In this document: in pieces, positions 1-64,000 of the stretch
How positions within the stretch are numbered: position 1 is the stretch's first letter
Layout of the letters: each line of letters begins with the position of its first letter
Assembly (NCBI GenBank): GCA_013374855.1
Contig: CP055308.1
Location: forward strand, 272,715 to 336,714
Source: Candidatus Woesebacteria bacterium
Lineage (GTDB): Bacteria; Patescibacteriota; Microgenomatia; UBA8517
Length of the DNA: 64,000 nucleotides
Direction: 5' to 3'
Translations under genes and position numbers: made by a program
Notes under the pieces: model-generated
What the model saw: only the letters and a program-made list of their open reading frames with translations
Databases searched by the model: none
Told to the model about the DNA's origin: nothing

Positions 1-33
1 CAAATCAAAAAGACAGCTTCAAAAATATCTTCT

Positions 34-1677
34 ATGTCATCCGCTCTTGGTTTCTTAACCAGAAGAAAAGCCCCATTTTTGGAAAACACAATAACAGAAA
101 AAAAACCAGGTTGGTTAAACATACATCTCTCTGCCATGGGCATTACCCCAGAGCCAGTTGCCCGTTTTCTTACACAAAGTCTTAACTTTGGTAGTTTCTC
201 TTCCCCTAACATACTAGTTTCGCCAATTTTTAATTTTGCTTTTGACAAAATTATTCAAAAATTAGCTACCACACCCAAAATAAGAAGTGTCGTTTCCGGT
301 CTAACAACAAAGCTTGCAGAAAAAACAGCGGCTAAAGTTGCTGCCACAAAAATTGGGGGGAAATTAACAGCTGCTCTAGCAGCCAATGTAATACCTGTAG
401 CAGGACAGATTATTTCAGCAATAGCAACTGCGCTTTCTATCAAAGATATCACTATTGGAATAGCAAAATGGATTAAAGAAAACTCAGACAAGCTCACTTA
501 TATTCTTGCAGGATTTTTGGTTGGCGGTTTTGCTTTAACCGGCGCACCAATTTTTCTTGTAGCCGGGCTGGGCATTGCTGGTTTTGCTTCAAGAGCGTCA
601 ATTGGTATCTTTATCATATCAACACTTGGTGCAATAGGTTCGGCGGTTCTAGCTTCACTACTTATTCCTATGCTTATTGTTTTTATTGGAATTCCAATTC
701 TTGTTGTTATTATTCTCTTTATAATAAATTCAGGTGCTTATGTATATCCGCCATCAACTACAAATCCACCAGGTGCGCCATCAGGAATAATACAATCAGA
801 ATATATAAATTTAATTAAAAAAGCAGATGTTGACAAAATACCAAACCTAACAACCACTAAAGAGATAAACTATACAATACAGATCACACCCAAAAAGGGT
901 GCTGTAACTATTAAAAGTATAGAAAACAAATATAATATTACAGGAGGCAATAACCCAAACCCCATACAATCACCAGACCTATCTTCTTATGTTGGAAACA
1001 CTATAAACCCTAGCCAAACCCTAACAATCAGTTATAAAATTAATGTTGATCCAAGTCATAATAATTCTATTATAGAAGACATCGTAATCATTGTTGTTAC
1101 CACAAGCGATGGAAAAGATTCCACGGCTTCAACATCCTACTCCATAATGATAGGTTCTCCTCCTGTTGACTGCCCTATTCCAAACGGAAAAATAACCTGG
1201 TGGTCATACCAACCTGGAGATGAAAACGGGACAAGACATGGAAACAACAGATACTGGGGAAGTTATTCCTGTCGCTCATGGCCACTTCCACAATCAACAG
1301 GATGCTATGGACCATCTGATCCATCAGCTTCAGATAATAAATGCTTTAAAGAAACAAGTAAGTGTTCATATTATGGTTATGCGATTGATGTTGTGGGCAG
1401 CAATAGCGTATACGCACCAATGATAGGCGGAAAACAATTAACATGGAATTGTTCTTATGGTTTTGCCAACGGAGGCGGTTCTGCCGGATATACCTATATT
1501 TGTTCTTCTGGAAATTACCGATTAATTCTAACTCATATGAAAAACAATGCCAAAACAGGTACAATTAACTCAGGAGAAAAGATAGGAGAATTGTATCCTA
1601 TGCCAAACGCACACTTGCATATAGAATTAGCTATCGGTGGACAATATGTAAAACCAGAAAATTATCTTTGCAGATGA
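34..1677 (+). CDS. Multi-pass membrane protein with a Thr/Pro/Asn-rich linker and a C-terminal M23/LytM-like peptidase domain. The reading frame is open to the window start, so the true start may lie upstream.
   Basis: Residues 150-230 form glycine-zipper/TM helices. The C-terminal region carries YGYAIDVVG, then LILTHM, then NAHLHIELA, which resembles M23 motifs HxxxD ... HxH with Tyr in place of the first His. No in-frame stop lies between nt 1 and 33. Confidence 0.5.
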   Translation: MSSALGFLTRRKAPFLENTITEKKPGWLNIHLSAMGITPEPVARFLTQSLNFGSFSSPNILVSPIFNFAFDKIIQKLATTPKIRSVVSGLTTKLAEKTAAKVAATKIGGKLTAALAANVIPVAGQIISAIATALSIKDITIGIAKWIKENSDKLTYILAGFLVGGFALTGAPIFLVAGLGIAGFASRASIGIFIISTLGAIGSAVLASLLIPMLIVFIGIPILVVIILFIINSGAYVYPPSTTNPPGAPSGIIQSEYINLIKKADVDKIPNLTTTKEINYTIQITPKKGAVTIKSIENKYNITGGNNPNPIQSPDLSSYVGNTINPSQTLTISYKINVDPSHNNSIIEDIVIIVVTTSDGKDSTASTSYSIMIGSPPVDCPIPNGKITWWSYQPGDENGTRHGNNRYWGSYSCRSWPLPQSTGCYGPSDPSASDNKCFKETSKCSYYGYAIDVVGSNSVYAPMIGGKQLTWNCSYGFANGGGSAGYTYICSSGNYRLILTHMKNNAKTGTINSGEKIGELYPMPNAHLHIELAIGGQYVKPENYLCR

Positions 1678-2144
1678 AAAAACTAATCACAAAAAAACAA
1701 GTAATAATTATTATTGCTTCCGTTGTGTTCTTTTTATCTTTTGTATTTTTTGCTTTTTATTTACTCCCCAAAAAAGAAAAAAACAATATTCCCCAAACAA
1801 TTCCAGAAACATTACCCTTTGAAATAAAAGACAGACCACAAGGAGGAGAAATAGAAACAGCGTTAGATAATCTTGCCTTCAGTTTTACTTTCTCTAAAGA
1901 GATAGACAAAAACTCTGTTTTTGTTCAAATAAACCCTGACACCGAATTTGAAATATCTTTTGAAAACAACAACAAAACTCTTACTATTTTTCCTAAAAAC
2001 AAATGGATTTATGGAGAAAATTACGAAATAAAAATAAACTTGAAATCAAAAGAAAAAGACGAAATAAAAGAACCAATTTTGCACAAATTCAAACTAAATA
2101 AGCCAAAAAACTCCCCAATGGACGAAAGCCAAATAGGATATTAA
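1668..2144 (+). CDS. Hypothetical membrane-anchored protein with an N-terminal TM helix
   Basis: ORF with a single hydrophobic N-terminal segment (IIIIASVVFFLSFVFFAFYLL). It overlaps the upstream ORF by 10 nt and has no recognisable catalytic motif. Confidence 0.35.
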   Translation: MQMKKLITKKQVIIIIASVVFFLSFVFFAFYLLPKKEKNNIPQTIPETLPFEIKDRPQGGEIETALDNLAFSFTFSKEIDKNSVFVQINPDTEFEISFENNNKTLTIFPKNKWIYGENYEIKINLKSKEKDEIKEPILHKFKLNKPKNSPMDESQIGY

Positions 2145-3241
2145 ATTTTAACCGGCATTATAATATGAAGATAATTTTTGTTTGAAATATCTCTAAATTC
2201 AGCCGGTGAAGAAGAATTATTAAAAGACATTTTAACTCTTTCCCCCTTAACTGACTCAACAAAATCAAGTAAAAATTTATAATTAAAGCCTATTTCCAAA
2301 TCATCACCTTCAACATTCGCATCAAAAATACTTTCCTGCGATCCTGAAAGCTGATTTTCAGCCAAAAACCTAGCCTTGCCACTAGTAGAATCTATCAAGA
2401 TTCTCACCACATTAGAAGATTCTTTAGCAAAAACCGAGGCGAGTTTCAAACCTCTTATCATATCTTCTTTATCCAAAAAAACTTTCGTCTTAAACTCTTG
2501 TGGAATTATTTTTTCAAAATCAGGATATTCTCCATCAATTATACGAGAAAAAAATATAGCATCTCTTAATTTAAAAACCACCATATTCTCTGACCCATCA
2601 TAACCAAACTCAAAATATTCATCCGCATCTGCAAAACGAACGATCTCGTTCAATATGCTTTTAGGAACAATTATTTTTTCAACAGGAAAGTCAAATTCCC
2701 CAACACTAGACAAAGAAAGTCTGTAACCATCTGTGGCTACAAGATTTAATTTTTTTTCTTTTTTATAGAACAAAACACCCGTTAAAACAGGTCTTGTTTC
2801 ATCAAAAGAAGAAGCAAAAATCACAGAAACAATAGATTCAAGCAAACTCTTTTTAGATAGTCTAATAAATTTTGCATCCTTACCAACAGAAACTTTAGGA
2901 AATTCGGATGCATTAATCCCAGCTAAGCGAGAAGAAAAACCTTCACTTTTAATGATCAGGTTTTCTTTATCTAAACTTAGATTTAAATTTCCAGGTTTGA
3001 GATTGGAAACAATTTCTAAAAAAAGCCTTGCAGGAACTGTTATAGAACCATCTCTTTCTGTTTTTGCACCAATGTCCATTCTTACAAACATTTCAAGATT
3101 TGTAGATGAAACGGTTAATTTGTTCTTAGAGCTTTCGAGCAAAACATTGCCTAAAACCGGAATTTGAGGTTTTGTGCTAATAAATCGTGATGCAATTGAT
3201 GCTACCTCCCTTAAATCCTCTTGTCTTACTTGGATTTTCAT
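2141..3241 (-). CDS. dnaN: DNA polymerase III beta subunit (sliding clamp)
   Basis: 366-aa product with the typical DnaN N-terminus (MKIQVRQEDL...VLGNVLLES) and the three-domain length. It lies immediately downstream of dnaA on the same strand. Confidence 0.9.
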   Translation of the reverse strand: MKIQVRQEDLREVASIASRFISTKPQIPVLGNVLLESSKNKLTVSSTNLEMFVRMDIGAKTERDGSITVPARLFLEIVSNLKPGNLNLSLDKENLIIKSEGFSSRLAGINASEFPKVSVGKDAKFIRLSKKSLLESIVSVIFASSFDETRPVLTGVLFYKKEKKLNLVATDGYRLSLSSVGEFDFPVEKIIVPKSILNEIVRFADADEYFEFGYDGSENMVVFKLRDAIFFSRIIDGEYPDFEKIIPQEFKTKVFLDKEDMIRGLKLASVFAKESSNVVRILIDSTSGKARFLAENQLSGSQESIFDANVEGDDLEIGFNYKFLLDFVESVKGERVKMSFNNSSSPAEFRDISNKNYLHIIMPVKI

Positions 3242-3359
3242 TTGTTTTAAGTATAATTTATTTCTTTTTTGAAAACCAGTGTTTGTCTTTTAATATAGAG
3301 TAGATCTAGTAGTAGGAATTGTTGAAAAGTGTAAAAGTGTTCCTGATTGGTCTTGTTTT

Positions 3360-3510
3360 CTTTTGTGGATTTTGTCTTATAACAATTGTGGATATTCTTG
3401 TGGATAAACAAGCTATTTCTGTTGATAAGTGGAAAAATTTTGTTTTTTATCCCCATATTGCTTTTTTTATCCCCTCAATATCCTCTCTAATATCCACATT
3501 GGTTGAGGCA
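3360..3510. promoter_or_regulatory. oriC-like DnaA-box cluster in the dnaA-dnaN intergenic region and the dnaA 3' end
   Basis: There is a perfect TGTGGATAA at 3399-3407. Near-consensus boxes are TGTGGATAT 3388-3396, TGTTGATAA 3420-3428, TTATCCCCA 3447-3455, TTATCCCCT 3467-3475, ATATCCACA 3500-3508 and TGTGGATTT 3364-3372. The flanks (3242-3330) are AT-rich. Confidence 0.6.
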
Positions 3511-4835
3511 AGTTTTGTAATTTTTTCCACAGCATGCATTACTGTTGTATGATCTCTTCCTCCTGTTATTCTGCCAACTTCTTGAAGAGGGAGTTGTAAC
3601 TCCGTTCTTAATATGTACATTAGTATTTGACGAGGTAGAGATAATGTTTTGATTCTTGAGTTTCCCAATATTTGTCTTTTTTTTATTGAATATTGTTTAC
3701 ACACAATATCAATGATATCATCAGAACCCACTTTCTTTTTTTCTTTGTTGCCATTTTCCCCCTCCCTTTTTCCAAGAAGATGTTTAATTGTTTCTTCATC
3801 TACAACACTTATATTTTCAAGTTGTATTTTGCTTTGCAGACGAATTAAGAATCCTTCTATTTTTCTTGCTGTATCAAGATTGCCGGCAATAAGCTGGACC
3901 AAACTCATAGGAAGGTTCATTCCCTTTTCTTTTAATTTTATTTGGGTTATGGCGCATCTTAATTCAAAATCAGGTGGGGCAATGTCAACAATAAGCCCTG
4001 CTTCAAAACGACTTCTTAATCTCTCCTCCAGTTTTGAAATGTCAGATGGAGGCTTGTCTGAAGTCATAATTATTTGTCCACCTGACGCAACTATGGCGTT
4101 GAATGTGTGGAAAAACTCTTCTTGGACAGCGTCTTTTCCTGCGATAAACTGAATGTCATCTATTAAAAGTAGGTCTAGTTTTCTGTATTTGTTTCTGAAT
4201 TTTTGGGTTGTTTTATTTCTTATTCCTTCTACAATATCATTTGTAAAATCCTCTCCTGTGCAAAAGTAGACTTTTTTATTTATGTTGTATTTTTTAACTT
4301 TTATTCCCACCGCGTTCATGAGGTGTGTTTTACCAACCCCAACCCCTCCCCAGAGAAACAGAGGGTTATATGAAGTGCCGAGATTTTTGGCAACTGCCTC
4401 GCAAGCTGCCCATGCCATTTGATTTGAGGAAGAGACAGCAAAATTTTCAAATGTAAAAAATGGACGCAGGCGGCAGTTTTTGATTTCTTCAAAAAACTCG
4501 CTGGTGTATTTTTTATTTTCTGCCTTTTCTTTAAACAGAGGAGTCTCAAGACTCTTGTTTTCTTGATTTTCTTGTGTTTTTATCTCAAAGATTATGTCAC
4601 ATTTTTTTTCGGTTATCTTTTCGAGAGTGTCTTGCACCAAGCCGTAATATCTGTTTTCTATAGTATTTTTGGCAAAGGAGGAAGGACAACCTATTTCAAA
4701 AATTAGTCTTCCCTCTTTTTCTTTAATTTGGCTTATGAAAGTTTGGGAAAACCAAGTATTGAAGATTGCCGAGGAAACGGAAACCTTTATGCTTTTGAGG
4801 CAGCCTTGCCAAATTTTTTCTTTATCTACTTCCAT
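3447..4835 (-). CDS. dnaA: Chromosomal replication initiator protein DnaA
   Basis: Walker A GGVGVGKTHLMNA and Walker B LLIDDIQFIAGK are present. The C-terminal helix-turn-helix DNA-binding domain reads ILMYILRTELQLPLQEVGRITGGRDHTTVMHA. Confidence 0.93.
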   Translation of the reverse strand: MEVDKEKIWQGCLKSIKVSVSSAIFNTWFSQTFISQIKEKEGRLIFEIGCPSSFAKNTIENRYYGLVQDTLEKITEKKCDIIFEIKTQENQENKSLETPLFKEKAENKKYTSEFFEEIKNCRLRPFFTFENFAVSSSNQMAWAACEAVAKNLGTSYNPLFLWGGVGVGKTHLMNAVGIKVKKYNINKKVYFCTGEDFTNDIVEGIRNKTTQKFRNKYRKLDLLLIDDIQFIAGKDAVQEEFFHTFNAIVASGGQIIMTSDKPPSDISKLEERLRSRFEAGLIVDIAPPDFELRCAITQIKLKEKGMNLPMSLVQLIAGNLDTARKIEGFLIRLQSKIQLENISVVDEETIKHLLGKREGENGNKEKKKVGSDDIIDIVCKQYSIKKRQILGNSRIKTLSLPRQILMYILRTELQLPLQEVGRITGGRDHTTVMHAVEKITKLASTNVDIREDIEGIKKAIWG

Positions 4836-4924
4836 TTTATTTTGGGGTCTAGGGCAGAAGACACTTGTTAAAGAATATTTAACTATTTATACACAATTAG
4901 TCAACCCCTATTTTTTAGAAGCCT

Positions 4925-4953
4925 TGCAATTTTATCTGTTTTAAGATTATAAT
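4925..4953 (+). promoter_or_regulatory. Sigma70-like promoter upstream of rpmH
   Basis: TTGCAA at 4925-4930, a 17-nt spacer, then TATAAT at 4948-4953, about 8 nt before the rpmH ATG region. Confidence 0.4.
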
Positions 4954-4960
4954 TTCCTCT

Positions 4961-5092
4961 ATGTCAACAAAAAGAACATATAATCCGCACAAAATAAAAA
5001 GAGCTAGTAAATTTGGCTTTAGGGCCAGAAACAAAAAAAGAAAGGGGAGGAAAATTTTAAGACGTAGACTTTTAAAAGGTAGGAAAAAGTAA
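4961..5092 (+). CDS. rpmH: 50S ribosomal protein L34. The ORF is 43 aa, below the ORF-track cutoff.
   Basis: Manual translation gives MSTKRTYNPHKIKRASKFGFRARNKKRKGRKILRRRLLKGRKK. This is the canonical L34 sequence in the canonical position upstream of rnpA and divergent from dnaA. Confidence 0.85.
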   Translation: MSTKRTYNPHKIKRASKFGFRARNKKRKGRKILRRRLLKGRKK

Positions 5093-5097
5093 ATTAA

Positions 5098-5430
5098 GTG
5101 TTGCCTAGAAAAAATCGTTTAACAGATTTGTCTGATTTCGAAAGAATTAAGAAGGAAGGAAAGGTTGTAAAAAGTAATTTTTTCTTTTTGTCTTTTTTAA
5201 AAAACAATCTTCCTTTTTCGAGGTTTGGTATTATTGTCTCAAAAAACATCTCAAATAAAGCGGTTAAAAGGAACAAAATTAAAAGAATAGTCAGAGAATT
5301 TATTAGAAATAATGTTTTATCTGCTTTTGGAGGATATGATTTTGTAATTGTTGCAAGAAAGTCTGTTTTGGGAGAAGAAAATAAAATAACAAAAGAGTTG
5401 GAAGAACTTTTTCATATGGTAAAAAAATGA
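5098..5430 (+). CDS. rnpA: Ribonuclease P protein component
   Basis: 110-aa basic protein (MLPRKNRLTDLSDFERIKKEGK...) located immediately after rpmH, in the conserved rpmH-rnpA-yidD-yidC order. Confidence 0.85.
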   Translation: MLPRKNRLTDLSDFERIKKEGKVVKSNFFFLSFLKNNLPFSRFGIIVSKNISNKAVKRNKIKRIVREFIRNNVLSAFGGYDFVIVARKSVLGEENKITKELEELFHMVKK

Positions 5431-5624
5431 AAAAAATTGCAGTGATTTTGATAAAAGTTTACAGAATTTTTGTCTCTCCCTTTTTGGTAGCTATTTTTGG
5501 CAGAGGTTGTAGGTACAGAGTTACTTGTAGCCAATACTCTCTGCTTGTTTTTAAGAAATATGGTTTTTTAAAAGCTCTGAATCTTTCTTTGCGTCGTTTT
5601 TTTTCTTGCCATTCTTTTTCTTGA
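5427..5624 (+). CDS. yidD: Membrane protein insertion efficiency factor YidD
   Basis: 65-aa product carrying IKVYRIFVSPFL...GCRYRVTCSQY, characteristic of YidD. It overlaps rnpA by 4 nt. Confidence 0.8.
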   Translation: MKKIAVILIKVYRIFVSPFLVAIFGRGCRYRVTCSQYSLLVFKKYGFLKALNLSLRRFFSCHSFS

Positions 5625-6467
5625 TTGTCTATGTTTAATGCTGTTTTTGTTCAACCCTTAGCAAATGGCCTAATACTATTTTATAGATTGTTAGGAGAAA
5701 ATTTAGGAATAGCCATAATATTTTTTAGTTTTTTCTTGAGATTGGTTTTGTCTCCTCTTACAAAACCATATATGGAATCGATGAAGAAAATGAAAGAAAT
5801 AGCTCCTAGATTGGAAAAAATAAAAAAGAAGTTTAAAGATGACAAAATAAAAATAGCTCAAGCTCAGGCGGAACTTTACCGTCAGAACAAAATAAACCCA
5901 GGAGCAGGTTGTTTACCTTATCTTCTACAAATAATTGTTTTTATTGCCTTTTTTAGAGTTTTTAGCCTAACTCTTTATGAAGGAGGGGATATAACAGCGA
6001 AGTTTAACAATCTCTTATACCCTCCTTTAAAATTTTCTCAGGAAGAGGTTATTAACACAAAATTTCTTTATCTGGATGTTTCAAAGCCCGATGTTTTTCG
6101 TTTTTCTTTCTTGCCATTTCCTTTTCCCGGTCCGCTTGTAATTTTGGCCGCATTAGTCCAGTTCTTGAGTTCCAAAATATCTTTGCCAGTTAACACTGCT
6201 TACCGGAAATCTGTTAAGAAAACAGAGGAAAAGACGGATGATATGCAAGCGGCAATCCAGCAATCAATGATTTATACAATCCCTTTTATGACTTTGTTTT
6301 TCGGAATTAGTTTTCCTTCTGGTCTTGTTTTATATTGGTTTCTTTTTTCTCTGATGCAACTTGTTCAGCAGTACAAATCATATACTGGCAAGAGCATTCT
6401 ACCGTCTTTATTTTCGAGATCTGATTTGTTAAAATTCCAAGAGGTGGAAGACAAAAAAAATGAATGA
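5625..6467 (+). CDS. yidC: Membrane protein insertase YidC/Oxa1 family
   Basis: 280-aa multi-TM protein in the conserved position after yidD. It has the YidC-like conserved core (GCLPYLLQI..., C-terminal TM helices). Confidence 0.8.
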   Translation: MSMFNAVFVQPLANGLILFYRLLGENLGIAIIFFSFFLRLVLSPLTKPYMESMKKMKEIAPRLEKIKKKFKDDKIKIAQAQAELYRQNKINPGAGCLPYLLQIIVFIAFFRVFSLTLYEGGDITAKFNNLLYPPLKFSQEEVINTKFLYLDVSKPDVFRFSFLPFPFPGPLVILAALVQFLSSKISLPVNTAYRKSVKKTEEKTDDMQAAIQQSMIYTIPFMTLFFGISFPSGLVLYWFLFSLMQLVQQYKSYTGKSILPSLFSRSDLLKFQEVEDKKNE

Positions 6468-6942
6468 AGATACTCAAAAGCTTGAATTAATAGCAAAGGA
6501 ACTCTTTAGCTTATTAGGAGTTGATGCGAGCTTACAAGCTGGCGAGACGGAAGATGGAGATCTTTTACTGAATGTTGATGTTACGGAGAACAGAGGAATT
6601 CTAATTGGAAAGAGGGGTGAAAATCTTTCTTCGATTCGCACTTTTCTTCAACATGCTTTTTACAATAAAGTAGGTAGGTGGAGATATGTTAAGGTAACAA
6701 TAGGTGACTGGCTCAAAAGGCAAGAAGAATATCTTTTGCCTTTGGCAGAAAAAGCTGCTCAAAAAGCAAAAGAGACCGGTCAGCCTCAGCAGCTTTATAA
6801 CTTGAGTGCAGAACAAAGAAGAATTATCCATCTTGCTATTTCTAGAATGGAAGGTGTTATAAGCGAATCGGTGGGTGAAGGAAGAGAAAGATGTTTGGTG
6901 ATCAAACCAGATGGCAAAGAATCAAAGCCACAGAATTCTTAA
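6460..6942 (+). CDS. jag: Jag/KhpB-like R3H-domain RNA-binding protein
   Basis: 160-aa protein with KH-like and R3H-like regions (LSAEQRRIIHLAI). It sits in the conserved position downstream of yidC. Confidence 0.7.
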   Translation: MNEDTQKLELIAKELFSLLGVDASLQAGETEDGDLLLNVDVTENRGILIGKRGENLSSIRTFLQHAFYNKVGRWRYVKVTIGDWLKRQEEYLLPLAEKAAQKAKETGQPQQLYNLSAEQRRIIHLAISRMEGVISESVGEGRERCLVIKPDGKESKPQNS

Positions 6943-8209
6943 GAAACTTTTCCTTAGGAAAACAATTTATCTTGAAAAAATCCTTCTTTTTTTAATATTT
7001 TTTCTTTCTCCAAGCCAACTTTCAAAGCACTTTTGGTTTCCGTGGTCTTTTGTTTTTGGGATAAGGGTTGATTATCTTGCGTTTTCTTTATCGATTGTTG
7101 ATATTTTGATTTATTGTCTTTTTTTTGTTTTTGTTTTTAGGAAATTCTTAGAGAAAGGTTTGCACAATGTTGCTTTTAGAGAAATTTTTTCTCCGTTTGT
7201 TTTTTTCTTTGTTTTATTGAATATGCTTGTGTCTGTAATTCCTCAAAACACTTTTTTTTATTTTCTAAAAACTTTGCCACTTTTTTTGTTGTTTTTTTAT
7301 TTGAGGAATTACAAGAAAAGTTTTTATAATTTTTTTTTCTTTGCTTGTGTTGCCTCACTTGTTTTCTTTGGGTTAATAGGGGTTTTACAAGTTGTTTTTG
7401 GAAAGACATTGGGCGGGGTGTTTTGGTTTTTGGGAGAAAGGAGTTTTGATGTAAACACTCCCGGTATTGCTCTTTTTTCTTTTCTTGGACAGGATCACCT
7501 GCGGGCATATTCAACTTTTCCGCACCCCAATGTTCTATCGGGTTATTTTGTAGTAATTGTCTTTTTACTTTTGTCGGTTGTTTATAAAATTTGGCATGGG
7601 AAAACTTTTATTTTTTTAACAATTTTTTTGTCTTTTTTCCCTTTTGTTCTTTCTTTTTCTTTAAACTCTTTTTTCTCGCTTTTGGTTGTTTTTGTGATTT
7701 TATTTTTGAAAAGATTTTTTGGCAAGAAAGTTTTTTTGTATATTTTGAGTTCTGTTTTCATCTTTAGTTTTATCTTTCTTTTTATTCTTCCTGGAAAGCT
7801 TGATGTTGATTTGGGAGAAAGTGTTGTAGAAAGATTACATCTTCTTTCTTTGGCAGGTAGAGTTTTTTTACAAAAGCCTTTTTTGGGTGTGGGTTTTGGT
7901 AATTTTATTCCCTCGACTGTTTATCAAAATGTCTCTTGGGGGATGTCGAATTATTTACTTCAGCCAGTTCATAACATTTACGCTTTGGTTTTGTCGGAGG
8001 GGGGATTGTTTGGTTTTGTGTTTTTTTACATTTTCTTTTTAAGGCTTTTTTTGTTTTCTTTTGCTAGAGGAAAAACTTGGCTTTTGTCGGCTTTGGCATT
8101 TATAATGATAACAGGATTGTTTGATCATTATTGGTTAACTTTAGATCAGGGCAGATTGGCTTTTGTTTTTTTAATTTCATTTTTGTTCAAAAATGGCAAA
8201 CAGTTATAG
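6911..8209 (+). CDS. O-antigen ligase/polymerase-like (Wzy_C family) polytopic membrane protein
   Basis: 432 aa with 10 or more TM helices. A Wzy_C-like loop follows (NYLLQPVHNIYALVLSEGGLFGFVFF...ITGLFDHYWL). Confidence 0.5.
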   Translation: MAKNQSHRILKKLFLRKTIYLEKILLFLIFFLSPSQLSKHFWFPWSFVFGIRVDYLAFSLSIVDILIYCLFFVFVFRKFLEKGLHNVAFREIFSPFVFFFVLLNMLVSVIPQNTFFYFLKTLPLFLLFFYLRNYKKSFYNFFFFACVASLVFFGLIGVLQVVFGKTLGGVFWFLGERSFDVNTPGIALFSFLGQDHLRAYSTFPHPNVLSGYFVVIVFLLLSVVYKIWHGKTFIFLTIFLSFFPFVLSFSLNSFFSLLVVFVILFLKRFFGKKVFLYILSSVFIFSFIFLFILPGKLDVDLGESVVERLHLLSLAGRVFLQKPFLGVGFGNFIPSTVYQNVSWGMSNYLLQPVHNIYALVLSEGGLFGFVFFYIFFLRLFLFSFARGKTWLLSALAFIMITGLFDHYWLTLDQGRLAFVFLISFLFKNGKQL

Positions 8210-8648
8210 AAAAATAACAATTAACACTGACGGCGGGGCGAGAGGCAATCCTGGGCCTGCAGCCTGTGCCTTTGTAGCAAGAGAAAACGGAAGGGTTGTT
8301 TGTAAGAAGGGTTTCTTCTTAGGAGAAACAACAAACAATGTTGCAGAATACAGCGGGATAATAGAGGCTTATAGGTGGGTTTTAGAAGGCGGGAAAAATG
8401 TAGAAGAAATTGTTTTTGAAATCGATTCGGAGCTCGTGGTAAAGCAATTAAACGGTTTCTACAGAGTCAAAGACAAAGAATTAATTGTACTTTGGAATAG
8501 AGTTAAAGATATGGAAAAAAAGACAAATGCCAAGGTTTTTTATGTTCATGTTCCAAGAAGTAAAAACAAAGACGCTGATTTTCTTTTGAATTCTGTCCTG
8601 GATGGTTTAAGTATAGTTTCACGTCATCAAAAAACCTCTATCACTTGA
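8193..8648 (+). CDS. rnhA: RNase HI-like ribonuclease H
   Basis: INTDGGARGNPGPAACAFV ... NNVAEYSGIIEAYRWVL ... FEIDSELVVKQLNGFYRVKDKEL ... PRSKNKDADFLLNSVLD carries the DEDD carboxylate pattern of type 1 RNase H. Confidence 0.7.
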   Translation: MANSYRKITINTDGGARGNPGPAACAFVARENGRVVCKKGFFLGETTNNVAEYSGIIEAYRWVLEGGKNVEEIVFEIDSELVVKQLNGFYRVKDKELIVLWNRVKDMEKKTNAKVFYVHVPRSKNKDADFLLNSVLDGLSIVSRHQKTSIT

Positions 8649-8749
8649 AAAACCACCCTTTACATTAAGATGAAAAAAACAATGGCAAGAAAAGAAAACA
8701 CTAGTTTTTTCAAAAAAATCATCGTGTTCTTTCTTTTGTAGACTATCAC

Positions 8750-11680
8750 ATGGAAAAAAAGTCCTTTTTGCAAAGGAAAAAAATAGTTATTTTTTCAGAG
8801 TACAATGGAGTTTCTGTTTCTTTAGTTGAAAAATTTTTGGCAAATTTTTTTAGTGTGAAAGTGGTTTGCGGCAAAAAGATTTTATGGGAGAAATATTCCC
8901 CATACCTTTTCTCTGGCGATTATTTAAGTATAACCAATTCTCTTGATGAAAGCGAAGAGTTGAAACAGAGTTTTTTGATTTTTGTCTCTTGTTTTTTTGA
9001 TAATTTGTCTTATTTAGAAGAAAAAGATGTTTTTGGTAGGGAGGAGGAGAGACTTCAGCGTTTTTTGTTTCTCAATACAAGGAAACGAAAATTTTTGGTT
9101 CTTCCTTATCAAGTTTACGACCCAATTGGCTTAAAGTTGATTGGAATTTACAGCAAAAAAGTTAATTTACAAGAAGACAAGAACTTGTTTATCTGCTATG
9201 TTGGTGAAGTTGTTGGACCTCGTGTTGTCTTATCTTTAAGATCAGAAGCTTTATCGGTTTTACACTCTTGTTTTTCTGGCGAAAATTTGTTTTTTTACTC
9301 AAAGACACCTTTTCTGAAGGTTTGCAGACCGGATGATTTTTCTCGAAAACTTGTAAAATTTGTTTTGGATAGCAAGTCAATAAAAGAGAGAAAAGCTTTT
9401 TTTTTGGGACAAAAGCTTTCTAGAAATTATTTTCTTCAAGTTTTAGAGAATGAGTTAAAGTTGGAACTAAGCAAATTTAGAAAAACAGAAGTTTTTCCTA
9501 AAAAGGCTGTTTTTGATAAAGAAATAGATACAAATTCATCTTTTGATGAAAAAGGAATTTCCGAAGTTGTCAAATGGTTTAGAAAAAATGAAGACGATTT
9601 CTTTTTAGAAAGAAGTGTTGTTAAGGCCGCGTTGCAAAAAGAAGGAATTCCTTTGATTAAAGAAAGTTATAAAAAAAACTATTCTAGCTTTCCATTAAGA
9701 AAAACGCTTTCTCTAGTAAAGGTGTTTTTGGTGTTTTTAGGAAATTTGGCTACTTTAGTTTATAAGAAGGTCGTTTCTGTGATAAAACCCTTATTTTTTG
9801 TTAAAAAGATTGTTAGGAATGATCGCAAAAAAGAATCAACCAAAGGAACAAGGTTTATTTGGAAAGTCGGATTTAGAAACGCTTTTGTGGCTTTTTTCAA
9901 ACCGGCACTTTTTTCTGTGTTTTTAGTTTTGGTTTTTCCTCTTTTTTTGTTTTTCACAAGTGGAATTTTTCTTTATTTAGGATATGTTTCCTTTAAGAAC
10001 TTTAATCTTTCTCGCTCAACTTTTTTTCTTAGATCATCAGAAAAAGTATCTTCTGTTTTGTCTGAAAATTATTATAGTTTAGCTAGATTTCCTGTTGTTG
10101 GTGGCTATTATTTGTTTCTTGGGGAAATGTCCTCCTTGCTTCGTGATTTTACTAACGTTTTTGTTTTGGGGATTTCTCTTGTAAAAAATGCTTCCTCTTT
10201 ATACGAAAAATCTTTGAAAGGTGAAGAAGTTGGTTTAACTGGTTTTTCCAAATCTTTGTTTTTGGACCTTAATTCTTTATATTTCAAGACATCACTTTTA
10301 GAGGGTAAAATTCTAGATCTACAGGAAAAGTATGCTTTCTTGAATGTGTTTTCCCGTGATTTAAATTTGTCTAAATATCGCAGAGAAATAATCGCTGCTA
10401 AGGAAGTGTCTCTTTTCTTGCCTGAAATTTTGGGCGAGAAAGAAGAAAAGAAGTATCTTGTGTTGTTCCAGAATAATATGGAAATAAGAGCAACAGGGGG
10501 GTTTATTGGGTCTTTTGCTATTTTGACTTTTAAAAAGGGGGCGCTTTCTAATTTTGAAGTATATGATGTTTATACAGCCGATGGTCAATTAAAAGGATAT
10601 GTTGAGCCGCCTTGGCAGATTAAAAAATATCTGGATCAGCCAGCTTGGTATTTGAGAGACTCTAACTGGGATCCAGATTTTTCGGTTTCTGCAAAAAGAG
10701 CACAATGGTTTTTAGATAAGTCGATAGATATAAATGTTGATGGGGTCTTTTCTTTTGACGTTTCTTTTGTAAAAGATCTGATTTCTGTGATAGGACACCT
10801 TAATATTCCTGATTATAATAGGACAATAGATCCTAATATTTTTTATGATGTTGTTCAGTATGAGGTTGAAAAAGATTTTTTTCCAGGTTCAAGGCAAAAA
10901 AGCAGTTTTTTAGCAGCTCTTTCAAAATCGCTTATTCTTGAAATAAAAGGAGCAAAACCAAACGTTTTAGTTTCTTTCTTGCCGGTTTTTTATGAGAATC
11001 TTGTTGAGAAGCATTTACAGTTGTTTTTCAACAGCGATAAAATTCAAGAAAAGATAACTTTTTTGGGCTGGGGTGGTGGTGCCAATAGAGACTTTTGCTT
11101 TTCTGAAAACTGTTTTGGTGATTTTGTTTTCTTGGTGGAATCAAACTTTGGTGTTAATAAAGCAAATTATTTTGTTTCAAGGAGTGCCAATATAAAGATT
11201 GAGGTGGGGGAAGACTTTTTAAGAAGAGAAATGGAAGTGCTTTTTGAAAACAGAGCACCTGTCGTTTTGGGGGATAAGGGAAAATATAAGAATTATTTTA
11301 GAATCTTTCTCCCTGCGGATGTGTTTGTAGAAAAGGCTACAATTCAGGAGGGAAATTATTATTATGATGTTGAATTAGATCAGGAAATGATTAGGGGCAT
11401 GAAGCAGGTTGGCTTGTTGGTGGAAATCTCCCCGGAAAGCAGCAAGAAGGTAATTTTGTCTTGGAACGACCGTAATTTGCTTGATCTTTCTAAAAATGGT
11501 GAATACAGATTTTTTTTTAGAAAACAATCTGGAATAGACGACATACCGCTTAATTTGGAAGTTAAATTTCCTTCAGGTTTTAGACCAGCATCAGACAACT
11601 TGCAGTTGACTAAAGATGGTTTTTTTGTTTATAATCAAGCGTCTTTAAAGACAGATTTCTTTACTAGATTTTACTGGTAG
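8750..11680 (+). CDS. Large DUF4012-like secreted/membrane protein
   Basis: 976 aa with internal TM helices. The C-terminal region (MEIRATGGFIGSFAILTFKKGALSNFEVYDVYTADGQL...PPWQIKKYLDQPAWYLRDSNWDPDFS) matches the conserved core of the DUF4012 family. Confidence 0.5.
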   Translation: MEKKSFLQRKKIVIFSEYNGVSVSLVEKFLANFFSVKVVCGKKILWEKYSPYLFSGDYLSITNSLDESEELKQSFLIFVSCFFDNLSYLEEKDVFGREEERLQRFLFLNTRKRKFLVLPYQVYDPIGLKLIGIYSKKVNLQEDKNLFICYVGEVVGPRVVLSLRSEALSVLHSCFSGENLFFYSKTPFLKVCRPDDFSRKLVKFVLDSKSIKERKAFFLGQKLSRNYFLQVLENELKLELSKFRKTEVFPKKAVFDKEIDTNSSFDEKGISEVVKWFRKNEDDFFLERSVVKAALQKEGIPLIKESYKKNYSSFPLRKTLSLVKVFLVFLGNLATLVYKKVVSVIKPLFFVKKIVRNDRKKESTKGTRFIWKVGFRNAFVAFFKPALFSVFLVLVFPLFLFFTSGIFLYLGYVSFKNFNLSRSTFFLRSSEKVSSVLSENYYSLARFPVVGGYYLFLGEMSSLLRDFTNVFVLGISLVKNASSLYEKSLKGEEVGLTGFSKSLFLDLNSLYFKTSLLEGKILDLQEKYAFLNVFSRDLNLSKYRREIIAAKEVSLFLPEILGEKEEKKYLVLFQNNMEIRATGGFIGSFAILTFKKGALSNFEVYDVYTADGQLKGYVEPPWQIKKYLDQPAWYLRDSNWDPDFSVSAKRAQWFLDKSIDINVDGVFSFDVSFVKDLISVIGHLNIPDYNRTIDPNIFYDVVQYEVEKDFFPGSRQKSSFLAALSKSLILEIKGAKPNVLVSFLPVFYENLVEKHLQLFFNSDKIQEKITFLGWGGGANRDFCFSENCFGDFVFLVESNFGVNKANYFVSRSANIKIEVGEDFLRREMEVLFENRAPVVLGDKGKYKNYFRIFLPADVFVEKATIQEGNYYYDVELDQEMIRGMKQVGLLVEISPESSKKVILSWNDRNLLDLSKNGEYRFFFRKQSGIDDIPLNLEVKFPSGFRPASDNLQLTKDGFFVYNQASLKTDFFTRFYW

Positions 11681-11683
11681 AGC

Positions 11684-12352
11684 ATGAAGAACAAATTAAC
11701 TTTAATTGCAAAAAGAAGGGAAATTTTGGGTAGAAAGGTCAAGAGACTCCGTCAAGAGGGCTTTCTTCCTGCCAATGTTTATGGAAAAGACTTTAAATCT
11801 GTTTCTGTTCAGGTTGCATACAAAGACTTTGAGAGAGTTTTCAAGGAAACAGGCGAAACACAACTTCTTTATCTTAAACTTGATGAGGAAGAAATTCCGG
11901 TTTTAATACATAATGTCCAAAAGGATCCAATAAGCGGTCTTTTTCTCCACGCTGATTTTATGAAAGTAAATCTTAAGGAAAAAGTTACTGCTTCTGTTCC
12001 GATTGTTGGAATAGGAGAGTCACCTGCAGAGAAGCAGGGATTGGGAACTGTTGTTTTTTACATAGACGAGCTTGAAGTTGAAGCTTTGCCAACGGATATT
12101 CCAGATAAAATAGAAGTTGATGTTTCTAATTTGTCTGAGGTAGATCAGTCTATATTGGTTTCTGATTTGAATGTAGACAAGAGCAGGGTGGAGGTTAAGG
12201 CAAACCCTGATGAGTTGGTAGTGAAAGTTGAGGCTGTTAGGGAAGAAAAGGAAGAACCCGCTGTTATTGAGACAGAAGAGAGGGAAAAAGAGGCAACCTC
12301 TTTAGACTCCCAAGCAGAAGCTTCTTCTGAAGAAAACAAGGAAGAAAATTAA
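11684..12352 (+). CDS. rplY: 50S ribosomal protein L25 / general stress protein Ctc, with an acidic C-terminal extension
   Basis: The N-terminus LTLIAKRREILGRKVKRLRQEGFLPANVYGK is the L25 signature, followed by the Ctc-type beta-barrel domain. Confidence 0.8.
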   Translation: MKNKLTLIAKRREILGRKVKRLRQEGFLPANVYGKDFKSVSVQVAYKDFERVFKETGETQLLYLKLDEEEIPVLIHNVQKDPISGLFLHADFMKVNLKEKVTASVPIVGIGESPAEKQGLGTVVFYIDELEVEALPTDIPDKIEVDVSNLSEVDQSILVSDLNVDKSRVEVKANPDELVVKVEAVREEKEEPAVIETEEREKEATSLDSQAEASSEENKEEN

Positions 12353-12399
12353 GCTTTTGGCTCTTGCAATTTGTGTTTTTGTTGTTTATATTTTAATTA

Positions 12400-13404
12400 A
12401 TGCCTGAAGATAGTGGTACACAAGACAAACAAACCGGTTTTGTTCAAGAAAATGGTTTTTCTCAGCAAAACGACAAGTTAAGCTCAGAAGTCAATTCTTC
12501 ACAACCCAATCAGCCAACTCCTCTGAGCCAGTCTTCTGAGACACAACAAGGTTTCGTGGGTGGTGTGCAGGGGCAGTCTGATTTGCAACCGACAACTCTT
12601 CAACAACAAGAACCATTTTTACAAAAAAATACTTCTGTTGAACAACCAACCACTTCTTCGGATTCAATCTCAAAGGTAGATAATGAGAGCCAAAAAACCA
12701 TTTTGTTTCTTGCTTTAATTTTTTTTGTTTTCTCTTTGGTTGGTCTTTCTTTCTATCTTTTTTCTGGCATCACCAAAGGCAGGTTTTCTTTGTCTAGTTT
12801 GTTTTCCGGTGGCCAGCGTTTTGTCACACCACAGCCGACGGCGATGGTTATATCTGAAACACCGACACCACAACCTGTTATTGAGAATTTGGTTTATGCA
12901 GACGAGGTTTTATCTTTTGAATATCCTCAAGGGATGTCTGTTGTTAGGAAAGTTAATTCTTGGGTAATTGGTGAAGTTTCTTCTAAGCTACCAGAAAATG
13001 CCACAGGATCCGCTAATGTGGTTTTTGAAGTAGTAATAATCGATTCTGATGCTAAAAATGAGCCGATTGAATACCTTATTGGTGAAATTACAAAAACAGA
13101 CAAAAAGATTAACAAAAGCATTCTAGAGGAGCTTATTTCTAATGAAAAGATTGGTAATTATAATGTGTATTCCTATAAATTTGCTGACAGTAGTGTTGTT
13201 TATGTTTTTGAGGAAAATTTGTCAAAGAGGCTTGTAAAAGTGGTTGATTTTTCTTCCAGAACAAGTTCCGATTTGAAGGAATATGATGCAAAGTATTTAA
13301 TATCAAAGATTCGTTTTGTTGACTCTTCAAATAAGCAATCGCCATCTCCTTCTCTTTTACCTTCCCCCAAACCCACTTCCGGTAGATTTAATCTAGGAGA
13401 ATAG
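12400..13404 (+). CDS. Hypothetical membrane-anchored protein with a Gln/Ser/Thr-rich N-terminal low-complexity region
   Basis: 334-aa ORF. It has a low-complexity N-terminal 110 aa, a single TM helix (ILFLALIFFVFSLVGLSFYLF) and a globular C-terminal domain. No motif was recognised. Confidence 0.4.
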   Translation: MPEDSGTQDKQTGFVQENGFSQQNDKLSSEVNSSQPNQPTPLSQSSETQQGFVGGVQGQSDLQPTTLQQQEPFLQKNTSVEQPTTSSDSISKVDNESQKTILFLALIFFVFSLVGLSFYLFSGITKGRFSLSSLFSGGQRFVTPQPTAMVISETPTPQPVIENLVYADEVLSFEYPQGMSVVRKVNSWVIGEVSSKLPENATGSANVVFEVVIIDSDAKNEPIEYLIGEITKTDKKINKSILEELISNEKIGNYNVYSYKFADSSVVYVFEENLSKRLVKVVDFSSRTSSDLKEYDAKYLISKIRFVDSSNKQSPSPSLLPSPKPTSGRFNLGE

Positions 13405-13421
13405 TTTTGAAAATTGTTTTC

Positions 13422-15614
13422 TTACTTTTCCTTTATTATTGGCCAGCGTTCAATTATCAGGGGTTTTTTGGAGATGTTAAGTTCTCTCCAAACAGCTTCT
13501 GTAATGAAGGGCATAAAAGGGTGTAGGAGTATAAGACAATTTTTGAATACTTCTTGTAAGACAGAGATAGAAGGTTTCCTTATTTTCGTTCCTTTTTCTG
13601 TTTTTATCTTTGTTGACTCCAAATATTTATCGGCAAGTTTGTGCCAGACAAATTTATAAAGCTCATTTATTGCTTCATTTAATCTGTATTCTTCAATTTG
13701 TTTTGTTGTTTTTTGAATTGTTTTTTGTAGGTCTTTTATTATCAAGGAGTCCTCCTTTGTTTGGGGATTTGGTTTTTCTTTTCCCCAATTTAGGTTGGCT
13801 TTTGTTATTTTGATAAACCTTGCTATGTTCCAGAGTTTATTGGCAAAATTTCTTTGGCCCTTTATATTTTCTTCAGAAACACTAATATCGTTTTCTATTT
13901 TGCTTCCCCAAATTAGGGCTGTTCTTAAAGCGTCTGTGCCATATTTATAGGACATCTCAAGGGGATTTATTACATTTCCTTTGGATTTACTGATCTTTTG
14001 TCCTTCTTTATCGCGCACCAAACCATGAATTAGAACCTCTCTAAAAGGAACATTGTTTGTTGCATAAAGACCAAGCATAATCATTCTGATTACCCAAAAA
14101 GGGATGATATCAAATCCAGTTTCCATTACTGATGTTGGGTAGAAGTTTGCAAAATCGATTAATCTTTTTTTGTCTTTTAGGGAGAGAGGAATTTTTATTT
14201 TACTTCCTGACCTGGCAAGCAGTGTGGCATAAGGCCATTGTCCTGATGAGAACCAGGTGTCGAAGGTGTCTTTGTCTTGTTCTATATTTTTGCTGTAGCA
14301 AAACTGGCAGGAAACTGGTGTTTCTCCTTCAGTAATAGTCCATTTTTGGCAATCTTTGCAGAACCATGCTGGAATTCTTATTCCCCAAACGATTTGCCTT
14401 GAGATATTCCAATCTTTTAGATTTGAAAGCCAGTGCATAGCCATTTTTTCATATTTTCTTGAAACAAACCTTACTTTTTTTCCTTTTATGGCAGAAAGTG
14501 CATTTTTTGCCAGTTTTTCAACTTTTATAAACCATTGTTCTTCGGGTAGGGGTTCTATTAGTCCCTTGTCTTTATAACAAATAGAAACCAAGTGTTTTAT
14601 TTTTTCTTTTTTAATAACAACCCCTTCTTTTTCAAGATCTAGGACGACTTTAATTCTTGCCTCTTCAGCTTTGAGACCGAGATATTGTTTTGGGGTATTT
14701 ACCATTCTACCCTGCTTGTCTATTACAAGAATTGTTGGTAGGTTGTGTTTTTTGCCTATTTCAAAATCTGTTGCATCATGCCCTGGGGTAATTTTTAAGG
14801 CGCCGGTCCCAAAATTAATATCCACTAGGTTATCTGCAATGATAGGAATTTTTCTTTTTATTATAGGTATAGTGGCAGTTTTGCCTATTAGTTTTTTGTA
14901 TCTTTTATCTTTTGGATTGACCGCAATTGCGGTGTCTGCAAAAATTGTTTCAGGGCGTGTTGTAGCAATGGTGATTGTTTTATAGTCGAGATAGAAAAGA
15001 GTGCTTTCTCTTTCTTGAGGCTCTGTTTCGAGTTGAGAATAGGCAGTCCCACAGCGGGGGCAGTAGTTTACGATTCTTTTTCCTCGATAAACAAGCCCAT
15101 CTTCATATAATCTTTTGAATGTTTTGTAAACTATTTTTACAATTTCTGTATCCAGGGTAAACTTTTCTCTTGTCCAATCACATGATGCTCCAAGAGATTT
15201 GATTTGTTTTTCCATATTGATTTTGTTTTCCTGAACATAATTCCAGATCAATTGATAAAGTTCTTCTCTGGAAAAATCAAAGCGGCTTTTACCTTGTTCT
15301 TTTAATTTTTTTTCAAAAACAAATTGAGTTTCAATTCCAGCGTGGTCTGCTCCCGGAAGCCAAAGAACATCTTCTCCTTTCATCCTATGGTATCTTATTA
15401 GAATATCTTGGATGGTAATAAACCTTGCATGTCCTATGTGAAGGTCGGCGTTTGCGTTTGGTGGGGGCATAATAATACAAAATTTTTTTCTTCCCTTTTT
15501 TGGTTTTGGGGTAAAATATCCGGATTTTTCCCAAAACTTATATATTTTTTCCTCATATTTTTGATGCTCCCAGACTTTTTGCATTTGCCAAATTATAGCG
15601 CAAAAAGATTTCAA
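13422..15614 (-). CDS. valS: Valyl-tRNA synthetase in a short form lacking the C-terminal coiled-coil
   Basis: PPPNANADLHIGHA is the ValRS-type HIGH region and GADHAGIETQ is also present. The CP1 editing domain and a KMSKS motif (KISKSKGNVINP) are present. Length is 730 aa. Confidence 0.8.
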   Translation of the reverse strand: MKSFCAIIWQMQKVWEHQKYEEKIYKFWEKSGYFTPKPKKGRKKFCIIMPPPNANADLHIGHARFITIQDILIRYHRMKGEDVLWLPGADHAGIETQFVFEKKLKEQGKSRFDFSREELYQLIWNYVQENKINMEKQIKSLGASCDWTREKFTLDTEIVKIVYKTFKRLYEDGLVYRGKRIVNYCPRCGTAYSQLETEPQERESTLFYLDYKTITIATTRPETIFADTAIAVNPKDKRYKKLIGKTATIPIIKRKIPIIADNLVDINFGTGALKITPGHDATDFEIGKKHNLPTILVIDKQGRMVNTPKQYLGLKAEEARIKVVLDLEKEGVVIKKEKIKHLVSICYKDKGLIEPLPEEQWFIKVEKLAKNALSAIKGKKVRFVSRKYEKMAMHWLSNLKDWNISRQIVWGIRIPAWFCKDCQKWTITEGETPVSCQFCYSKNIEQDKDTFDTWFSSGQWPYATLLARSGSKIKIPLSLKDKKRLIDFANFYPTSVMETGFDIIPFWVIRMIMLGLYATNNVPFREVLIHGLVRDKEGQKISKSKGNVINPLEMSYKYGTDALRTALIWGSKIENDISVSEENIKGQRNFANKLWNIARFIKITKANLNWGKEKPNPQTKEDSLIIKDLQKTIQKTTKQIEEYRLNEAINELYKFVWHKLADKYLESTKIKTEKGTKIRKPSISVLQEVFKNCLILLHPFMPFITEAVWRELNISKKPLIIERWPIIKEK

Positions 15615-15637
15615 AGTGAATTTGTTATAATTTTCTT

Positions 15638-15859
15638 ATGCAAGATGTGGGAAAAATTTTTTTGATTGCAGGTTTTGTGTTAATTTTGATTGGATTTCTC
15701 TTTTTAATCGATAAGCAATCTTTTTTTGGGAAACTTCCCGGTGATATTGTTATCGAAAGGGGAAATTTTAGTTTTTATTTTCCTCTTACCACTTCTATTT
15801 TGTTGAGTTTGCTTTTGTCTTTGATTTTTGTTTTTATTTCTTTTCTGAGAGGTAAATAA
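15638..15859 (+). CDS. DUF2905-family small membrane protein
   Basis: 73 aa with two TM helices flanking the GKLPGDIVIERGNFSFYFP motif typical of DUF2905. Confidence 0.5.
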   Translation: MQDVGKIFLIAGFVLILIGFLFLIDKQSFFGKLPGDIVIERGNFSFYFPLTTSILLSLLLSLIFVFISFLRGK

Positions 15860-16415
15860 ACTCAACCGGAGTTAATATCTGAATCCACTCTCTGTTTGAA
15901 ATTTGATCTCTGATTTCTTCTGCTTTATCATCAACAATCATGACTTTTTTGAATTCTTTTTTGTTAATAAAGAACTTTTCGTTTTTGATTCTTGAGGTTA
16001 TAAATTTTACCTTTTTGTCGTTTAAAATTTTAATTTTGTTGAATATTTTCTTTAATCCGAGTTTTTTTATTTTTTTACTTTGTATTTTTCTATCGCCCTC
16101 TGTTAGTAGTATCTTGTATCCTTTGGTTTTCTCTAAAATCAAAATTAAATCTTTGTTTAATCTTTCTTTTTTGACTTTGGAGTAGAATAGGTTTTCTTTT
16201 ATATCATTTTTTGTCTCCCTTTTTATATTTTTGAGGAAATTTTCTAGTAGGTTTTTATAGCCGTTTTTGTTTTTTGTTTTTTTATAAATTTCTTCTATTT
16301 GTTTTTTGGGATAGTTGGTTTTAGCTGCAACGTTGTTAAAGAAATCCTCTTTGATTTTTGATGTATTAAGCAGTGTATCATCAAGATCTACCAGAAGAAC
16401 ATTTTCGGTGTCCAT
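15834..16415 (-). CDS. HAD-superfamily hydrolase-like protein
   Basis: N-terminal LLVDLDDTLLNT (DxDxT motif I) and C-terminal MIVDDKAEEI (motif IV-like). The protein is K-rich. Confidence 0.5.
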   Translation of the reverse strand: MDTENVLLVDLDDTLLNTSKIKEDFFNNVAAKTNYPKKQIEEIYKKTKNKNGYKNLLENFLKNIKRETKNDIKENLFYSKVKKERLNKDLILILEKTKGYKILLTEGDRKIQSKKIKKLGLKKIFNKIKILNDKKVKFITSRIKNEKFFINKKEFKKVMIVDDKAEEIRDQISNREWIQILTPVEFIYLSEKK

Positions 16416-16417
16416 GT

Positions 16418-17473
16418 TTAGATTTTTAAGTTTGGGATTCTTTCAATTTTGTTTATCTCCTTTGGTTTTATTGACTCTGTTGTTTTTTTAATATATGCGG
16501 TAAAAGCTATCATGGCGGCGTTGTCGCTGCATATTTTTTTGTTTTCAGGAAACATTATTTCGATATTTTTTTCCTTGGCTATTTTTCTTAGTCTTTTCCT
16601 TATTTCTAAATTTGCGGCAACTCCACCACCAACTAGAAGAGTTTTTGCTTCATAGAGGTCAACGATTGGCTTGATCGTTCTTGTTAGATGGGTGAAGGCT
16701 CTGTCTTGGTAGAAGTATGATAGATTTATTATGTCTGTTTTGTTAAGATTTCCTTTTAGTGATTCTATTTTCTCAACAAGTCTTACAAGAGCAGTTTTTA
16801 GTCCGGAATAACTGATTTTTCTGTTTTGTTTTTCTTGAGCAAAGGGAAGAGGCAGCGGGTTTTCTTCTTTTGTTGTTTTTTCTTTTAATTGTGCCATTTT
16901 TTCAAGCACAGGCCCTCCGGGATAACCAAGACCCAAGAGGCGAGCCCCCTTATCAAGAGCCTCGCCTAATGCATCATCTGATGTTTCAGCTAAAACTTTG
17001 TATTTTCCTATTTTTTCAGTATAGACAAAAATTGTATTTCCTCCTGATATGACAAGTCCAAAAGCGGGAAACTTGGATTTTATTTTTGGAATACTCCATT
17101 TATTTGAGGATGACACAAATGGGGAAAGGATGTGTCCTTCTAGGTGATTTATGGGGAAAATCGGCTTTTTGTATTTTTGAGATATTTCTTTTGCTTTAGC
17201 GATTCCTACTTCCAAAGCAGGAGCAAGACCGGGCCCAACGGTGACAGCAATGATATCTATATCCTCAATGTCTGTTTTAGCCTGATTTAGAGCTTTTTTA
17301 ATGATGAAATCTATTTTTTCTTGATGTTCTCTTTTGGCAAGAGTTGGGTAAACTCCACCAAATTTTGAATGAAGTATTGCTTGAGACCAAATTTTGTTTG
17401 ACAGAACTCTATTGTCTTGGCAAACCGCTACTGATGTTTCATCACAACTTGTGTCAATTCCAAGAATTATCAT
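16418..17473 (-). CDS. tsaD: tRNA N6-adenosine threonylcarbamoyltransferase (Kae1/TsaD family)
   Basis: MIILGIDTSCDETSVAV, metal-binding HLEGH and the overall ASKHA-fold length of 351 aa. Confidence 0.9.
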   Translation of the reverse strand: MIILGIDTSCDETSVAVCQDNRVLSNKIWSQAILHSKFGGVYPTLAKREHQEKIDFIIKKALNQAKTDIEDIDIIAVTVGPGLAPALEVGIAKAKEISQKYKKPIFPINHLEGHILSPFVSSSNKWSIPKIKSKFPAFGLVISGGNTIFVYTEKIGKYKVLAETSDDALGEALDKGARLLGLGYPGGPVLEKMAQLKEKTTKEENPLPLPFAQEKQNRKISYSGLKTALVRLVEKIESLKGNLNKTDIINLSYFYQDRAFTHLTRTIKPIVDLYEAKTLLVGGGVAANLEIRKRLRKIAKEKNIEIMFPENKKICSDNAAMIAFTAYIKKTTESIKPKEINKIERIPNLKI

Positions 17474-17477
17474 TTGC

Positions 17478-18545
17478 CTATAGAATCCCCCAAGTAATTA
17501 TTCTTTCGTTTTCCCTCTTGCCATAATTGATCCTTACCCAAATAACAATAGCATCCTCGCTGTGTTTTTTTATAATATCAACTATTTTGTTTGCCCACTC
17601 AATGGCAACCACAGGATTCTCTTTTAGCAACTTTTCTAACCCCATTTTTTCTATTTCTTCTTCATTTTCTAGTCTCCAGACATCTATATGAAAGAGTTTG
17701 GTTTTTTTTCCTTTATGTTCGGTAATGATGTCATAGGTTGGTGATTTTATGTCTTCTTTTATTCCCAGAACGCTTCCTAATCCTTTTGTAAACACTGTTT
17801 TTCCTGTCCCCATTTTTCCTTCAAGGGCAAAAATAATGGGTCTTGTCTGGTAAAATTTGGCATATTTCTGGTAAATGGTTTTGGCAAGGCTTTGTGTATT
17901 TTCCTCATCTTTGGATAAAAACTTATTTTTATTTTTTATTTTTATACCTCCTTGTCTGATAATAGCTGGCTCTTCTTGTGTGGTGTCAATAACAGTTGAC
18001 GGCTTGTTTTTTGGTAGCCTTCCGGCATCAACTATAATGTCAATTAGTTCTTTTTGTGAATGGCTTAAGTTATCAAGAATGTCTTTAACTGAGTGTGGAT
18101 TTTTTTTGTAGCTTGCGTTTGCTGATGTGGCAGTTAATGGTTTTTGATATTTTTTAATCACTTCAAGAACAAATGGGTAGTTGGGAATTCTTATTCCAAG
18201 CGTTTTTTCTTCAGATTCAACTCCTTTTGCAACTTTTCCTTTACTTTTGGAAATAATTGTCAAGGGACCCGGCAGGAAATTTTTGTAAAGATTTTTTGCT
18301 GTTTTGTTAAGGTATACATATTTTTCTGCCATCTTTTGATTTGATACTGCTACAGAGTAAGGTTTCCCAAATGGTCTTTTTTTGTATTTGTTCAATTTTT
18401 CAATTGCTTTTGGGTTTGTGGCGTCAACAAACGCTCCATAGACGGTTTCTGTGGGCATAATAACAAGGCCCCCTTTTTGAAGTGTTTCTGTTAATTCTTC
18501 TATATTTGCTTTATTGATTTTTATTATTTTCATCTTGTTGTTCAA
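17478..18545 (-). CDS. tsaC: Fusion protein: threonylcarbamoyl-AMP synthase (TsaC/YrdC domain) + TsaE (YjeE P-loop ATPase)
   Basis: The N-terminal 190 aa form a YrdC fold (GGLVIMPTETVYGAFVDA...KRPFGKPYSVAVSN...LPGPLTII). The C-terminal 150 aa carry the TsaE Walker A EGKMGTGKTVFTKGLG and IKSPTYDIITEH. It lies directly upstream of tsaD. Confidence 0.75.
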   Translation of the reverse strand: MNNKMKIIKINKANIEELTETLQKGGLVIMPTETVYGAFVDATNPKAIEKLNKYKKRPFGKPYSVAVSNQKMAEKYVYLNKTAKNLYKNFLPGPLTIISKSKGKVAKGVESEEKTLGIRIPNYPFVLEVIKKYQKPLTATSANASYKKNPHSVKDILDNLSHSQKELIDIIVDAGRLPKNKPSTVIDTTQEEPAIIRQGGIKIKNKNKFLSKDEENTQSLAKTIYQKYAKFYQTRPIIFALEGKMGTGKTVFTKGLGSVLGIKEDIKSPTYDIITEHKGKKTKLFHIDVWRLENEEEIEKMGLEKLLKENPVVAIEWANKIVDIIKKHSEDAIVIWVRINYGKRENERIITWGIL

Positions 18546-19143
18546 ACTCCTTTCTCTCCTGTTTGATGGATATAATTATTATGGCTATTGCAATACAGAC
18601 AAGGATCCAAGAAAGAACCCCTAATTTTGAGAGAGCAGATTCTATTTGAGATTTCTCTGCTCCTGCAAGAAAGCCAATAAACCCAACCAGAGAAACCCAA
18701 CTTAATGAAGCAGCTGCTGAATATAAGAGAAAACGAAAAAGTGAGTAATTGTCAACTCCTGCAACATAAGCTGTCCAGAATCTAGTTAGATTTGCAAGCA
18801 TTGAGGAAGTGAGAATAAGCGCTCCGTTTTTTTGTAGAAGTGTTTTTGCTCTTTGGGCGTTTCTTTCTTGGTTAAGTTTTTTGACAAACCAAAGACCTGT
18901 TTTTCTTCCCAAGAAGTATCCTCCAATCAGGGAAAACCAAGCTCCGATCCAAGAAGAAATTATGATTTTAATAAAAAGATAAACATTTGGATAACTGAAG
19001 AAGCTGGCAGCAGCAATAACTAAACCGCCAGGTATTGTCCATCCGAAAGGTGTTATTTCTACAAAACTTGCCACAAAGACAATCAGTAAACCAAAATTAT
19101 CAAACAGGAATTTTGTTTTTTCAAAAACTTCTGCAACCCCCAT
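18511..19143 (-). CDS. DedA/SNARE-associated family membrane protein
   Basis: 210 aa, polytopic, with a DedA-like core (FVEITPFGWTIPGGLVIAAASF...). Confidence 0.65.
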   Translation of the reverse strand: MGVAEVFEKTKFLFDNFGLLIVFVASFVEITPFGWTIPGGLVIAAASFFSYPNVYLFIKIIISSWIGAWFSLIGGYFLGRKTGLWFVKKLNQERNAQRAKTLLQKNGALILTSSMLANLTRFWTAYVAGVDNYSLFRFLLYSAAASLSWVSLVGFIGFLAGAEKSQIESALSKLGVLSWILVCIAIAIIIISIKQERKEFEQQDENNKNQ

Positions 19144-19173
19144 TTTTCTATTATATCCTATAGAAGTTATATT

Positions 19174-20973
19174 TCAAAGTTGGCCACCTGTTCCTCTTAA
19201 AAATTTGGCTTGCCATGGACGGTAGTTTGAGTAAAACCTTTTGGAGAATATTTCAATTCCGTCTTTTGTTACTTTATAATCAAACCAGACTTTTGCTCCC
19301 CAAGCCTTTTTTTCTATTTGTTTTATTTGTCCTGCAGGGAGAGTTGGGTCATCTATATATAAATCCTCAGGTGGGGGAGAGGTGGAAGAAATAACTGGCT
19401 TTGATAGATACACTTCCCGCCCGTCTTTTGTCCCATAAAGCTCGAAAACTAGTGTCTTTGATTCATTATCAACCTTTGTTTGTATTAGAATGTGGTTTCC
19501 TGTGTCGTTTTTAAATTTAAAATCAGGTGACGGTTCAAAAACAGTAGCGTCAAGCCCTGGTCCGGCATCTTGTTCATAATAACCAACACGGTATGCATGG
19601 GGATGTCTTTCTATTATGGGTAAACCAGCATTTAGGACAGCCCTGAAAAGCGTGGTGGAGACTTGACAAACTCCACCACCGTCGCCAAGAATCGTTTGCC
19701 CTTCTTTTATTACATAAGCTTGTTGGTACCCTGTTTCTTTTGAGACCTCTCCCAATGTTTTGTTAAAAGAGAAGATTTCTTCCGGTTTAACGAGCACTCC
19801 TTGGAGTCTTGATGAAGCGAGGTTAATGTTGTGAACGCGTGAAGGAGTAGAACCTACAAATCTTGATTTGCCTATTCCTATTAGCTCTTTTATTCCAAGA
19901 TTATTTATTTCTTCTGTTTTGTAGTCGGGTGGTATTCTGACAAAAGGCACCTCCACCTTATATGTTTTTTCCTCTTCCAGCTCCAATTTTTTAAGAGACT
20001 CGATGATTGTCTCTTTTAATTTTTCTAAATCCACAATGGTACCATCTTTTGCGGGTTTGAATTCTTTAACGCGCCCTTCTTCAAAGACAAGAATTGGGTT
20101 TTGGGGTGGTGAATCAAATTCTTTTTTAATCGATTCTGCAAGCAAATTTATTTTTTCTTTATCGTATCCTTCAAAAAAGTCGCTCATCCTTGCTATTTCT
20201 TCGTCGATTATTTCTTTTGCGTAGTTTTCTGAAACAAGAACTAGCTTCTTGCCGATCATTTTTTCTATTCTTTCTCTATATAAAAGCTCGCTTTTTTGGT
20301 CTAAAATAAATTCATCGGAAATTTTGTTAAGTGTAATTGGAGAAAAATCTAAGTTGTAGAATTTTAGATCTAGTTCTTTTTTTATTTTTTCTTTTTTAAA
20401 ATCAATTCCTGCCTTTCCATTTATGATCACTGGTTTTGAGTCTATTATCTGCGCTTTTGGTTTAACGCCTTTTTGGGTTATCTGTTTTTCTATTTCTTCC
20501 AATACTTTTTCTAGTTGTGTATCTTCATAAGATAAAACAGGACGAACTTCTACTCTTTGGAATAGAGAAAGTGGTTGTCTAAAGATGGGAATTCTGTTTT
20601 TCTGAAAGTAAGCATCTTGTGCCATTTTCTTAAAATCAAACACTAGATTTATTTGCCCTGTGTTTATGTAGGCTGATTGGTTGCCTATTTTTATTTCTAT
20701 TTCGCTTGGTATTTTTATCTCTTTTTTCAGTCTTTGTTCTGCTTCATCAACGGTTAAGCCGCCAATATTTACATCTGAGACATAAGTGTTGGGGAGTGTT
20801 CTTTGGTAGAAGACAAAGTAAAAGAAGAGAGGTGGAGATAGGATTATAAATAATGTGGTTAAGATGGTATTTATTGTTGTTTTGATTTTTGTTTTAGATA
20901 CCATTGTCTTGGTTGTTGAATGATTATAGAATAGTATATTAACACAACTGGGGTTTTTGTCTATGGAAACCAA
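19174..20973 (-). CDS. VanW-family protein, membrane-anchored
   Basis: N-terminal TM helix. The C-terminal VanW domain reads ILGDGGGVCQVSTTLFRAVLNAGLPIIERHPHAYRVGYY. Confidence 0.75.
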   Translation of the reverse strand: MVSIDKNPSCVNILFYNHSTTKTMVSKTKIKTTINTILTTLFIILSPPLFFYFVFYQRTLPNTYVSDVNIGGLTVDEAEQRLKKEIKIPSEIEIKIGNQSAYINTGQINLVFDFKKMAQDAYFQKNRIPIFRQPLSLFQRVEVRPVLSYEDTQLEKVLEEIEKQITQKGVKPKAQIIDSKPVIINGKAGIDFKKEKIKKELDLKFYNLDFSPITLNKISDEFILDQKSELLYRERIEKMIGKKLVLVSENYAKEIIDEEIARMSDFFEGYDKEKINLLAESIKKEFDSPPQNPILVFEEGRVKEFKPAKDGTIVDLEKLKETIIESLKKLELEEEKTYKVEVPFVRIPPDYKTEEINNLGIKELIGIGKSRFVGSTPSRVHNINLASSRLQGVLVKPEEIFSFNKTLGEVSKETGYQQAYVIKEGQTILGDGGGVCQVSTTLFRAVLNAGLPIIERHPHAYRVGYYEQDAGPGLDATVFEPSPDFKFKNDTGNHILIQTKVDNESKTLVFELYGTKDGREVYLSKPVISSTSPPPEDLYIDDPTLPAGQIKQIEKKAWGAKVWFDYKVTKDGIEIFSKRFYSNYRPWQAKFLRGTGGQL

Positions 20974-22561
20974 TCAAAATCAAAAGAACAGCCAAGGACA
21001 AGCCAGTTCGGGGCAGGGTTTGCAACAGCATCCACCCATGGTGGGTGCTGAGACTAGTAGCCCTCTTTATGAATCTTCAATGTCTCAACTTGATGTGCCG
21101 GGTGTTTATTTTGGTTCTTCTGCAGTGTTTCAATCTCCAAATGAGGCAAAAAACGAGCAAATTCAAAAACCAAGTCAAACAACCCTGTCTCAGGATAAAG
21201 TTGTGTTCGATGAGGAAAAAAGTAAAAGCACAACCGCGACTCCACCTCCTCCCAGAAGAAAAATTCCATTGTTCTTTGTAGTAATGGTATTGACTTTAGT
21301 AGTCGTTCTTTTGGTGGGAGTGGTTCTTTTTTTTGGTGGGCGGTTTGGTAAAAAAACGGTTGAGACAAAAAAAATAACATGGTGGAATCTTTGGGAAGAT
21401 GATGGAGTTGTGAGATCTTTGATTCAGGAATATGAAACCAAAAATCCAAATGTGAAAGTTGAATATTTGAAGCAATCTCCTCAGGATTATCGTGAGAGAT
21501 TGGTGAACTCTCTTGCCAAAGGTACAGGGCCTGATATTTTTGTGTTTCATAATACATGGGCACCACTTTTGACCCGCGATTTAGACCGTGTTCCTGCTTC
21601 GGTTGCCAGTTCAGCTGATTTTGCTCGTGATTATTATTATGTTATTTCTTCTGATCTGACCGTTGGATCAGGGTTGGTGGGGTTGCCTTTGGGTTATGAT
21701 GCCCTGACTTTATTTATTAATGAAGATCTTTTTAAAGAAGCAAATGTAGACCCTCCAACTACTTGGGTTGAGTTGAGAGATCGTGCAAAGATTTTGACTA
21801 AGGTGGAAAATGGCAAAATTGTCCAAGCCGGTGTGGCCCTGGGAAGAACAGAAAATGTTGATCATTGGCAAGAGATTGTTGGATTAATGTTGCTTCAAAA
21901 TGGTGTTAATCTTTCCAATCCAGAACCGGATCTGATTGAAAATGCTCTTTTATTTTTTACTGCTTTTTCGAGAGTTGATAAAGTTTGGGATGAGACCCTT
22001 CCTCCGTCTACAGCAGCTTTCGCAGGAGGGAAGCTGGCTATGTATTTTGGTCCTTCGTGGCGCTATTTTAATATAAAGGAGGCAAACCCATCACTTAATT
22101 TTAGAACAGTTCCTTTGCCGCAGGTGCCGAAGGAAGACCCTGAAGAGCCAGATATTTCGTATGCAACTTATTGGGTGCAAGGTGTTTGGGCGAAAAGTTC
22201 GAATAAGGATTTGGCTTGGGATTTTTTGAAATTTATTTCTTCCCGCGAGTCTCTTGAGAAGATGTATAAGCAAGCTTCGCTTTATCGGGGATTTGGAGAA
22301 CCTTATCCAAAGGTAGAAATGGGAAATATGTTGCTTGAAGATCCAATTGTTGGATCTGTTGTAAAGATGGCGCCATATGCTCGCAGTTGGTATTTGGCAT
22401 CACGCACTTTTGATGGCCCAACGGGTATTAACTCGCAAATTGGTAAGTATTTTGAGGATGCTATAAATGCAGTGAATGCTAATGAAGATATAAAAGACGC
22501 TATTGAAACCTTGATTTTAGGTATAAAACAGGTTTTGGTTCAGTATGGCCTTTCAAAGTAA
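20957..22561 (+). CDS. ABC transporter extracellular solute-binding protein (family 1, sugar-type)
   Basis: An N-terminal low-complexity region and TM/signal anchor are followed by a SBP_bac_1-like domain (KITWWNLWEDD...EYETKNPNVKVEY...GTGPDIFVFHNTWAPLL). Confidence 0.7.
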   Translation: MSMETNQNQKNSQGQASSGQGLQQHPPMVGAETSSPLYESSMSQLDVPGVYFGSSAVFQSPNEAKNEQIQKPSQTTLSQDKVVFDEEKSKSTTATPPPPRRKIPLFFVVMVLTLVVVLLVGVVLFFGGRFGKKTVETKKITWWNLWEDDGVVRSLIQEYETKNPNVKVEYLKQSPQDYRERLVNSLAKGTGPDIFVFHNTWAPLLTRDLDRVPASVASSADFARDYYYVISSDLTVGSGLVGLPLGYDALTLFINEDLFKEANVDPPTTWVELRDRAKILTKVENGKIVQAGVALGRTENVDHWQEIVGLMLLQNGVNLSNPEPDLIENALLFFTAFSRVDKVWDETLPPSTAAFAGGKLAMYFGPSWRYFNIKEANPSLNFRTVPLPQVPKEDPEEPDISYATYWVQGVWAKSSNKDLAWDFLKFISSRESLEKMYKQASLYRGFGEPYPKVEMGNMLLEDPIVGSVVKMAPYARSWYLASRTFDGPTGINSQIGKYFEDAINAVNANEDIKDAIETLILGIKQVLVQYGLSK

Positions 22562-22570
22562 CTTTTATCT

Positions 22571-23401
22571 TTGAAAAAATTATTACCAGAAGAAAAAGCT
22601 TCGATTTTCTATCACAGTTTCTTTGATTATCCTCTAACGGAGGAAGATCTTTTAAAGTGGGCTGTTGGAAGAAAATTTTTATCGCTTTTTCCAAAAAAGA
22701 TAAATGTTATTCAGAAAGATGGTTTTTATTTTCTTCCAGAAGAAAAGTCCAGTATTTCTTGGCGGCAAAAAAGAGAAAAGTTTTCTGAAAGAAAGATCAA
22801 GATAGCAAAAAAGGCAGCTTCTTTGATTTCTCTTTTACCTACCGTCAAACTTGTTGCCATAACAGGATCGCTTGCGATGAGAAATGCAGATATTGATTCG
22901 GATATTGACTTGATGATTGTAACAAAGAGTGGTTTTCTTTGGACAACAAGGATATTTGTTTATCTTTTCCTTTTTGCCTTTGGTTTTCCTTTCAGAAGGT
23001 TTGGCAGTAGAGAAGTAAAAGATAAACTCTGTCTTAATATTTGGCTTGATGAGGGGAAACTTGTTTGGCATAAAAAAAATATTTTTACTGCGCATGAAGT
23101 TTTGCAAATCGTGCCGCTTTTAAACAGAAACTTTACCTACGAGCAGTTTTTGTCTGCTAATTTGTGGGCTTTTGATTATTGGCCAAATGCGGCAGACAAA
23201 AGAAAGTTGAAATGGACGGCTTTTTTAAAATTGAAAATTGACTTTTTTTCTTATATCTGGGCGCCGTTTGAGCTTTTGGCTTTTCTTTTGCAGAGACTTT
23301 ATATGCTGGGCAAGATTGGAAGAGAGACGGTTTCTTTGGATAGGGCAATATTTCACCCCATTGATCTTTCGGATAGAATTTTGCAAAAGCTACATACATA
23401 G
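22571..23401 (+). CDS. Minimal nucleotidyltransferase (Pol-beta superfamily) domain protein
   Basis: ITGSLAMRNADIDSDIDLMIV matches the GS-x9-13-DxD nucleotidyltransferase signature. Confidence 0.5.
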   Translation: MKKLLPEEKASIFYHSFFDYPLTEEDLLKWAVGRKFLSLFPKKINVIQKDGFYFLPEEKSSISWRQKREKFSERKIKIAKKAASLISLLPTVKLVAITGSLAMRNADIDSDIDLMIVTKSGFLWTTRIFVYLFLFAFGFPFRRFGSREVKDKLCLNIWLDEGKLVWHKKNIFTAHEVLQIVPLLNRNFTYEQFLSANLWAFDYWPNAADKRKLKWTAFLKLKIDFFSYIWAPFELLAFLLQRLYMLGKIGRETVSLDRAIFHPIDLSDRILQKLHT

Positions 23402-23412
23402 GAGCGGGAGAG

Positions 23413-23456
23413 TGGAAGAGTAGAAGTTGAAGATTTGATTTATGATTTATGAATTA
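23413..23456. repeat. Direct repeat copy A (about 44 bp), paired with 25118-25161. It contains internal tandem TGATTTATGA units.
   Basis: TGGAAGAGTAGAAGTTGAAGATTTGATTTATGATTTATGAATTA is identical at 23413-23456 and 25118-25161. A short GAGTGG is shared upstream of each copy. Confidence 0.7.
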
Positions 23457-23462
23457 TGATTC

Positions 23463-24158
23463 ATGATTTATGAACTTATAAGAATCAAGAACGAGCTGGG
23501 TATGAAAACCGATTCGTTAGAGTCTTATCCTGCCTGTTTTTTCGATACCCAAGAAACTAGAGATTTTACTGGTAGTCGAATGTGCAATGCAGGGAAGACG
23601 GCATGTACCATTGGATTTGATGGTAGTATAAGGCCTTGCTCTCATGCTATTCAGACCTATGGATCTATGTTAGATGCTGGCGGGCTATATGAAGCGTGGA
23701 TAAACATGCAGCCTTGGAGAACAGAGGAATATATTCCAGAAAGTTGTAATCAATGTCCTGAAAAAAACTTGTGTAGAGGAGGATGTAGAACAGAAGCTTT
23801 TGCTGTATATGGGAGTCTCAAAGCTCCAGACCCTTACTGTAATTTGTCAAACACCGTCATACCTAGATCCTCTACTAATAGAGAGAGGGTTGATTTTTCA
23901 GCAGAATATTACTTTCACCCAGCCACTAAATACAGAGAGGAAAATTTTGGTGGGATTCTTTTTGTGACTCCCGTAAGATGGGTTGGAGTAACACATCAGC
24001 TGTATAATTTTTTTACAGAAAACAAAGTGAACAGATTTAGACTTAGTGCTTTGGCAAAATCTCTAGGACTAGAGGATAATAATCAAATTGAGACAACAGC
24101 CGAAATGTTAATTCGAAAGACTATATTACAGAAAGGGGGTGATAAGAATGACAAGTGA
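23463..24158 (+). pseudogene. Orphan SPASM/twitch-domain fragment, the C-terminal part of a radical SAM peptide maturase with the radical SAM core missing
   Basis: CNAGKTACTIGFDGSIRPC matches the start of SPASM domains (C-x-AG ... DG-x-V-x-PC). Downstream CNQCPEKNLCRGGCR gives the auxiliary cluster cysteines. No CxxxCxxC is present. An in-frame TGA lies 6 nt upstream of the ATG inside the direct repeat. Confidence 0.55.
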
Positions 24159-24330
24159 AAGAGAAACTAATCCAACCCCTGGAATAGTTGAAATGGTAGT
24201 TGAGGAAAGTGACAAGATTGATGAAAATCAACAACAGAGCTGTTATGAGTCTTGTGATGCAAGTGGTTGTGATTGTTTTGACTCAGGTGATTGTTTTGAT
24301 TACTGTGACAGGGTGCCGGACCCAGATTAA
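24148..24330 (+). CDS. Acidic six-cysteine small peptide, 60 aa from the ATG at 24148 or 63 aa from a GTG at 24139. It looks like a RiPP precursor.
   Basis: The sequence is MTSERETNPTPGIVEMVVEESDKIDENQQQSCYESCDASGCDCFDSGDCFDYCDRVPDPD. It has an acidic leader-like N-terminus. The C-terminal core pattern is C-x3-C-x4-C-x-C-x5-C-x4-C. A GGGGG lies 8 nt upstream of the ATG. It overlaps the 3' end of the SPASM fragment. Confidence 0.45.
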   Translation: MTSERETNPTPGIVEMVVEESDKIDENQQQSCYESCDASGCDCFDSGDCFDYCDRVPDPD

Positions 24331-24378
24331 AAACTTAAACTTTTAAAATAGTGTTAAATAAAAGTAAAAGACAGATCT

Positions 24379-25041
24379 ATGAAAATAATAGTAGATTATT
24401 CTTTGGATCTTGATACTTGGAATTACCTACGTTCTGTTTATAGGTTTGTGTGGTATATTCATGGCAGAAGCAACCTTCAAAAAAAGCTTCTTTCGGCTCT
24501 TCCAGAAGATCTGGTTGCTGACCTAAAAAGTACAAAAGATGAGAAACAAGCAAGGAAGACTATTAAAAAATTTCTGCTTAAAAATATAGAAGTTAGGAAG
24601 AAAAAATACTTCCTTATTGCTCAAAATATAGAATCTGCATGGGAAAAAGAGAGTTTTGAAATAGAGACTAAGCTGGAAAAATTGTACGAAAACAAGATTC
24701 CATTTAGGTCAATAAAAATCTTTCTTTCTACTTTACCCATCTGTCCTTACAACTTTGAGAAAAAATGGATAATGGTATTTGGCGAGACCAATACCAAAAA
24801 ACAGCTTCAAATTATAACTCACGAACTTAACCATTTTATGTTCTACTACTATTTTGGAGAAATAAAGAATGAATTGGGGAAAGAAAAATTTGAATCATTA
24901 AAAGAAGCTCTAACAGTGTTTACCAACCCGGAAGAGAAGGGATATCCTAATCAAAAGAGAATAAGAGATTGGCTGTCAAAACAAAAGCGAAGGTCAATCC
25001 CAGAAATAATCAAAAGCGGTAGGTGGAAAGAATATCTTTAA
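24379..25041 (+). CDS. Hypothetical protein with an HExxH motif (putative zincin-like metallopeptidase)
   Basis: QIITHELNHFMFYYYFGEIKNE has HELNH plus a downstream Glu. There is no signal peptide. It is the last gene inside the repeat-bounded cassette. Confidence 0.4.
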   Translation: MKIIVDYSLDLDTWNYLRSVYRFVWYIHGRSNLQKKLLSALPEDLVADLKSTKDEKQARKTIKKFLLKNIEVRKKKYFLIAQNIESAWEKESFEIETKLEKLYENKIPFRSIKIFLSTLPICPYNFEKKWIMVFGETNTKKQLQIITHELNHFMFYYYFGEIKNELGKEKFESLKEALTVFTNPEEKGYPNQKRIRDWLSKQKRRSIPEIIKSGRWKEYL

Positions 25042-25117
25042 TTCCGACAACCAAAATATCAATTTTAAAGTCTAATGATCTATTAGCTTACGAAAATAAT
25101 AAATAAGAGTGGGGGAT

Positions 25118-25161
25118 TGGAAGAGTAGAAGTTGAAGATTTGATTTATGATTTATGAATTA
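25118..25161. repeat. Direct repeat copy B, paired with 23413-23456
   Basis: Identical 44-mer. It is followed by another GATTTATGAATTTATTC unit. Confidence 0.7.
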
Positions 25162-25276
25162 GGATTTATGAATTTATTCTAGAATCTTAATTCACTTTGT
25201 TCTTTGTTCTACTATTGTCAATGGTTAATGGTTAATGGTCAAATGTCATGCTGAATTCATTTTTCGCATCTCTTAC

Positions 25277-25390
25277 CTTAATTATAAACAAATTACAAAT
25301 TCCAAATCACAAGCTCCAAACAAATTCCAATTAACAAATTACAAACAATACACAAATTCCAAATTACAAAACATCCTCCTTCGCCAAGGC
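25277..25390. repeat. Degenerate tandem A/C-rich repeats with the unit ACAAATTCCAAAT(T/C)ACAA inside a 650-bp non-coding region
   Basis: ACAAATTCCAAAT-like units recur 3 or more times with CAAATTACAA variants. Flanking microsatellites are ATGGTTA x2.5 at about 25230, ATTCACT x3 at about 25518, CTTTGTT x3-4 at 25582-25610 and CAGTTGG/GTTGGATGTTGG repeats at 25630-25690. Confidence 0.5.
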
Positions 25391-25465
25391 TACGGAAGGG
25401 CAAGCAAAAATGGTAATTAACTTTTAACAAGGATAGGAGAAACAATATTAAACAAGTCTCCTAAT

Positions 25466-25497
25466 AAGGTCTGGCCTTTAAGTAAAGGCCAGACCTT
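25466..25497. repeat. 32-nt near-perfect palindrome (15-bp stem, 2-nt loop)
   Basis: AAGGTCTGGCCTTTA-AG-TAAAGGCCAGACCTT. There is no T-tract on either side, so it is not a classic intrinsic terminator. Confidence 0.6.
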
Positions 25498-25705
25498 TAT
25501 AAAATCAAATTCCAAATCACTATTCACTATTCACTGTTTACAAATTTGCTTTCTACCTGATGCTAGATGCTTGCTACCATTCTTTTCTTTGTTCTTTGTT
25601 CTTTGTTCTATCTTTGTTGTTGGTTGGATGTTGGAAGTTGTTTGTTCGCTTTAGCGTTGTTGTCAGTTGGCAGTTGGATGTTGGCAGTTCCGTAAGGAGT
25701 GCCTC

Positions 25706-25807
25706 TTGACAAGTTTTATTTGTTTTTTATAATAGCACTTGGGGTTTAGCAATGCTAAAAGCAAAGTGCTAAATGCCTCTTGACAAAACAAAATTCTTTT
25801 TTAAAAT
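25706..25807 (+). promoter_or_regulatory. Two sigma70-like promoters upstream of groES, each embedded in a repeated GCCTCTTGACAA sequence
   Basis: P1 is TTGACA 25706-25711, 16 nt, then TATAAT 25728-25733. P2 is TTGACA 25780-25785, 16 nt, then TAAAAT 25802-25807. Confidence 0.45.
25732..25772 (+). promoter_or_regulatory. CIRCE-like (HrcA operator) inverted repeats, two overlapping copies with 9-nt spacers
   Basis: TTAGCAATG-N9-AAGTGCTAA at 25746-25772 against consensus TTAGCACTC-N9-GAGTGCTAA. An overlapping ATAGCACTT-N9-CAATGCTAA lies at 25732-25758. Both sit between P1 and P2 of groES. Confidence 0.55.
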
Positions 25808-25819
25808 TTTTTCTAGTCT

Positions 25820-26122
25820 ATGGGAAGCAAAAAATTAAATTTAAAACCAACACCAGGCTATCTTTTAATAGAACCTGCTTTGGCTGAAAAAAAGACTGAG
25901 TCTGGTATTTACCTTCCTGATACTTCAGAGGAAAAACCCCAAAAAGGTAAAGTTTTAGCAGTAGGGGCAGATGAGGTTCTTGATTCTGGAAAGACGAGAA
26001 AATCTCCAGCTAAAGTTGGTGATGAAATAATTTACAAAAAATGGGGTGGTAATGAAGTTAAGATTGATGGCAAGGAATATATCTTTGTTAAGTTTGAGGA
26101 TGTTTTGGCAGTAATTGGCTAA
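25820..26122 (+). CDS. groES: Co-chaperonin GroES
   Basis: 100 aa with [13 protein letters not shown] ... KGKVLAVG ... [11 protein letters not shown], the canonical Hsp10. Confidence 0.95.
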
Positions 26123-27740
26123 TATGGCAAAACAACTTAAATTTTCAGACGAAGCTCGTGTTGCCCTGATGAGGGGAATTGATACTGTTGCAAAAGCAGT
26201 TGTTACTACACTTGGCCCCAAAGGTAGGAATGTCGCTTTGGATAAAAAGTGGGGTGCGCCCAATGTTGTTCACGATGGGGTAACTGTTGCTAAAGAAATA
26301 GAATTAAAAGATCCTTTTGAAAATATGGGAGCTCAGCTTGTAAAGGAAGCTGCAGACAAAACAAATGATATTGCTGGTGATGGTACGACAACAGCAACTC
26401 TTCTTACTCGTGAAATTGCAGCTCTTGGTATGAAGCATATTACTGCAGGAGCAAATCCTATGATAGTTAAGAAGGGTATAGAAAAGGCAGTTTCTGCAGT
26501 GGTTGAGGAATTAAAGAGAATTGCAAAACCAATAAAGAACAAAGAAGAAATAACACAAGTTGCAACAATCTCTGCAGGAGATGAGACAATTGGTGCCAAA
26601 ATAGCCGAAGCTTTAGATGGTAAGGATAGGGTTGTTACCGTTGAAGAGGGTAAGAGCCTTGAACTTGAAATAGAGTATAAAGAAGGAATGGAGTTTGACC
26701 ATGGTTATGTTTCCCCATACTTTGTTACAAACCCTGAAAAAATGGAAGCGGAGGTTACGGATGCTTACATTCTTTTGACTGACAGAAAAATTTCTGCAAT
26801 TTCTGATTTATTACCCTTCCTTGAAAAGTTTATTAAAGTAAGCAAAAATCTGGTTATTATTGCAGATGATATAGAGGGAGAGGCTTTAGCTACCTTGGTT
26901 GTTAATAAGCTTAAAGGTACTTTCAATGTTTTGGCTGTTAAAGCTCCAGGCTTTGGTGATAGAAGGAAGGAAATGCTTGAAGATATAGCAGTTCTTACTG
27001 GAGGAGTAGTAATTTCAGAAGACACTGGAAGAAAACTTGAGTCGGTAGAGATTGAGGATTTGGGGAGAGCTGACAAAGTATGGGCTGATAAAGACAGTAC
27101 CAGAATAATTGGTGGCAAAGGAGAAAAGGAAGCAATAGAGAAAAGAATAAGTCTTATTAAGCGACAAATTGAGGAAGCAGATTCTGATTTTGATAAAGAA
27201 AAACTTCAAGAAAGGTTAGCAAAACTTTCAGGTGGTGTTGCTCAAATTAATGTTGGGGCAGCTACAGAAGTTGAGCTTAATGAGAAAAAAGAGAGAGTGA
27301 AAGATGCTGTTGAGGCAACTAAAGCTGCAATTGAAGAAGGCATTGTCCCGGGTGGTGGAATAGCTCTTTTGAGAGCAAGAAATGTTCTTAAAGATTTGAT
27401 TGAGAAGGAAAACGTGGAGGACGAAAAGATAGGTATAAAAATTGTTTATGATGCACTTGAGCAACCTGTTCGTTACCTAGCAAGAAACTCAGGAGAAGAC
27501 GATGGTTATGTGGTGAGAAGAATTGAAGAATCAAAAGAGCCAGATTTTGGTTATAATTCTCTAACTGGCGAGTTTGGTTCTATGCTTAAGTTTGGAATAT
27601 TAGATCCTTTGAAGGTTACTCGTTCAGCGTTACAAAATGCAGCATCTGTGGCGATGATGGTCTTGACGACTGAGGCTTTGGTAACAGATATTCCAGAAGA
27701 GAAGAAAGAAACCCCAGGTAACCCCGGAATGGATTATTAG
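26115..27740 (+). CDS. groEL: Chaperonin GroEL
   Basis: [25 protein letters not shown] ... DGTTTATLL ... GGGIALL. It ends with the GNPGMDY tail and overlaps groES by 8 nt. Confidence 0.97.
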
Positions 27741-28414
27741 TCTGAACGAAGTAGGGTCATAGGATCAAAGGGTATTCCATCTTTTCTTACCTCGAAGTGA
27801 AGATGATCTCCAGTTGCTCGACCAGTTGAACCCATGTTGGCTATTTTTTGACTAGTTGTTACTTCGTCTCCCACTTTAACAAATATTTTTGAAAGATGTG
27901 CATAAAGAGAGGTTATTCCGTTTCCATGATCAATAAGAATTGCATTTCCGTATCCTGTTTTTGAAAATTGGACTCCTTTTACTTTACCTTTGGCAAATGG
28001 GTAAATTGGATCTCCTGTAATACCGTCAAAATCAATTCCCGGATGGAAGAATTTGTACCCTTGAGTTATTTTTATCTGATCAACTGGATACCGAATTGAT
28101 TTTTGGGTAGTTGTTGAAGAATCGTGTGTTGTTACCACCACTGTTTGAGGATCAATTAAGTTTGGATTCTTGATGTCGGTTTGAGGTAAAACAGAGCTTG
28201 CAACAAGAATTAGTGGTAAGTTTGTGCCAAGAATTTTTTTTATTCTTTGGTTTTCAAAGATAAGCCTAAAATACCTTGAAATTTTAGAACCCTTTTTAAT
28301 ATTTTTAATAACATCTGTGTTTGGAATAAGCGGCTCAATAGATTCTCCCCGCCTTTTAACAAGTGTTATATCAAGGCGTTTCTTGAGGGGCAGATTTATT
28401 GAAAGTTTTATCAT
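27737..28414 (-). CDS. M23-family peptidase (LytM-like), membrane-anchored
   Basis: HPGIDFDG (HxGxD), then LYAHLS, then [12 protein letters not shown] (HxH) are intact M23 motifs. The N-terminus has a single TM helix. Confidence 0.8.
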
Positions 28415-28449
28415 AAGGCTCCTTATTTTTTTAAGGAGTTTTGGGGCAG

Positions 28450-28477
28450 TAAAAAAGCTCGCATATTTTTGCGAGCT
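28450..28477 (-). terminator. Intrinsic-terminator-like hairpin read on the minus strand, just upstream of the M23 gene start
   Basis: AGCTCGCA-tatttt-TGCGAGCT is an 8-bp stem. On the minus strand it is followed by TTTTTT, which is AAAAAA at 28450-28455 on plus. Confidence 0.35.
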
Positions 28478-28820
28478 AGGAAGTATTATAGCAAAAATTA
28501 GGCCAAAAAGTCAAGTTTTAGATCTTTGCTTTATTTTTTAGTTTCCTTTTGTAAACACTTTTTTGTTAACTAAGTCATGAGTGAAGGGGATTCCAAGTGT
28601 ATAAAGTGCAACACTTTTTGCTTCAGCACAAACAGGATGATTAAAAAATAATTTTGTATTACAATTGCAGGTGAGGGTGTTCTGTATTAATAGTCTGCTA
28701 TTTTAACACCCTAATGTCTAAAAATATTTCACCAATAGACAAAAATATAAACAAATCATTTACTATACGCGATTTGCCAAAAGAAGAAAGACCACGCGGA
28801 AGGTTGATTAAATTTGATGG

Positions 28821-29360
28821 TCAATCTCTCTTTCTCCAGAGATCTCTTGCATCCTTAAACATTACTTCGCCTACCTCTCCCCATTTTATGTACTCCGTAA
28901 TTTTATCAGCAGGTACAAATTTCCTTTCCCATGTTTTACCACTTGCAGGATCTGGTGATTGGGGCAAAATTTCCTCAACTTCACAAATACACCTGACTTG
29001 GTAAAAGACACTCCCCTCTTGTTTGTTTGGGTTGTCTGGAAACTCAACCCTTTGTACGCCTAGGACTTTTATATTTCTAACTTTGATGTCTACCTCTTCT
29101 AATAGTTCTCTTGAGAGGGTATTTTCCACGCTTTCTCCAATTTCTGGTTTCCCACCAGGAAGTTGCCATTTATTGTCTGTTTCTTCTCTACAGATAAGAA
29201 TCTCGCCCTTTTTATTAAAACAAATACCGTAGACTTGAGTTATTGGCTTAAACCTTTCTACAGAATCTGTTTCTATCCAACTCATAGTTACTTTTTGCCC
29301 GTTAGAAACATATGATGACTTGGGGTATTTTTTCATTCTAGTTGATATTATATGGAACAC
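28821..29360 (-). CDS. NUDIX hydrolase
   Basis: Nudix box GGKPEIGESVENTLSRELLEEVDI (Gx5Ex7REUxEExGU). Confidence 0.8.
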   Translation of the reverse strand: MFHIISTRMKKYPKSSYVSNGQKVTMSWIETDSVERFKPITQVYGICFNKKGEILICREETDNKWQLPGGKPEIGESVENTLSRELLEEVDIKVRNIKVLGVQRVEFPDNPNKQEGSVFYQVRCICEVEEILPQSPDPASGKTWERKFVPADKITEYIKWGEVGEVMFKDARDLWRKRD

Positions 29361-29677
29361 AAACTAGGGTCAACTAGGGGTTTAATGATAGAATAAGTTT
29401 ACGAAATTAAAGCTCACAGTTTTTGATTTTTAAGCCTTCTTGTCAAGCTAGACACAATATAAATTTTTTGTTAAATTAGTTAAACCTAGAAAAGATTTTT
29501 TAGTTTTTTTAAACTACACTTTTTGGTTGCTTCTGAATTTTTTACTCAACGAAAGCGAGAAATAGTTTCAAAGATGCGATATAATATCGGCAGAGATTGA
29601 TGATGGGCAAAAGTGGATACAATTTGAAACATTAGAATAATGGATGTTTTAGCTATCAATTTATTTAGGTAATAACT

Positions 29678-32600
29678 ATGTTAAATAATTCTGATTTAAC
29701 ATTTATCACAAATGAAAAAGGCCAAAATCTTCTTGAGAGATTTAAGGTGTTGATTAAAGATACCGAATTTTTTGATGTTTTGGTTGGTTATTTCTACACA
29801 AGTGGTTTTTACGCGTTGTATAAATCTTTAGAAAAGGCAAAAAGGATTAGGATCCTAATTGGTATTGGTACTGGCAAAAGAACTGTAGAATTGATAGATA
29901 AGGCTAAACAATCAGAATTGCAATTTTCTCACGCGGAGACAAAAGAACATTTTTCAAATTTGCTTGTTAATGAGATGGAGAATTCACAGGATAGCAAGTC
30001 GGTGGAGGAAGGAGTAATGAAATTTTTGGAATGGTTGCAAAACGGGAAATTAGAAATAAAAGCTTACCCAACAGAAAATATCCATGCTAAGTTATACATT
30101 ATGTCCTTTGCTGAAGGGGACCGCGATGTAGGGCGAATTATTACTGGTTCAAGCAATTTTACGCAAGCTGGTTTGGTGGATAATTTTGAATTTAATGTAG
30201 AATTAAAAAATCGTGCTGATTATGAATTTGCCAAAGCTAAATTTGAGGAACTCTGGAAACATGCTGTAGATGTAAAGGATAAATATATACAAACGATCAA
30301 AGAAAGAACTTGGTTAAATAATACTATTACTCCTTATGAACTTTATCTTAAATTTCTATATGAGTATTTTAAAGATGAACTTCTTCAAACAGATGAAGTC
30401 ATCTTCAAATACGTTCCGTCAGAATTTAAACGATTAGAATATCAAGAGCAAGCAGTATTAAACGCAAAAAAAATTCTTGAAGAATACGGTGGTGTTTTTA
30501 TTTCTGATGTTGTTGGGCTTGGTAAAACTTATATTTCTGCCATGCTTGCTAATCAACTTGATGGCAGAAGTTTAGTCATAGCGCCACCAGTGCTTTTAGA
30601 AAAAGATAATCCTGGTTCCTGGCCAAATGTATTTTCTGATTTTAGAGTACCGGCAGATTTTGAATCTCTTGGCAAATTGGATTATCTCATTCGGCGCGGC
30701 ACCGAAAAATATAGGAACATTTTCATTGACGAGGCACATCGTTTCAGAACGGAGTCAAACATAACTTTCGAAAAACTAGCTCAAATTTGTCGAGGTAAAA
30801 GAATCATTCTTGTCACAGCTACCCCTTATAACAATTCTCCAAAAGATATTCTAAGTCAAATCAAACTTTTTCAAAAAACTAAGAAAAGTACAATTCCTAA
30901 TTTACCAAATTTGGAGATCTTTTTTTCCAAACTTGAAAAACGCCTCAAAAATTTGGATAGATATAAAAACAGTGCTAAATACATTGAAATCTCTAAAGAA
31001 AATGCAAAAGAAATTAGGGAGAAGGTTCTTAAATATATTATGGTAAGAAGAACTAGGACAGAGATTGAAAAATACTTCAGTGATGATTTGAAAAAACAAA
31101 ACCTAAAGTTTCCTAGAGTAGAAGACCCGGAGCCGGTTTTTTATGAGTTAGATGACGAAGAAGATAAAATATTTAATCAAACGATTGAGCTCATTACCAA
31201 AAAATTTAAGTACGCTCGCTATATGCCTTTACTTTACTATAAGGGAAAACTTACTCAACCAGAAGAACTATCTCAAAGGAATATGGGAAGATTTATGAAA
31301 ATTCTTCTGGTTAAGCGGCTGGAGAGCAGTTTTTATGCCTTTAGAAAGAGCATTGAGCGATTTATTATTTATTACGAGAAGTTTTTTAAAGAATTTGAAG
31401 AAGGTAATGTCTATGTGAGTAAAAAATATACCTACAAAATCTTTGAACTACTTGAAAATGACGATGAAGAAAAGATTCAACGCTTAATAGAAGAAGATAA
31501 AGCTAGGAAATACTCGGCTAAAGATTTTAGAAAAGAACTTAAGTTAGATTTAAAACAGGATCTGGAAACTTTAAAAGATATCCAAAAACTTTGGCAAAAT
31601 ATTAAACGTGATCCAAAACTGCTCAAATTTATTGAAATGCTTTCTTCTCATCCAATTTTAAAGAAACAGAAATTAATTATTTTTACTGAATCGAAAGAAA
31701 CTTGCGATTATCTTTATAAAAATTTAGAGAAAAAACTTCCTGATCAAGTTTTATCCTATTCAGGTACTTCAAGCACTGTTATTAGAGAGAAAGTTATTGA
31801 AAATTTTGATGCTCGAGCTCACTTTCCTAAAGATGATTACCGGATATTGATAAGTACAGAGGTTCTATCGGAAGGTGTTAACCTTCATCGTTCCAATGTG
31901 GTGATTAACTATGATATTCCATGGAACCCAACTCGATTAATGCAAAGAGTAGGTCGCATTAACCGAGTTGATACTTCTTTTGATAAAATTTATGCTTTTA
32001 ATTTTTTTCCCACCAAACAATCTAACAGTTTAATAAAACTAAAAGAAGCCGCTGAGGCAAAAATTCATACCTTTATGACTTTACTTGGCGATGATGCTAG
32101 AATTCTTACTGAAGGGGAGCCTATTGGTTCACATGAATTATTTAATCGTTTGGTTTCCAAAAAAACGATCACAGGCGAAGATGAAAAAGAGGAAAGTGAA
32201 CTTAAATATTTACGAATTATTAAAAATATCCGTGACAATAATCCTGATCTATTTTCCAAAGTTAAGCAATTACCTAAGAAAGCAAGAACTGCTAGAAAAA
32301 ATAATCAGAAATCTAATTCACTTATCACCTATTTTCGAAAAGGCAAGCTTCAAAAATTCTTTATTGTCAGTAAAAGAGAACCTCAGGAAATAGATTTTAT
32401 TTCAACAGCCAAGTTACTAGAAGCACATTCAGATACGAAGCGCGAAAAACTTGGTCAAGATTTTTATGAATTGCTTGAAAAAAACAAAAAAGCATTTGAA
32501 TTGGTGACTATTGAAGACATCCCGGAATTAAAAATGAGAGGTGGTAGAGATGCGGCAACTCAGATGTTAAAAATATTAAAAGCGTTAAAAGATTTGCGAA

Positions 32601-32860
32601 AGTTTACTGAAGATCAAGAAATTTATTTAAGAAAAGTAATAAGAGAAGTTGAAGAAGGTGGTTTGCCTAAACAAACAACTAAAAATACTCTCAAAGAATT
32701 ACAAAAAGAATTAAAGAATGGTTTAAATCCTCTAAAAATTTTAGGAGTGCTTCAAAAAAATATCCCAAGCGATTTATTAAAAGAACATATTGTTGAAAGT
32801 GCCGCTCAAACTTCCGGACCAAGAGAGGTGATTTTATCAGAATATCTAGTTAGCGCATAG
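29678..32860 (+). CDS. PLD-family (HKD) nuclease domain fused to an SNF2/SWI2-family DEAH helicase
   Basis: N-terminal HKD motif NIHAKLYIM...GSSNFTQAGL. Helicase motif I is DVVGLGKTYISA, motif II is DEAHRFR, motif III is VTATPYNN, and C-terminal motifs IV-VI include NPTRLMQRVGRINR. Confidence 0.8.
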   Translation: MLNNSDLTFITNEKGQNLLERFKVLIKDTEFFDVLVGYFYTSGFYALYKSLEKAKRIRILIGIGTGKRTVELIDKAKQSELQFSHAETKEHFSNLLVNEMENSQDSKSVEEGVMKFLEWLQNGKLEIKAYPTENIHAKLYIMSFAEGDRDVGRIITGSSNFTQAGLVDNFEFNVELKNRADYEFAKAKFEELWKHAVDVKDKYIQTIKERTWLNNTITPYELYLKFLYEYFKDELLQTDEVIFKYVPSEFKRLEYQEQAVLNAKKILEEYGGVFISDVVGLGKTYISAMLANQLDGRSLVIAPPVLLEKDNPGSWPNVFSDFRVPADFESLGKLDYLIRRGTEKYRNIFIDEAHRFRTESNITFEKLAQICRGKRIILVTATPYNNSPKDILSQIKLFQKTKKSTIPNLPNLEIFFSKLEKRLKNLDRYKNSAKYIEISKENAKEIREKVLKYIMVRRTRTEIEKYFSDDLKKQNLKFPRVEDPEPVFYELDDEEDKIFNQTIELITKKFKYARYMPLLYYKGKLTQPEELSQRNMGRFMKILLVKRLESSFYAFRKSIERFIIYYEKFFKEFEEGNVYVSKKYTYKIFELLENDDEEKIQRLIEEDKARKYSAKDFRKELKLDLKQDLETLKDIQKLWQNIKRDPKLLKFIEMLSSHPILKKQKLIIFTESKETCDYLYKNLEKKLPDQVLSYSGTSSTVIREKVIENFDARAHFPKDDYRILISTEVLSEGVNLHRSNVVINYDIPWNPTRLMQRVGRINRVDTSFDKIYAFNFFPTKQSNSLIKLKEAAEAKIHTFMTLLGDDARILTEGEPIGSHELFNRLVSKKTITGEDEKEESELKYLRIIKNIRDNNPDLFSKVKQLPKKARTARKNNQKSNSLITYFRKGKLQKFFIVSKREPQEIDFISTAKLLEAHSDTKREKLGQDFYELLEKNKKAFELVTIEDIPELKMRGGRDAATQMLKILKALKDLRKFTEDQEIYLRKVIREVEEGGLPKQTTKNTLKELQKELKNGLNPLKILGVLQKNIPSDLLKEHIVESAAQTSGPREVILSEYLVSA

Positions 32861-32863
32861 ATT

Positions 32864-35800
32864 ATGGATGAAGATGCAGCAAAAAATTTAATACGAGAAG
32901 TTTTGGAGAGTTCTTTTAATAAAGAAAAATTTATTTATTTGATAAAAAATATTTTTAACCATATTGAAAATGCCCCTTTCGTTTATAAAGGTAATCTTAT
33001 TTTTGATGACTTTGCAGATTCAATTAAGACTTTAGAACGTATAGGAAAATATAAAGACCCTGAAGATAAACTTATAGATATTCTTATTGTTCATCTTAAA
33101 AAGGAAACTACCCTTGAGCGAGCTAGAACAAAACAAAGAAATTTTATTGCTAAATATCTTAAAGGCAGCCGAGGTGATATTTTGAAAGATGCGGCGTTGG
33201 TGGCTTTTGTATCTCCAAATAATGAAGACTGGCGTTTTTCTCTTGTTAAAATGGAGTATAAGTTTAATGATAAAGGAAAGGTTAAAGAAGAATTCACACC
33301 TGCCCGCCGATATTCTTTTCTCGTTGGTAAGAATGAAAACAGCCATACAGCTCAAAGTCGCCTCTTGCCGCTCCTTTTAAATGATAAAAATAATCCCACG
33401 CTGAAAGAATTAGAGGAGTCATTCAGCGTTGAGCGCGTAACCAAGGAATTTTTTGAAAAGTATCGTGACCTATTTTTGCGAATAAAGGAATCACTTGATG
33501 CTATAGTTAAAAAAGATGCTAAAGTCCGAGCCGATTTCAAGGAAAAAAACATTAATACAGTTGATTTTACCAAAAAACTTTTAGGCCAGATTGTCTTTTT
33601 ATATTTCTTACAGAAAAAAGGTTGGTTTGGAGTTGAAAAAGACAAAGATTGGGGAACTGGCGCAAAAAACTTTTTAAGGTCACTTTTTACAAAGAAAATT
33701 GTTGATTATAAAAATTTCTTTAATGATATTTTAGAACCTCTTTTTTACGAAGCTTTAAGATACGATCGTTCTTATGATAATCATTATTTCAGCTATTTTA
33801 AATGTAAAATTCCATTCCTGAATGGCGGTTTATTTGATCCTATTAATGATTATGATTGGTCAAAAACAGAAATACTCCTGCCAAATGAGCTTTTTTCAAA
33901 CAACCAAAAAACAAAAGAGGGTGACGCCGGCGATGGTATTTTAGATGTTTTTGACCGTTACAATTTTACAGTAAAAGAAGATGAGCCGCTGGAAAAAGAA
34001 GTTGCTATAGACCCGGAAATGCTTGGGAAAGTTTTTGAAAACCTATTGGAAGTAAAAGATAGAAAATCAAAAGGTACATACTACACCCCGCGTGAAATTG
34101 TCCACTATATGTGTCAGGAAAGTTTAATAAATTATCTTTATACCTCTGTGAATGAGGAATTAATGAAAAAAGCAGTTAGACCACAGAAACAGTTAAAACT
34201 TGTTGGCAACGAAGAACCCGAACAACTCAGTCTTCGTACAAAAGAAGAATTGATAAGCAAAGAGGATTTAGAAATATTTATAAAACACGGAGAATTAATA
34301 GCAGAAAATGAAAAAGTAACGATGGTCAGGAAGGAGCATATCAAAGAAGGTAAACTTAAAAGATCGAGTTATAAATTCAAACTTTCCGGGAGTATAAGAG
34401 AAAATGCAAAACTTATAGACGATAAACTAAGAGAAATTAAAGTTTGTGATCCAACCGTCGGCTCTGGTGCCTTTCTGGTGGGAATGATGAATGAGATTGT
34501 TAAAGCAAGACAGGTATTAGAAACTTATATTCAAGCAGGCAAAACCACCTATGATTTTAAGCGTGAATGTATCGAAAAATCTCTTTATGGTGTGGACATT
34601 GATCCAGGTGCGGTAGAAATCGCCAAGCTTCGTCTCTGGCTTTCACTCATTGTGGACGAAGAGAATATTGAAAACATTAAACCCTTGCCAAATTTGGACT
34701 TTAAAATTATGCAAGGTAATAGCTTGCTATCGGAGTTTATGGGAATTGATTTTGACAAAGAATCTGATAATAAAAATGGACAACTACTTATTTCCCACAA
34801 TGACACAAATGTATTGATTGAGGAATTAAAGAGAAAAAAGAAAGAGTATCTTAATAAAGCAAGTGCAGGAGGAAAAAAGGATCTAAAACAGGAGATAGAA
34901 GATTTGATAATTAAAATCTTTGAGGGAAAACTAAAAAGACAAAAGAATGATTACTTTAGCCAAATAAAAACTATTGAAGAAAAATATAAGGTTTTGCTTA
35001 ATATAGAACAGAGAGAAAGTATTATCAAGGAAGAAAAGGAGAAATTGTATAAGGCATCAGGTTTTAATTTAGAGCAATTTGAAAAACAGCTAAGAGAATA
35101 TACTACCGGCAATAAAATCCGCCCATTTTTCCCTTGGAAACTCTATTTTGCTGAAGTCTTTCATGAAAAAGGTGGATTTGATGTGGTAATTGCCAATCCA
35201 CCGTATGTGAGCGTAAAAGAAATAATCCCCCAAGATAAAAAAACTTTTGGTCAGTTGTTTGAGACAGGCAAGGGGCGATTTAATTTATTTACTTTATTTT
35301 TAGAAAAAGGACATAAACTTCTAAGGCCTGACGGGGTGCTAACTTATATTCTCCCAGAAAGTTTATACTTCAATTTTGAATATCGCTTTATTAGAGAATA
35401 TTTGCTAAATCATTCTTCAATTTTATTCGTCAATCTTTTTTCGAGCAGGGTATTTGAAGCCGCCGTTGATACATCCGTCATCAGCTTTGCTAATAAACAA
35501 AAAAGTAACAATTCGTTTCCAGTAATTAGAGACTTAAAAAATTCTAGTTTTAAGTTATCGCAGGAAGAACTTAACCAACTTCCCTTTAAGATTTTCCCTG
35601 TAAACTTAACTCAAAAGTCCAAGCCAATTATTGATAAGTTAATCAGTAATAACTTTGACACCCTCGAAAAAATTCTAGAAATTCAGCAAGGCATTATTTA
35701 TTCCGGCCTTCCCAAAGACAAAGTCTTTTCAAATACCCAAGTCAACAAAACCTACAAGAAGATCTTGGACGGACGGGATGTCTTAAAGTGGAGAATTAAT

Positions 35801-36319
35801 TGGGAAGAAAAACAAGAAAACAGATACATACATTATTCTGATAGGTTACACCGTCCTAGGGAGGAAAGAATTTTTTTAGCGAAAGAAAAGATACTACTTC
35901 CCAGAAAGGCTACCCGAATTTTGGCTGCTTATGATAATAAGCAATATTATGCGCTTAATACAGCTTATTTATGTCTTCCTAAAAGCAAGAAGTACAACCT
36001 TAAATATGTATTGGCTTGTTTGAATTCCAAGCTAATCAATTACTTTTATTCGTCACTCTTTTTTGGGTGGCAAATAACTATTCCAGCACTCAATCTTATG
36101 CCAATCCCCGTACAAAATACCTCGGGTCAAAAACCCTTCATTGATCTCGTTGACAAAATCCTCGCTGTTACCAAAGACGACGACTATTTAGAAAACCCCG
36201 CCAAGCAAGCCAAAGTCCGCGAGTACGAAAAACAAATCGACCAACTTGTTTATAAGCTTTATGGTTTGACAGAAGAAGAGATTAAAATTATTGAAAATGA
36301 AGAAAAAAAGAAGAAATAA
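32864..36319 (+). CDS. Large gamma-class N6-adenine DNA methyltransferase (Eco57I / PglX / Type IIG-like), 1151 aa with a C-terminal TRD-like region
   Basis: Motif X is GTYYTPREIVHYM. Motif I is CDPTVGSGAFLVGM. A K/E-rich coiled-coil insertion follows, then motif IV VVIANPPYVS. Motif I before motif IV gives the gamma order. There is a 3-nt gap after the helicase gene. Confidence 0.8.
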   Translation: MDEDAAKNLIREVLESSFNKEKFIYLIKNIFNHIENAPFVYKGNLIFDDFADSIKTLERIGKYKDPEDKLIDILIVHLKKETTLERARTKQRNFIAKYLKGSRGDILKDAALVAFVSPNNEDWRFSLVKMEYKFNDKGKVKEEFTPARRYSFLVGKNENSHTAQSRLLPLLLNDKNNPTLKELEESFSVERVTKEFFEKYRDLFLRIKESLDAIVKKDAKVRADFKEKNINTVDFTKKLLGQIVFLYFLQKKGWFGVEKDKDWGTGAKNFLRSLFTKKIVDYKNFFNDILEPLFYEALRYDRSYDNHYFSYFKCKIPFLNGGLFDPINDYDWSKTEILLPNELFSNNQKTKEGDAGDGILDVFDRYNFTVKEDEPLEKEVAIDPEMLGKVFENLLEVKDRKSKGTYYTPREIVHYMCQESLINYLYTSVNEELMKKAVRPQKQLKLVGNEEPEQLSLRTKEELISKEDLEIFIKHGELIAENEKVTMVRKEHIKEGKLKRSSYKFKLSGSIRENAKLIDDKLREIKVCDPTVGSGAFLVGMMNEIVKARQVLETYIQAGKTTYDFKRECIEKSLYGVDIDPGAVEIAKLRLWLSLIVDEENIENIKPLPNLDFKIMQGNSLLSEFMGIDFDKESDNKNGQLLISHNDTNVLIEELKRKKKEYLNKASAGGKKDLKQEIEDLIIKIFEGKLKRQKNDYFSQIKTIEEKYKVLLNIEQRESIIKEEKEKLYKASGFNLEQFEKQLREYTTGNKIRPFFPWKLYFAEVFHEKGGFDVVIANPPYVSVKEIIPQDKKTFGQLFETGKGRFNLFTLFLEKGHKLLRPDGVLTYILPESLYFNFEYRFIREYLLNHSSILFVNLFSSRVFEAAVDTSVISFANKQKSNNSFPVIRDLKNSSFKLSQEELNQLPFKIFPVNLTQKSKPIIDKLISNNFDTLEKILEIQQGIIYSGLPKDKVFSNTQVNKTYKKILDGRDVLKWRINWEEKQENRYIHYSDRLHRPREERIFLAKEKILLPRKATRILAAYDNKQYYALNTAYLCLPKSKKYNLKYVLACLNSKLINYFYSSLFFGWQITIPALNLMPIPVQNTSGQKPFIDLVDKILAVTKDDDYLENPAKQAKVREYEKQIDQLVYKLYGLTEEEIKIIENEEKKKK

Positions 36320-39300
36320 AAAACGGAAAGAGTTAAAACAATTAGGAAAACTTGTCTCTTATGGCGATTTTGTATTACCTCCAGTTATACCTGGCCCTAA
36401 AGTAAAAGACCTGTGTAAGAAGATTGATAATTTTTATAAAGGTTATCCAAGGCAACATCGAAAACAAAAAGCATCTGATTTAATCCATGGGGCATTCTAT
36501 GCAGTTAGGCCAGAATGTAAATCTAATGATGACTGGATGAGCCAATCAGCAAATTCGCTACGAGACGTTCTTTATCCATTTTTTAGTGAGGAAGTTAGTA
36601 AAAATAATTTACTAAAATTGTTCAGAAAATATGCAACAGATAAACAATATCGTAAAAAAACTCAGAATTTAAAATTTATTACGACATTTAATGCTCTTTA
36701 TAAAATTTATAAACAGTTGACTGATTTGGCTCATCATGGAACCAAACTAAGTGGATTTACGGAGGAAGAATATAATAATTTTTCAAGAAACGATTTTATG
36801 AATCTTATAAATAGTTTTGTTTCTATTTTAAGAGAAGTTCTTACTTTGCAGCAAATCTATATTCATACTGTCATAGATCTAATTGTGCAAAGAAAGAGAA
36901 AAACAAAAGCCCTTAAAGAAGATTTAGAATTGCTCTCAAAAGTAAATCCTGATGCTTGCCAATACTTTTTTATCAAAGTTGACGAGCAATGGTTAGGCTG
37001 GCTGTGGAAGAATGATTTTCTGGATGTTATAAAGCAAAAAGCAGAAGATCCGACTCGTTATAGTTATCTTACTCCAGAGCTTAATTATCTTGTTCGAATG
37101 GCAGAAAAAGTTCCTGCAAAAGTTGTTAATATTATGCTTGAGGTAGAAATATCAAAAGAAAATTTTAACCCCGAAGTTGTTGATAGATTTATACAAATTT
37201 GTAGTATTCTGCCGGCTGAGCAGCTTAAAAAGATTGTTCCTAAAATTCGTGACGAGAAATGGGTTTCTTTAATGAAAGGGTTTAATCAATGGGGTTTTGA
37301 ATATGAAAAGATGTTTCAAAAATTAGCAGAGGCGAAAGATTATGAGAGTATTATCGCTTTGGCAGAAGCAATCCTTTCGGTGAAAACAAAAGAAGAGATA
37401 GAAGGATATCAAATTGTTTTTGGTGACGAGCTATTTTACTTTGATGATTTGTTTTATACAAAAGTATTTGAATATTTAGTTGCCGTAAATGATAAATATG
37501 CTGAAAAAGCATTCGGATTAGCAATAAAAGTGATGGGTAAATTAATTGGGTTATTAAATAAAGATTCTGAAGAAGAAAGAGTATTTAAATTTTATGACAG
37601 ATATATACTTTCAGATGCAGACTTCTTTAATTTAGGGATTGAACAAAGAAGTCGTTTCTCAAGAGAAGGAAATATTGAAGGGCTTGTTATAGCAATTATT
37701 GAACTTGCTAAGAGATTGATTGTTGGAAAATGTGCGCAAGAAAGAGAAGAAGTTCGTCGAATTTTTAATCAATATATTGGCGACTTTGATGATATTAATG
37801 CGCCCTTACCAGATAGTCAGGCAATGTGGCGATTGCGTCTATTTTTTTTGAGCTTGTGTCCTCAGGTTTTCAAGGAAGAATTGAAAAAATCATTTTTCCG
37901 GTTATTTGAGGTTGAAAGCTATTATGAGATTATTCAAGGTGTGGAGTATTTAGAGGCATTGCGCTCTGGTTTTTATGTTTTATCTGATCATAATAAGCGC
38001 GGTTATGTAAACCGGGTTATAGAATATTTTGTAAAAAAAGAGAAAGAAGAAGAAAAAAGTGGACATTTAGATTTTGGTTCAAAGATTCTTTCTATGATTG
38101 CAAATCATTTGACAGAAGAAGAAAAGAAAAAAGCAGAAAAAATAGGATTTGTGATTAACCAAGATATTAAACCAGAGCCTGAAGTAAAGATAGGTGGGGT
38201 TGGACATATTTTTTCTCAACCACCGTTGTCTTATGAAAGTTTCCAAAAAATAGAAGTTCCTATAATTGCTGAAAAACTGCGTTCAGAATGGTCGCCCAAA
38301 GAGATCGCTGAAAAATATAAAGAAAGGTCAGACTTTTTCAATCGCATAAACGCAGAAGGCGTTGGAGAATACCTTCAAAAAAATATATCAGAGAGACTGC
38401 AGGATTATGTTGATAATGCTTTTAGGTTTTTTGATAGGGAAAATTTGGACTCTCATTACACTTATTCTTATCTTCGTGGGATTCAGGAAACAATTAAAGA
38501 TAATCGTGAACTTGCTGCAAAAGTAGATTGGAGTGGTATTATTAATCTCTTTAAATTAATTAAAGAGTCTGGAGAAAAAAATCAATTTGAGGAAAGAAAA
38601 AGAGAAAGAGAATTTTCTAATTTTTGGTTAGCTAGTTGGAAAACAGTGCATTCTGCAATGGCGGATGTTTTAAAAGAACTGCTTTCTTCAAAAAATGACA
38701 CAGAGGTAATTAATTTTGAAAAATACCGCAATGACATTGTTTCTATTCTCAAATATCTCTTTTTATATCCTGATCCTCGTCTTGAAGATGAAAAATTAGA
38801 AACTACTGACTTAAAAACAAAATCTTCAAATGATAAAGATTATATGGTTAGCGATCCTTTTAGTATTGCTATTAATTCGGTGAGAGGAAGAGTTTTTGAA
38901 GCCTTTTTATTATTTGTTTATCAAGACAGTAAGAGGTTTAAAGAAAAAGATAAGGTAAAGATAGCCGACGATGTAAAGTCTCTTTATGAAAATGTTTTAG
39001 AAAAAGAAAACACTCGTGCCATTATGTTTTTATTTGGTTATCATCTCCCCTCTTTTTATTATCGTGATAAACTATGGATAAAAAGACTTCTGAAGGTGAT
39101 TCTCCCCGGAGAAAAGTCAAAAAAGCATCTTTATACTGCAGCTTGGGAAGGTTATTTGTCTCAAAATCTTTATAAAGAAATTTTTTTTGATTCTGATTTT
39201 CAAAAACTATATGGGCGTGGAGTTGACTTAACTGACGACGATTTTCCACCTTATCAGAAACATTTTAAAGATCCTGAAAATGCTATTGGTATTCATCTTG

Positions 39301-39917
39301 CTCTTGCTTTTATATATTTTCCGGAATTTGGTTTTGAACATAATTTATTTAAAAAATTTTGGAAAACAAAAAGACCCAAAAGCCATAAAGAATTTATATC
39401 CTTTATTGGTAATAGTTGTCTGTCAAACGAGGTGGCTGGAGATGAATGGTTTGAAAAAAATAAAATAGATAAAGGAAAGCTTATTGAATTATGGAATTGG
39501 GCATTAAAGAATGTTTCAGATCCAAAAATTTTATCTGGTTTTGGCTCTTGGATTAATCCTAATAGAGAAATTTTAGATGATAATTTTGTAGTTGAAAAAA
39601 TAGCTTTAACAATACAAAAAACTGGCGGATACATCGATTGGGATTATGGTCTTTTTATGAGGTTGCCTTTTTTTGCAGAAAAGAATAAAGGAAAAACGTT
39701 AGAAATTATTTCGAATTATTTTCTTAATTCAAAAGGTAAACTTAATCAAAACTTTCGAAAGTTTCAATTATATGAGGAAGAGATAAAAAGGGCTATGATA
39801 ATTATTTATAAAAACGGAGATGAAAAAATAAGAGAAAAAGTAAAAATCTTAATAGACACACTTATAAGAGAGGGAAGTAATATATTTTGGGGGTTAAAGG
39901 AAGTTATAGGAGATTAA
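36291..39917 (+). CDS. 1208-aa hypothetical protein, predicted all-alpha and repeat-like, with no recognisable enzymatic motifs
   Basis: It is a long uninterrupted ORF in an AT-rich genome where long ORFs are unlikely by chance. Its start overlaps the methyltransferase 3' end by about 25 nt, which suggests translational coupling. The N-terminus is basic (KKKRRNKKRKE). No Walker A, HKD, PD-(D/E)xK, HNH or HEPN motif was seen by eye. Confidence 0.55.
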   Translation: MKMKKKRRNKKRKELKQLGKLVSYGDFVLPPVIPGPKVKDLCKKIDNFYKGYPRQHRKQKASDLIHGAFYAVRPECKSNDDWMSQSANSLRDVLYPFFSEEVSKNNLLKLFRKYATDKQYRKKTQNLKFITTFNALYKIYKQLTDLAHHGTKLSGFTEEEYNNFSRNDFMNLINSFVSILREVLTLQQIYIHTVIDLIVQRKRKTKALKEDLELLSKVNPDACQYFFIKVDEQWLGWLWKNDFLDVIKQKAEDPTRYSYLTPELNYLVRMAEKVPAKVVNIMLEVEISKENFNPEVVDRFIQICSILPAEQLKKIVPKIRDEKWVSLMKGFNQWGFEYEKMFQKLAEAKDYESIIALAEAILSVKTKEEIEGYQIVFGDELFYFDDLFYTKVFEYLVAVNDKYAEKAFGLAIKVMGKLIGLLNKDSEEERVFKFYDRYILSDADFFNLGIEQRSRFSREGNIEGLVIAIIELAKRLIVGKCAQEREEVRRIFNQYIGDFDDINAPLPDSQAMWRLRLFFLSLCPQVFKEELKKSFFRLFEVESYYEIIQGVEYLEALRSGFYVLSDHNKRGYVNRVIEYFVKKEKEEEKSGHLDFGSKILSMIANHLTEEEKKKAEKIGFVINQDIKPEPEVKIGGVGHIFSQPPLSYESFQKIEVPIIAEKLRSEWSPKEIAEKYKERSDFFNRINAEGVGEYLQKNISERLQDYVDNAFRFFDRENLDSHYTYSYLRGIQETIKDNRELAAKVDWSGIINLFKLIKESGEKNQFEERKREREFSNFWLASWKTVHSAMADVLKELLSSKNDTEVINFEKYRNDIVSILKYLFLYPDPRLEDEKLETTDLKTKSSNDKDYMVSDPFSIAINSVRGRVFEAFLLFVYQDSKRFKEKDKVKIADDVKSLYENVLEKENTRAIMFLFGYHLPSFYYRDKLWIKRLLKVILPGEKSKKHLYTAAWEGYLSQNLYKEIFFDSDFQKLYGRGVDLTDDDFPPYQKHFKDPENAIGIHLALAFIYFPEFGFEHNLFKKFWKTKRPKSHKEFISFIGNSCLSNEVAGDEWFEKNKIDKGKLIELWNWALKNVSDPKILSGFGSWINPNREILDDNFVVEKIALTIQKTGGYIDWDYGLFMRLPFFAEKNKGKTLEIISNYFLNSKGKLNQNFRKFQLYEEEIKRAMIIIYKNGDEKIREKVKILIDTLIREGSNIFWGLKEVIGD

Positions 39918-40056
39918 ACTGAAATTAAATCTTGCCAAACATTAAGCTGCAGATCTTAGCTTTTTCTTTGAGTAAACAAAGTTTTTTGTTGGGATTATTC
40001 AGTTTTTAGGCTCTTTTAAAAAGAAGGGTATGACAATATAATTTGATTAAATTTTA

Positions 40057-41325
40057 ATGGATATCTTTGATAAACTTGCCAAAAATATAAAATTTAGAGT
40101 CAAAAACACGATTTTGCGCCTGAAGGCGTACTTCAAGCGGCTTATCTTTCCTCTGTATCTTTTTCCAATTAAAATTATTACCTATTCTGCCTATTACCTT
40201 ATCAAGTTTGAAGCTAAATTTATTTTTGCTTTTTTGCGTCTTTTTTTTGAGATAATTGTTTTCCCCTTCAAAAGTTTGAAAAATTTTTTGAAGTCTGTTG
40301 CTGTTGTGGTTGTGTTTGTCTATATTGTTGCCTCTCTTTTTGTTATTATTGATTATCTTTCTAATTATTATGGTGATTTAAGAAAATATTTTTGTGTTAT
40401 TGAGAGAAGCAAGCTCCAAAATTCGGTTGTTAGAGTTGTCGGCGGACATTCTGAAGGTTCTGGGTTTTTTATAGCAGAGGATCAGGTCTTGACGAATTTC
40501 CATGTAATTTCCTACGAGGTAAGTCCAAAAGTTATTTTGCCAAGTGGAGAGTTTGTGTTACCAACCAAAATAGTTGGAGACAAAAATGCCGATTTGGCGG
40601 TTATTTTTACTGAGAAAAAATTTCCGGAGATGGTTTTTAAACTACCCGACAATGTTCAGATTATTCCTGAAGAAACACTCCTTTCAATTGGATATCCTTT
40701 GGGAACAGGTCTGAGTGGTAGAGCAACAATACTTAAGGGCAAGTTCATTGACTTCAGAAAACAGCGAAGTCTGCCGGTAAGGTATTTACAGACAGATATA
40801 AATTTAGTTAAGGGAATGAGTGGAGGACCTGTTACTGATTTGTGTGGACAGGTTGTAGGAATAAACACTCTTGGCTTGGCCGGTCTTTCTTTATTTATTG
40901 TAGCTTCTGATGCGAAATCTATTATTCCGAATATGACTGATCGAGATACTGCAAAGATAGAAGTTGACCCTTCTGTTTCTCCTGAGGAGGCTGTTAGAGC
41001 CTTCTATACCTATCTTAAGGCACGAAGAATGGAAGATGGTTTTAATCTTTTGAGCAAAGAATATCTAAATAAAACCAATTTTGAAGAATGGACAAGTAGA
41101 TTTAAAGATGTTTTAGATGTTGATGTGGTTAAAGTAGAAAAATACGAGGATTCGAAGGATACAGTATTTGTGAAGTTCACAACCAAGAATTGGATTGACG
41201 GAGAGGTGGAAATGCGTTTTTATGAAGGCACTTGGCAGACAGTAAAGGAGGATGGTGTTTACAAGATGAACAAAAGCAAGATTAAAGAGATTCCAAGCCC
41301 CGATTGGTTGTGGTTTTATTTTTGA
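40057..41325 (+). CDS. Membrane-anchored trypsin-like (S1/DegP-type) serine protease with an extra C-terminal domain
   Basis: Two N-terminal TM helices. Catalytic triad context is TNFHVI (His), DLAVIF (Asp) and GMSGGPV (Ser). The C-terminal 130 aa (YEDSKDTVFVKFTTKNWIDGE...) are unassigned. Confidence 0.7.
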   Translation: MDIFDKLAKNIKFRVKNTILRLKAYFKRLIFPLYLFPIKIITYSAYYLIKFEAKFIFAFLRLFFEIIVFPFKSLKNFLKSVAVVVVFVYIVASLFVIIDYLSNYYGDLRKYFCVIERSKLQNSVVRVVGGHSEGSGFFIAEDQVLTNFHVISYEVSPKVILPSGEFVLPTKIVGDKNADLAVIFTEKKFPEMVFKLPDNVQIIPEETLLSIGYPLGTGLSGRATILKGKFIDFRKQRSLPVRYLQTDINLVKGMSGGPVTDLCGQVVGINTLGLAGLSLFIVASDAKSIIPNMTDRDTAKIEVDPSVSPEEAVRAFYTYLKARRMEDGFNLLSKEYLNKTNFEEWTSRFKDVLDVDVVKVEKYEDSKDTVFVKFTTKNWIDGEVEMRFYEGTWQTVKEDGVYKMNKSKIKEIPSPDWLWFYF

Positions 41326-41359
41326 GTTGGAGCTTCTTGATGGAGTATAATTTAAAATT

Positions 41360-41815
41360 ATGAAAGTTGAAGAAGCTGTTGCTTTGATTTATGAGTGTGC
41401 AAAAGAGGTTTATGCAGAGCTTGGCACGGGTTGGAACGAGTCAATATATCAATCTGCAATGGAGGTTGCTCTTCGCCATAGAGGTTTAATGTATGAGACA
41501 CAAAGAATTTTGCCAATTACTTTTAAGGGTCATGTAATTGGGGAGTCAATTCCAGATCTTGTTGTGTGGGTGGAGGAAAAGGGGGTAAAGACTGCAATTG
41601 TTATTGATTTAAAGGCAGATACTGGAATAAAAGAGGATCATGATGTTCAGGTAAAAAGATATATTCAAGAGCTCAAGAAACAGGTTCATAAAGACGAAAG
41701 TGTTTATTCGAAGGGGTACTTAATCAATTTTGTTAAAGAGTCAACCTCTAAAAGACTTGCGGAAGGAACGTATGAAGATTTTAACGGAGTGCAGATTTTG
41801 GAAGTTTTTTCTTAA
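41360..41815 (+). CDS. GxxExxY-family protein (PD-(D/E)xK-like fold family)
   Basis: GWNESIYQSAMEVAL matches the family-defining GxxExxY-Q-x-A motif. It is followed by IPDLVV ... DLK, which resembles a nuclease-fold core. Confidence 0.55.
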   Translation: MKVEEAVALIYECAKEVYAELGTGWNESIYQSAMEVALRHRGLMYETQRILPITFKGHVIGESIPDLVVWVEEKGVKTAIVIDLKADTGIKEDHDVQVKRYIQELKKQVHKDESVYSKGYLINFVKESTSKRLAEGTYEDFNGVQILEVFS

Positions 41816-41872
41816 GAAGCCAGAAAAACAGCCTCCATCCAACTTGTTCAAACCTTGATTTTTTCTTTATTT

Positions 41873-42307
41873 TTATTCTCGCTTAAAAACCCAAAAACAG
41901 GCAGCATCTTCGCCGTAGCGAGTGACAGAAACTGCAATTTTTTCAGACCCCTTTTCGTAATTGTAACCACCACCAAAGGATTTAATATCTTTGCAGTCAG
42001 GATAATCCTGATGAACCAGCTTCCACCCGTTTTCTTTTAGGAATTGGCAATAATTTTTGACAAAGTCGGCGCTTTTTTCCTCAACATAAAAGGCGTCTTT
42101 CCCGCATTTATCTGCATCTACTTTGGCTTTGGGATAGGTGGGAATATTTGGCTTTCCTTCTTTGATATCTAAATCACCAGATAGCTGTTTTTCTATCTTA
42201 ACTGGATTTGTGGCTGCCTTTTTTGAGGGAGAAACCTTGTTTTTAATCAAAATTCCTCCTACTAAAGCTGCTGTTACTGCTGCAACAACAACGAGGTTTT
42301 TCTTCAT
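41873..42307 (-). CDS. Secreted or lipoprotein-like hypothetical protein with conserved cysteines
   Basis: An N-terminal signal or TM segment (MKKNLVVVAAVTAALVGGIL) and a small Cys-containing globular domain. Confidence 0.4.
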   Translation of the reverse strand: MKKNLVVVAAVTAALVGGILIKNKVSPSKKAATNPVKIEKQLSGDLDIKEGKPNIPTYPKAKVDADKCGKDAFYVEEKSADFVKNYCQFLKENGWKLVHQDYPDCKDIKSFGGGYNYEKGSEKIAVSVTRYGEDAACFWVFKRE

Positions 42308-42378
42308 TAAATCACCCCCTTTTTCTAGATTTTAATTTCTTGGCAAACGGTTTTCAAGAAAATGAACAGAAAATAGTT

Positions 42379-42852
42379 TTATTCCAACTCGCCAATCTCA
42401 TATTGGGGAAGAAGACTTTGGGCGCGAGGTGGATGAGGACCTTTTCCGCCCGGTCTGTTTAAGAAAAGAGTGGTTGCGTCTTTGCCACAACCCTCAATTA
42501 TTGTCTCACCTCCCGGGTGGCTGTTAATGAAAGATGTTACATCATATACTTTTCCCTTAATTGCCAGCCAGCAATTATCTTTTGTTGAATGTTTTGATAG
42601 TTCCTCACTACTTATAGTGCTTGAGATTGGTTTTTTTGAGTTTTGGCTTGTAGATTCAGTTTTTGGTTTTTTTATGAAAGTAAGATAAGCTGTTACGAAA
42701 ATTGCAGGTAGGAGGATTGTGGGGATAATAAAAAACAACTTGAATGATTTTTTGGAATTTTTTTCTTGCTGGTGTTGTAGACTGACTGATTCTTGGTTTT
42801 CTGTTTCTTCCATAATGGAGTTAAAAATACTAAAAATTTTATTTTTTGTCAA
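42379..42852 (-). CDS. Membrane-anchored cytochrome b5-like heme/steroid-binding domain protein
   Basis: CWLAIKGKVYDVTSFINSHPGG ... GKDATTLF is the cyt-b5 HPGG motif with both heme-ligand His contexts. It is preceded by a TM helix. Confidence 0.65.
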   Translation of the reverse strand: MTKNKIFSIFNSIMEETENQESVSLQHQQEKNSKKSFKLFFIIPTILLPAIFVTAYLTFIKKPKTESTSQNSKKPISSTISSEELSKHSTKDNCWLAIKGKVYDVTSFINSHPGGETIIEGCGKDATTLFLNRPGGKGPHPPRAQSLLPQYEIGELE

Positions 42853-42908
42853 AATTGTGCTTGTTTTGTTTGAGTTTTTTATTATCCTGTTTTGCTAAAA
42901 TCTATTAG

Positions 42909-44276
42909 ATGTTGGATGGATTTGAAAGGATTTTTTTCTTGGGAATTAAGGGTGTGGCGATGGCAAACCTAGCTGTTTTCCTTAAGCAAATGGGAAAGGC
43001 TGTTTGCGGAGTTGATTATTCTGAAGAATTTATCACAGATAAACTTCTCATTGAAAACAACATTTCTTGGCAAAATGATTTTTCTATCTTGCCTCGGGGA
43101 GTTGATTTGTTTGTATTTTCAGCAGCTCATGGTGGAATAAACAGCCTCTTGGCTAAATTGGCAAAAGGAAGAAATATTAGAATAATTTCCCAAGCAGAGC
43201 TGATTGGGGAATTAATGAAAGGTTTCCAGACGAAAATTGCAGTGGCGGGTTGTCATGGAAAGACAACAACATCTTCTTTACTTGCATTTTCTTTGAATTG
43301 TTTGGGTAAAAAACCTTCTTATTTGGTGGGGGTACCTTACTTTATGGAATATCCTGGTGCTTTTTATCAGGGAAATGATTATTTTGTTGTAGAGGCGGAT
43401 GAATATGGAATTAATCCTCCATTGGATAAGACTCCAAAGTTTTTTAAGTTGAACCCTGATTGGATAATTGGATTGAATATAGACCATGATCATCCGGATG
43501 TATATAGAGACATTAGTGATACAAAGAAAGCTTTTTTAAAGTTTTTTGAGAAGAGGAAACTGATTTTAAATTTAGATGATGAAAACACTTTTGATGTTCT
43601 GGATAAGATAAACTCGAAAAAGATTGTTACTTATGGTTTTAGTGGGAATGCGAATTATAGGATAGTTGATTTTGGAGTGGTTGATAACAAAACTTTTTTT
43701 GAATTAGATGGGATTGGTGTTTTTAAGATTTCTCTCTTTGGAAAACATAATGTTTTGAATGCAACATCAGTTGTTGTCATGCTGATTGAGCTTGGTTTTG
43801 AAGTGGAAGATATTATAAAAGCAATTATTAATTTTAAAGGGGCGAAAAGAAGGCTTGAGCTTTTATATAAAAAGAATGGAAATTATATTTTTGATGATTA
43901 TGCGCACCATCCGAAAGAAATAGAATCGACGATTAGGGCAGTTTTGAGCAGATTTCCTAATAAGAAAATTGTTGTTGTTTTTCAGCCCCATACCTTTTCC
44001 AGAACTTTTTATTTAAAGAAGGATTTTGTTGAATCTTTGTCTCTTTCTGATTTTAGTTTTGTTTTACCTATTTTTGGGTCTGCCAGAGAGAAGGAGGATA
44101 AATACCAGATTAGTCACAAAGACATAGCTGATGGAAAAAAGATTTTTTCTGTAGATTCAAATGACGAATTGCTTGTCTTTTTGAAGAGGGTCTTAAATAG
44201 GAACTTTGTTTTATTAATAATGGGAGCAGGTGATGTTTATAAGTTGAAGGATAGTATTATCGGTATTATAGACTGA
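42909..44276 (+). CDS. murC: UDP-N-acetylmuramate--L-alanine ligase
   Basis: N-terminal IFFLGIKGVAMANLAVFL. The Mur ligase P-loop is AVAGCHGKTTTSSLLA. The length is 455 aa. Confidence 0.85.
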   Translation: MLDGFERIFFLGIKGVAMANLAVFLKQMGKAVCGVDYSEEFITDKLLIENNISWQNDFSILPRGVDLFVFSAAHGGINSLLAKLAKGRNIRIISQAELIGELMKGFQTKIAVAGCHGKTTTSSLLAFSLNCLGKKPSYLVGVPYFMEYPGAFYQGNDYFVVEADEYGINPPLDKTPKFFKLNPDWIIGLNIDHDHPDVYRDISDTKKAFLKFFEKRKLILNLDDENTFDVLDKINSKKIVTYGFSGNANYRIVDFGVVDNKTFFELDGIGVFKISLFGKHNVLNATSVVVMLIELGFEVEDIIKAIINFKGAKRRLELLYKKNGNYIFDDYAHHPKEIESTIRAVLSRFPNKKIVVVFQPHTFSRTFYLKKDFVESLSLSDFSFVLPIFGSAREKEDKYQISHKDIADGKKIFSVDSNDELLVFLKRVLNRNFVLLIMGAGDVYKLKDSIIGIID

Positions 44277-44289
44277 ACAATTTTTCTTG

Positions 44290-44361
44290 AGGCACGAGAG
44301 GGAATCGAACCCTCGCATAGCTGTTTTGCAGACAGCCGTGTTTCCACTTCACCATCGTGCC
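44290..44361 (-). tRNA. tRNA-Cys (anticodon GCA), 72 nt, with CCA not encoded
   Basis: The minus-strand read gives acceptor GGCACGA/TCGTGCC, a 3-bp D stem (GTG/CAC), anticodon stem GCTGT/ACAGC with loop CTGCAAA (GCA), T arm GAGGG-TTCGATT-CCCTC, and discriminator U. Confidence 0.8.
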
Positions 44362-44399
44362 GCACTTTTATTTTACCTTTTTTGAATTCATAACGCAAA

Positions 44400-44440
44400 A
44401 GCCCGCCTTATTGGCGGGCTTATTAATTTTTTATTTTTGT
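44400..44440. terminator. Rho-independent terminator-like hairpin between the tRNA-Cys/hsp20 and murC regions
   Basis: AAGCCCGCC-ttatt-GGCGGGCTT is a 9-bp GC-rich stem. It is followed by ATTAATTTTTTATTTTT on the plus strand. Confidence 0.5.
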
Positions 44441-44839
44441 TTAACCCTCTTTTGCTTTGACAGTGATTTTCCTTGGTCTTGCAGCTTCGGTCTTTGGAAT
44501 AGTGATTGTGACTATTCCGTTTTTGACTTCAGCTTTGGTTTTTTGCCACTCGCCACCTGATAGGGCAGTGGTGTAGTAGTATCGGAAACTTGAAGACTGG
44601 TATTCGTCTTTTTTCTTTTCTTCCTTTTTGGTTTCAGCTTTTATGGTAAGAACACCGTCTTCGATTTCCACTTCCACGTCTTTTGCAGGAACACCTGCAA
44701 CCACAGCTTCTACGATAATGTCCTTGTCGGTGTCTCTTACCTTAAGACCTTTTGGTTGATATAAATTTTCCCAGTCTTCATCCCACGTTGGGAAACTAAA
44801 GAGGTTTCTGAAAGGATCTCTTATTGTCAGGTTTACCAT
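44441..44839 (-). CDS. Small heat shock protein (Hsp20 / alpha-crystallin family)
   Basis: An alpha-crystallin domain (DIIVEAVVAGVPAKDVEVEIEDGVLTIKAE ... G.L.I.IPK) with the GVLTI motif. Confidence 0.85.
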   Translation of the reverse strand: MVNLTIRDPFRNLFSFPTWDEDWENLYQPKGLKVRDTDKDIIVEAVVAGVPAKDVEVEIEDGVLTIKAETKKEEKKKDEYQSSSFRYYYTTALSGGEWQKTKAEVKNGIVTITIPKTEAARPRKITVKAKEG

Positions 44840-44962
44840 TTTTCTCTCACCCCCTTTCTAGCACTCTAATAAATTGAGTGCTAATATTATAATATTAATT
44901 GGGTTATTAGTTGTCAAGAGCTATTTTAAGCTGATAAACTTGAGTGGTTTGAACATTTTTCT

Positions 44963-45751
44963 ATGAAGAATATTAGGAGGTTTTTATTTGCTTTTTTTTT
45001 GGTCTTGCTTTTGTTTTTTTTGTCTTTACTTGTTTTTAACTTTTTCTGGCCAAAAAAGGCGGGAATTTTTGTCTCCAGCGAGCCCAAGTCAGTTGTTTTT
45101 ATAGATGGAGAAAAAGTAGGTGAAACTCCAGTCGAAAAGCTTTTAAATCCGGGTGAGGTAATAATTAAGCTTTTGCCGGATAATTCTGAAGAAGGGTTTG
45201 AGACGAGGATAAATCTTGTATCTGGAGTTAAAACGATAGTCCAGAGACATTTTAATAATCAAAACACAGACAGTGCGGGTATTGTGATAACCTTTGAGAA
45301 GGGGAATCCTAAAAAAACTCTAGCTTCGATAATATCGGTTCCCGAAAATGCTCAAGTGTTAATTGATGGTCAATTGAGAGGTAATACACCATTGTTTCTT
45401 GATGATATTTCTCCTGGAAAACATGAAGTAACTGTTATGGCTACAGACTATATTTCCAAAACCATTTCTGCACGTTTTTACAGGGGTTATAAATTCATAG
45501 CTTTTTTTGAGCTTGCTCCTAGAACAAGTTTGGGTGTTCCTAAAGAGAAAGATGAATCATATGTCGTTCTAAAAGAAAAAGCTAAAGGTTTCGAGAGTCC
45601 GTCTAAAACTTCTAGAGTGGTTAAATCTTTGGATAAAGGGGGTAGTTATTTATTTTTGGAGAAAAGTGAGGACGGTAAGTGGTACAAAATAAAAGTTGGG
45701 GAGGATTCGGTGTGGGTAGAGTCTGCTTTGGTTGAGACCAAATCTCCTTAA
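44963..45751 (+). CDS. PEGA-domain membrane-anchored protein
   Basis: N-terminal TM helix and two PEGA-like repeats (KSVVFIDGEKVGETP and PENAQVLIDGQLRGNTP). Confidence 0.5.
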   Translation: MKNIRRFLFAFFLVLLLFFLSLLVFNFFWPKKAGIFVSSEPKSVVFIDGEKVGETPVEKLLNPGEVIIKLLPDNSEEGFETRINLVSGVKTIVQRHFNNQNTDSAGIVITFEKGNPKKTLASIISVPENAQVLIDGQLRGNTPLFLDDISPGKHEVTVMATDYISKTISARFYRGYKFIAFFELAPRTSLGVPKEKDESYVVLKEKAKGFESPSKTSRVVKSLDKGGSYLFLEKSEDGKWYKIKVGEDSVWVESALVETKSP

Positions 45752-46680
45752 AATTTGGAGCCGATTCCACTGTAAAGTATTAGAAGGACTAGAATTACCC
45801 AAGTGGATGCAGAAATAAGAAGCGGAATGTCTGTAAGTATTACCTTTTCTGGCCCCTCGGTTTTTTCATCAAAGATTAACTTTTCATAGCGCATAATAGC
45901 AAAGATGACAAAGGGTATAGTTATCATTAAGAGTTTGTTTACAGTTATTGTCTTTGATATTTCTGCAAGCAATACCCACACTGGAAGAGAGATTCTTGGA
46001 GATTCAAAAAAAGTAAAAAGAGACCAGCTCATCCATGCTGCATTTCCAAACATAGTAACATATGAGTTTAGAAGCTCTCTTCGGTAATCAAGAAGTGCTG
46101 GTCGGGTATTAGTTTCTTTTGTCTGAGAGATGCTTAATTCTGCCCTTCTTTTACCTGACGCAAGGAAAAGTGATACAGATATTACACAAAGCAAGAACCA
46201 AACCGAAAGATGGGCATTTATTGCAAATGCCCCTCCATAAACTCTTAAGATAAATCCTGAGGCTATTATTATGATGTCAAGAACTGCTATTTTTTTAAAT
46301 ATGCTGCTGTAGAGAATTTGAATGATAAAATAGGCAATTATTGTGGTAATAAAAAGAGTTTCCAGCTTACTTGCAGTTGTAATTGCGGCAAGAAAGAAGA
46401 CTCCGCTTTCAAGAAGTGCTATTTGGGGTCTAAGTGCCCCAGAGGCTATTGGCCTTTTCTTTTTTATTGGATGAAGTCTGTCTTTTGGCGCGTCAAAAAT
46501 ATCGTTTATTATGTAGATGCTTGAAGAAACAAGGCAGAAAGATAAAAAAGCTATTATTGTTTTTTTCAGGTATCCTGGTACGAAGAGAGTTCCACTGAAA
46601 ACAAGAGCTGAAAAGACAGCTAAATTTTTTATCCAATGCAGAGGTCGCGCAACCTTTATTAGACTAGTTAGGGTCTTCAT
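45748..46680 (-). CDS. UbiA-family prenyltransferase, decaprenyl-phosphate phosphoribosyltransferase-like
   Basis: RPLHWIKNLAVF...NDIFDAPKDRLHP (Asp-rich motif 1) and a second D-rich motif in a polytopic membrane protein. The family resemblance is to DPPR synthase (UbiA superfamily). Confidence 0.7.
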   Translation of the reverse strand: MKTLTSLIKVARPLHWIKNLAVFSALVFSGTLFVPGYLKKTIIAFLSFCLVSSSIYIINDIFDAPKDRLHPIKKKRPIASGALRPQIALLESGVFFLAAITTASKLETLFITTIIAYFIIQILYSSIFKKIAVLDIIIIASGFILRVYGGAFAINAHLSVWFLLCVISVSLFLASGKRRAELSISQTKETNTRPALLDYRRELLNSYVTMFGNAAWMSWSLFTFFESPRISLPVWVLLAEISKTITVNKLLMITIPFVIFAIMRYEKLIFDEKTEGPEKVILTDIPLLISASTWVILVLLILYSGIGSKF

Positions 46681-47728
46681 TTTTATTACTCTTTGTCCAG
46701 AAACTAATACCTATTACAATCAAGACGATCCCTATTATAGTATAAATCTTTGTAGCACTATTCAAAATTAAAGAGAAAAGCCCCAGTATTAGAGCAGTTA
46801 TCCAATAGAATATTGCTACCTTTGCTTTAGACCAGCCTTTATCAAGCAGTTTGTGATGAAGATGGGTTCTGTCTCCCCATACAGGGGATTTACCTTTTGC
46901 GATTCGTCTTGTAATTACAAAAACAGTGTCGATAATAGGGATTCCCAATACTATTAGCAAAGTTCCTACCTTAGCGGTTGATAGTATTGAAAGAATGGCA
47001 AGCATATAGCCTCCAAGAGTTGACCCGGAATATCCGGGCATTATTTTTTGTGGGTAAAAGTTCCAAGGCAAAAAACCAAGATAAGCACCTGCAGTGATTC
47101 CTGCTAAGATTATTACGGGCCATTGAGTAATATCGGCTGAGAACCTTAAGGAAAGTAACCCGATGGTTAGTGCGGCAACAGCAACAACCCCCGGCAATTG
47201 TCCATCTACTCCTTTTGCTCCCATATTTACCATATTCATAATAAAAAATACCCAGAAAACCGTAAAACCAATAACTAGTGGTTTTATTTTTATGGCAACC
47301 CCACCATAGTTTATATTGAAGAAAAATTTATCAAGTTGGATCATACCTCCTAGGGGGTTGGAAATAAAATTAATACCAATTCCCCCCAAGGCTGGAATTA
47401 GTAGTGCAGATATTTGCAATAAAATTCTTAGGTATGGGTTAAGATTGTATTTGTCGTCTAGAAAACCGATTATGGCGATGAGAGTTGCCCCAAAAATTAT
47501 TAATTTAAGATAATAGTCTAGTGGTAGAAATAGAAGCGATGACATCACAATTGAGAAGTAAATAGGCAATCCGCCACCGCGTGGGACAGGATATGTATGT
47601 ATAACTTTAGGATGTTTGTGGTAACGAGGATCATCTACTATCCTTAATTTTTTGGCTAGTTTTATAGTTGGAGGTGTAGCTAAAAGGGCTATTATTGAGG
47701 AGGTTAAAATGTACTTTAATATGTCCAT
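46664..47728 (-). CDS. Glycosyltransferase family 4 polyprenyl-phosphate sugar-1-phosphate transferase (MraY/WecA family)
   Basis: Polytopic. DDKYNLNP (the DDxxD-like Mg site), NMVNMGAKGVDGQLPG (sugar-nucleotide loop) and a C-terminal HLHHKLL motif. Confidence 0.7.
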   Translation of the reverse strand: MDILKYILTSSIIALLATPPTIKLAKKLRIVDDPRYHKHPKVIHTYPVPRGGGLPIYFSIVMSSLLFLPLDYYLKLIIFGATLIAIIGFLDDKYNLNPYLRILLQISALLIPALGGIGINFISNPLGGMIQLDKFFFNINYGGVAIKIKPLVIGFTVFWVFFIMNMVNMGAKGVDGQLPGVVAVAALTIGLLSLRFSADITQWPVIILAGITAGAYLGFLPWNFYPQKIMPGYSGSTLGGYMLAILSILSTAKVGTLLIVLGIPIIDTVFVITRRIAKGKSPVWGDRTHLHHKLLDKGWSKAKVAIFYWITALILGLFSLILNSATKIYTIIGIVLIVIGISFWTKSNKNEDPN

Positions 47729-47731
47729 TTT

Positions 47732-48130
47732 TTAAAAGGATCCGACTAATAGTATTATTTTAACAATGGCGATGGTGGAGAAAAAGTTGATTGGTATTAG
47801 TATGTAGGTTGAAATTTGTTTTACGAAATTGTTTGAACTTTTATTGCAGATGATAAAATTTAGAATAGTGAACAAAGTGGATAGTAATGCTGGTGTTGTT
47901 ATTAACCACCAAGGAGCAATTTGTCTTTCCCCTTCTGGCAGACCATAAAAGAGAGGGACTTCTGGTGGAATAAAATTTCTTGTTGCTAAAATTAGAGCAA
48001 TAAGAAAGATATTTATTAGAAGCGAAGCAAAAAAAATTTTTGTTTTACATCCATCTTTGTCTGTTTTTATATTGCTGGTCAATGCACTGAAGAAAATTGG
48101 TGCTTTTGTTTTGTTTTTTCTAAGATCCAT
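47732..48130 (-). CDS. Small polytopic membrane protein of unknown function
   Basis: 132 aa with 3-4 predicted TM helices. It is tightly packed between GT4 and the GT-C genes. Confidence 0.35.
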   Translation of the reverse strand: MDLRKNKTKAPIFFSALTSNIKTDKDGCKTKIFFASLLINIFLIALILATRNFIPPEVPLFYGLPEGERQIAPWWLITTPALLSTLFTILNFIICNKSSNNFVKQISTYILIPINFFSTIAIVKIILLVGSF

Positions 48131-49607
48131 TTTGCTTGTTTGGCAGATAAAAGAATTTTACACCCTGGTTTTTGATTTCAGGGGGGTAAAGTCTAATGTA
48201 ATGACTTTCTGCAAAAATTTCCAGCTCAGGAAAGGATTCTGATTCTGGTAATATTACAATTGTTCTTGGTTTTTCCCGAAAAAGGTCTTCTATTAATTTT
48301 TCTTTAGTGTAAAAATCTTTGATGTGATATCCTGCAACATATTTTATGGGTGGAATCCTTTTTGATAGAGCATAAATTTGAGCTGAATCTTCCCAGACAA
48401 ATATGCGGTCCTTTTTGGAGGTTGACTCTCTTACTATCTGCGCAATTTTGTAATTTCTGTCTGTTCTGCTATCAAAATTGTTTATGTATGTTTTTTTGTC
48501 TATTTTGCCAACTGCAAACCTTAGGAAGTTTTCGTAAAAAGGAAGACTTGGATAATACCAGAATTTAAAGTAAAAAGGAACGAAAAAGAAAATGGTTAGC
48601 GGAATAATGGATAGGGTTTGCAAATAACTTTTTTCTGTAAAGAGTAGTCCAAAAAGGATAGAAACAGCAGGAATAGTTTGTACCAGGTAGTGTGGATAGG
48701 GTCTTTCTGAAAGTGTAGCGGCAAATAGTGTTAAAAAAAGCCAGCTAGTGATAAAAATAAATCTTTTATCCAATTTTTTTCTAAGAAGCATCAAGATGAT
48801 TATGGAAATTGAAAGAAAGATAAGTCTTAAAAGAAGTGGGCCGTTTTTGACAAAGAACGGAACCTGAGCTTTTGAAAGCCCTCGCCAAGAGGAAAGATAC
48901 CCCATGTTTTCTAAAAAAGCTGCTTTTATATAATCCAACAGTGCTCCTTTTGAGAAATACCAAATAAATGTAGCAAGAATTGGAAGTACTACTCCCAATA
49001 GAAAGATGGCGCTTTTAAAGATGGTTTCTTTTGTTTCTTTTACATTGATGTTTTTTTGAGAAATGAACCATAGAATAAAGATTGCTGGTATGTCAAAGAT
49101 GGCAGGTATTTTTAGAAGTGGAGCAAAGGAGAATATTATTCCTGCAAGAAGTATTTTTTTATAAGAGATGGTTTTTTGGGCAAGAATCCAGAATGCTGCT
49201 AAAGTTGGAGCAAGCATCAATATTTCTGAATTGACGATGTTTCCTTCCAGTAATGGTAGGTTTGTAAGAATTGAGAATATAATAACAGAAACCTTTTGGA
49301 GCGAATCTTTTTTTGGGAAAAGCCTCTTAACTAGTTTGTAAAAGATGAAAACAGAAAGAATGTTTGCAATAAGTAGTGAAACCTTAAACCAAAAGAGACT
49401 GCCGGTTATGGCGGCCAGAATGTAAATAAGTGGTGGTTTATTGTCGTGGATATCTTTGTAAAGAGTTAAGCCTTGTTTTATTCCTTCGCCTAAAGTTAGA
49501 TAAATTGTTTCATCACCATATGAGTATGGCATATAAAGAGTGGGCAATCTCACTATTAGTATTAGGAGGAATAAGAAAATTAGCCAATTTGGTAGATGCT
49601 TTTCCAT
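48120..49607 (-). CDS. GT-C fold glycosyltransferase (ArnT/PMT_2, GT39/GT83-like)
   Basis: The N-terminal loop YSYGDETIYLTLGEGIKQGLTLYKDIHDNKPPLIY carries the DE-type motif. It is followed by 10 or more TM helices and a C-terminal soluble domain. Confidence 0.65.
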   Translation of the reverse strand: MEKHLPNWLIFLFLLILIVRLPTLYMPYSYGDETIYLTLGEGIKQGLTLYKDIHDNKPPLIYILAAITGSLFWFKVSLLIANILSVFIFYKLVKRLFPKKDSLQKVSVIIFSILTNLPLLEGNIVNSEILMLAPTLAAFWILAQKTISYKKILLAGIIFSFAPLLKIPAIFDIPAIFILWFISQKNINVKETKETIFKSAIFLLGVVLPILATFIWYFSKGALLDYIKAAFLENMGYLSSWRGLSKAQVPFFVKNGPLLLRLIFLSISIIILMLLRKKLDKRFIFITSWLFLTLFAATLSERPYPHYLVQTIPAVSILFGLLFTEKSYLQTLSIIPLTIFFFVPFYFKFWYYPSLPFYENFLRFAVGKIDKKTYINNFDSRTDRNYKIAQIVRESTSKKDRIFVWEDSAQIYALSKRIPPIKYVAGYHIKDFYTKEKLIEDLFREKPRTIVILPESESFPELEIFAESHYIRLYPPEIKNQGVKFFYLPNKQNGS

Positions 49608-49625
49608 CTCAATTTGTATTTAATT

Positions 49626-50993
49626 TTAATTGGTTTTTTCTAGCCAAACAACTTTTAAATCCCCAAAGCTTTTGTGTGAAGTTGCCTTGTAATTCTTGAT
49701 TTTAACTTCCTCTACTGGGCCACTCGTTATTGCCCCTATTTTCTGAAAGTTTCTGGGGATCTCTTTGATTATATCCTCGCTTTTCATCTGAGCGGTTCCC
49801 ACATAGTAGGGCAATTCACCACTGGGGTTGTAAATTGGGGCATCAATGCCATAGAATTTGCTTTCCCACAGGTGGTGCGCTGATGAGTTCCAGTTAATAA
49901 GGAAGGTTTCCTGTTTTGTTTCGCTTTTAAGGTAGCTGGACAACTCTCTGAAAGGCCTTTTTGTCGGATGGATAAAGTAATTGAAATCAATTATTACAAA
50001 GCAAATTATGATCAGAATTAAAATTAAGTTACTTACCCTTCTTCTATTTGATCCCAGAAGTATCATTGCTGCGGGAATAGTATAGAGGAGATAACGGTTA
50101 AAAAAAATTGATTGCATTTTTTGGGATACAAGCCATGTAACTATGATGGGTACCAGAAACCAAGATAGAAAAAATAGGCTTTTTTTAATATCTATGTTCC
50201 ATTTTCTTAATAGGAAGGCAGCTATAACCATATATAAAGATATGTTTCCTAATTCTTTGTTAATGAATGGTATCTTGACGGATGGATTTTTGATTCCTTC
50301 AGCTAAATATTCATAAATCAAATTCCGCAGATCAACAAAGGTTGGTTTCCCAAGCCAAAACCCGCTTGCTACCATTGTGGCCTGTTTGTATAACGGATAG
50401 ATCCATGGCAGATAAAGTAAGGCTGCCAATATCATTCCTTTTATTACCCTTGTTGCTCCGGTTTTGTTTCCTTTTAGAAATTCGATAAAGGTCCAAAAAA
50501 CTTGGGGAACTATTGAGAAAATTGCAAAGTGGTGTGAATATAAAGCCCAATCTAGGCTTAAGGTATAAGCTACTATTGTAATGTCCCCTTTTGTTTTTTT
50601 GTTTTTTTCACTTATTATTTTTAAGAAAAAGTAAATTGATGCAACAACACCAAGAGAGAGTATTGAATACATTCTTCCCTCAAAAGCGTAGGTGAAAAAG
50701 AATGGGTTTAGGAAGGAAAGTAAAGCGACAACGATGCCGGTTTTGTTGTCCCAGATGAGTTTGCCAATAAGGTAGATAAAAAATAAACAAGCAACAAAAT
50801 ATAAGAAAGAAAGGAGTCTTATAGACACTTCGCTTACTCCAAAAATTTTATACCAAAAGTGAAGGGTTAGATTATATAGGGGCGGTGATGTGTCTCTGAT
50901 TATTATTTTTATAATTTCAGTGGGAGAATTGGTAGAAAGCACGGCTGAAAAAGCCTCATCTCCCCAAAGACTGGCGTTAAACTGGTTGGTCAT
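49626..50993 (-). CDS. Second GT-C fold membrane glycosyltransferase (ArnT/PMT-like)
   Basis: N-terminal LWGDEAFSAV (DE motif in the first loop), polytopic, with the same architecture as the upstream paralog. Confidence 0.55.
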   Translation of the reverse strand: MTNQFNASLWGDEAFSAVLSTNSPTEIIKIIIRDTSPPLYNLTLHFWYKIFGVSEVSIRLLSFLYFVACLFFIYLIGKLIWDNKTGIVVALLSFLNPFFFTYAFEGRMYSILSLGVVASIYFFLKIISEKNKKTKGDITIVAYTLSLDWALYSHHFAIFSIVPQVFWTFIEFLKGNKTGATRVIKGMILAALLYLPWIYPLYKQATMVASGFWLGKPTFVDLRNLIYEYLAEGIKNPSVKIPFINKELGNISLYMVIAAFLLRKWNIDIKKSLFFLSWFLVPIIVTWLVSQKMQSIFFNRYLLYTIPAAMILLGSNRRRVSNLILILIIICFVIIDFNYFIHPTKRPFRELSSYLKSETKQETFLINWNSSAHHLWESKFYGIDAPIYNPSGELPYYVGTAQMKSEDIIKEIPRNFQKIGAITSGPVEEVKIKNYKATSHKSFGDLKVVWLEKTN

Positions 50994-51025
50994 TGATTAA
51001 TTTTAGCAAAAATAAGGAGAGGTTT

Positions 51026-52504
51026 TTATACTTTTTCTGTAACTTTATACTCTATGTATTTTCCAAGCATTAGTCTGGTGTGAGATTCTATACCTGGCAG
51101 AGCAGAAAGAAAGAATCCTACAATAGGCATAAGAACAAACTCAAATGGTATTAAAACCCTTTTTATCAGATTGAAGTTTTTAGGTATGGGAGGTTTGTAG
51201 TACCTGTCTATGAAAAGACTAATTGCCAAAAATGATAGGGCAAGAGTGAGAACAAATGATGAAATTTTTGGTACCATATAACCAAGTGAAGTTCTACCAA
51301 AAGCTGGGTTTATTATTGTGGGTAAAGTAAGCCCTATTGTTATGGTAAACCAGTTCACTGGCCAGAGAATATGTGCCCAGAGTGCATATATTAGTCTTGT
51401 TGTCTTAGAAAAAAAGGAAATTTCTTTGTGGGAGAAGTAATTTTTTATTATCCAAGGAAGGTCAGACACTCCCCATGCCCAACGTTTGTATTGTTCGTAT
51501 TGATTTTTTAGAGTTTTCCAAAACCCTACTGCTTGTGCAGCATCCACGTATATTGGTGTGTATATCGGTTCTACTTCTACCTGTCCTTTTTTTCTGAAAA
51601 ATGCTTTAAAGAAAATTCCCCAATCTTCTGGAATTTTATCCGGATCCCAGTACTCTGCGTCATCTAACAACTTGAAAGATAGAGAATAATTTTGTTGGTT
51701 AATTAATCTATCTTTTCTGGGAAGTTGTGCAAGATTCCAAATTGAACCCAGTGTATTTGTAACTCTTGTTAAAGCTGGTATTTCCCAAATGTTGTTGTAA
51801 AAAAGTATCGCCGGTTGCCAGAAGAAATTGTATCTTCTTGGGTTTTTTAGAAAAAGATATGTTAATTGGGAGAAATGTTCTGGATGGTATCTGTGATCAG
51901 CATCGCAACTTGTGACAATTATATTTTTAATATCCAGTTTTTTTGTTTTGATGTATTTATCTTTAAACCAAAGCGATGCATACCTTTCATTAGATGCCTT
52001 ACCCGCAACCTCACCCGGCATCAGTTGATGAACAGTAAAATGAAGAGCATTGAATTTTCCATTGAACTTTTTCTTTAGAATTCTTATTTTTTTCTTTCTT
52101 TCTTTTTCATCTTCTTTTTTTTCCATAGCAAGGATAATTATCATCTGTTTTTGCGGAAAGGTTTGATTGCAAAGTGATTCGAGAGTTCTTTCCAGAATGT
52201 GAAGAGGTTCTTTATAGGTAGGTATTATTACTAGGTTCTTTGTTTTTTTGAAACCTTCTAGTTTTTGGGCATCTTTCAGCCAATTATGTTTGGCTGCTGA
52301 CTGGATTTTTAAATGAGAGATGATTGCAGTTATTGCGATTTGCAACGATTGATAGAACCAATAAATATTGTAAGAAAGGATAAAAAAAGCTACGGTATTT
52401 GGGATTATAAATATTCCCCAGTAAGGAAAAAGAATTAGATTCCAGGAAACAAATCCGGGAAAAATCTCAAGTAATCTTTGCAGAATTTTTTCTTTTTTGG
52501 ACAT
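51026..52504 (-). CDS. GT2-family glycosyltransferase with N- and C-terminal TM segments
   Basis: GT-A core IIPTYKEPLHILERTLESLCNQT plus TSCDADH (a DxD-like motif). Confidence 0.65.
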   Translation of the reverse strand: MSKKEKILQRLLEIFPGFVSWNLILFPYWGIFIIPNTVAFFILSYNIYWFYQSLQIAITAIISHLKIQSAAKHNWLKDAQKLEGFKKTKNLVIIPTYKEPLHILERTLESLCNQTFPQKQMIIILAMEKKEDEKERKKKIRILKKKFNGKFNALHFTVHQLMPGEVAGKASNERYASLWFKDKYIKTKKLDIKNIIVTSCDADHRYHPEHFSQLTYLFLKNPRRYNFFWQPAILFYNNIWEIPALTRVTNTLGSIWNLAQLPRKDRLINQQNYSLSFKLLDDAEYWDPDKIPEDWGIFFKAFFRKKGQVEVEPIYTPIYVDAAQAVGFWKTLKNQYEQYKRWAWGVSDLPWIIKNYFSHKEISFFSKTTRLIYALWAHILWPVNWFTITIGLTLPTIINPAFGRTSLGYMVPKISSFVLTLALSFLAISLFIDRYYKPPIPKNFNLIKRVLIPFEFVLMPIVGFFLSALPGIESHTRLMLGKYIEYKVTEKV

Positions 52505-52506
52505 TT

Positions 52507-53898
52507 TCAGCTCTCCAGTCGAGGGAAAAGGGGTTTTTTTATTTTTTTTACATTTCCTACAAAAGTTTCTTTTATTTTTTCTGCCGTTTCTGGCATGAAG
52601 AAAATTAAGTTTTCAGATAGGTTTATTATTTCTCTGATTATTTTTTTGATTAATTTTTCTTTTGTTTTTTCTTTTTCCCAGAGCCTGTTTTTATTAATCA
52701 AACCGTCTAGGTATGAGATTTTTCTCCAGAGAAAATCAAGCGCTTTATCAGCTCTGTAATTTTCCATATATTGGGATACCTTTTTATAAATTATTCCTTT
52801 TTCTTTTTTATCTATCTTTGTTTTGTAAATTTCCGCAAGCTTTGCCACTCGTGAGACTAAGTTGCCCAAACCATTAGCAAGCTCGGCGTTGTAAACAGAT
52901 TTTATTTTCTCTATTGAGATGTCTGAGTCAGCAATCAGGGGTCCGTACTTAAGGAAATAATATCTTATTGCATCTGTCCCGAAAATTTTTACCAATTCTG
53001 TTGGCCTTATTACATTTCCCTTTGATTTGGAAATTTTTTCTCCGTTTAAGGAAATAAAATTGTGGACAAGTATTGTCTTGGGTAGTTTATAACCTGAGCT
53101 TCTTAGCATTGCTGGCCAATAAATAGCATGGAATTTTAAATTGTCCTTTCCCAAGATGTGTACATCTGCGGGCCAGCATTTTTTTTGCAGTCCAAAAGTA
53201 AGATAGTTAATTAGAGCATCAAACCAGACATATATTGTTTGTGTTTTGTCATCAGGTACAGGAATTCCCCATCTAACATTTTTTCTTGATACAGAGAAAT
53301 CTGTCAGTCCTCTTTTGATGAAGGCAACAACTTCTTTTCTTTTTTCCTTAGGCCAAACAAAATCTGGATTTTCTTTTATGTGTTCTAGAAGAAAATCTTG
53401 GTACTTTGAAAGGCGGAAAAAATAATTTTCCTCTTTAATCTTCTGAAGTTTGAGGTGTGGGTGAAATGGGCACTTTTTGTTTTTAGTATCCTTTTTGTTA
53501 AGGAATGTTTCGCAACCTTCGCAATAAAATCCTTCATAAACACCTTTATAAATGTCTCCTCTTTTTTTTGCCTTTAGGTAAATTTTTTGTGCAAGTTCTA
53601 TGTGATCTTTGTCGGTGGTTCTTATGAATCTGTCGTATGAGATGTTTAGAGCCTTCCATTCGTTTTTGTCTTTTTGGACTATTTCATCGACAAACTCTTT
53701 CGGTTTTCGGCCTTGTTTTTCTGCACTTTTTTCCACTTTTTGTCCATGTTCATCAGTTCCTGTTAAGAAAAAAGTTTTATCTCCAATTCTTCGATGATAT
53801 CTGGCTAGGGCGTCTGCCATTATTTTTTGATAAGCATGACCAATGTGAATTACGTCGTTAGTGTAGTCAATGGCTGTTGTTATATAGAACTTTTTCAT
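52507..53898 (-). CDS. metG: Methionyl-tRNA synthetase (minimal form, with no C-terminal tRNA-binding extension)
   Basis: HIGH region YTNDVIHIGHAYQ. Zn knuckle CEGCETFL...CPFHPH. KMSKS as KISKSKGNVIRP. Length 463 aa. Confidence 0.85.
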   Translation of the reverse strand: MKKFYITTAIDYTNDVIHIGHAYQKIMADALARYHRRIGDKTFFLTGTDEHGQKVEKSAEKQGRKPKEFVDEIVQKDKNEWKALNISYDRFIRTTDKDHIELAQKIYLKAKKRGDIYKGVYEGFYCEGCETFLNKKDTKNKKCPFHPHLKLQKIKEENYFFRLSKYQDFLLEHIKENPDFVWPKEKRKEVVAFIKRGLTDFSVSRKNVRWGIPVPDDKTQTIYVWFDALINYLTFGLQKKCWPADVHILGKDNLKFHAIYWPAMLRSSGYKLPKTILVHNFISLNGEKISKSKGNVIRPTELVKIFGTDAIRYYFLKYGPLIADSDISIEKIKSVYNAELANGLGNLVSRVAKLAEIYKTKIDKKEKGIIYKKVSQYMENYRADKALDFLWRKISYLDGLINKNRLWEKEKTKEKLIKKIIREIINLSENLIFFMPETAEKIKETFVGNVKKIKKPLFPRLES

Positions 53899-53917
53899 AA
53901 TGATTTGTTTGAAGAAA

Positions 53918-54274
53918 TTAACTATTGCCGGTTATTTTTTTTATTTTTCGAGCCCAAACTTCTGCCCATTCTTCAGCTTCTATTTTCTTAAGTGCCAGCT
54001 GGAATCCCTGTTTTTTGGCAAGATTTGATATTTCTGCAATTGTAGCAGATGATGCTTTTAGGTTTTGTTTTATATTTGAGTAAGATCTCCCCTTCTTTAG
54101 CCAGTATGCTATAGCAAGTCTCTTTGCGAAAACTTCGATTTCGGTTTCTTCAAAAAAACCTTGGATGAAGGCAAGTGCTTCTTCTTGGTTTTTAATATCG
54201 GCTATTACTTGAGCAAAAGTTTTTATAAGTTCCTTTTTAAGAGTAGGATTAATTTGTTTTTTGGTTATTCTCAT
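53918..54274 (-). CDS. YerC/YecD-family (TrpR-like) small DNA-binding protein
   Basis: 118 aa with a TrpR-like helix-turn-helix (RSYSNIKQNLKASSATIAEIS) and the family length. Confidence 0.6.
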   Translation of the reverse strand: MRITKKQINPTLKKELIKTFAQVIADIKNQEEALAFIQGFFEETEIEVFAKRLAIAYWLKKGRSYSNIKQNLKASSATIAEISNLAKKQGFQLALKKIEAEEWAEVWARKIKKITGNS

Positions 54275-54651
54275 GGTTCTTTTGAATAAATTATCTAAAA
54301 CTAGTATATCAGAAACTCTTTTTGAGTCAATTGTTTAATAGTTTGTAAATAATTGCCGCCATAATTATTGGCAGATAAATAGGGTAAATTATTCCTAAGT
54401 ATCTTAGGAAAAGGTAAACAGAAAACACAAGCGATATCAGAAAACCCTTTTTTGCGTCTATTAGAGTTACAGATAGGAACATTCCGAATAGAGTAAAAAA
54501 AAGAATGAGAAAAATGATTACTATTAGGTTGTTTTGTGGAGGGATTTTAAAAAGTATAAAAGCAAGGGCAAAAAAATTTAGAGTTATGATAATCAGTGTA
54601 GGAAGATAATTTTTTCTTATTTTTCTTTTTATTTCTTTAGGTTTTCTCCTT

Positions 54652-55686
54652 TTGGGTATTAGTATTTTTTCAAAACGGGTGCTAGAATATCTAAGACTTT
54701 TCTTTTTCTTGAATATGGAATTAAATGTATTTTTGATTTTAGTAAGCATTTCTTTCTTGGTGGCTACTTTCATTATAAACAAAAAACTTTCTGAAATTCT
54801 AAAAAAATCGTCTCCTTCAGAGGAATTACTTGAGTATTTGCGCACCACCAACGCCCGTCTTGATAAGCAAAATGAATCTTTAAACATCTCAACCCGTGCA
54901 CTAAACGAGCGATTGGACAAAGCTGCTCAAGTTATATCTTCGGTTAGAGAAAGCATTGTACAAGTTAGTGAAATTGGAAGAAGCATGAAGGAACTTCAAG
55001 AATTTATCAGCTCGCCAAAGCTGAGAGGAAATTTGGGAGAACATGTTCTAAAGGAGATATTGGGTCAGTTTTTACCTAAAAATTCTTTCAATTTGCAATA
55101 TACTTTCAAGACTGGCGACAAAGTTGATGCGGCGATAAGAACGCAAGCTGGGATTGTCCCTATTGATTCAAAATTCCCGATGGAGAATTTTAGAAAAATG
55201 ATGTCGACTGAGGGCGAGGAGAAAGATCACTTTGCCAGTCTTTTTGAGAAGGATGTCAAAAAGCACATAGACACTATTTCCAAAAAGTATATTTTGACAG
55301 AGGAGGGAACGATTGATTATGCACTAATGTATATCCCATCTGAAGCTGTTTATTATGAGGTAGTTAACAATCCTTCTCTTTTTGAATATGCTTCGGAAAA
55401 AAGGGTTTTACCTGTTTCTCCAACAACTTTTTATGCATACATTAAGGCAATACTTATGAGTTTTGAAGGCCAAAAGATAGAGGAGGAGGCAAAAAGAATC
55501 CTTTTGTCCCTAAAAGCTATAAAAAGAGATTATGATAAGGTAGAGAGCGAGCTGTCTGTTTTACAAAGGCACATTGTCAATTCTTTTAATATGATAGGAA
55601 ATGTAATGTCTTCTTTTGTTCGTATGGGGCAGAAAATCAGTCTTACTCAAAGTTTGGGTGAAAAAAGAAAGGAACTGCCTTCTTGA
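54652..55686 (+). CDS. rmuC: DNA recombination protein RmuC. A more likely start is the Met at 54715, MELNVFLIL.
   Basis: N-terminal TM helix, a coiled-coil region, then the conserved RmuC C-terminal domain (GNLGEHVLKEILGQFLP ... GIVPIDSKFPMENF ... YIPSEAVYYEV). Confidence 0.75.
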   Translation: MGISIFSKRVLEYLRLFFFLNMELNVFLILVSISFLVATFIINKKLSEILKKSSPSEELLEYLRTTNARLDKQNESLNISTRALNERLDKAAQVISSVRESIVQVSEIGRSMKELQEFISSPKLRGNLGEHVLKEILGQFLPKNSFNLQYTFKTGDKVDAAIRTQAGIVPIDSKFPMENFRKMMSTEGEEKDHFASLFEKDVKKHIDTISKKYILTEEGTIDYALMYIPSEAVYYEVVNNPSLFEYASEKRVLPVSPTTFYAYIKAILMSFEGQKIEEEAKRILLSLKAIKRDYDKVESELSVLQRHIVNSFNMIGNVMSSFVRMGQKISLTQSLGEKRKELPS

Positions 55687-55690
55687 GAAT

Positions 55691-58612
55691 ATGACTTCTG
55701 AGAAAAAACTAAATGAAGAGCAACTGAAGGCAATCAAGCACAAAGATGGCCCGCTTTTGATAATTGCAGGAGCAGGTACAGGCAAAACAACAGTAATAAC
55801 AGAAAGAATTAAATATCTAATAAGCAAGGGTTTGGCAAAACCATCGGAAATTCTTGCTTTAACCTTTACAGAAAAGGCAGCTTCTGAGATGCAATCAAGG
55901 ATCGAAGAATCTCTTCCCTATGGTTATGTGCAGATGTGGGTTACTACGTTCCATTCTTTTGGGGATAGAATTTTAAAACAAGAGGCTGTTAATGTTGGTT
56001 TGAGCAACGATTATCATCTTTTAACAGAAGCAGAATCTGTTCAACTTGTTAGGGACAATCTTTTTAGATTTGATCTTGATTATTACAGGCCGCTTGGGAA
56101 CCCAACTAAGTTTATAAGAGAGATGGTCCGTCATTTTTCAAGGCTTAAAGATGAGGATGTTTCGGTAGCTGATTACATTACCTGGGTTGACCGAAAGGAA
56201 AAGGAATTTAGAGGAAAAAGTGAAGATGATCTGCTTGAGATTAAGAAATGGAAGGAGCTTGCTTTTGCCTTCGAGACTTATGAGGAAATTAAGAACCAGA
56301 AAGATTATGTTGATTTTGGTGATTTGATTGTTAAAACCCTTCTTCTTTTTAGAAAAAGACCGAACATCTTAAAAATTTACCAGAATCGATTTAAATACAT
56401 TTTGGTTGATGAATTTCAGGACACAAATTATGCTCAATATGAGTTAGTTAAGCTTTTGGCAGGGGAAAAGGGAAATCTTACTGTTGTTGGTGATGATGAT
56501 CAATCTATATATAGATTTCGGGGTGCAGCGGTAAGCAACATAATTCAGTTTAAGAAAGATTATCCTAGGGCTTTGGTTGTGGTTCTTACTAAAAATTACA
56601 GATCTTGCCAGGAAATTTTGGATAAGGCATATGGCCTTATCAAACACAACGACCCAGACAGACTGGAGGTTGTTGAGAAAATAAACAAAAAGCTTGTTTC
56701 TATGGTGGACACAAAAAAAGAAGATGGGGGTGTTTTTTTCTATAAGGCAAGAACCGGAGATGATGAGGCAGATTTGGTAGCTGATAAGATTATTAACTTA
56801 GTCGACAAAGAAAGTTTCCATTATAAAGATATTGCAGTTTTGGTAAGAGCGAACAACCATGCTGATCCTTTTATTAGGTCATTTTTGAGGAAAGGCATTC
56901 CGTATCAATTTTTAGGTCCGTCTAAGCTTTTCAAAAAAACTGAAGTTTTGAATCTTATTGCTTATCTTAAGATTTTGGAAAATGTTTACGATTCTTCTTC
57001 TTTTTATCGGCTCTTGTCTTCTGAATATGTTGATGTTCCACCGCGTGATATTGCCTTTATCAACTCTCTTGCCAGAAGAAAAAACCTTTCTCTTTTTGAA
57101 GTTTGCGAAAGATTGGATGAGGTAAATATTAGTAATGAAGCTAAGGTTAGAATTGAAAATTTTTTGAAGATTGTCAAAAAACATCTTGCTCTTCTAACGA
57201 AAGAGACAGCAGGCCAGATTCTTTTTAGTTTTCTTGAAGAAAGTGGCTTTTTAAAGAAGCTGGTTTCACCTGATAATCCTTATGCACAAAATATAGCCGG
57301 CAATATTTCTAAATTTTTTGAAAAAATTAAAAACTATGAATCAAGTTATGAAGATGCTAGTGTCACATCGGTTGTTAACTGGATAGATTTGTCTGCCGAG
57401 ATTGGTGAGTCACCTATTGCTACAGAGATTGATTGGGAGGATTCAGATTCTGTAAATATCATTACTGTTCATTCTGCCAAAGGTCTTGAGTTCCCGGTTG
57501 TTTTTCTTGTTAATTTAGTAGAAGAGAGATTTCCTTCACGAGACAGAAGAGAGGTAATTCCCATTCCTGATGAGCTAATTAAAGAGATTTTGCCAGTGGG
57601 GGATTATCATCTTGAGGAAGAAAGAAGGCTTTTTTATGTTGGGATGACTCGTGCAAAACTTAAACTATTTTTAACGGCTTCTGATTTTTATTCTCAAGGG
57701 AAAAGGAAAAAACAAATCTCACCCTTTGTTATAGAAGCTTTGGGGGAAGATTCTTTAAAGACAAAAACTATTTCAAAAGTAAACCAACTTGCTCTTCTTG
57801 ATTATCAACCCTTGATAAAGGAAAAGGATATGCTAAATACTCCTCTTTATATAACATCTCTTTCTTATACTCAGATTGAGACATTTAGAACTTGCCCTCT
57901 TCATTATAAGTTAAGGTATATTCTTAATATTCCTTCTTTACCATCAGCATCGCAAAGTTTTGGAACATCAATTCATCTTGCGCTGCGTGATTTTTACAGA
58001 TTTTTTGGGAAAGGGGAATTTAGAAGATTTTCTCAAGAGAGACTTGTTAAGGAATTGATTTCTCTACTGAAGAAAAACTGGATATCTGATGGTTTTTTAT
58101 CCAAAGATCATGAAAGGCAATTTTTTGATAGGGGTGAAAGGTACTTGGAAGATTATATTAAAACTGAATTTAATCCTGATATAAAAACGGCATTAACGGA
58201 GGAAAATTTTTCTGTTTTTCTACCTCTTGAGAGACCGCTTAAGCTTATAGGCAGGATGGATAGAGTGGATATTTTACCTGATGGGGGGATTGAGATAGTT
58301 GATTATAAAAGTGGCACGAAAGTACCAACCCAGAAAGAAGTTGATAAAGATTTGCAGATGTCCTTCTATGCGATAGCGGCAGACAAAATAAAGGAATCGC
58401 CTTTTGAAGTTGATCTAAAGAAGATTAAGTTTACTCTTTATTATTTTGAGACAAAGACTAAACTAACTACCCAAAGAACAGAAGAACAGATAAGGTTAGC
58501 AATTGAAGAAATTGCAAAAATAAGAGAAGAGATGGAAAACTCTGATTTTTCCTGCTCTGGTTCATATTTGTGCCAGAATTGTGAATTTCGTGATTTTTGC
58601 AATGTTGGCTAA
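55691..58612 (+). CDS. UvrD/PcrA-family helicase fused to a C-terminal RecB-family (Cas4/AddB-like, Cys-cluster) nuclease domain
   Basis: Helicase Walker A AGAGTGKTTVI, motif II VDEFQDTN, and HSAKGLEFPVVFL. C-terminal nuclease motifs are GRMDRVD, EIVDYKSG and a terminal Cys cluster CSGSYLCQNCEFRDFC. The ATG at 55691 lies directly after the rmuC stop. Confidence 0.8.
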   Translation: MTSEKKLNEEQLKAIKHKDGPLLIIAGAGTGKTTVITERIKYLISKGLAKPSEILALTFTEKAASEMQSRIEESLPYGYVQMWVTTFHSFGDRILKQEAVNVGLSNDYHLLTEAESVQLVRDNLFRFDLDYYRPLGNPTKFIREMVRHFSRLKDEDVSVADYITWVDRKEKEFRGKSEDDLLEIKKWKELAFAFETYEEIKNQKDYVDFGDLIVKTLLLFRKRPNILKIYQNRFKYILVDEFQDTNYAQYELVKLLAGEKGNLTVVGDDDQSIYRFRGAAVSNIIQFKKDYPRALVVVLTKNYRSCQEILDKAYGLIKHNDPDRLEVVEKINKKLVSMVDTKKEDGGVFFYKARTGDDEADLVADKIINLVDKESFHYKDIAVLVRANNHADPFIRSFLRKGIPYQFLGPSKLFKKTEVLNLIAYLKILENVYDSSSFYRLLSSEYVDVPPRDIAFINSLARRKNLSLFEVCERLDEVNISNEAKVRIENFLKIVKKHLALLTKETAGQILFSFLEESGFLKKLVSPDNPYAQNIAGNISKFFEKIKNYESSYEDASVTSVVNWIDLSAEIGESPIATEIDWEDSDSVNIITVHSAKGLEFPVVFLVNLVEERFPSRDRREVIPIPDELIKEILPVGDYHLEEERRLFYVGMTRAKLKLFLTASDFYSQGKRKKQISPFVIEALGEDSLKTKTISKVNQLALLDYQPLIKEKDMLNTPLYITSLSYTQIETFRTCPLHYKLRYILNIPSLPSASQSFGTSIHLALRDFYRFFGKGEFRRFSQERLVKELISLLKKNWISDGFLSKDHERQFFDRGERYLEDYIKTEFNPDIKTALTEENFSVFLPLERPLKLIGRMDRVDILPDGGIEIVDYKSGTKVPTQKEVDKDLQMSFYAIAADKIKESPFEVDLKKIKFTLYYFETKTKLTTQRTEEQIRLAIEEIAKIREEMENSDFSCSGSYLCQNCEFRDFCNVG

Positions 58613-59449
58613 AAGGTTTATGCTCCAGAAAGAAAATGCACCGGGGTAGTGTTTTTCTTTTCCTCCAAAGGATTTTTTAAAATGGGTAAATCCAAGCCAG
58701 CTGTGGTTTGGAAAACGGGAGTCATAAATTCCTTCAAAGTCAAAATATTTACATCCTTCTTTTTTTGCCCACTCTATACCTTGCCAGACTATTTGGTATT
58801 GGACTAGTTTTTTTCTTGCTTTTTGATTTGTAAATGCTTGCCAGTAATACCCTGTTGTTTTGGTGCGTAAAAAGATAGCTCCTGAATATGCTCGGCCTTC
58901 TTTGTACAGAAGGAAAAGCGATTTTTCCCCAAAGCTTTGGTGAATTGCCTCTAAATTTGTGATAGATGGAATATATCTTTTGAAATTTACTGATTTTTTC
59001 CAAAGTTTCCTGAATAGTTTAATGTCTTTGGACTTTTCTATTACAAGATCTTTAGTTTTTTTAATTGCGTATTTACAATCTTTTTCAAGATTAGAATACA
59101 GGTCTTTGCCTTTAAGATTAAGAACCAGAGTTTTTGAGGGGAGATACGGATTTGTTTTTTTGAAGCCAAGACTGATTATTTTTTTTGCTTGCGAGCTGTT
59201 TTTTGGCTCAAAAATTATGTTTATTATCCCTTTTGTTTTTTTAAGTCTTCTGATATAGGCAATGTTTATTTTTTCTGGTCTTTGGATCTTGATTATTTTT
59301 AAAAATGGAAAAATCTTTTTCTGAAAATAATAAACTTCTTTTATCTTTTTTATTCGCCAGCCTGTTTTTTGAAGGAGTATTGCATATTCTTTGGTTTGTC
59401 TTATATCTTTCATCTGATAAGGGGAAATATTTTTTTTAAGAAGAACCAT
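58562..59449 (-). CDS. FemAB-family aminoacyltransferase (peptidoglycan interpeptide bridge formation)
   Basis: C-terminal GNAT-like FemAB core (WQGIEWAKKEGCKYFDFEGI...). It is a paralog of the adjacent gene. Confidence 0.6.
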   Translation of the reverse strand: MVLLKKNISPYQMKDIRQTKEYAILLQKTGWRIKKIKEVYYFQKKIFPFLKIIKIQRPEKINIAYIRRLKKTKGIINIIFEPKNSSQAKKIISLGFKKTNPYLPSKTLVLNLKGKDLYSNLEKDCKYAIKKTKDLVIEKSKDIKLFRKLWKKSVNFKRYIPSITNLEAIHQSFGEKSLFLLYKEGRAYSGAIFLRTKTTGYYWQAFTNQKARKKLVQYQIVWQGIEWAKKEGCKYFDFEGIYDSRFPNHSWLGFTHFKKSFGGKEKHYPGAFSFWSINLLANIAKITKFTILAQI

Positions 59450-60411
59450 CTTATTTTATCGACTATTTTGTAGAGGTAGTACATTTTTTTGTTTATGATC
59501 AGATCCCAGCTTCCTATGAATTCTAATGTTTTTGGACTATATCCCTCTTTAAACTTTGTGAATCCTTTTCCTTCCTCTTTACCCCAAAGATCAAAGAAAG
59601 AAAGCTTTTTGTTTTTAGCAAATTTTATTGCCTCCCACATCATAAGGTTGCTCCCCATTAATTTGTGGTATTTATAATCTGAAGCACCGTATGGGTAATA
59701 TAAGAATTTTCCCAGTACAAAAACAATCCAGGTGACTATAATTTTGCCTTTATGTTTGGCTACGAGTAGATGAGCTATCGGTTCTCTTTTCTGTTTTATT
59801 AGGTTTGTGTGAAGGTGTTTCCACATAAGTCTGTGGTATTTTTCTGTGTGTGCGTAAAAGTTTTGTCTTTTGGCGGTTTCAAAGGTCAGTTTTAGGTATT
59901 TATTAAAAGCTTTCTTGGAGTTGTCTTCAACGATAACTACTCCCTTTTTTTGTGCATAGCGAATATTGTAGCGGGTTTTGGGGTGAAATGAAGCCAAAAG
60001 CTCTTCTTCGGTTTTTCCAAGATCAATCCAGAATGTTTGTTGGGTAAAAAGAGGTTTCCCTTTAGCACAACCTTCCTCTTTTAGTATTTCTATTTGTTTT
60101 TGGGCTCTTTTTTCCTCTTTTCTTATATTTGGTTCTATTTTGACAAAAATAGCATTTTTACTCTTGGCTACCGCTTTTATTTTTTGGATAATTTCTTTTG
60201 TGAGGAAGTCACACTTTAAGGCGGTGCCTATGGTAAGTTTAGTGTAGGGAATACGGCTAAAAACTATTTGTAGCACCTTTTTCTTTTTGTTTTGTGTATA
60301 GATGAACCTTTCTACAATATTCCCCCATTCTTTTCTGAACTCTCCCCACTCCCAAGTTTGCAAGGGATGAGTTGCAATTCTATCGAATTCAGATGGACTT
60401 ATTTTATTCAT
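59410..60411 (-). CDS. FemAB-family aminoacyltransferase
   Basis: N-terminal PLQTWEWGEF (FemAB signature), and the C-terminal MWEAIKFAKNKKLSFFDLWG acyltransferase domain. Confidence 0.7.
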   Translation of the reverse strand: MNKISPSEFDRIATHPLQTWEWGEFRKEWGNIVERFIYTQNKKKKVLQIVFSRIPYTKLTIGTALKCDFLTKEIIQKIKAVAKSKNAIFVKIEPNIRKEEKRAQKQIEILKEEGCAKGKPLFTQQTFWIDLGKTEEELLASFHPKTRYNIRYAQKKGVVIVEDNSKKAFNKYLKLTFETAKRQNFYAHTEKYHRLMWKHLHTNLIKQKREPIAHLLVAKHKGKIIVTWIVFVLGKFLYYPYGASDYKYHKLMGSNLMMWEAIKFAKNKKLSFFDLWGKEEGKGFTKFKEGYSPKTLEFIGSWDLIINKKMYYLYKIVDKIRWFFLKKIFPLIR

Positions 60412-62291
60412 TTTTCTTTAAGATACTTTTCTATTATACCCTCGAAGGAGAAGAAATCCTCATAAGATGATTTTTGGGGTTTTTCTGGCTCGGTTTCTAT
60501 CTGGACAACCAAATCTTGAGGTATATCTTGCAAAAATCTTGACGGAGAATTTTCAACAAAATCTCCATAAAAAAGTCTTCGCTTAGAAAATGTTAGGAAC
60601 AGTCTTTCTTTTGCTCGGGTTATTCCTACATAAGCCAGTCTTCTTTCTTCCTCAAGTTGGTTTATATCATCCAAACTTCTTGAGTGGGGGAAAATGCCCT
60701 CTTCAAGTCCTACTATAAAAACATGTTTAAACTCCAAACCTTTTGCGGCATGAAGAGTCATTAGGTATACTGCGTCTTCCTTATTTTCTTTTTTTATTTT
60801 TCCCCCTTTTTCTTGTTCTGCTTCAATTAGGGCAATATTTTCTAAAAATTCGTTTAGGTCTTCAAATTCACGAGCAACTGATCTTAGTTCTTTTATGTTT
60901 TCAAGACGAGACAAATTTTCTTCTGTTTCTCTTTTGAACCTATCGAGATATTTGGTTTTATCTAGGATAGTATCCATTATCTCAAGCGTGGTGAGGTCTT
61001 GGGTTTTGTCTTTAAGTTCCTCTTGTAACTTTTGAAATAAATTTACTCTTTTTTTACCAAGTTTTTTTATCCTGTTTCTAGAAACAGAATCTTTTGGTTT
61101 TACGATTAACCTTAAGAAAGAAATGATATCCTTAATTTCTGCTCGATTGTAGAAACGAACTCCGCCAAATAGTTTGTATCTTATTCCGTAACTTAGGAAG
61201 GCCTCTTCGATGGTTCTTGATTGCGCATTTGTTCGATAAAGTACCGCAATATCCTGATTTTTATCAGTTTGAGAAAGTTCCTTTATCTTTTCTGCAACAA
61301 AAATTGCTTCATCTGTTTGGTTTTTTGCTTTATAGATTAATATTTTTTCTCCTTCCTTGTTCTGAGTCCACAATGAAAGGACTGGATGTGTTTTGTTTTT
61401 TTGTATGACGGAGTTTGCGGCCTTGAGAATTATTTTTGTTGAACGATAATTTTGTTCAAGGTTGATAATTTTGATATCTGGAAAATCTTTGATGAGGTTA
61501 TTTATGTTTCTAAAATCTGCTCCTCTCCAAGAATAGATTGATTGACTTGCATCGCCAACACAAGTTAGATTTTGGTGTTTTTCTACAAGGCTTTTGGTGA
61601 GCAAATATTGAATTTTATTTGTATCTTGCCATTCATCAACAAGTACCATTTTGATTTTTTCTTGCCATTTTCTTTTAGCAAGATTTGATTCCTGCAAAAG
61701 TTCAAAACCCTTGAGCAAAAGATCGTCAAAATCTAAAGCTCCATTTTTTTTCAGACTTTTTTGATAGAGAGAATATATTTTGGCAACATTTTCTTGCCAC
61801 TCGCTTTTTATGAAGTCTTTATATTCATTTTCGTTTAAAAGGCTTGTTTTAATATCAGAAATAGCACTGAGGATTGTCTTTGGTTTATATAAATCAGATG
61901 ATAGCTCTAGTGTCTCTACAATTTCTTTGATCAAACTGGTGCTATCGTCTTCATCATAGATTATAAAATCTTTTGGTATATTTATTTCTTTTCCATCTAT
62001 CCTTAATAGTCTTGCGCAAAATGAATGAAAGGTGCCGGTAAAAAATGGCTGTTTTTGAGAAAGCTTAATTATTCTATTTTTCATTTCATCAGCTGCTTTA
62101 TTGGTAAATGTTAGAAGAACAATGTTTTCTGGTTTTTTTCTATTTGTTTGAATAAACCAAGCGGCTCTATGAGTTAAGACTTTTGTTTTTCCACTTCCAG
62201 CACCAGCAAGAACAAGTAGTGGCCCGCTTTCAAATAAGACTGATTCTTTTTGTTTGTCGTTAAGATCGTTCAGTATATTGTCTTGGTCCAT
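60408..62291 (-). CDS. uvrD: ATP-dependent DNA helicase UvrD/PcrA
   Basis: LNDKQKESVLFESGPLLVLAGAGSGKTKVLTHR, motif II LVDEWQDTN, and HAAKGLEFKHVFIV ... RRLAYVGITRAKERLFLT. Confidence 0.85.
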   Translation of the reverse strand: MDQDNILNDLNDKQKESVLFESGPLLVLAGAGSGKTKVLTHRAAWFIQTNRKKPENIVLLTFTNKAADEMKNRIIKLSQKQPFFTGTFHSFCARLLRIDGKEINIPKDFIIYDEDDSTSLIKEIVETLELSSDLYKPKTILSAISDIKTSLLNENEYKDFIKSEWQENVAKIYSLYQKSLKKNGALDFDDLLLKGFELLQESNLAKRKWQEKIKMVLVDEWQDTNKIQYLLTKSLVEKHQNLTCVGDASQSIYSWRGADFRNINNLIKDFPDIKIINLEQNYRSTKIILKAANSVIQKNKTHPVLSLWTQNKEGEKILIYKAKNQTDEAIFVAEKIKELSQTDKNQDIAVLYRTNAQSRTIEEAFLSYGIRYKLFGGVRFYNRAEIKDIISFLRLIVKPKDSVSRNRIKKLGKKRVNLFQKLQEELKDKTQDLTTLEIMDTILDKTKYLDRFKRETEENLSRLENIKELRSVAREFEDLNEFLENIALIEAEQEKGGKIKKENKEDAVYLMTLHAAKGLEFKHVFIVGLEEGIFPHSRSLDDINQLEEERRLAYVGITRAKERLFLTFSKRRLFYGDFVENSPSRFLQDIPQDLVVQIETEPEKPQKSSYEDFFSFEGIIEKYLKEK

Positions 62292-63401
62292 TTTATGGTT
62301 TACACTACATTAGTTAGTATGACAAGGAAGAATAAATTATCAAGAAGTCTTTTGAGGATAAAAAAGTTTTTTCTCAAGAATATTGTTTTAACTAGATTTA
62401 TAATCTTTTCTTTTGTTTTATTTATTATATTTTTCTTTTCTATTTTTGTTTTTAATTACCTTAGAAATAGTGGGGTCTTTTATTATTTTGATTTAGTTCG
62501 TGCTTTTGTTTTTCCTAGCTTTTCTGACTTTAAATCATCGGGCAGAAGGGTGAACTTTTTGATATTGGGTAAGGGCGGAGCAGGTCATGAGGCACCTGAT
62601 CTAACAGATACAATGATCTTTGCTTCACTTTTTTTGGGAGAGGGCAGTAGAAAACCAAATATTACTCTTATTTCTTTACCGCGTGATATTTGGATATCTG
62701 ATCTGAGAACAAAATTAAATAGCCTTTATTATTGGGGTAATAAAAAGCAAGAAAATGGGGGAATTTCTTTGGCAAGGGTAAAAACAGAAGAGATGTTGGG
62801 AGTTCCAATCCACTATGTAATCGTTGTTGATTTTGGGGTTTTTAGAGAGGTTATTGATCTTTTAGGTGGGGTGAACGTTTATGTTGAAAATTCTTTTGAG
62901 GACAAGTGGTATCCTATAGAAGGCAAGGAAAATGATGATTGTGGTGGCGACCCTCTCTTTCGTTGCAGATACAAAACTGTTGCTTTTGAAAAAGGTTGGC
63001 ATAATATGGACGGGGAAACTGCTTTGGAATTTGTTCGCTCAAGAAAAGCAGAAGGTGACGAAGGAACTGATATTGCTCGGCAGAGAAGGCAACATCAGGT
63101 GATTGAGGCTATAAAAAATGCCCTGCTTGACAAGAGTTTTTTTCTTTCTCCGGTTAAAGTAAAATCATTTTTGAATTTGATTTTATTTAACACAGAAACT
63201 GATATTGATGCAAAAGCAGCCTTTGCTTTGGCAAGATATGCATTTTTAGCAAGAGGTAATATCAAAAAAGAAATTCTGAACGAGAGGTTTTTGGATAATC
63301 CTCCAATTTCTCCCAAATATGACAACCTCTATGTTTTTGTTCCCAAAGGAGGGGATTGGAAAAATGTTCAAGTGTGGGTTAAAGAGGTTCTTGAATACTA
63401 A
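62250..63401 (+). CDS. LytR-CpsA-Psr (LCP) family cell-envelope phosphotransferase
   Basis: N-terminal TM helix, and the LCP core NFLILGKGG...DLTDTMIFASL...ISLPRDIWI. Confidence 0.8.
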   Translation: MFVVKIVQYIVLVHFMVYTTLVSMTRKNKLSRSLLRIKKFFLKNIVLTRFIIFSFVLFIIFFFSIFVFNYLRNSGVFYYFDLVRAFVFPSFSDFKSSGRRVNFLILGKGGAGHEAPDLTDTMIFASLFLGEGSRKPNITLISLPRDIWISDLRTKLNSLYYWGNKKQENGGISLARVKTEEMLGVPIHYVIVVDFGVFREVIDLLGGVNVYVENSFEDKWYPIEGKENDDCGGDPLFRCRYKTVAFEKGWHNMDGETALEFVRSRKAEGDEGTDIARQRRQHQVIEAIKNALLDKSFFLSPVKVKSFLNLILFNTETDIDAKAAFALARYAFLARGNIKKEILNERFLDNPPISPKYDNLYVFVPKGGDWKNVQVWVKEVLEY

Positions 63402-63939
63402 CTTGCTTTTTGATTTTGTAGATTAGACCACTTTCTTCTAAGACAAGGTCTTTTTCTTTGAGATTTATTTTTTCTATGAAATAAACAGGTCTTTTATCAA
63501 TTAGGGTTTTGGCTTCTTCTTCCCAATTTTCTTGCCCTGTGTTTATTATGGTTATGTCTTTTCTTTTTTCTTCAACCTTTTGAAGGTACCACAATGGGGT
63601 AGAATAACTCCACCATGAGAATATTACCGCGTCTTTTTCTGAATTATTTAAAACCTCTTCTGCCCAAAGCCTTGCCTGAAAATTTTTGCTCTGATCAAGG
63701 ATTGGGAAATTCGTAACTATTGATTTGTTAATGAATACAGAAGTTGCAGTTACAAACACTAAAATTATTAAAAATTCTAATTTTTTGCCTTTTTCAATTA
63801 TTTTGCCTATAGAAATAGATGCAAATATTAAAATAATTGACAGAGCAGGAATATAATATCTTTCTATTACCGCATTTGGATAATTGGCAACAAAAATTAG
63901 GTTTGCAAGAAGGGGAATAAAAAGGGTTGTGGTTATCAT
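63379..63939 (-). CDS. Polytopic membrane protein, possibly the C-terminal part of a GT-C-like protein. It may continue beyond the listed start.
   Basis: Hydrophobic N-terminal segments, then a soluble domain (VIFSWWSYSTPLWYLQKVEE). The ORF as listed begins at an internal Met and nearby upstream sequence is also hydrophobic. Confidence 0.3.
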   Translation of the reverse strand: MITTTLFIPLLANLIFVANYPNAVIERYYIPALSIILIFASISIGKIIEKGKKLEFLIILVFVTATSVFINKSIVTNFPILDQSKNFQARLWAEEVLNNSEKDAVIFSWWSYSTPLWYLQKVEEKRKDITIINTGQENWEEEAKTLIDKRPVYFIEKINLKEKDLVLEESGLIYKIKKQVSIQEPL

Positions 63940-64000
63940 TCTTTCTTTTTTTGACGATATTCCTAAAATAATTCCAAAGAAAGAAAATAATAAATAAGGT

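What the first reader, a model, noticed from the sequence alone, without database searches (positions are those of the whole stretch)
29678..39917. Three-gene operon: PLD-SNF2 helicase-nuclease + giant gamma-class N6A methyltransferase + 1208-aa unknown protein (candidate undescribed DNA-modification defence system)
Three long plus-strand genes are packed with a 3-nt gap and then an about 25-nt overlap, consistent with one operon. Gene 1 fuses an N-terminal HKD/PLD nuclease motif to a complete SNF2 DEAH translocase. Gene 2 is an 1151-aa Eco57I/PglX/Type IIG-like adenine methyltransferase (motif I then NPPY, with a C-terminal TRD-like region). Gene 3 is a 1208-aa all-alpha protein with no identifiable catalytic motif. 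An ATP-dependent translocase-nuclease next to a specificity-bearing methyltransferase is the logic of Type ISP/IIG restriction, DISARM and BREX systems. The gene content matches none of them: there is no DUF1998/DrmA-DrmB, no PglZ/BrxC/BrxL, the PLD is fused to the SNF2 protein rather than separate, and an unknown giant third component is present. The region looks like an accessory island between housekeeping genes.
Basis: partly seen in the sequence, partly recalled or inferred. Interest (0 to 1): 0.85.

Follow-up and report, generated by a model that had tools for sequence, protein, structure and literature searches.

The report
Restriction-like gene pair plus add-on
The three genes are real, but they look like two units: a widespread two-gene DNA-cutting and DNA-marking defence pair, followed by an optional add-on gene from a large uncharacterised protein family that repeatedly sits behind restriction systems.

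Summary
Three co-directional genes lie at 29678-32860, 32864-36319 and 36297-39917, with a 3-nt gap and a 23-nt overlap.

The reading as one obligate three-gene system does not hold.
- Gene 1 is a PLD/HKD nuclease fused to an SNF2 ATPase. Gene 2 is a gamma-class N6-adenine methyltransferase with a hypervariable TaqI_C recognition domain. They form an invariant pair: 38 of 38 close relatives with enough sequence keep it, and so do 4 of 4 sampled loci of a second clade.
- Gene 3 follows in only 2 of 19 close relatives. Elsewhere that slot holds Gabija, ABC ATPases, SIR2, a kinase and other genes.
- Gene 3 belongs to a large family with no annotation (2,574 clusters at 50% identity). It has an N-terminal helical bundle of about 190 aa with invariant R89 and H146-H147, which is weakly HEPN-like and pP_pnuc_1-like. 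About 1,000 aa of HEAT/ARM-like solenoid follow.
- This family sits tightly behind several kinds of restriction-modification operon, or alone. Its small N-terminal part is often a separate gene. In some loci that gene is replaced by a CHAT protease or a membrane protein.

Best reading: a restriction-modification-like core with an appended second-line sensor-effector. None of this has been tested experimentally. The locus fails the membership tests for DISARM, BREX, ARMADA and BR/Hma.

The parts
29361..29677 (+). 317-nt intergenic region upstream of gene 1; presumed promoter region of the operon
   Evidence: It lies between the divergent NUDIX gene (28821-29360, minus strand) and g1. Promoter-like hexamers occur at 29449-29477 and 29614-29641 (9 of 12 matches each), but such sites are no more frequent here than in shuffled sequence. 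The role is inferred, not shown.
29678..32860 (+). Gene 1: PLD/HKD nuclease fused to an SNF2-type ATP-dependent translocase (1060 aa)
   Evidence: Pfam PLDc_2, SNF2-rel_dom, ResIII and Helicase_C. Best PADLOC hit is C3a139 'HKD+Snf2' at 4.5e-43, then DrmD at 1.7e-34. Catalytic residues are invariant in 68 homologues. At least 567 close relatives occur in metagenomes. Full-length match to phrog_26785 at 1018 bits.
29774..30256 (+). PLD/HKD nuclease domain of gene 1 (aa 33-193), with a single HxK...GSxN motif
   Evidence: PLDc_2 at 4.7e-10 and RE_NgoFVII at 2e-6. H136, K138 and G157-S-S-N160 are invariant. One motif per chain implies dimerisation to build an active site. That inference comes from what is known of Nuc and BfiI.
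30440..31969 (+). SNF2 ATPase core of gene 1 (lobe 1 with GLGKT and DEAH; lobe 2 is Helicase_C)
   Evidence: PDB sequence hits to RapA, Chd1 and a Sulfolobus SNF2 protein are confined to lobe 2.
32864..36319 (+). Gene 2: gamma-class N6-adenine DNA methyltransferase with a conserved N-terminal region and a variable C-terminal recognition domain (1151 aa)
   Evidence: Pfam Eco57I at 2.8e-31, TaqI_C at 2.3e-22 and N6_Mtase. PADLOC REase_MTase_IIG PDLC03596 at 891 bits. In 39 homologues, aa 1-430 are conserved (0.7-0.8 per column), the methyltransferase motifs are invariant, and aa 800-1100 are variable (0.33-0.45).
34412..35515 (+). Methyltransferase catalytic region of gene 2 (aa 517-884), with motif I DPTVGSGAF and motif IV NPPY separated by a coiled-coil-like insert
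   Evidence: The closest solved structures by sequence are M.TaqI and BREX PglX/BrxX, over the NPPY region only.
35759..36085 (+). TaqI_C-type target recognition domain of gene 2 (aa 966-1074)
   Evidence: Pfam TaqI_C. This is the least conserved part of the protein among 39 homologues, consistent with diversifying sequence specificity.
36297..39917 (+). Gene 3: member of a large unannotated family (1206 aa from the ATG); a facultative add-on module
   Evidence: No hit in Pfam, PADLOC, NCBIfam or PHROGs. 291 or more homologues by word-index search. 2,574 representative clusters at E<=1e-3. It overlaps the end of g2 by 23 nt.
36297..36881 (+). N-terminal helical-bundle domain of gene 3 (aa 1-195); candidate effector (HEPN-like / pP_pnuc_1-like)
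36882..39914 (+). HEAT/ARM-like alpha-solenoid body of gene 3 (aa 196-1206); candidate sensor or scaffold

Best explanation
The block is a composite of two modules that are probably transcribed together.

Module A is g1 plus g2 (29678-36319). It is a two-gene, ATP-dependent, restriction-modification-like system.
- g2 methylates adenine at a sequence set by its fast-evolving TaqI_C recognition domain. This marks host DNA and provides sequence recognition.
- g1 is an SNF2 translocase with one PLD/HKD nuclease motif per chain. It is expected to act on unmethylated sites through g2, move along DNA using ATP, dimerise or collide, and cut foreign DNA. This is how Type I, III and ISP enzymes and the PLD-plus-helicase enzymes NgoAVII and CglI work.
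- Shown: domains, intact catalytic residues, strict co-occurrence, and a variable recognition domain.
- Inferred: physical coupling of g1 and g2, cleavage of unmethylated DNA, and anti-phage activity.

Module B is g3 (36297-39917). It is a facultative add-on from a large uncharacterised family. A constant HEAT-like solenoid of about 1,000 aa (sensor or scaffold) is joined or paired with a small swappable effector. Here the effector is a helical, HEPN-like domain carrying R89, H146 and H147.
- I propose that it is a second-line defence module riding on the restriction operon. The solenoid would detect a phage protein or disabled restriction machinery, and the effector would then be released, as with PrrC and EcoprrI.
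- Shown: the fold, the modular split, the replacement of the small partner gene, and repeated tight linkage to different restriction-modification operons.
- Inferred: defence function, sensing and nuclease activity.
For: Module A:
- Catalytic residues of the PLD, SNF2 and methyltransferase parts are intact and invariant.
- g1 is followed by a g2-like methyltransferase in all 38 close-relative loci with at least 3.5 kb downstream, and in 4 of 4 sampled loci of a second HKD-SNF2 clade.
- The recognition-domain region is the most variable part of g2.
- The N-terminus of g2 has no conserved PD-(D/E)xK residues, so g1 is the likely nuclease.
- g1 and g2 are distantly related to DrmD/BrxHII and DrmMI/PglX.

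Module B:
- The slot downstream of g2 is hypervariable and is filled with known defence genes. These include GajA+GajB, ABC/SMC-like ATPases, SIR2_2, UvrD, a radical SAM protein and Hsp70-TPR. A Ser/Thr kinase also occurs there.
- Among 68 co-directional upstream partners of g3 homologues, methyltransferases and helicases dominate: Eco57I 17, ResIII 17, N6_Mtase 14, SNF2 9, PLDc_2 8, N6_N4 5.
- 22 of 55 loci have a methyltransferase upstream on the same strand, or about 24 counting L001/L006-type loci missed by the search window. They belong to at least three system types.
- Junctions with the upstream gene are mostly -4 to +10 nt.
- In 4 loci the small partner gene is a CHAT protease instead (up to 33 bits). 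In 6 loci it is a protein of about 205-240 aa; four of the six show a hydrophobic, TM-like N-terminal stretch by eye, which was not tested with a predictor. In 2 loci it is fused to an FRG domain.
- One g3 pair lies next to a CBASS system.

Background from papers: HEPN proteins linked to restriction-modification systems and the PrrC analogy (PMC3710099); defence genes embedded in or appended to such systems, in the same orientation (10.1101/2024.01.29.577857).
Against: - There is no experimental evidence for any step.
- PADLOC's best model for g2 is labelled Type IIG (891 bits), so g2 might cut DNA on its own.
- 32 of 55 g3 loci show no restriction-modification partner by my detection, so linkage is frequent but not a rule.
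- HEAT-like solenoids are generic, and the fold alone does not show sensing.
- My gene calling in the loci was a crude longest-ORF procedure, so the counts are approximate.
Confidence: 0.6

Rival explanations
1. One reading: g1, g2 and g3 are obligate subunits of one three-component modification-dependent defence system. g3 would be a structural or regulatory subunit, playing the role of BrxC, DUF499 or DrmA/B.
For: The packing is tight, with a 23-nt overlap between g2 and g3. The same triad order with abutting genes recurs in L001, L006, L024, L053 and L108. It also recurs with g1/g2 only about 30% identical in L014, L032, L047, L066, L076, L085 and L171.
Against: Only 2 of 19 close g1-g2 loci carry g3, and 0 of 4 in the second clade. 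The third position is hypervariable. g3 occurs without any HKD-SNF2 gene in about 46 of 55 loci, and behind unrelated restriction-modification types. Triad-linked g3 copies are not monophyletic. g3 has no NTPase motif.
Confidence: 0.1
2. g2 is a self-contained Type IIG restriction-modification enzyme, and g1 is a separate stand-alone nuclease-helicase defence gene that merely lies next to it.
For: PADLOC REase_MTase_IIG PDLC03596 matches g2 at 2.6e-268, including aa 1-630. Other members of the Eco57I/TaqI_C family near g3 homologues do carry an HSDR_N-type nuclease domain (L012).
Against: g1 and g2 co-occur strictly in two divergent clades, often with overlapping stop and start codons. No conserved acidic or lysine residues are compatible with PD-(D/E)xK in g2 aa 1-130 across 39 homologues. 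The 'IVHLK' stretch is not conserved. No MmeI_N or other nuclease Pfam domain was found.
Confidence: 0.1
3. g3 is not an immune gene. It would be a scaffold or a mobile-element function (for example element maintenance or anti-defence) that lands in the same variable regions as restriction-modification genes.
For: No enzymatic domain is established. 32 of 55 loci have no detected upstream restriction-modification partner. Serine recombinases occur nearby in 8 loci and ParB-methyltransferase or orphan N6_N4 methylases in 14. Some copies lie in apparent mobile elements with TraG or an integrase.
Against: It is almost absent from viral and plasmid collections: 2 of 2.9 million viral contigs, no phage record, and only a weak partial hit in Legionella plasmids. 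Replacement of the partner gene by CHAT, a hydrophobic-N-terminus protein or an FRG fusion is a hallmark of conflict systems. It is co-oriented with restriction-modification genes and overlaps them.
Confidence: 0.15
4. g3 is a DNA-binding accessory of the methyltransferase, for example a HEAT-like-repeat reader or loader of DNA in the manner of AlkC/AlkD. It would tune modification or restriction rather than act as an independent effector.
For: The commonest partners are methyltransferases. HEAT-like repeats can bind DNA (my knowledge of AlkD). Conserved polar motifs lie inside the solenoid.
Confidence: 0.05

Closest known systems
Type-2 BREX-related (BR) / Hma systems (PMC12839542; Payne et al.)
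   Same: The helicase has the same architecture: an N-terminal HKD endonuclease fused to a Swi2/Snf2 helicase. It is paired with an N6-adenine methyltransferase in a restriction-modification-like operon that often carries embedded or appended defence genes.
   Different: BR/Hma is defined by a DUF499 AAA+ ATPase, a methyltransferase with a DUF1156 N-terminus and an internal recognition-domain insert, and (for Type 2) a DUF3780 gene. None of these is present. g2 is an Eco57I/TaqI_C gamma-class enzyme. The PADLOC HmaA hit is only 1.7e-23, over the helicase C-lobe.
DISARM class 1 (DrmD SNF2 + DrmMI + DrmA/DrmB + DrmC PLD) and ARMADA (ArmA/ArmB + YprA-like ArmC)
   Same: An SNF2/RapA-like helicase lies next to a PglX-like N6A methyltransferase, and a PLD nuclease domain is part of the system. 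g1 hits DrmD and DrmC models, and g2 hits DrmMI.
   Different: No YprA-family helicase or DUF1998 (DrmA/DrmB/ArmC) was found among the scanned ORFs of the window. The PLD is fused to the SNF2 protein. NCBIfam DISARM_DrmD scores 131.8 bits against a cut-off of 610.
Type ISP (LlaGI/LlaBIII), Type III, and the PLD-plus-helicase enzymes NgoAVII/CglI
   Same: They share the working logic: a methyltransferase with a recognition domain sets specificity, an SF2 ATPase translocates on DNA, and a nuclease cuts unmodified DNA. NgoAVII and CglI also use a PLD nuclease that depends on an ATPase partner (g1 hits RE_NgoFVII).
   Different: Type ISP is a single polypeptide with an Mrr nuclease. Type III uses a beta-class Mod subunit and a PD-ExK Res subunit. 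In NgoAVII/CglI the PLD sits on a separate B3-domain protein with a C5 methyltransferase. This comparison is from my own knowledge and was not tested here.
PrrC-EcoprrI, RloC and other HEPN proteins linked to restriction-modification systems (PMC3710099); defence genes embedded in such systems (10.1101/2024.01.29.577857)
   Same: An accessory effector gene is co-oriented with, and tightly linked to, a restriction-modification operon. Linkage to many different system types suggests a backup or guard role. The N-domain is helical and weakly HEPN-like.
   Different: g3 has no ABC ATPase and no Rx4-6H motif. Its bulk is a solenoid of about 1,000 aa that none of these has. It is appended at the 3' end rather than embedded.
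Avs/STAND-type and TPR-CHAT-type sensor-effector proteins
   Different: There is no NTPase or STAND module (no Walker A), so a nucleotide-driven oligomerisation switch cannot be assumed.

Membership tests
DISARM (class 1) | DrmA (YprA-like helicase) and DrmB (DUF1998) core genes in the locus | tested here: not met
   Pfam scans of the 10 flanking ORFs and the 10 largest other ORFs of the window found only housekeeping families. g3 has no helicase or DUF1998 hit. Smaller ORFs elsewhere in the window were not scanned.
DISARM (class 1) | DrmD-type SNF2 helicase and DrmMI methyltransferase at family level | tested here: not met
   NCBIfam DISARM_DrmD scores 131.8 bits against a cut-off of 610, and DrmD_b scores 61 against 950. 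PADLOC DrmD at 1.7e-34 and DrmMI at 7e-33 are partial hits only. The genes are homologous, not members.
BREX (types 1-6) | PglZ phosphatase and BrxC ATPase present | tested here: not met
   No PglZ or BrxC hit in the three genes or among the scanned window ORFs.
BREX (types 1-6) | PglX-family methyltransferase above the family cut-off | tested here: not met
   NCBIfam BREX_1_MTaseX scores 108.9 bits against a cut-off of 500. The BREX_6 and BREX_2 models are also far below their cut-offs.
BREX-related (BR) / Hma, Type 2 | DUF499 AAA+ ATPase (HmaC) | tested here: not met
   g3 has no Pfam or PADLOC hit and no Walker A motif. Its fold is an all-alpha solenoid, not an AAA+ fold.
BREX-related (BR) / Hma, Type 2 | Methyltransferase with a DUF1156 N-terminal domain, and a stand-alone DUF3780 gene | tested here: not met
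   g2 hits Eco57I, TaqI_C and N6_Mtase only. No DUF3780 was found in the flanks. Definitions are from PMC12839542.
BREX-related (BR) / Hma, Type 2 | Helicase with an N-terminal HKD endonuclease fused to Swi2/Snf2 | tested here: met
   PLDc_2 at aa 33-193 plus an SNF2 core, with invariant catalytic residues.
ARMADA | YprA-like helicase ArmC with DUF1998 | tested here: not met
   Absent from the locus and from the scanned ORFs of the window. Definition from 10.1101/2025.09.15.676423.
Type IIG restriction-modification enzyme | Methyltransferase and target recognition domain in one polypeptide | tested here: met
   Eco57I and N6_Mtase plus TaqI_C. PADLOC REase_MTase_IIG at 891 bits.
Type IIG restriction-modification enzyme | Endonuclease domain in the same polypeptide | tested here: inconclusive
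   No nuclease Pfam domain. No conserved D...(D/E)xK residues in aa 1-130 across 39 homologues. The structure of the conserved N-terminal region (about 430 aa) was not predicted, so a cryptic nuclease fold is not excluded.
HEPN superfamily (g3 N-domain) | Rx4-6H catalytic motif in a four-helix up-down bundle | tested here: not met
Pfam PF18165 pP_pnuc_1 (predicted pPIWI-associating nuclease) | Score above the Pfam gathering threshold (26.3 bits) | tested here: inconclusive
   The window domain gives no hit. 13 of 25 homologous domains give sub-threshold hits, the best at E 6e-4. One homologue, P0251, scores 26.6 bits in an N-terminal extension. No profile-profile comparison was available.
STAND / Avs-type NLR-like immune proteins (g3) | Central STAND NTPase with Walker A and B motifs | tested here: not met
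   No P-loop motif, no NTPase Pfam hit, and an all-helical model.

The most novel reading that the evidence does not exclude
The g3 family would be a previously unrecognised class of prokaryotic immune module that lacks an NTPase. A HEAT-like solenoid sensor of about 1,000 aa is paired or fused with interchangeable effectors: a helical nuclease-like domain, a CHAT protease, a protein with a hydrophobic N-terminus, or an FRG fusion. The family is concentrated in CPR/Patescibacteria, Caldilineaceae and Nitrospirales. It would act as a guard of diverse restriction-modification systems, firing when the restriction machinery is neutralised by phage. In parallel, the HKD-SNF2 plus Eco57I-type methyltransferase pair would be a very abundant but unnamed minimal relative of DISARM and BR systems, and a platform for such cargo.
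Probability: 0.35. Interest if true: 0.8.

Novelty: new variant of a known kind. Interest (0 to 1): 0.6.

Why it matters
Three reasons.

1. The analysis separates a conserved two-gene core from its variable cargo. The core is an HKD-SNF2 nuclease-translocase plus a gamma-class methyltransferase. It has thousands of relatives, and two divergent clades keep the pair. It looks like the minimal form of the SNF2 plus PglX-like module shared by DISARM, ARMADA, BREX-3 and BR/Hma. That makes it a simple model for how such pairs distinguish self from non-self and cut DNA.

2. It brings to light a large protein family with no annotation (2,574 clusters at 50% identity). The family shows the typical signatures of conflict systems: split and fused forms, replacement of the small partner gene, and tight linkage to several restriction-modification types. 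If it is an immune sensor without an NTPase, that would be a new design. It would also be one of the few defence candidates that are typical of CPR bacteria, which are thought to be poor in known defence systems.

3. The locus is a clear case of defence cargo appended to a restriction-modification operon. This supports the use of 'guilt by embedding or appending' to find new systems.

Tried and rejected
- DISARM, BREX, ARMADA and BR/Hma membership were all rejected on their defining genes.
- g3 as a diverged DUF499/BrxC ATPase was rejected. It has no P-loop and an all-alpha solenoid fold.
- A sequence search of the g3 profile against PDB gave only chance DnaJ hits with E>0.3.
- tblastn of g3 against phage records found nothing. 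Against plasmids it found only a weak partial hit in IS-disrupted Legionella plasmid genes, which was uninformative.
- The IMG/VR scan gave 2 loci only.
- The BFVD fold search gave nothing meaningful, with TM-scores of 0.18 or less among the significant and top-ranked hits.
- The afdb50 Foldseek library was not available, so no comparison with predicted structures was made.
I rebuilt it as A4 from window and database proteins.
- I could not name the source organism. Exact look-ups returned no names. A CPR/Patescibacteria origin is inferred only from the 802-kb contig, the roughly 33% G+C content and the taxonomy of g3 relatives.
- Promoter and terminator scans were no better than shuffled sequence, so the operon structure rests on gene packing alone.
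- A putative PD-(D/E)xK 'IVHLK' stretch in the g2 N-terminus was rejected as an active site because it is not conserved.

Full report
**1.

Three plus-strand ORFs occupy 29678-32860 (1060 aa), 32864-36319 (1151 aa) and 36291/36297-39917 (1208 aa from TTG, 1206 aa from ATG). The g1/g2 gap is 3 nt. The g2/g3 overlap is 23 nt if the ATG is used, as in the public gene call.

- g1 carries Pfam PLDc_2 (aa 33-193), SNF2/ResIII and Helicase_C. Its motifs are H136-x-K138 ... G157-S-S-N160, GLGKT at 280-284 and DEAH at 351-354. All are invariant in 68 homologues.
- g2 carries Eco57I, N6_Mtase and MmeI_Mtase hits plus TaqI_C. Motif I (DPTVGSGAF) comes before NPPY, which is the gamma-class order.
- g3 matches nothing in Pfam, PADLOC, NCBIfam or PHROGs.

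The flanks are housekeeping genes. GroEL, an M23 peptidase and a NUDIX protein lie upstream. A trypsin-like peptidase, a PDDEXK_3 protein, a cytochrome-b5-like protein, a Mur ligase and tRNA-Cys lie downstream. The other large ORFs of the window encode DnaA, LeuRS, an AddA-like helicase-nuclease, UvrD and similar proteins. None of the scanned ORFs encodes DrmA/B, PglZ, BrxC or DUF499. G+C is slightly lower across the block, at 0.30-0.34 against 0.35-0.39 in the flanks.

**2. g1-g2 is the conserved unit**

A metagenome scan with g1 found at least 567 relatives. The best 80 are 57-81% identical.

- In every one of the 38 loci with at least 3.5 kb downstream, g1 is followed by a g2-like methyltransferase. 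Sometimes one to three small genes are inserted between them.
- Only 2 of the 19 loci with at least 7.5 kb downstream carry a g3 homologue, and one of those is on the other strand.
- The genes after g2 are almost all singletons on clustering. The large ones are recognisable defence genes: GajA+GajB (Gabija), several AAA_23/SMC-like ATPases (one with a PHP domain), Hsp70+TPR, UvrD, radical SAM+GMT-wHTH and SIR2_2.
- A second HKD-SNF2 clade, about 30% identical to g1, has more than 6,000 hits at E<=1e-50. It shows the same pattern in 4 of 4 sampled contexts: HKD-SNF2 plus an Eco57I-type methyltransferase. An SLFN/HATPase gene or a PDDEXK_3 gene is embedded between them in some loci. An ABC ATPase or a Ser/Thr kinase follows in others. 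None has g3.

Among 39 g2 homologues, the N-terminal 430 aa and the catalytic motifs are conserved. The region 800-1100, which holds the recognition domain, is the most variable. This is what is expected when sequence specificity diversifies. No conserved PD-(D/E)xK-type residues occur at the g2 N-terminus. The PLD domain of g1 is therefore the likely nuclease of the pair. g1 also has a full-length PHROG counterpart of unknown function (phrog_26785, 1018 bits). This means the family also occurs in phages or prophages.

**3. g3 is a separate, mobile module**

The family is large. A word-index search gave 291 or more hits. An exhaustive profile search gave 2,574 clusters at 50% identity with E<=1e-3, of which 541 have E<=1e-30. 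Members come mostly from Patescibacteria/CPR genomes assembled from metagenomes. Others come from Caldilineaceae, Nitrospirales, Omnitrophota and other groups.

The protein comes in two forms. In the fused form (about 1150-1200 aa) it is one gene. In the split form, a small gene precedes a gene of about 1000 aa.
- 61 of 83 loci are split.
- In 57 of 58 split loci the upstream gene is co-directional.
- The gaps are mostly -4 to +10 nt.

Structure:
- The AlphaFold2 model of the window protein is confident (pLDDT 87.6, pTM 0.70) and entirely helical.
- The N-terminal ~190 aa form a separate helical bundle (pLDDT 80.6) with invariant N77, D79, Q83, R89, H146 and H147.
- 13 of 25 homologous domains give weak hits to Pfam pP_pnuc_1.
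- The domain lacks the Rx4-6H motif.

I therefore call it HEPN-like and a candidate nuclease, no more than that.

**4. Context of the g3 family**

Among 68 larger co-directional upstream genes, DNA methyltransferases and SF2 helicases dominate: Eco57I 17, ResIII 17, N6_Mtase 14, SNF2 9, PLDc_2 8, N6_N4 5 and C5 2.

Of 55 loci with at least 6 kb upstream, the script counted 22 with a methyltransferase on the same strand upstream. The number is about 24 if L001/L006-type loci outside the 8-kb search window are included. They break down as follows:
- about 9 have an HKD-SNF2 gene plus a methyltransferase (counting L001 and L006);
- 6 have an N6_N4 methyltransferase plus a ResIII helicase, which is Type III-like;
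- about 9 have a methyltransferase only, including true Type IIG-like enzymes with an HSDR_N nuclease.

The other 32 loci have no detected partner. Other neighbours include CBASS, an Mrr-type nuclease, serine recombinases and ParB-methylases.

The small upstream gene is g3-N-like in about 39 loci. In other loci it differs:
- In 4 loci it is a CHAT protease. All four hit the CHAT model, and two exceed the Pfam threshold.
- In 6 loci it is a protein of about 205-240 aa. Four of the six show a hydrophobic, TM-like N-terminal stretch by eye. I did not run a transmembrane predictor.
- In 2 loci the g3-N domain is fused to an FRG domain.

In a neighbour-joining tree of 82 solenoid sequences, the copies linked to HKD-SNF2/methyltransferase pairs are scattered among copies from other contexts. 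The tree is crude, but the scattering is extensive. The association has therefore formed or dissolved many times.

g3 is essentially absent from phage and plasmid collections. It occurs in 2 of 2.9 million viral contigs, and both of those are again triads behind restriction-modification-like pairs.

**5. Interpretation**

Module A (g1+g2) is best explained as a minimal ATP-dependent restriction-modification-like system.
- g2 methylates and recognises a specific site.
- g1 translocates and cuts unmethylated DNA with its PLD domain. That domain has one HKD-type motif per chain and so must pair up to form an active site.

This follows from the intact motifs, the strict co-occurrence and the variable recognition domain. 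It also rests on established knowledge of Type I, III and ISP enzymes and of the PLD-plus-ATPase enzymes NgoAVII and CglI.

Module B (g3) is best explained as a second-line sensor-effector that rides on restriction operons. The solenoid is the constant part and the small N-terminal module is the replaceable output. Two published ideas fit this reading:
- many HEPN clades are linked to restriction-modification systems and may act like PrrC with EcoprrI (PMC3710099);
- defence genes are embedded in or appended to such multi-gene systems in the same orientation (10.1101/2024.01.29.577857).

What g3 senses, and whether its N-domain cuts RNA or DNA, is unknown.

**6. Comparison with known systems**

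The closest described architecture for g1 is the HKD-Swi2/Snf2 helicase of Type-2 BR (Hma-like) systems. Those systems require a DUF499 ATPase, a DUF1156-type methyltransferase and a DUF3780 gene, and all three are absent here (PMC12839542).

DISARM class 1 and ARMADA share the SNF2 plus PglX-like pair, but they require a YprA/DUF1998 helicase. Family-level scores are far below the cut-offs: DrmD 132 bits against 610, and PglX 109 against 500.

PADLOC would label g2 as Type IIG (891 bits). Its best hit for g1 is a candidate model, 'HKD+Snf2' (146 bits). It has no model for g3. The locus is therefore not a member of any named multi-gene system that I could test. Its core is a variant of a known kind, and the concept of an appended accessory gene is also known.

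**7. Verdict**

The restriction-like logic and the lack of membership in named systems are right. The obligate triad is wrong.
- Novelty: a new variant of a known kind. It includes a truly uncharacterised protein family whose conflict-system signatures deserve experiments.
- Interest: 0.6.

Main caveats:
- Everything here is computational.
- Gene calling in the comparison loci was a simple longest-ORF procedure, so counts are approximate.
- The nuclease assignment of the g3 N-domain is weak.
- The afdb50 structure library was unavailable.

Noticed in passing
window 3447-4835 (minus strand) and about 1-6000: A dnaA gene (Bac_DnaA, DnaA_N and Bac_DnaA_C) lies where the GC skew changes sign from negative to positive, at about 4-5 kb. 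The window probably contains the chromosomal replication origin. The defence block lies about 25 kb from it and is co-oriented with the positive-skew arm.
   Followed up: partly
window 40057-41325 and 41360-41815 (plus strand): Directly downstream of g3, on the same strand, are a trypsin-like peptidase (Trypsin_2, no PDZ domain found) and a small PDDEXK_3 nuclease-family gene. A PDDEXK_3 gene is embedded between the HKD-SNF2 and methyltransferase genes in L178. The accessory island may therefore extend to about 41.8 kb.
   Followed up: partly
L001 4927-6156; L006 4923-5984; L173 12380-13804; L178 6253-6633; L174 1999-4354: Genes are embedded between the HKD-SNF2 and methyltransferase genes of homologous pairs. 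They are AAA_14/DUF4143, Fic, SLFN_AlbA_2+HATPase_c_4 and PDDEXK_3. The same AAA_14/DUF4143 plus Fic cassette also sits next to a Type I restriction-modification system in L174. This is the 'embedded defence gene' pattern.
   Followed up: partly
L175 15803-20444 (also L176, L177): A Ser/Thr protein kinase gene overlaps the stop codon of the g2-like methyltransferase. It is followed by a C5 DNA methylase, an HATPase_c_3 protein and a Vsr endonuclease. The locus lies in an apparent mobile element with a TrwB-like ATPase and an HTH regulator. It is another kind of cargo behind the same core.
   Followed up: no
L002 1911-7326: In an Omnitrophota genome assembled from a metagenome, a split g3 pair (236 aa plus 1012 aa) lies immediately after a CBASS operon (CD-NTase plus Cap15). 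It is next to a resolvase and a TraG-like gene, and no restriction-modification genes are present.
   Followed up: partly
L029 8725-9846; L038 9377-10501; L001 13283-14488: In Caldilineaceae loci an FRG domain is fused to the N-terminus of the g3-N-like small protein. An FRG+TPR protein lies just downstream of g3 in L001. The role of the FRG domain here is unexplained.
   Followed up: no
P0121, P0251 (g3 homologues of 1313 and 1293 aa): Some g3 homologues carry an extra N-terminal extension of about 150-180 aa. It hits Pfam pP_pnuc_1 by itself (P0251 at 5e-6, 26.6 bits). The helical N-domain may therefore be duplicated in these proteins.
   Followed up: partly
window 55616-58612 and 60408-62291: The window also encodes an AddA-like UvrD helicase fused to a PDDEXK_1 nuclease (998 aa) and a second UvrD/PcrA-type helicase (627 aa, minus strand). 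These are probably housekeeping repair genes and not part of the finding.
   Followed up: no
window 8750-11680: A 976-aa protein whose only recognisable part is a DUF4012 domain at aa 565-703. Its function is unknown.
   Followed up: no
L089 (Legionella pneumophila plasmid NZ_CP016871.1, 11428-13797): A 789-aa hypothetical protein flanked by IS3 and IS256 transposases is the only hit to g3 in a cultured organism's plasmid (23% identity over g3 aa 635-1109). It may be a very distant or truncated relative of the solenoid.
   Followed up: no

Follow-up and report, generated by a model that had tools for sequence, protein, structure and literature searches.

An all-helical HEAT-solenoid protein with a detachable N-terminal head beside restriction-modification genes in a Candidatus Woesebacteria genome and across distant bacterial phyla

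The 64,000-nucleotide stretch of Candidatus Woesebacteria DNA analysed here (contig CP055308.1, positions 272,715 to 336,714; "the window") carries an island of co-oriented genes that is flanked by housekeeping genes (GroEL, an M23 peptidase and a Mur ligase) and at which no recombinase was found. Three large genes follow one another in this island, the third of which encodes the solenoid protein that is the subject of this study (Table 1). The first two, which encode a PLD-SNF2 helicase-nuclease and a DNA methyltransferase, form a two-gene restriction-like module that is also found alone elsewhere. Downstream of the solenoid gene, a 139-nt gap with a promoter-like site (40015-40042) precedes a trypsin-like protease gene. 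A promoter and terminator scan of the operon is uninformative because it returned sites no more numerous than those in shuffled sequence. A copy of the protease with 59% identity occurs two genes downstream of the solenoid gene in one other locus (L041), and such proteases lie near the gene in only three other loci; the protease was therefore left out of the core and is probably not part of the core system.

Table 1. Features of the solenoid gene and its neighbours (window coordinates)
Feature	Coordinates	Strand	Evidence
PLD(HKD) nuclease-SNF2-type helicase fusion, 1060 aa, first gene of the operon	29678..32860	+	Pfam PLDc_2, SNF2-rel_dom, Helicase_C; PADLOC 'HKD+Snf2' 4.5e-43
Eco57I/TaqI_C-type N6-adenine DNA methyltransferase, 1151 aa, Type IIG-like	32864..36319	+	Pfam Eco57I 2.8e-31, TaqI_C 2.3e-22; PADLOC REase_MTase_IIG 2.6e-268
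Overlap of methyltransferase 3' end with start of solenoid gene, 23 nt	36297..36319	+	Gene ends
Solenoid gene, whole; HEAT-solenoid family member	36297..39917	+	ORF, identical protein P0001, full-length alignment
Lys/Arg-rich N-terminal tail MKKKRRNKKRKELKQLG	36297..36347	+	Protein sequence, AlphaFold2 model, alignment
Helical head, pP_pnuc_1-like, putative effector	36348..36821 (to about residue 175)	+	Invariant columns, PF18165 matches in homologues, stand-alone model
Conserved core, about 1030 aa, long HEAT/ARM-like alpha-solenoid, putative sensor/scaffold	36822..39914	+	
Trypsin_2 (trypsin-like) protease, hydrophobic N-terminal stretches	40057..41325	+	Pfam Trypsin_2 8.8e-19

The open reading frame of the solenoid gene was confirmed in the window at 36291..39917 on the forward strand. 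Its mechanical start is an in-frame TTG at 36291, and the ATG at 36297 (MKKKRR..., 1206 aa) is the likely start of the gene, in agreement with an identical database protein of the same length (P0001, encoded on an 802-kb contig). At 34% GC, 1208 open codons in a row would arise by chance with a probability of about 3.5e-40, and 291 homologues with 40-60% identity exist, so the first-pass annotation rightly regarded the frame as genuine. In an end-to-end alignment of the protein with 61 homologues, the mean column identity is 51%. The overlap with the 3' end of the co-oriented methyltransferase gene, also described in that annotation, amounts to 23 nt when measured to the methyltransferase stop at 36319 (29 nt from the TTG); judged from this gene arrangement, translational coupling is possible. 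The basic N-terminus that had been noted is present as a Lys/Arg-rich tail over the first 17 residues, though it has no conserved residues in the alignment consensus and is modelled as disordered (AlphaFold2 pLDDT <50 over model residues 1-18).

The AlphaFold2 model of the protein (pLDDT 87.4, pTM 0.70) is nearly all helix with almost no beta strands, and its structural matches are exclusively HEAT/ARM solenoids. Stacked antiparallel helix pairs, a superhelix and structural similarity place it in the HEAT/ARM alpha-solenoid class, which bears out the earlier prediction of an all-alpha protein with HEAT-like repeats. The second and larger part of the protein is thus a HEAT-repeat solenoid of about 1,000 residues without an NTPase: no conserved P-loop or Walker A motif is present, and a candidate P-loop at residue 1127 (AEKNKGKT) was rejected as a non-conserved chance match. 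No Pfam family recurs in the core among 42 divergent full-length members. Several of its most conserved polar residues are basic (K316, R700, R811, R863 and K894, in addition to H1000). The solenoid is more strongly conserved than the head, with majority-residue frequencies of 0.63-0.65 compared to 0.56. A sensor that evolves fast to follow phage proteins would not usually show this, and the solenoid may instead bind a conserved host component or DNA.

The first part of the protein, about 175 residues long, forms a helical head in which a set of polar residues is conserved. All of these (N77, D79, Q83, S87, R89, H146 and H147) are present in the window protein; N77, D79, Q83, R89, H146 and H147 are invariant among heads that are fused to a solenoid, and R89 is invariant in every head subfamily. 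A stand-alone model of the head has a pLDDT of 84.6 and its fold matches are generic helical bundles. Among the heads of 56 homologues, 19 match PF18165 (pP_pnuc_1, "predicted pPIWI-associating nuclease") at E<=0.1 (best 1e-5), while any other Pfam family matches at most three. The head of one homologue (P0370) matches with an E-value of 5.1e-6 and 26.6 bits, compared to a gathering cut-off of 26.3; the window's own head has no match to PF18165 at E<=0.1. The alignment covers profile positions of about 10-44 of 133, or about a quarter: the first conserved head motif (...G-A-x-x-A-x-R...N-P-D-W-x-x-Q-x-A-x-S-L-R-E-I-L) corresponds to positions 10-40 and is common to both, and most of the profile is unmatched. 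The head therefore appears to be weakly related to PF18165, a family for which nuclease activity is itself a prediction. A literature search found no paper or description of pP_pnuc_1/PF18165, the passages found in the pPIWI paper do not describe the domain, and no PIWI or Argonaute gene was seen among the neighbourhoods examined. A HEPN identity was also considered and gained no support from sequence motifs, as the catalytic Rx4-6H motif is absent from residues 1-200; R89 lies inside one helix, and H146/H147, about 57 residues away, lie just past another. The first-pass annotation had described the protein as motif-less, with no P-loop, HEPN or nuclease signature. The absence of a conserved P-loop holds, as does that of a HEPN motif in residues 1-200; 'motif-less' does not quite hold for the head, given its invariant polar residues and its tenuous tie to a family of predicted nucleases.

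Comparison of 80 loci of the family reveals that the head is a detachable and exchangeable module. It is fused to the solenoid in 19 loci and encoded by a separate, abutting upstream gene in 41 (26+15), with head-to-core gaps mostly of -4 to +30 nt; P0241 and P0370 carry heads in tandem. Its place is taken by a protein with one transmembrane segment in eight loci and by a CHAT protease (Pfam match 1.8e-10) in three. Head subfamilies are linked to one another by hhalign at 97-98% probability, and the same method finds no relationship between these and the membrane or CHAT modules.

DNA methyltransferase or restriction genes, of several unrelated types, usually lie in the same orientation as the unit and abut or overlap it. 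The PLD-SNF2/methyltransferase pair of the window occurs in only 13 of the 80 loci; other partners are a Type IIG-like methyltransferase alone, a ParB-N6/N4 methyltransferase with a ResIII helicase, Dcm with Vsr or HaeII, and Type ISP-like enzymes. Where a methyltransferase lies directly upstream in other loci, 12 of 14 gaps fall within -29 to +12 nt. Within the 59 loci that have at least 4 kb of upstream sequence, 25 have a co-oriented methyltransferase no more than three genes upstream (16 of Eco57I type, eight ParB-N6/N4 and one Dcm). A directly upstream methyltransferase is missing in about half of the loci; among other upstream genes, a Type ISP-like methyltransferase and a HaeII restriction endonuclease were seen in individual loci, and some loci have unrelated defence-island genes as neighbours. 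An aggregate scan of neighbours also returned HpaII and DpnII restriction endonucleases, an EcoRI methyltransferase, and PIN, SMODS and IrrE proteins. Serine recombinases account for 18 ORFs across the loci, and large ones lie on both sides of the cassette in L088. Conservation of the solenoid protein is 40-60% whatever the partner type.

The family is unnamed but widespread, and its core lacks a Pfam, NCBIfam or PADLOC model. Relatives among cluster representatives number 2624 at E<=1e-3 and 553 at E<=1e-30. They occur in 106 of 185,579 species genomes, with a patchy distribution over distant phyla and a prominent presence in Patescibacteria (CPR), and only three matches were found among 2.9 million viral contigs. 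Homologues are all named 'hypothetical' in their sources. The full-length protein matches no profile in Pfam, PADLOC, NCBIfam or PHROGs; no family in the PADLOC-DB v2 models matches at E<=0.01, which leaves the protein unconnected to any defence system with experimental validation. A cluster look-up for the window's protein yielded neither a name nor an accession. Comparison of the family profile with all PDB sequences gave only a spurious DnaJ match (E 1.4), and a literature search found no paper that describes the family. These results fit the earlier suggestion that this is the component most likely to be new; the gene is conserved in other genomes and matches no curated family.

Among known systems, the best functional analogue is defence-associated sirtuin 2 (DSR2), which shares the logic of an effector head joined to a solenoid sensor. 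DSR2 of Bacillus subtilis is a single large NTPase-free protein in which an N-terminal effector is followed by a long HEAT-like alpha-solenoid that senses a phage protein (PMC11850899, PMC11263360). DSR2-like proteins have an N-terminal SIR2 NADase, whereas neither Pfam nor PADLOC detects SIR2 in the window protein, so that the architecture alone is analogous. The defining component of BREX-related (BR/Hma) systems is a DUF499 AAA+ ATPase, accompanied in Type-2 by DUF3780; in Type-1 the ATPase often has an N-terminal HEPN RNase that has been termed a 'backup effector' (Rakesh & Krishnan 2026, PMC12839542). These systems, especially Type-2, share with the window operon an HKD-nuclease/Swi2/Snf2 helicase, an N6-adenine methyltransferase and a third large protein, and the Type-1 HEPN domain parallels the nuclease-like head on a large body. 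However, neither DUF499 nor DUF3780 has a match in the eight neighbouring proteins scanned (26.1-44.3 kb), the window's third protein forms an all-helical solenoid, and it also occurs with non-BR partners. A degenerate DUF499/BrxC ATPase was ruled out because the model is all-helical and lacks a P-loop. The DISARM core comprises a DrmA helicase and DrmB (DUF1998). No ORF of the island has either as its best match, and the window helicase matches DrmD models only below their cut-off (131.8 compared to 610 bits). STAND/Avs-type proteins, with a central STAND NTPase between effector and repeat sensor, differ from the solenoid protein, which has no such NTPase. PrrC is a latent anticodon nuclease inside the Type I restriction-modification locus EcoprrI that provides a backup once the restriction enzyme comes under attack; it combines an ABC-type NTPase domain with a HEPN nuclease and lacks a HEAT solenoid. 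No kinship between it and the solenoid protein was found in sequence or fold. It is a conceptual analogue as a nuclease embedded in a restriction-modification operon. Eukaryotic HEAT-repeat adaptors (the PP2A A subunit, importin-beta/karyopherins and CAND1) also count among the closest known systems.

We infer an NTPase-free sensor or scaffold whose effector heads can be swapped and which goes with restriction-modification modules, much as DSR2 or PrrC do. The explanation that we favour, with slightly less than even confidence, is that the protein belongs to an undescribed two-part family that travels with such modules in defence islands and mobile elements, in which a solenoid sensor or scaffold controls an effector head as a second line of defence. 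The solenoid would bind a conserved macromolecule (a phage or host protein, a nucleic acid, or the neighbouring restriction enzyme in a given state) and this binding would control the head, which would be a toxic or restricting effector, probably a nuclease. Head and solenoid would then act beside the restriction-modification module, and in the window the PLD-SNF2 helicase-nuclease and the Eco57I-type methyltransferase would be expressed together with the protein.

The first-pass annotation had proposed a sensor or scaffold subunit specific to this system. The sensor or scaffold part of that proposal fits the fold; specificity is not supported by comparison across loci. A dedicated structural, sensor or specificity subunit that holds or targets the helicase-nuclease and methylase would explain the overlap with the methyltransferase stop codon, the recurrence of the three-gene order in 12 loci (L001, L008, L018, L041, L047, L060, L069, L073, L075, L078, L086 and L087) and would agree with the typical use of HEAT solenoids as scaffolds. 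Yet the helicase is present in only 13 of the 80 loci, placement behind unrelated methyltransferase and restriction types is equally tight, and conservation is independent of partner type. The PLD-SNF2 helicase family is also far larger (>7900 matches at E<=1e-50, compared to a few hundred to about 2600 members for the solenoid family). Moreover, the solenoid gene is absent from four of five close relatives of the PLD-SNF2/methyltransferase pair (L082-L085) and present in the fifth; the third position in those four is empty in two and occupied by an AAA_13 ATPase or a UvrD helicase in one each. A dedicated subunit is accordingly quite improbable, and the association with many kinds of methylase and restriction genes probably indicates an add-on immune sensor. 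That diversity of methyltransferase associates would also suit a non-catalytic, nucleic-acid-binding or regulatory scaffold for restriction-modification in general, for example a solenoid on DNA or DNA ends that tunes methylation versus cleavage, with the head as a binding or docking module. The basic conserved core residues, the high conservation of the core and the generic fold matches of the head point the same way, but the loci in which a CHAT protease or a membrane-anchored protein takes the place of the head follow a pattern of effector swapping rather than one of DNA-binding modules, and the invariant N/D/Q/R/HH set looks catalytic. Such a scaffold is unlikely, if somewhat less so than a dedicated subunit.

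The frequency of large serine recombinases, including those that bracket the L088 cassette, raises the question of whether the protein is cargo that serves a mobile element rather than its host and, in company with orphan methyltransferases, may act in anti-restriction, establishment or addiction. ParB-N6/N4 methyltransferase fusions, a form typical among the orphan methylases of phages and plasmids, are common neighbours here, and three matches lie on contigs classed as viral. Those three are the entire yield of the viral contigs, however; nucleases (PLD-SNF2, ResIII, HaeII and Type ISP) make many of the neighbours complete restriction systems rather than orphan methylases, and the window island lies between housekeeping genes without a recombinase. 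We give this possibility the same small weight as a dedicated subunit. The housekeeping flanks could also suggest a housekeeping protein whose adjacency to its neighbours is accidental. This is barely credible in view of the patchy presence in distant phyla, a neighbourhood that is variable yet rich in defence genes, the recurrence of co-oriented overlapping or abutting genes, and the lack of any match to a curated family.

The favoured explanation can be extended, more speculatively and with a likelihood well below even, to a class of bacterial immune receptor that lacks an NTPase and has so far gone unrecognised. A HEAT solenoid the size of a karyopherin would sense a conserved signal of infection or restriction failure and switch on an exchangeable head (pP_pnuc_1-like nuclease, CHAT protease or membrane protein), and restriction-modification systems of many unrelated kinds would thereby gain a portable second layer, especially in Patescibacteria with their tiny genomes. 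If the proposed function is correct, the family would be an uncatalogued defence family in which a modular giant repeat sensor carries plug-in effector heads, and its coupling to at least five kinds of restriction-modification would allow a direct test of the backup-layer idea. It would also open the pP_pnuc_1 domain, so far no more than a predicted nuclease, to biochemical study. The family is prominent in Patescibacteria, whose immune repertoires have been little characterised. A bacterial HEAT solenoid of about 1,000 residues that is kept at about 50% identity across phyla is itself unusual.

The HEAT-solenoid gene is a genuine conserved gene. Its frame translates without an internal stop, and the chance probability of a 1208-codon open frame at the window's 34% GC is ~3.5e-40. 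The mechanical start is a TTG at 36291; from the ATG two codons further on (36297), the product has 1206 aa and is identical to a database protein from an 802-kb contig (P0001). The first-pass annotation had judged the frame, from its length, unlikely to be spurious and its start to overlap the 3' end of the methyltransferase gene; both statements hold, with an overlap of 23 nt counted from the ATG. Only 3 nt separate the helicase gene from the methyltransferase gene. The block at 38001-40000, which spans the 3' half of the solenoid gene, has the lowest G+C of the window (0.302, with flanks of 0.33-0.38).

Features of the window island and the neighbouring tRNA gene
Feature	Coordinates	Strand	Remark
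PLD(HKD)-SNF2 helicase	29678..32860
Eco57I/TaqI_C-type N6-methyltransferase	32864..36319
HEAT-solenoid gene	36291..39917	+	ATG start at 36297
Trypsin-like (Trypsin_2) protease	40057..41325		hydrophobic N-terminal stretches in sequence
GxxExxY / PDDEXK_3 (PD-(D/E)XK) protein, 151 aa	41360..41815		island end
tRNA-Cys (GCA)	44289-44361	-

Conservation in related genomes, which the first pass had proposed as a check, is extensive. A word-indexed search recovered 291 homologues with 40-60% identity over their full length; none has a Pfam domain, and their names are absent or read 'hypothetical'. A profile search run exhaustively over 1.84 billion cluster representatives gave 2624 matches at E<=1e-3 and 553 at E<=1e-30. 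Relatives occur in 106 species (scanned with one genome per species), every one represented by a metagenome-assembled or single-cell genome. Patescibacteria form the majority; other hosts are Caldilineaceae, Nitrospirales, Omnitrophota, Fibrobacterota, Aminicenantia and one bin labelled Methanosarcinales. The family appears in only 3 of 2.9 million viral contigs. Mean column identity in a 62-member alignment is 51%, with many invariant aromatic and some invariant polar residues. Loci L075 and L076 have identical ORF maps and tblastn coordinates over their shared region on contigs from the same sample series that were binned to different phyla (Candidatus Azambacteria and Flavobacteriaceae), a probable artefact of binning or duplication; the 'Methanosarcinales' label, which occurs once, and several 'Gammaproteobacteria' labels may be likewise unreliable.

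The full-length protein has no match in Pfam, PADLOC, NCBIfam or PHROGs, its family profile found nothing among PDB sequences, and the family core has no Pfam, NCBIfam or PADLOC model. An AlphaFold2 model built with the family alignment is nearly all helix (mean pLDDT 87.4, pTM 0.70). Foldseek matches it in the PDB to CAND1, importin-13, RanBP5, MMS19, SF3B1 and CRM1 (E 6e-6 to 5e-4) with low TM-scores, which are expected because superhelices are flexible. These PDB matches include no enzyme fold and no P-loop is conserved in the family, so the first description of an all-alpha, HEAT/TPR-like protein without an NTPase was correct. A candidate Walker A motif at residues 1127-1134 (AEKNKGKT, window 39675-39698) fits the loose pattern only and was rejected as a chance match: the string is absent as a conserved feature from the family consensus and the modelled region is helical. 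The core is more strongly conserved than the N-terminal head and its conserved polar residues are mostly basic, which points tentatively to a conserved ligand (a feature of the host, of phage or of nucleic acid) and away from a phage protein that evolves rapidly.

The protein consists of two modules, a pP_pnuc_1-like head and the HEAT solenoid. Homologues have two lengths, ~1200 aa and ~1000 aa, and the short forms begin at profile position ~166. When ORFs were called and clustered in 80 loci, the fused form was present in 19; in 41 the short form is directly preceded by a small gene whose product is homologous to the N-terminus that the short form lacks (the window's head type in 26, one of two divergent types in 15), with head-to-core gaps mostly of -4 to +30 nt. 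In profile-profile comparison the three head types match one another with a probability of 97-98%. Residues N77, D79, Q83, R89, H146 and H147 are invariant in fused forms; R89 stays so when all head types are compared, with S87, E90 and H146 at least 90% conserved. The window protein has N77, D79, Q83, S87, R89, H146 and H147, with Asp at position 90, which is usually Glu. Tandemly duplicated heads precede the solenoid in database proteins P0241 (residues 1-360) and P0370 (residues 1-330), both of which match PF18165 (pP_pnuc_1, "predicted pPIWI-associating nuclease") exactly on the conserved motif G-A..R...N-P-D-W..Q.A.S-L-R-E, P0370 scoring narrowly over the gathering cut-off. Among 56 heads scanned singly, 19 match PF18165 (best E 1e-5) and any other family is matched by three at most; the window's own head does not reach E 0.1 against this model. 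Given the coincidence of the conserved motif with the PF18165 matches, the 19 matching heads and the invariant residues, we assign the head, from sequence, to the pP_pnuc_1-like domains as a divergent member whose conserved residues look like a catalytic set. It is a putative nuclease on the strength of Pfam's prediction. A literature search returned no description of the solenoid family or of PF18165.

The head is an exchangeable unit, which also occurs as a separate gene or in duplicate. In eight loci its position abutting the short-form core is taken by the gene of an unrelated protein of ~220 aa that has a single hydrophobic helix at its N-terminus, and the helicase-relative locus L086 has a similar module gene; in three loci a CHAT-domain (caspase-like) protease gene is found there (Pfam 1.8e-10). 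An FRG domain (PF08867) is fused ahead of the head in a Caldilineaceae locus (L022, 8725-9843), and head genes of similar size (~365-375 aa) occur in L024, L030, L052 and L064. Swapping of nuclease-like, protease and membrane modules on a constant large body is a pattern of immune sensor-effector proteins. An FRG+TPR protein lies directly downstream of the solenoid gene in L001 (13283-14488). In L074 (10001-14456) the solenoid match is stretched in fragments over 4.4 kb and three reverse-strand genes separate the core from a CHAT module gene, as if the copy had been disrupted or had received an insertion.

The solenoid gene is in tight operonic linkage with restriction-modification genes of several kinds. 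Upstream sequence of 4 kb or more is available for 59 loci. In 25 of these a DNA methyltransferase gene of the same orientation lies no more than three genes away (16 are Eco57I-type, 8 are ParB-N6/N4 type, mostly accompanied by a ResIII helicase, and 1 is Dcm), and in 39 a methyltransferase is present somewhere in the locus. Of 14 methyltransferase genes that immediately precede the solenoid gene, 12 leave a gap of between -29 and +12 nt; the window's overlap is thus a typical one. A few of the remaining upstream genes, scanned singly, include a Type ISP-like enzyme (L048), a Schlafen-type helicase (L055) and a HaeII endonuclease adjoining a Dcm methylase (L058). Scanned in aggregate, 83 upstream ORFs returned HpaII and DpnII endonucleases, EcoRI methylase, PIN, SMODS, IrrE/HTH, SocA and integrases. 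Vsr endonucleases were assigned in L003, L019 and L025, with a Dcm methylase as well in two of these loci. Genes 3' of the solenoid gene sometimes appear, from reading by eye, to encode PD-(D/E)XK, NYN-like or Mrr-like proteins.

The first-pass annotation had proposed a sensor or scaffold subunit specific to the helicase-methyltransferase system, with co-occurrence as a check. The PLD-SNF2 helicase family has >7900 matches at E<=1e-50 and 72-85% identity across phyla, and in four of five helicase relatives on long contigs the solenoid gene is missing beside the pair; the third position holds no recognisable gene in L082 and L083, an AAA_13 ATPase in L084 and a UvrD helicase in L085. Only L086, the closest relative (84% identity), has the solenoid gene, as a short form with a TM-module gene. 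The PLD-SNF2 helicase and Eco57I-type methyltransferase stand by themselves as a two-gene module whose third position varies, and the solenoid gene is one option for that position. The proposal is partly supported, its claim of specificity being contradicted, and a dedicated subunit of the PLD-SNF2/MTase complex is improbable. A function serving a mobile element has a similarly small chance. Large serine recombinases, with 18 ORFs, are common in the loci and lie on both sides of the cassette in L088. The family resides both on mobile elements and in defence islands. A housekeeping role is extremely improbable. A general non-catalytic DNA-binding or regulatory scaffold is unlikely, if somewhat less so than the subunit or mobile-element readings. 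Our favoured explanation, held at a little short of an even chance, is a solenoid sensor that regulates an effector head as an addition to restriction-modification: the solenoid would bind a macromolecular cue and, once bound, regulate the head, which would act as effector, probably as a nuclease, so that the unit may add a layer to the associated systems.

DUF499-centred BREX-related (Hma) systems are the closest described operon type (PMC12839542). Type-2 BR systems combine an HKD+Swi2/Snf2 helicase, an N6-methyltransferase, a DUF499 AAA+ ATPase and DUF3780, and the ATPase of Type-1 BR systems often has an N-terminal HEPN RNase, read as a backup effector (PMC12839542). The window resembles Type-1 BR in its large third protein with a nuclease-like head, but its helicase-methyltransferase pair lacks the defining DUF499 ATPase. 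Membership is ruled out because DUF499 and DUF3780 are absent from the island and the solenoid protein is not an ATPase. By analogy, the best functional counterpart of its architecture is DSR2, which has a SIR2 head and an alpha-solenoid sensor of phage tail tube protein (PMC11850899, PMC11263360); no sequence relationship was found between the two and DSR2 is not among the fold matches listed. In kind, the solenoid protein is a variant of an immune architecture already known, 'effector plus repeat-sensor'. It is set apart by its lack of an NTPase, its HEAT body of karyopherin size, its pP_pnuc_1-like head and the promiscuity of its coupling to restriction-modification modules.

GroEL, M23 peptidase and Mur ligase genes flank the island. 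Over its whole length the methyltransferase matches PADLOC model PDLC03596 ('REase_MTase_IIG', 2.6e-268), and its N-terminal ~500 aa (window 32864-34400) have no significant Pfam domain. The tRNA-Cys gene, the window's only tRNA gene, is ~2.5 kb downstream of the island, just past the Mur ligase gene; no recombinase is near it, so there is no evidence for an integration site there. No equivalent of the GxxExxY / PDDEXK_3 protein was seen in other loci. A 139-nt gap with a promoter-like site (40015-40042) separates the solenoid gene from the Trypsin_2 protease gene. Because a 59%-identical copy of this protease lies two genes downstream of the solenoid gene in another Woesebacteria locus (L041), it may travel with the cassette in some lineages.
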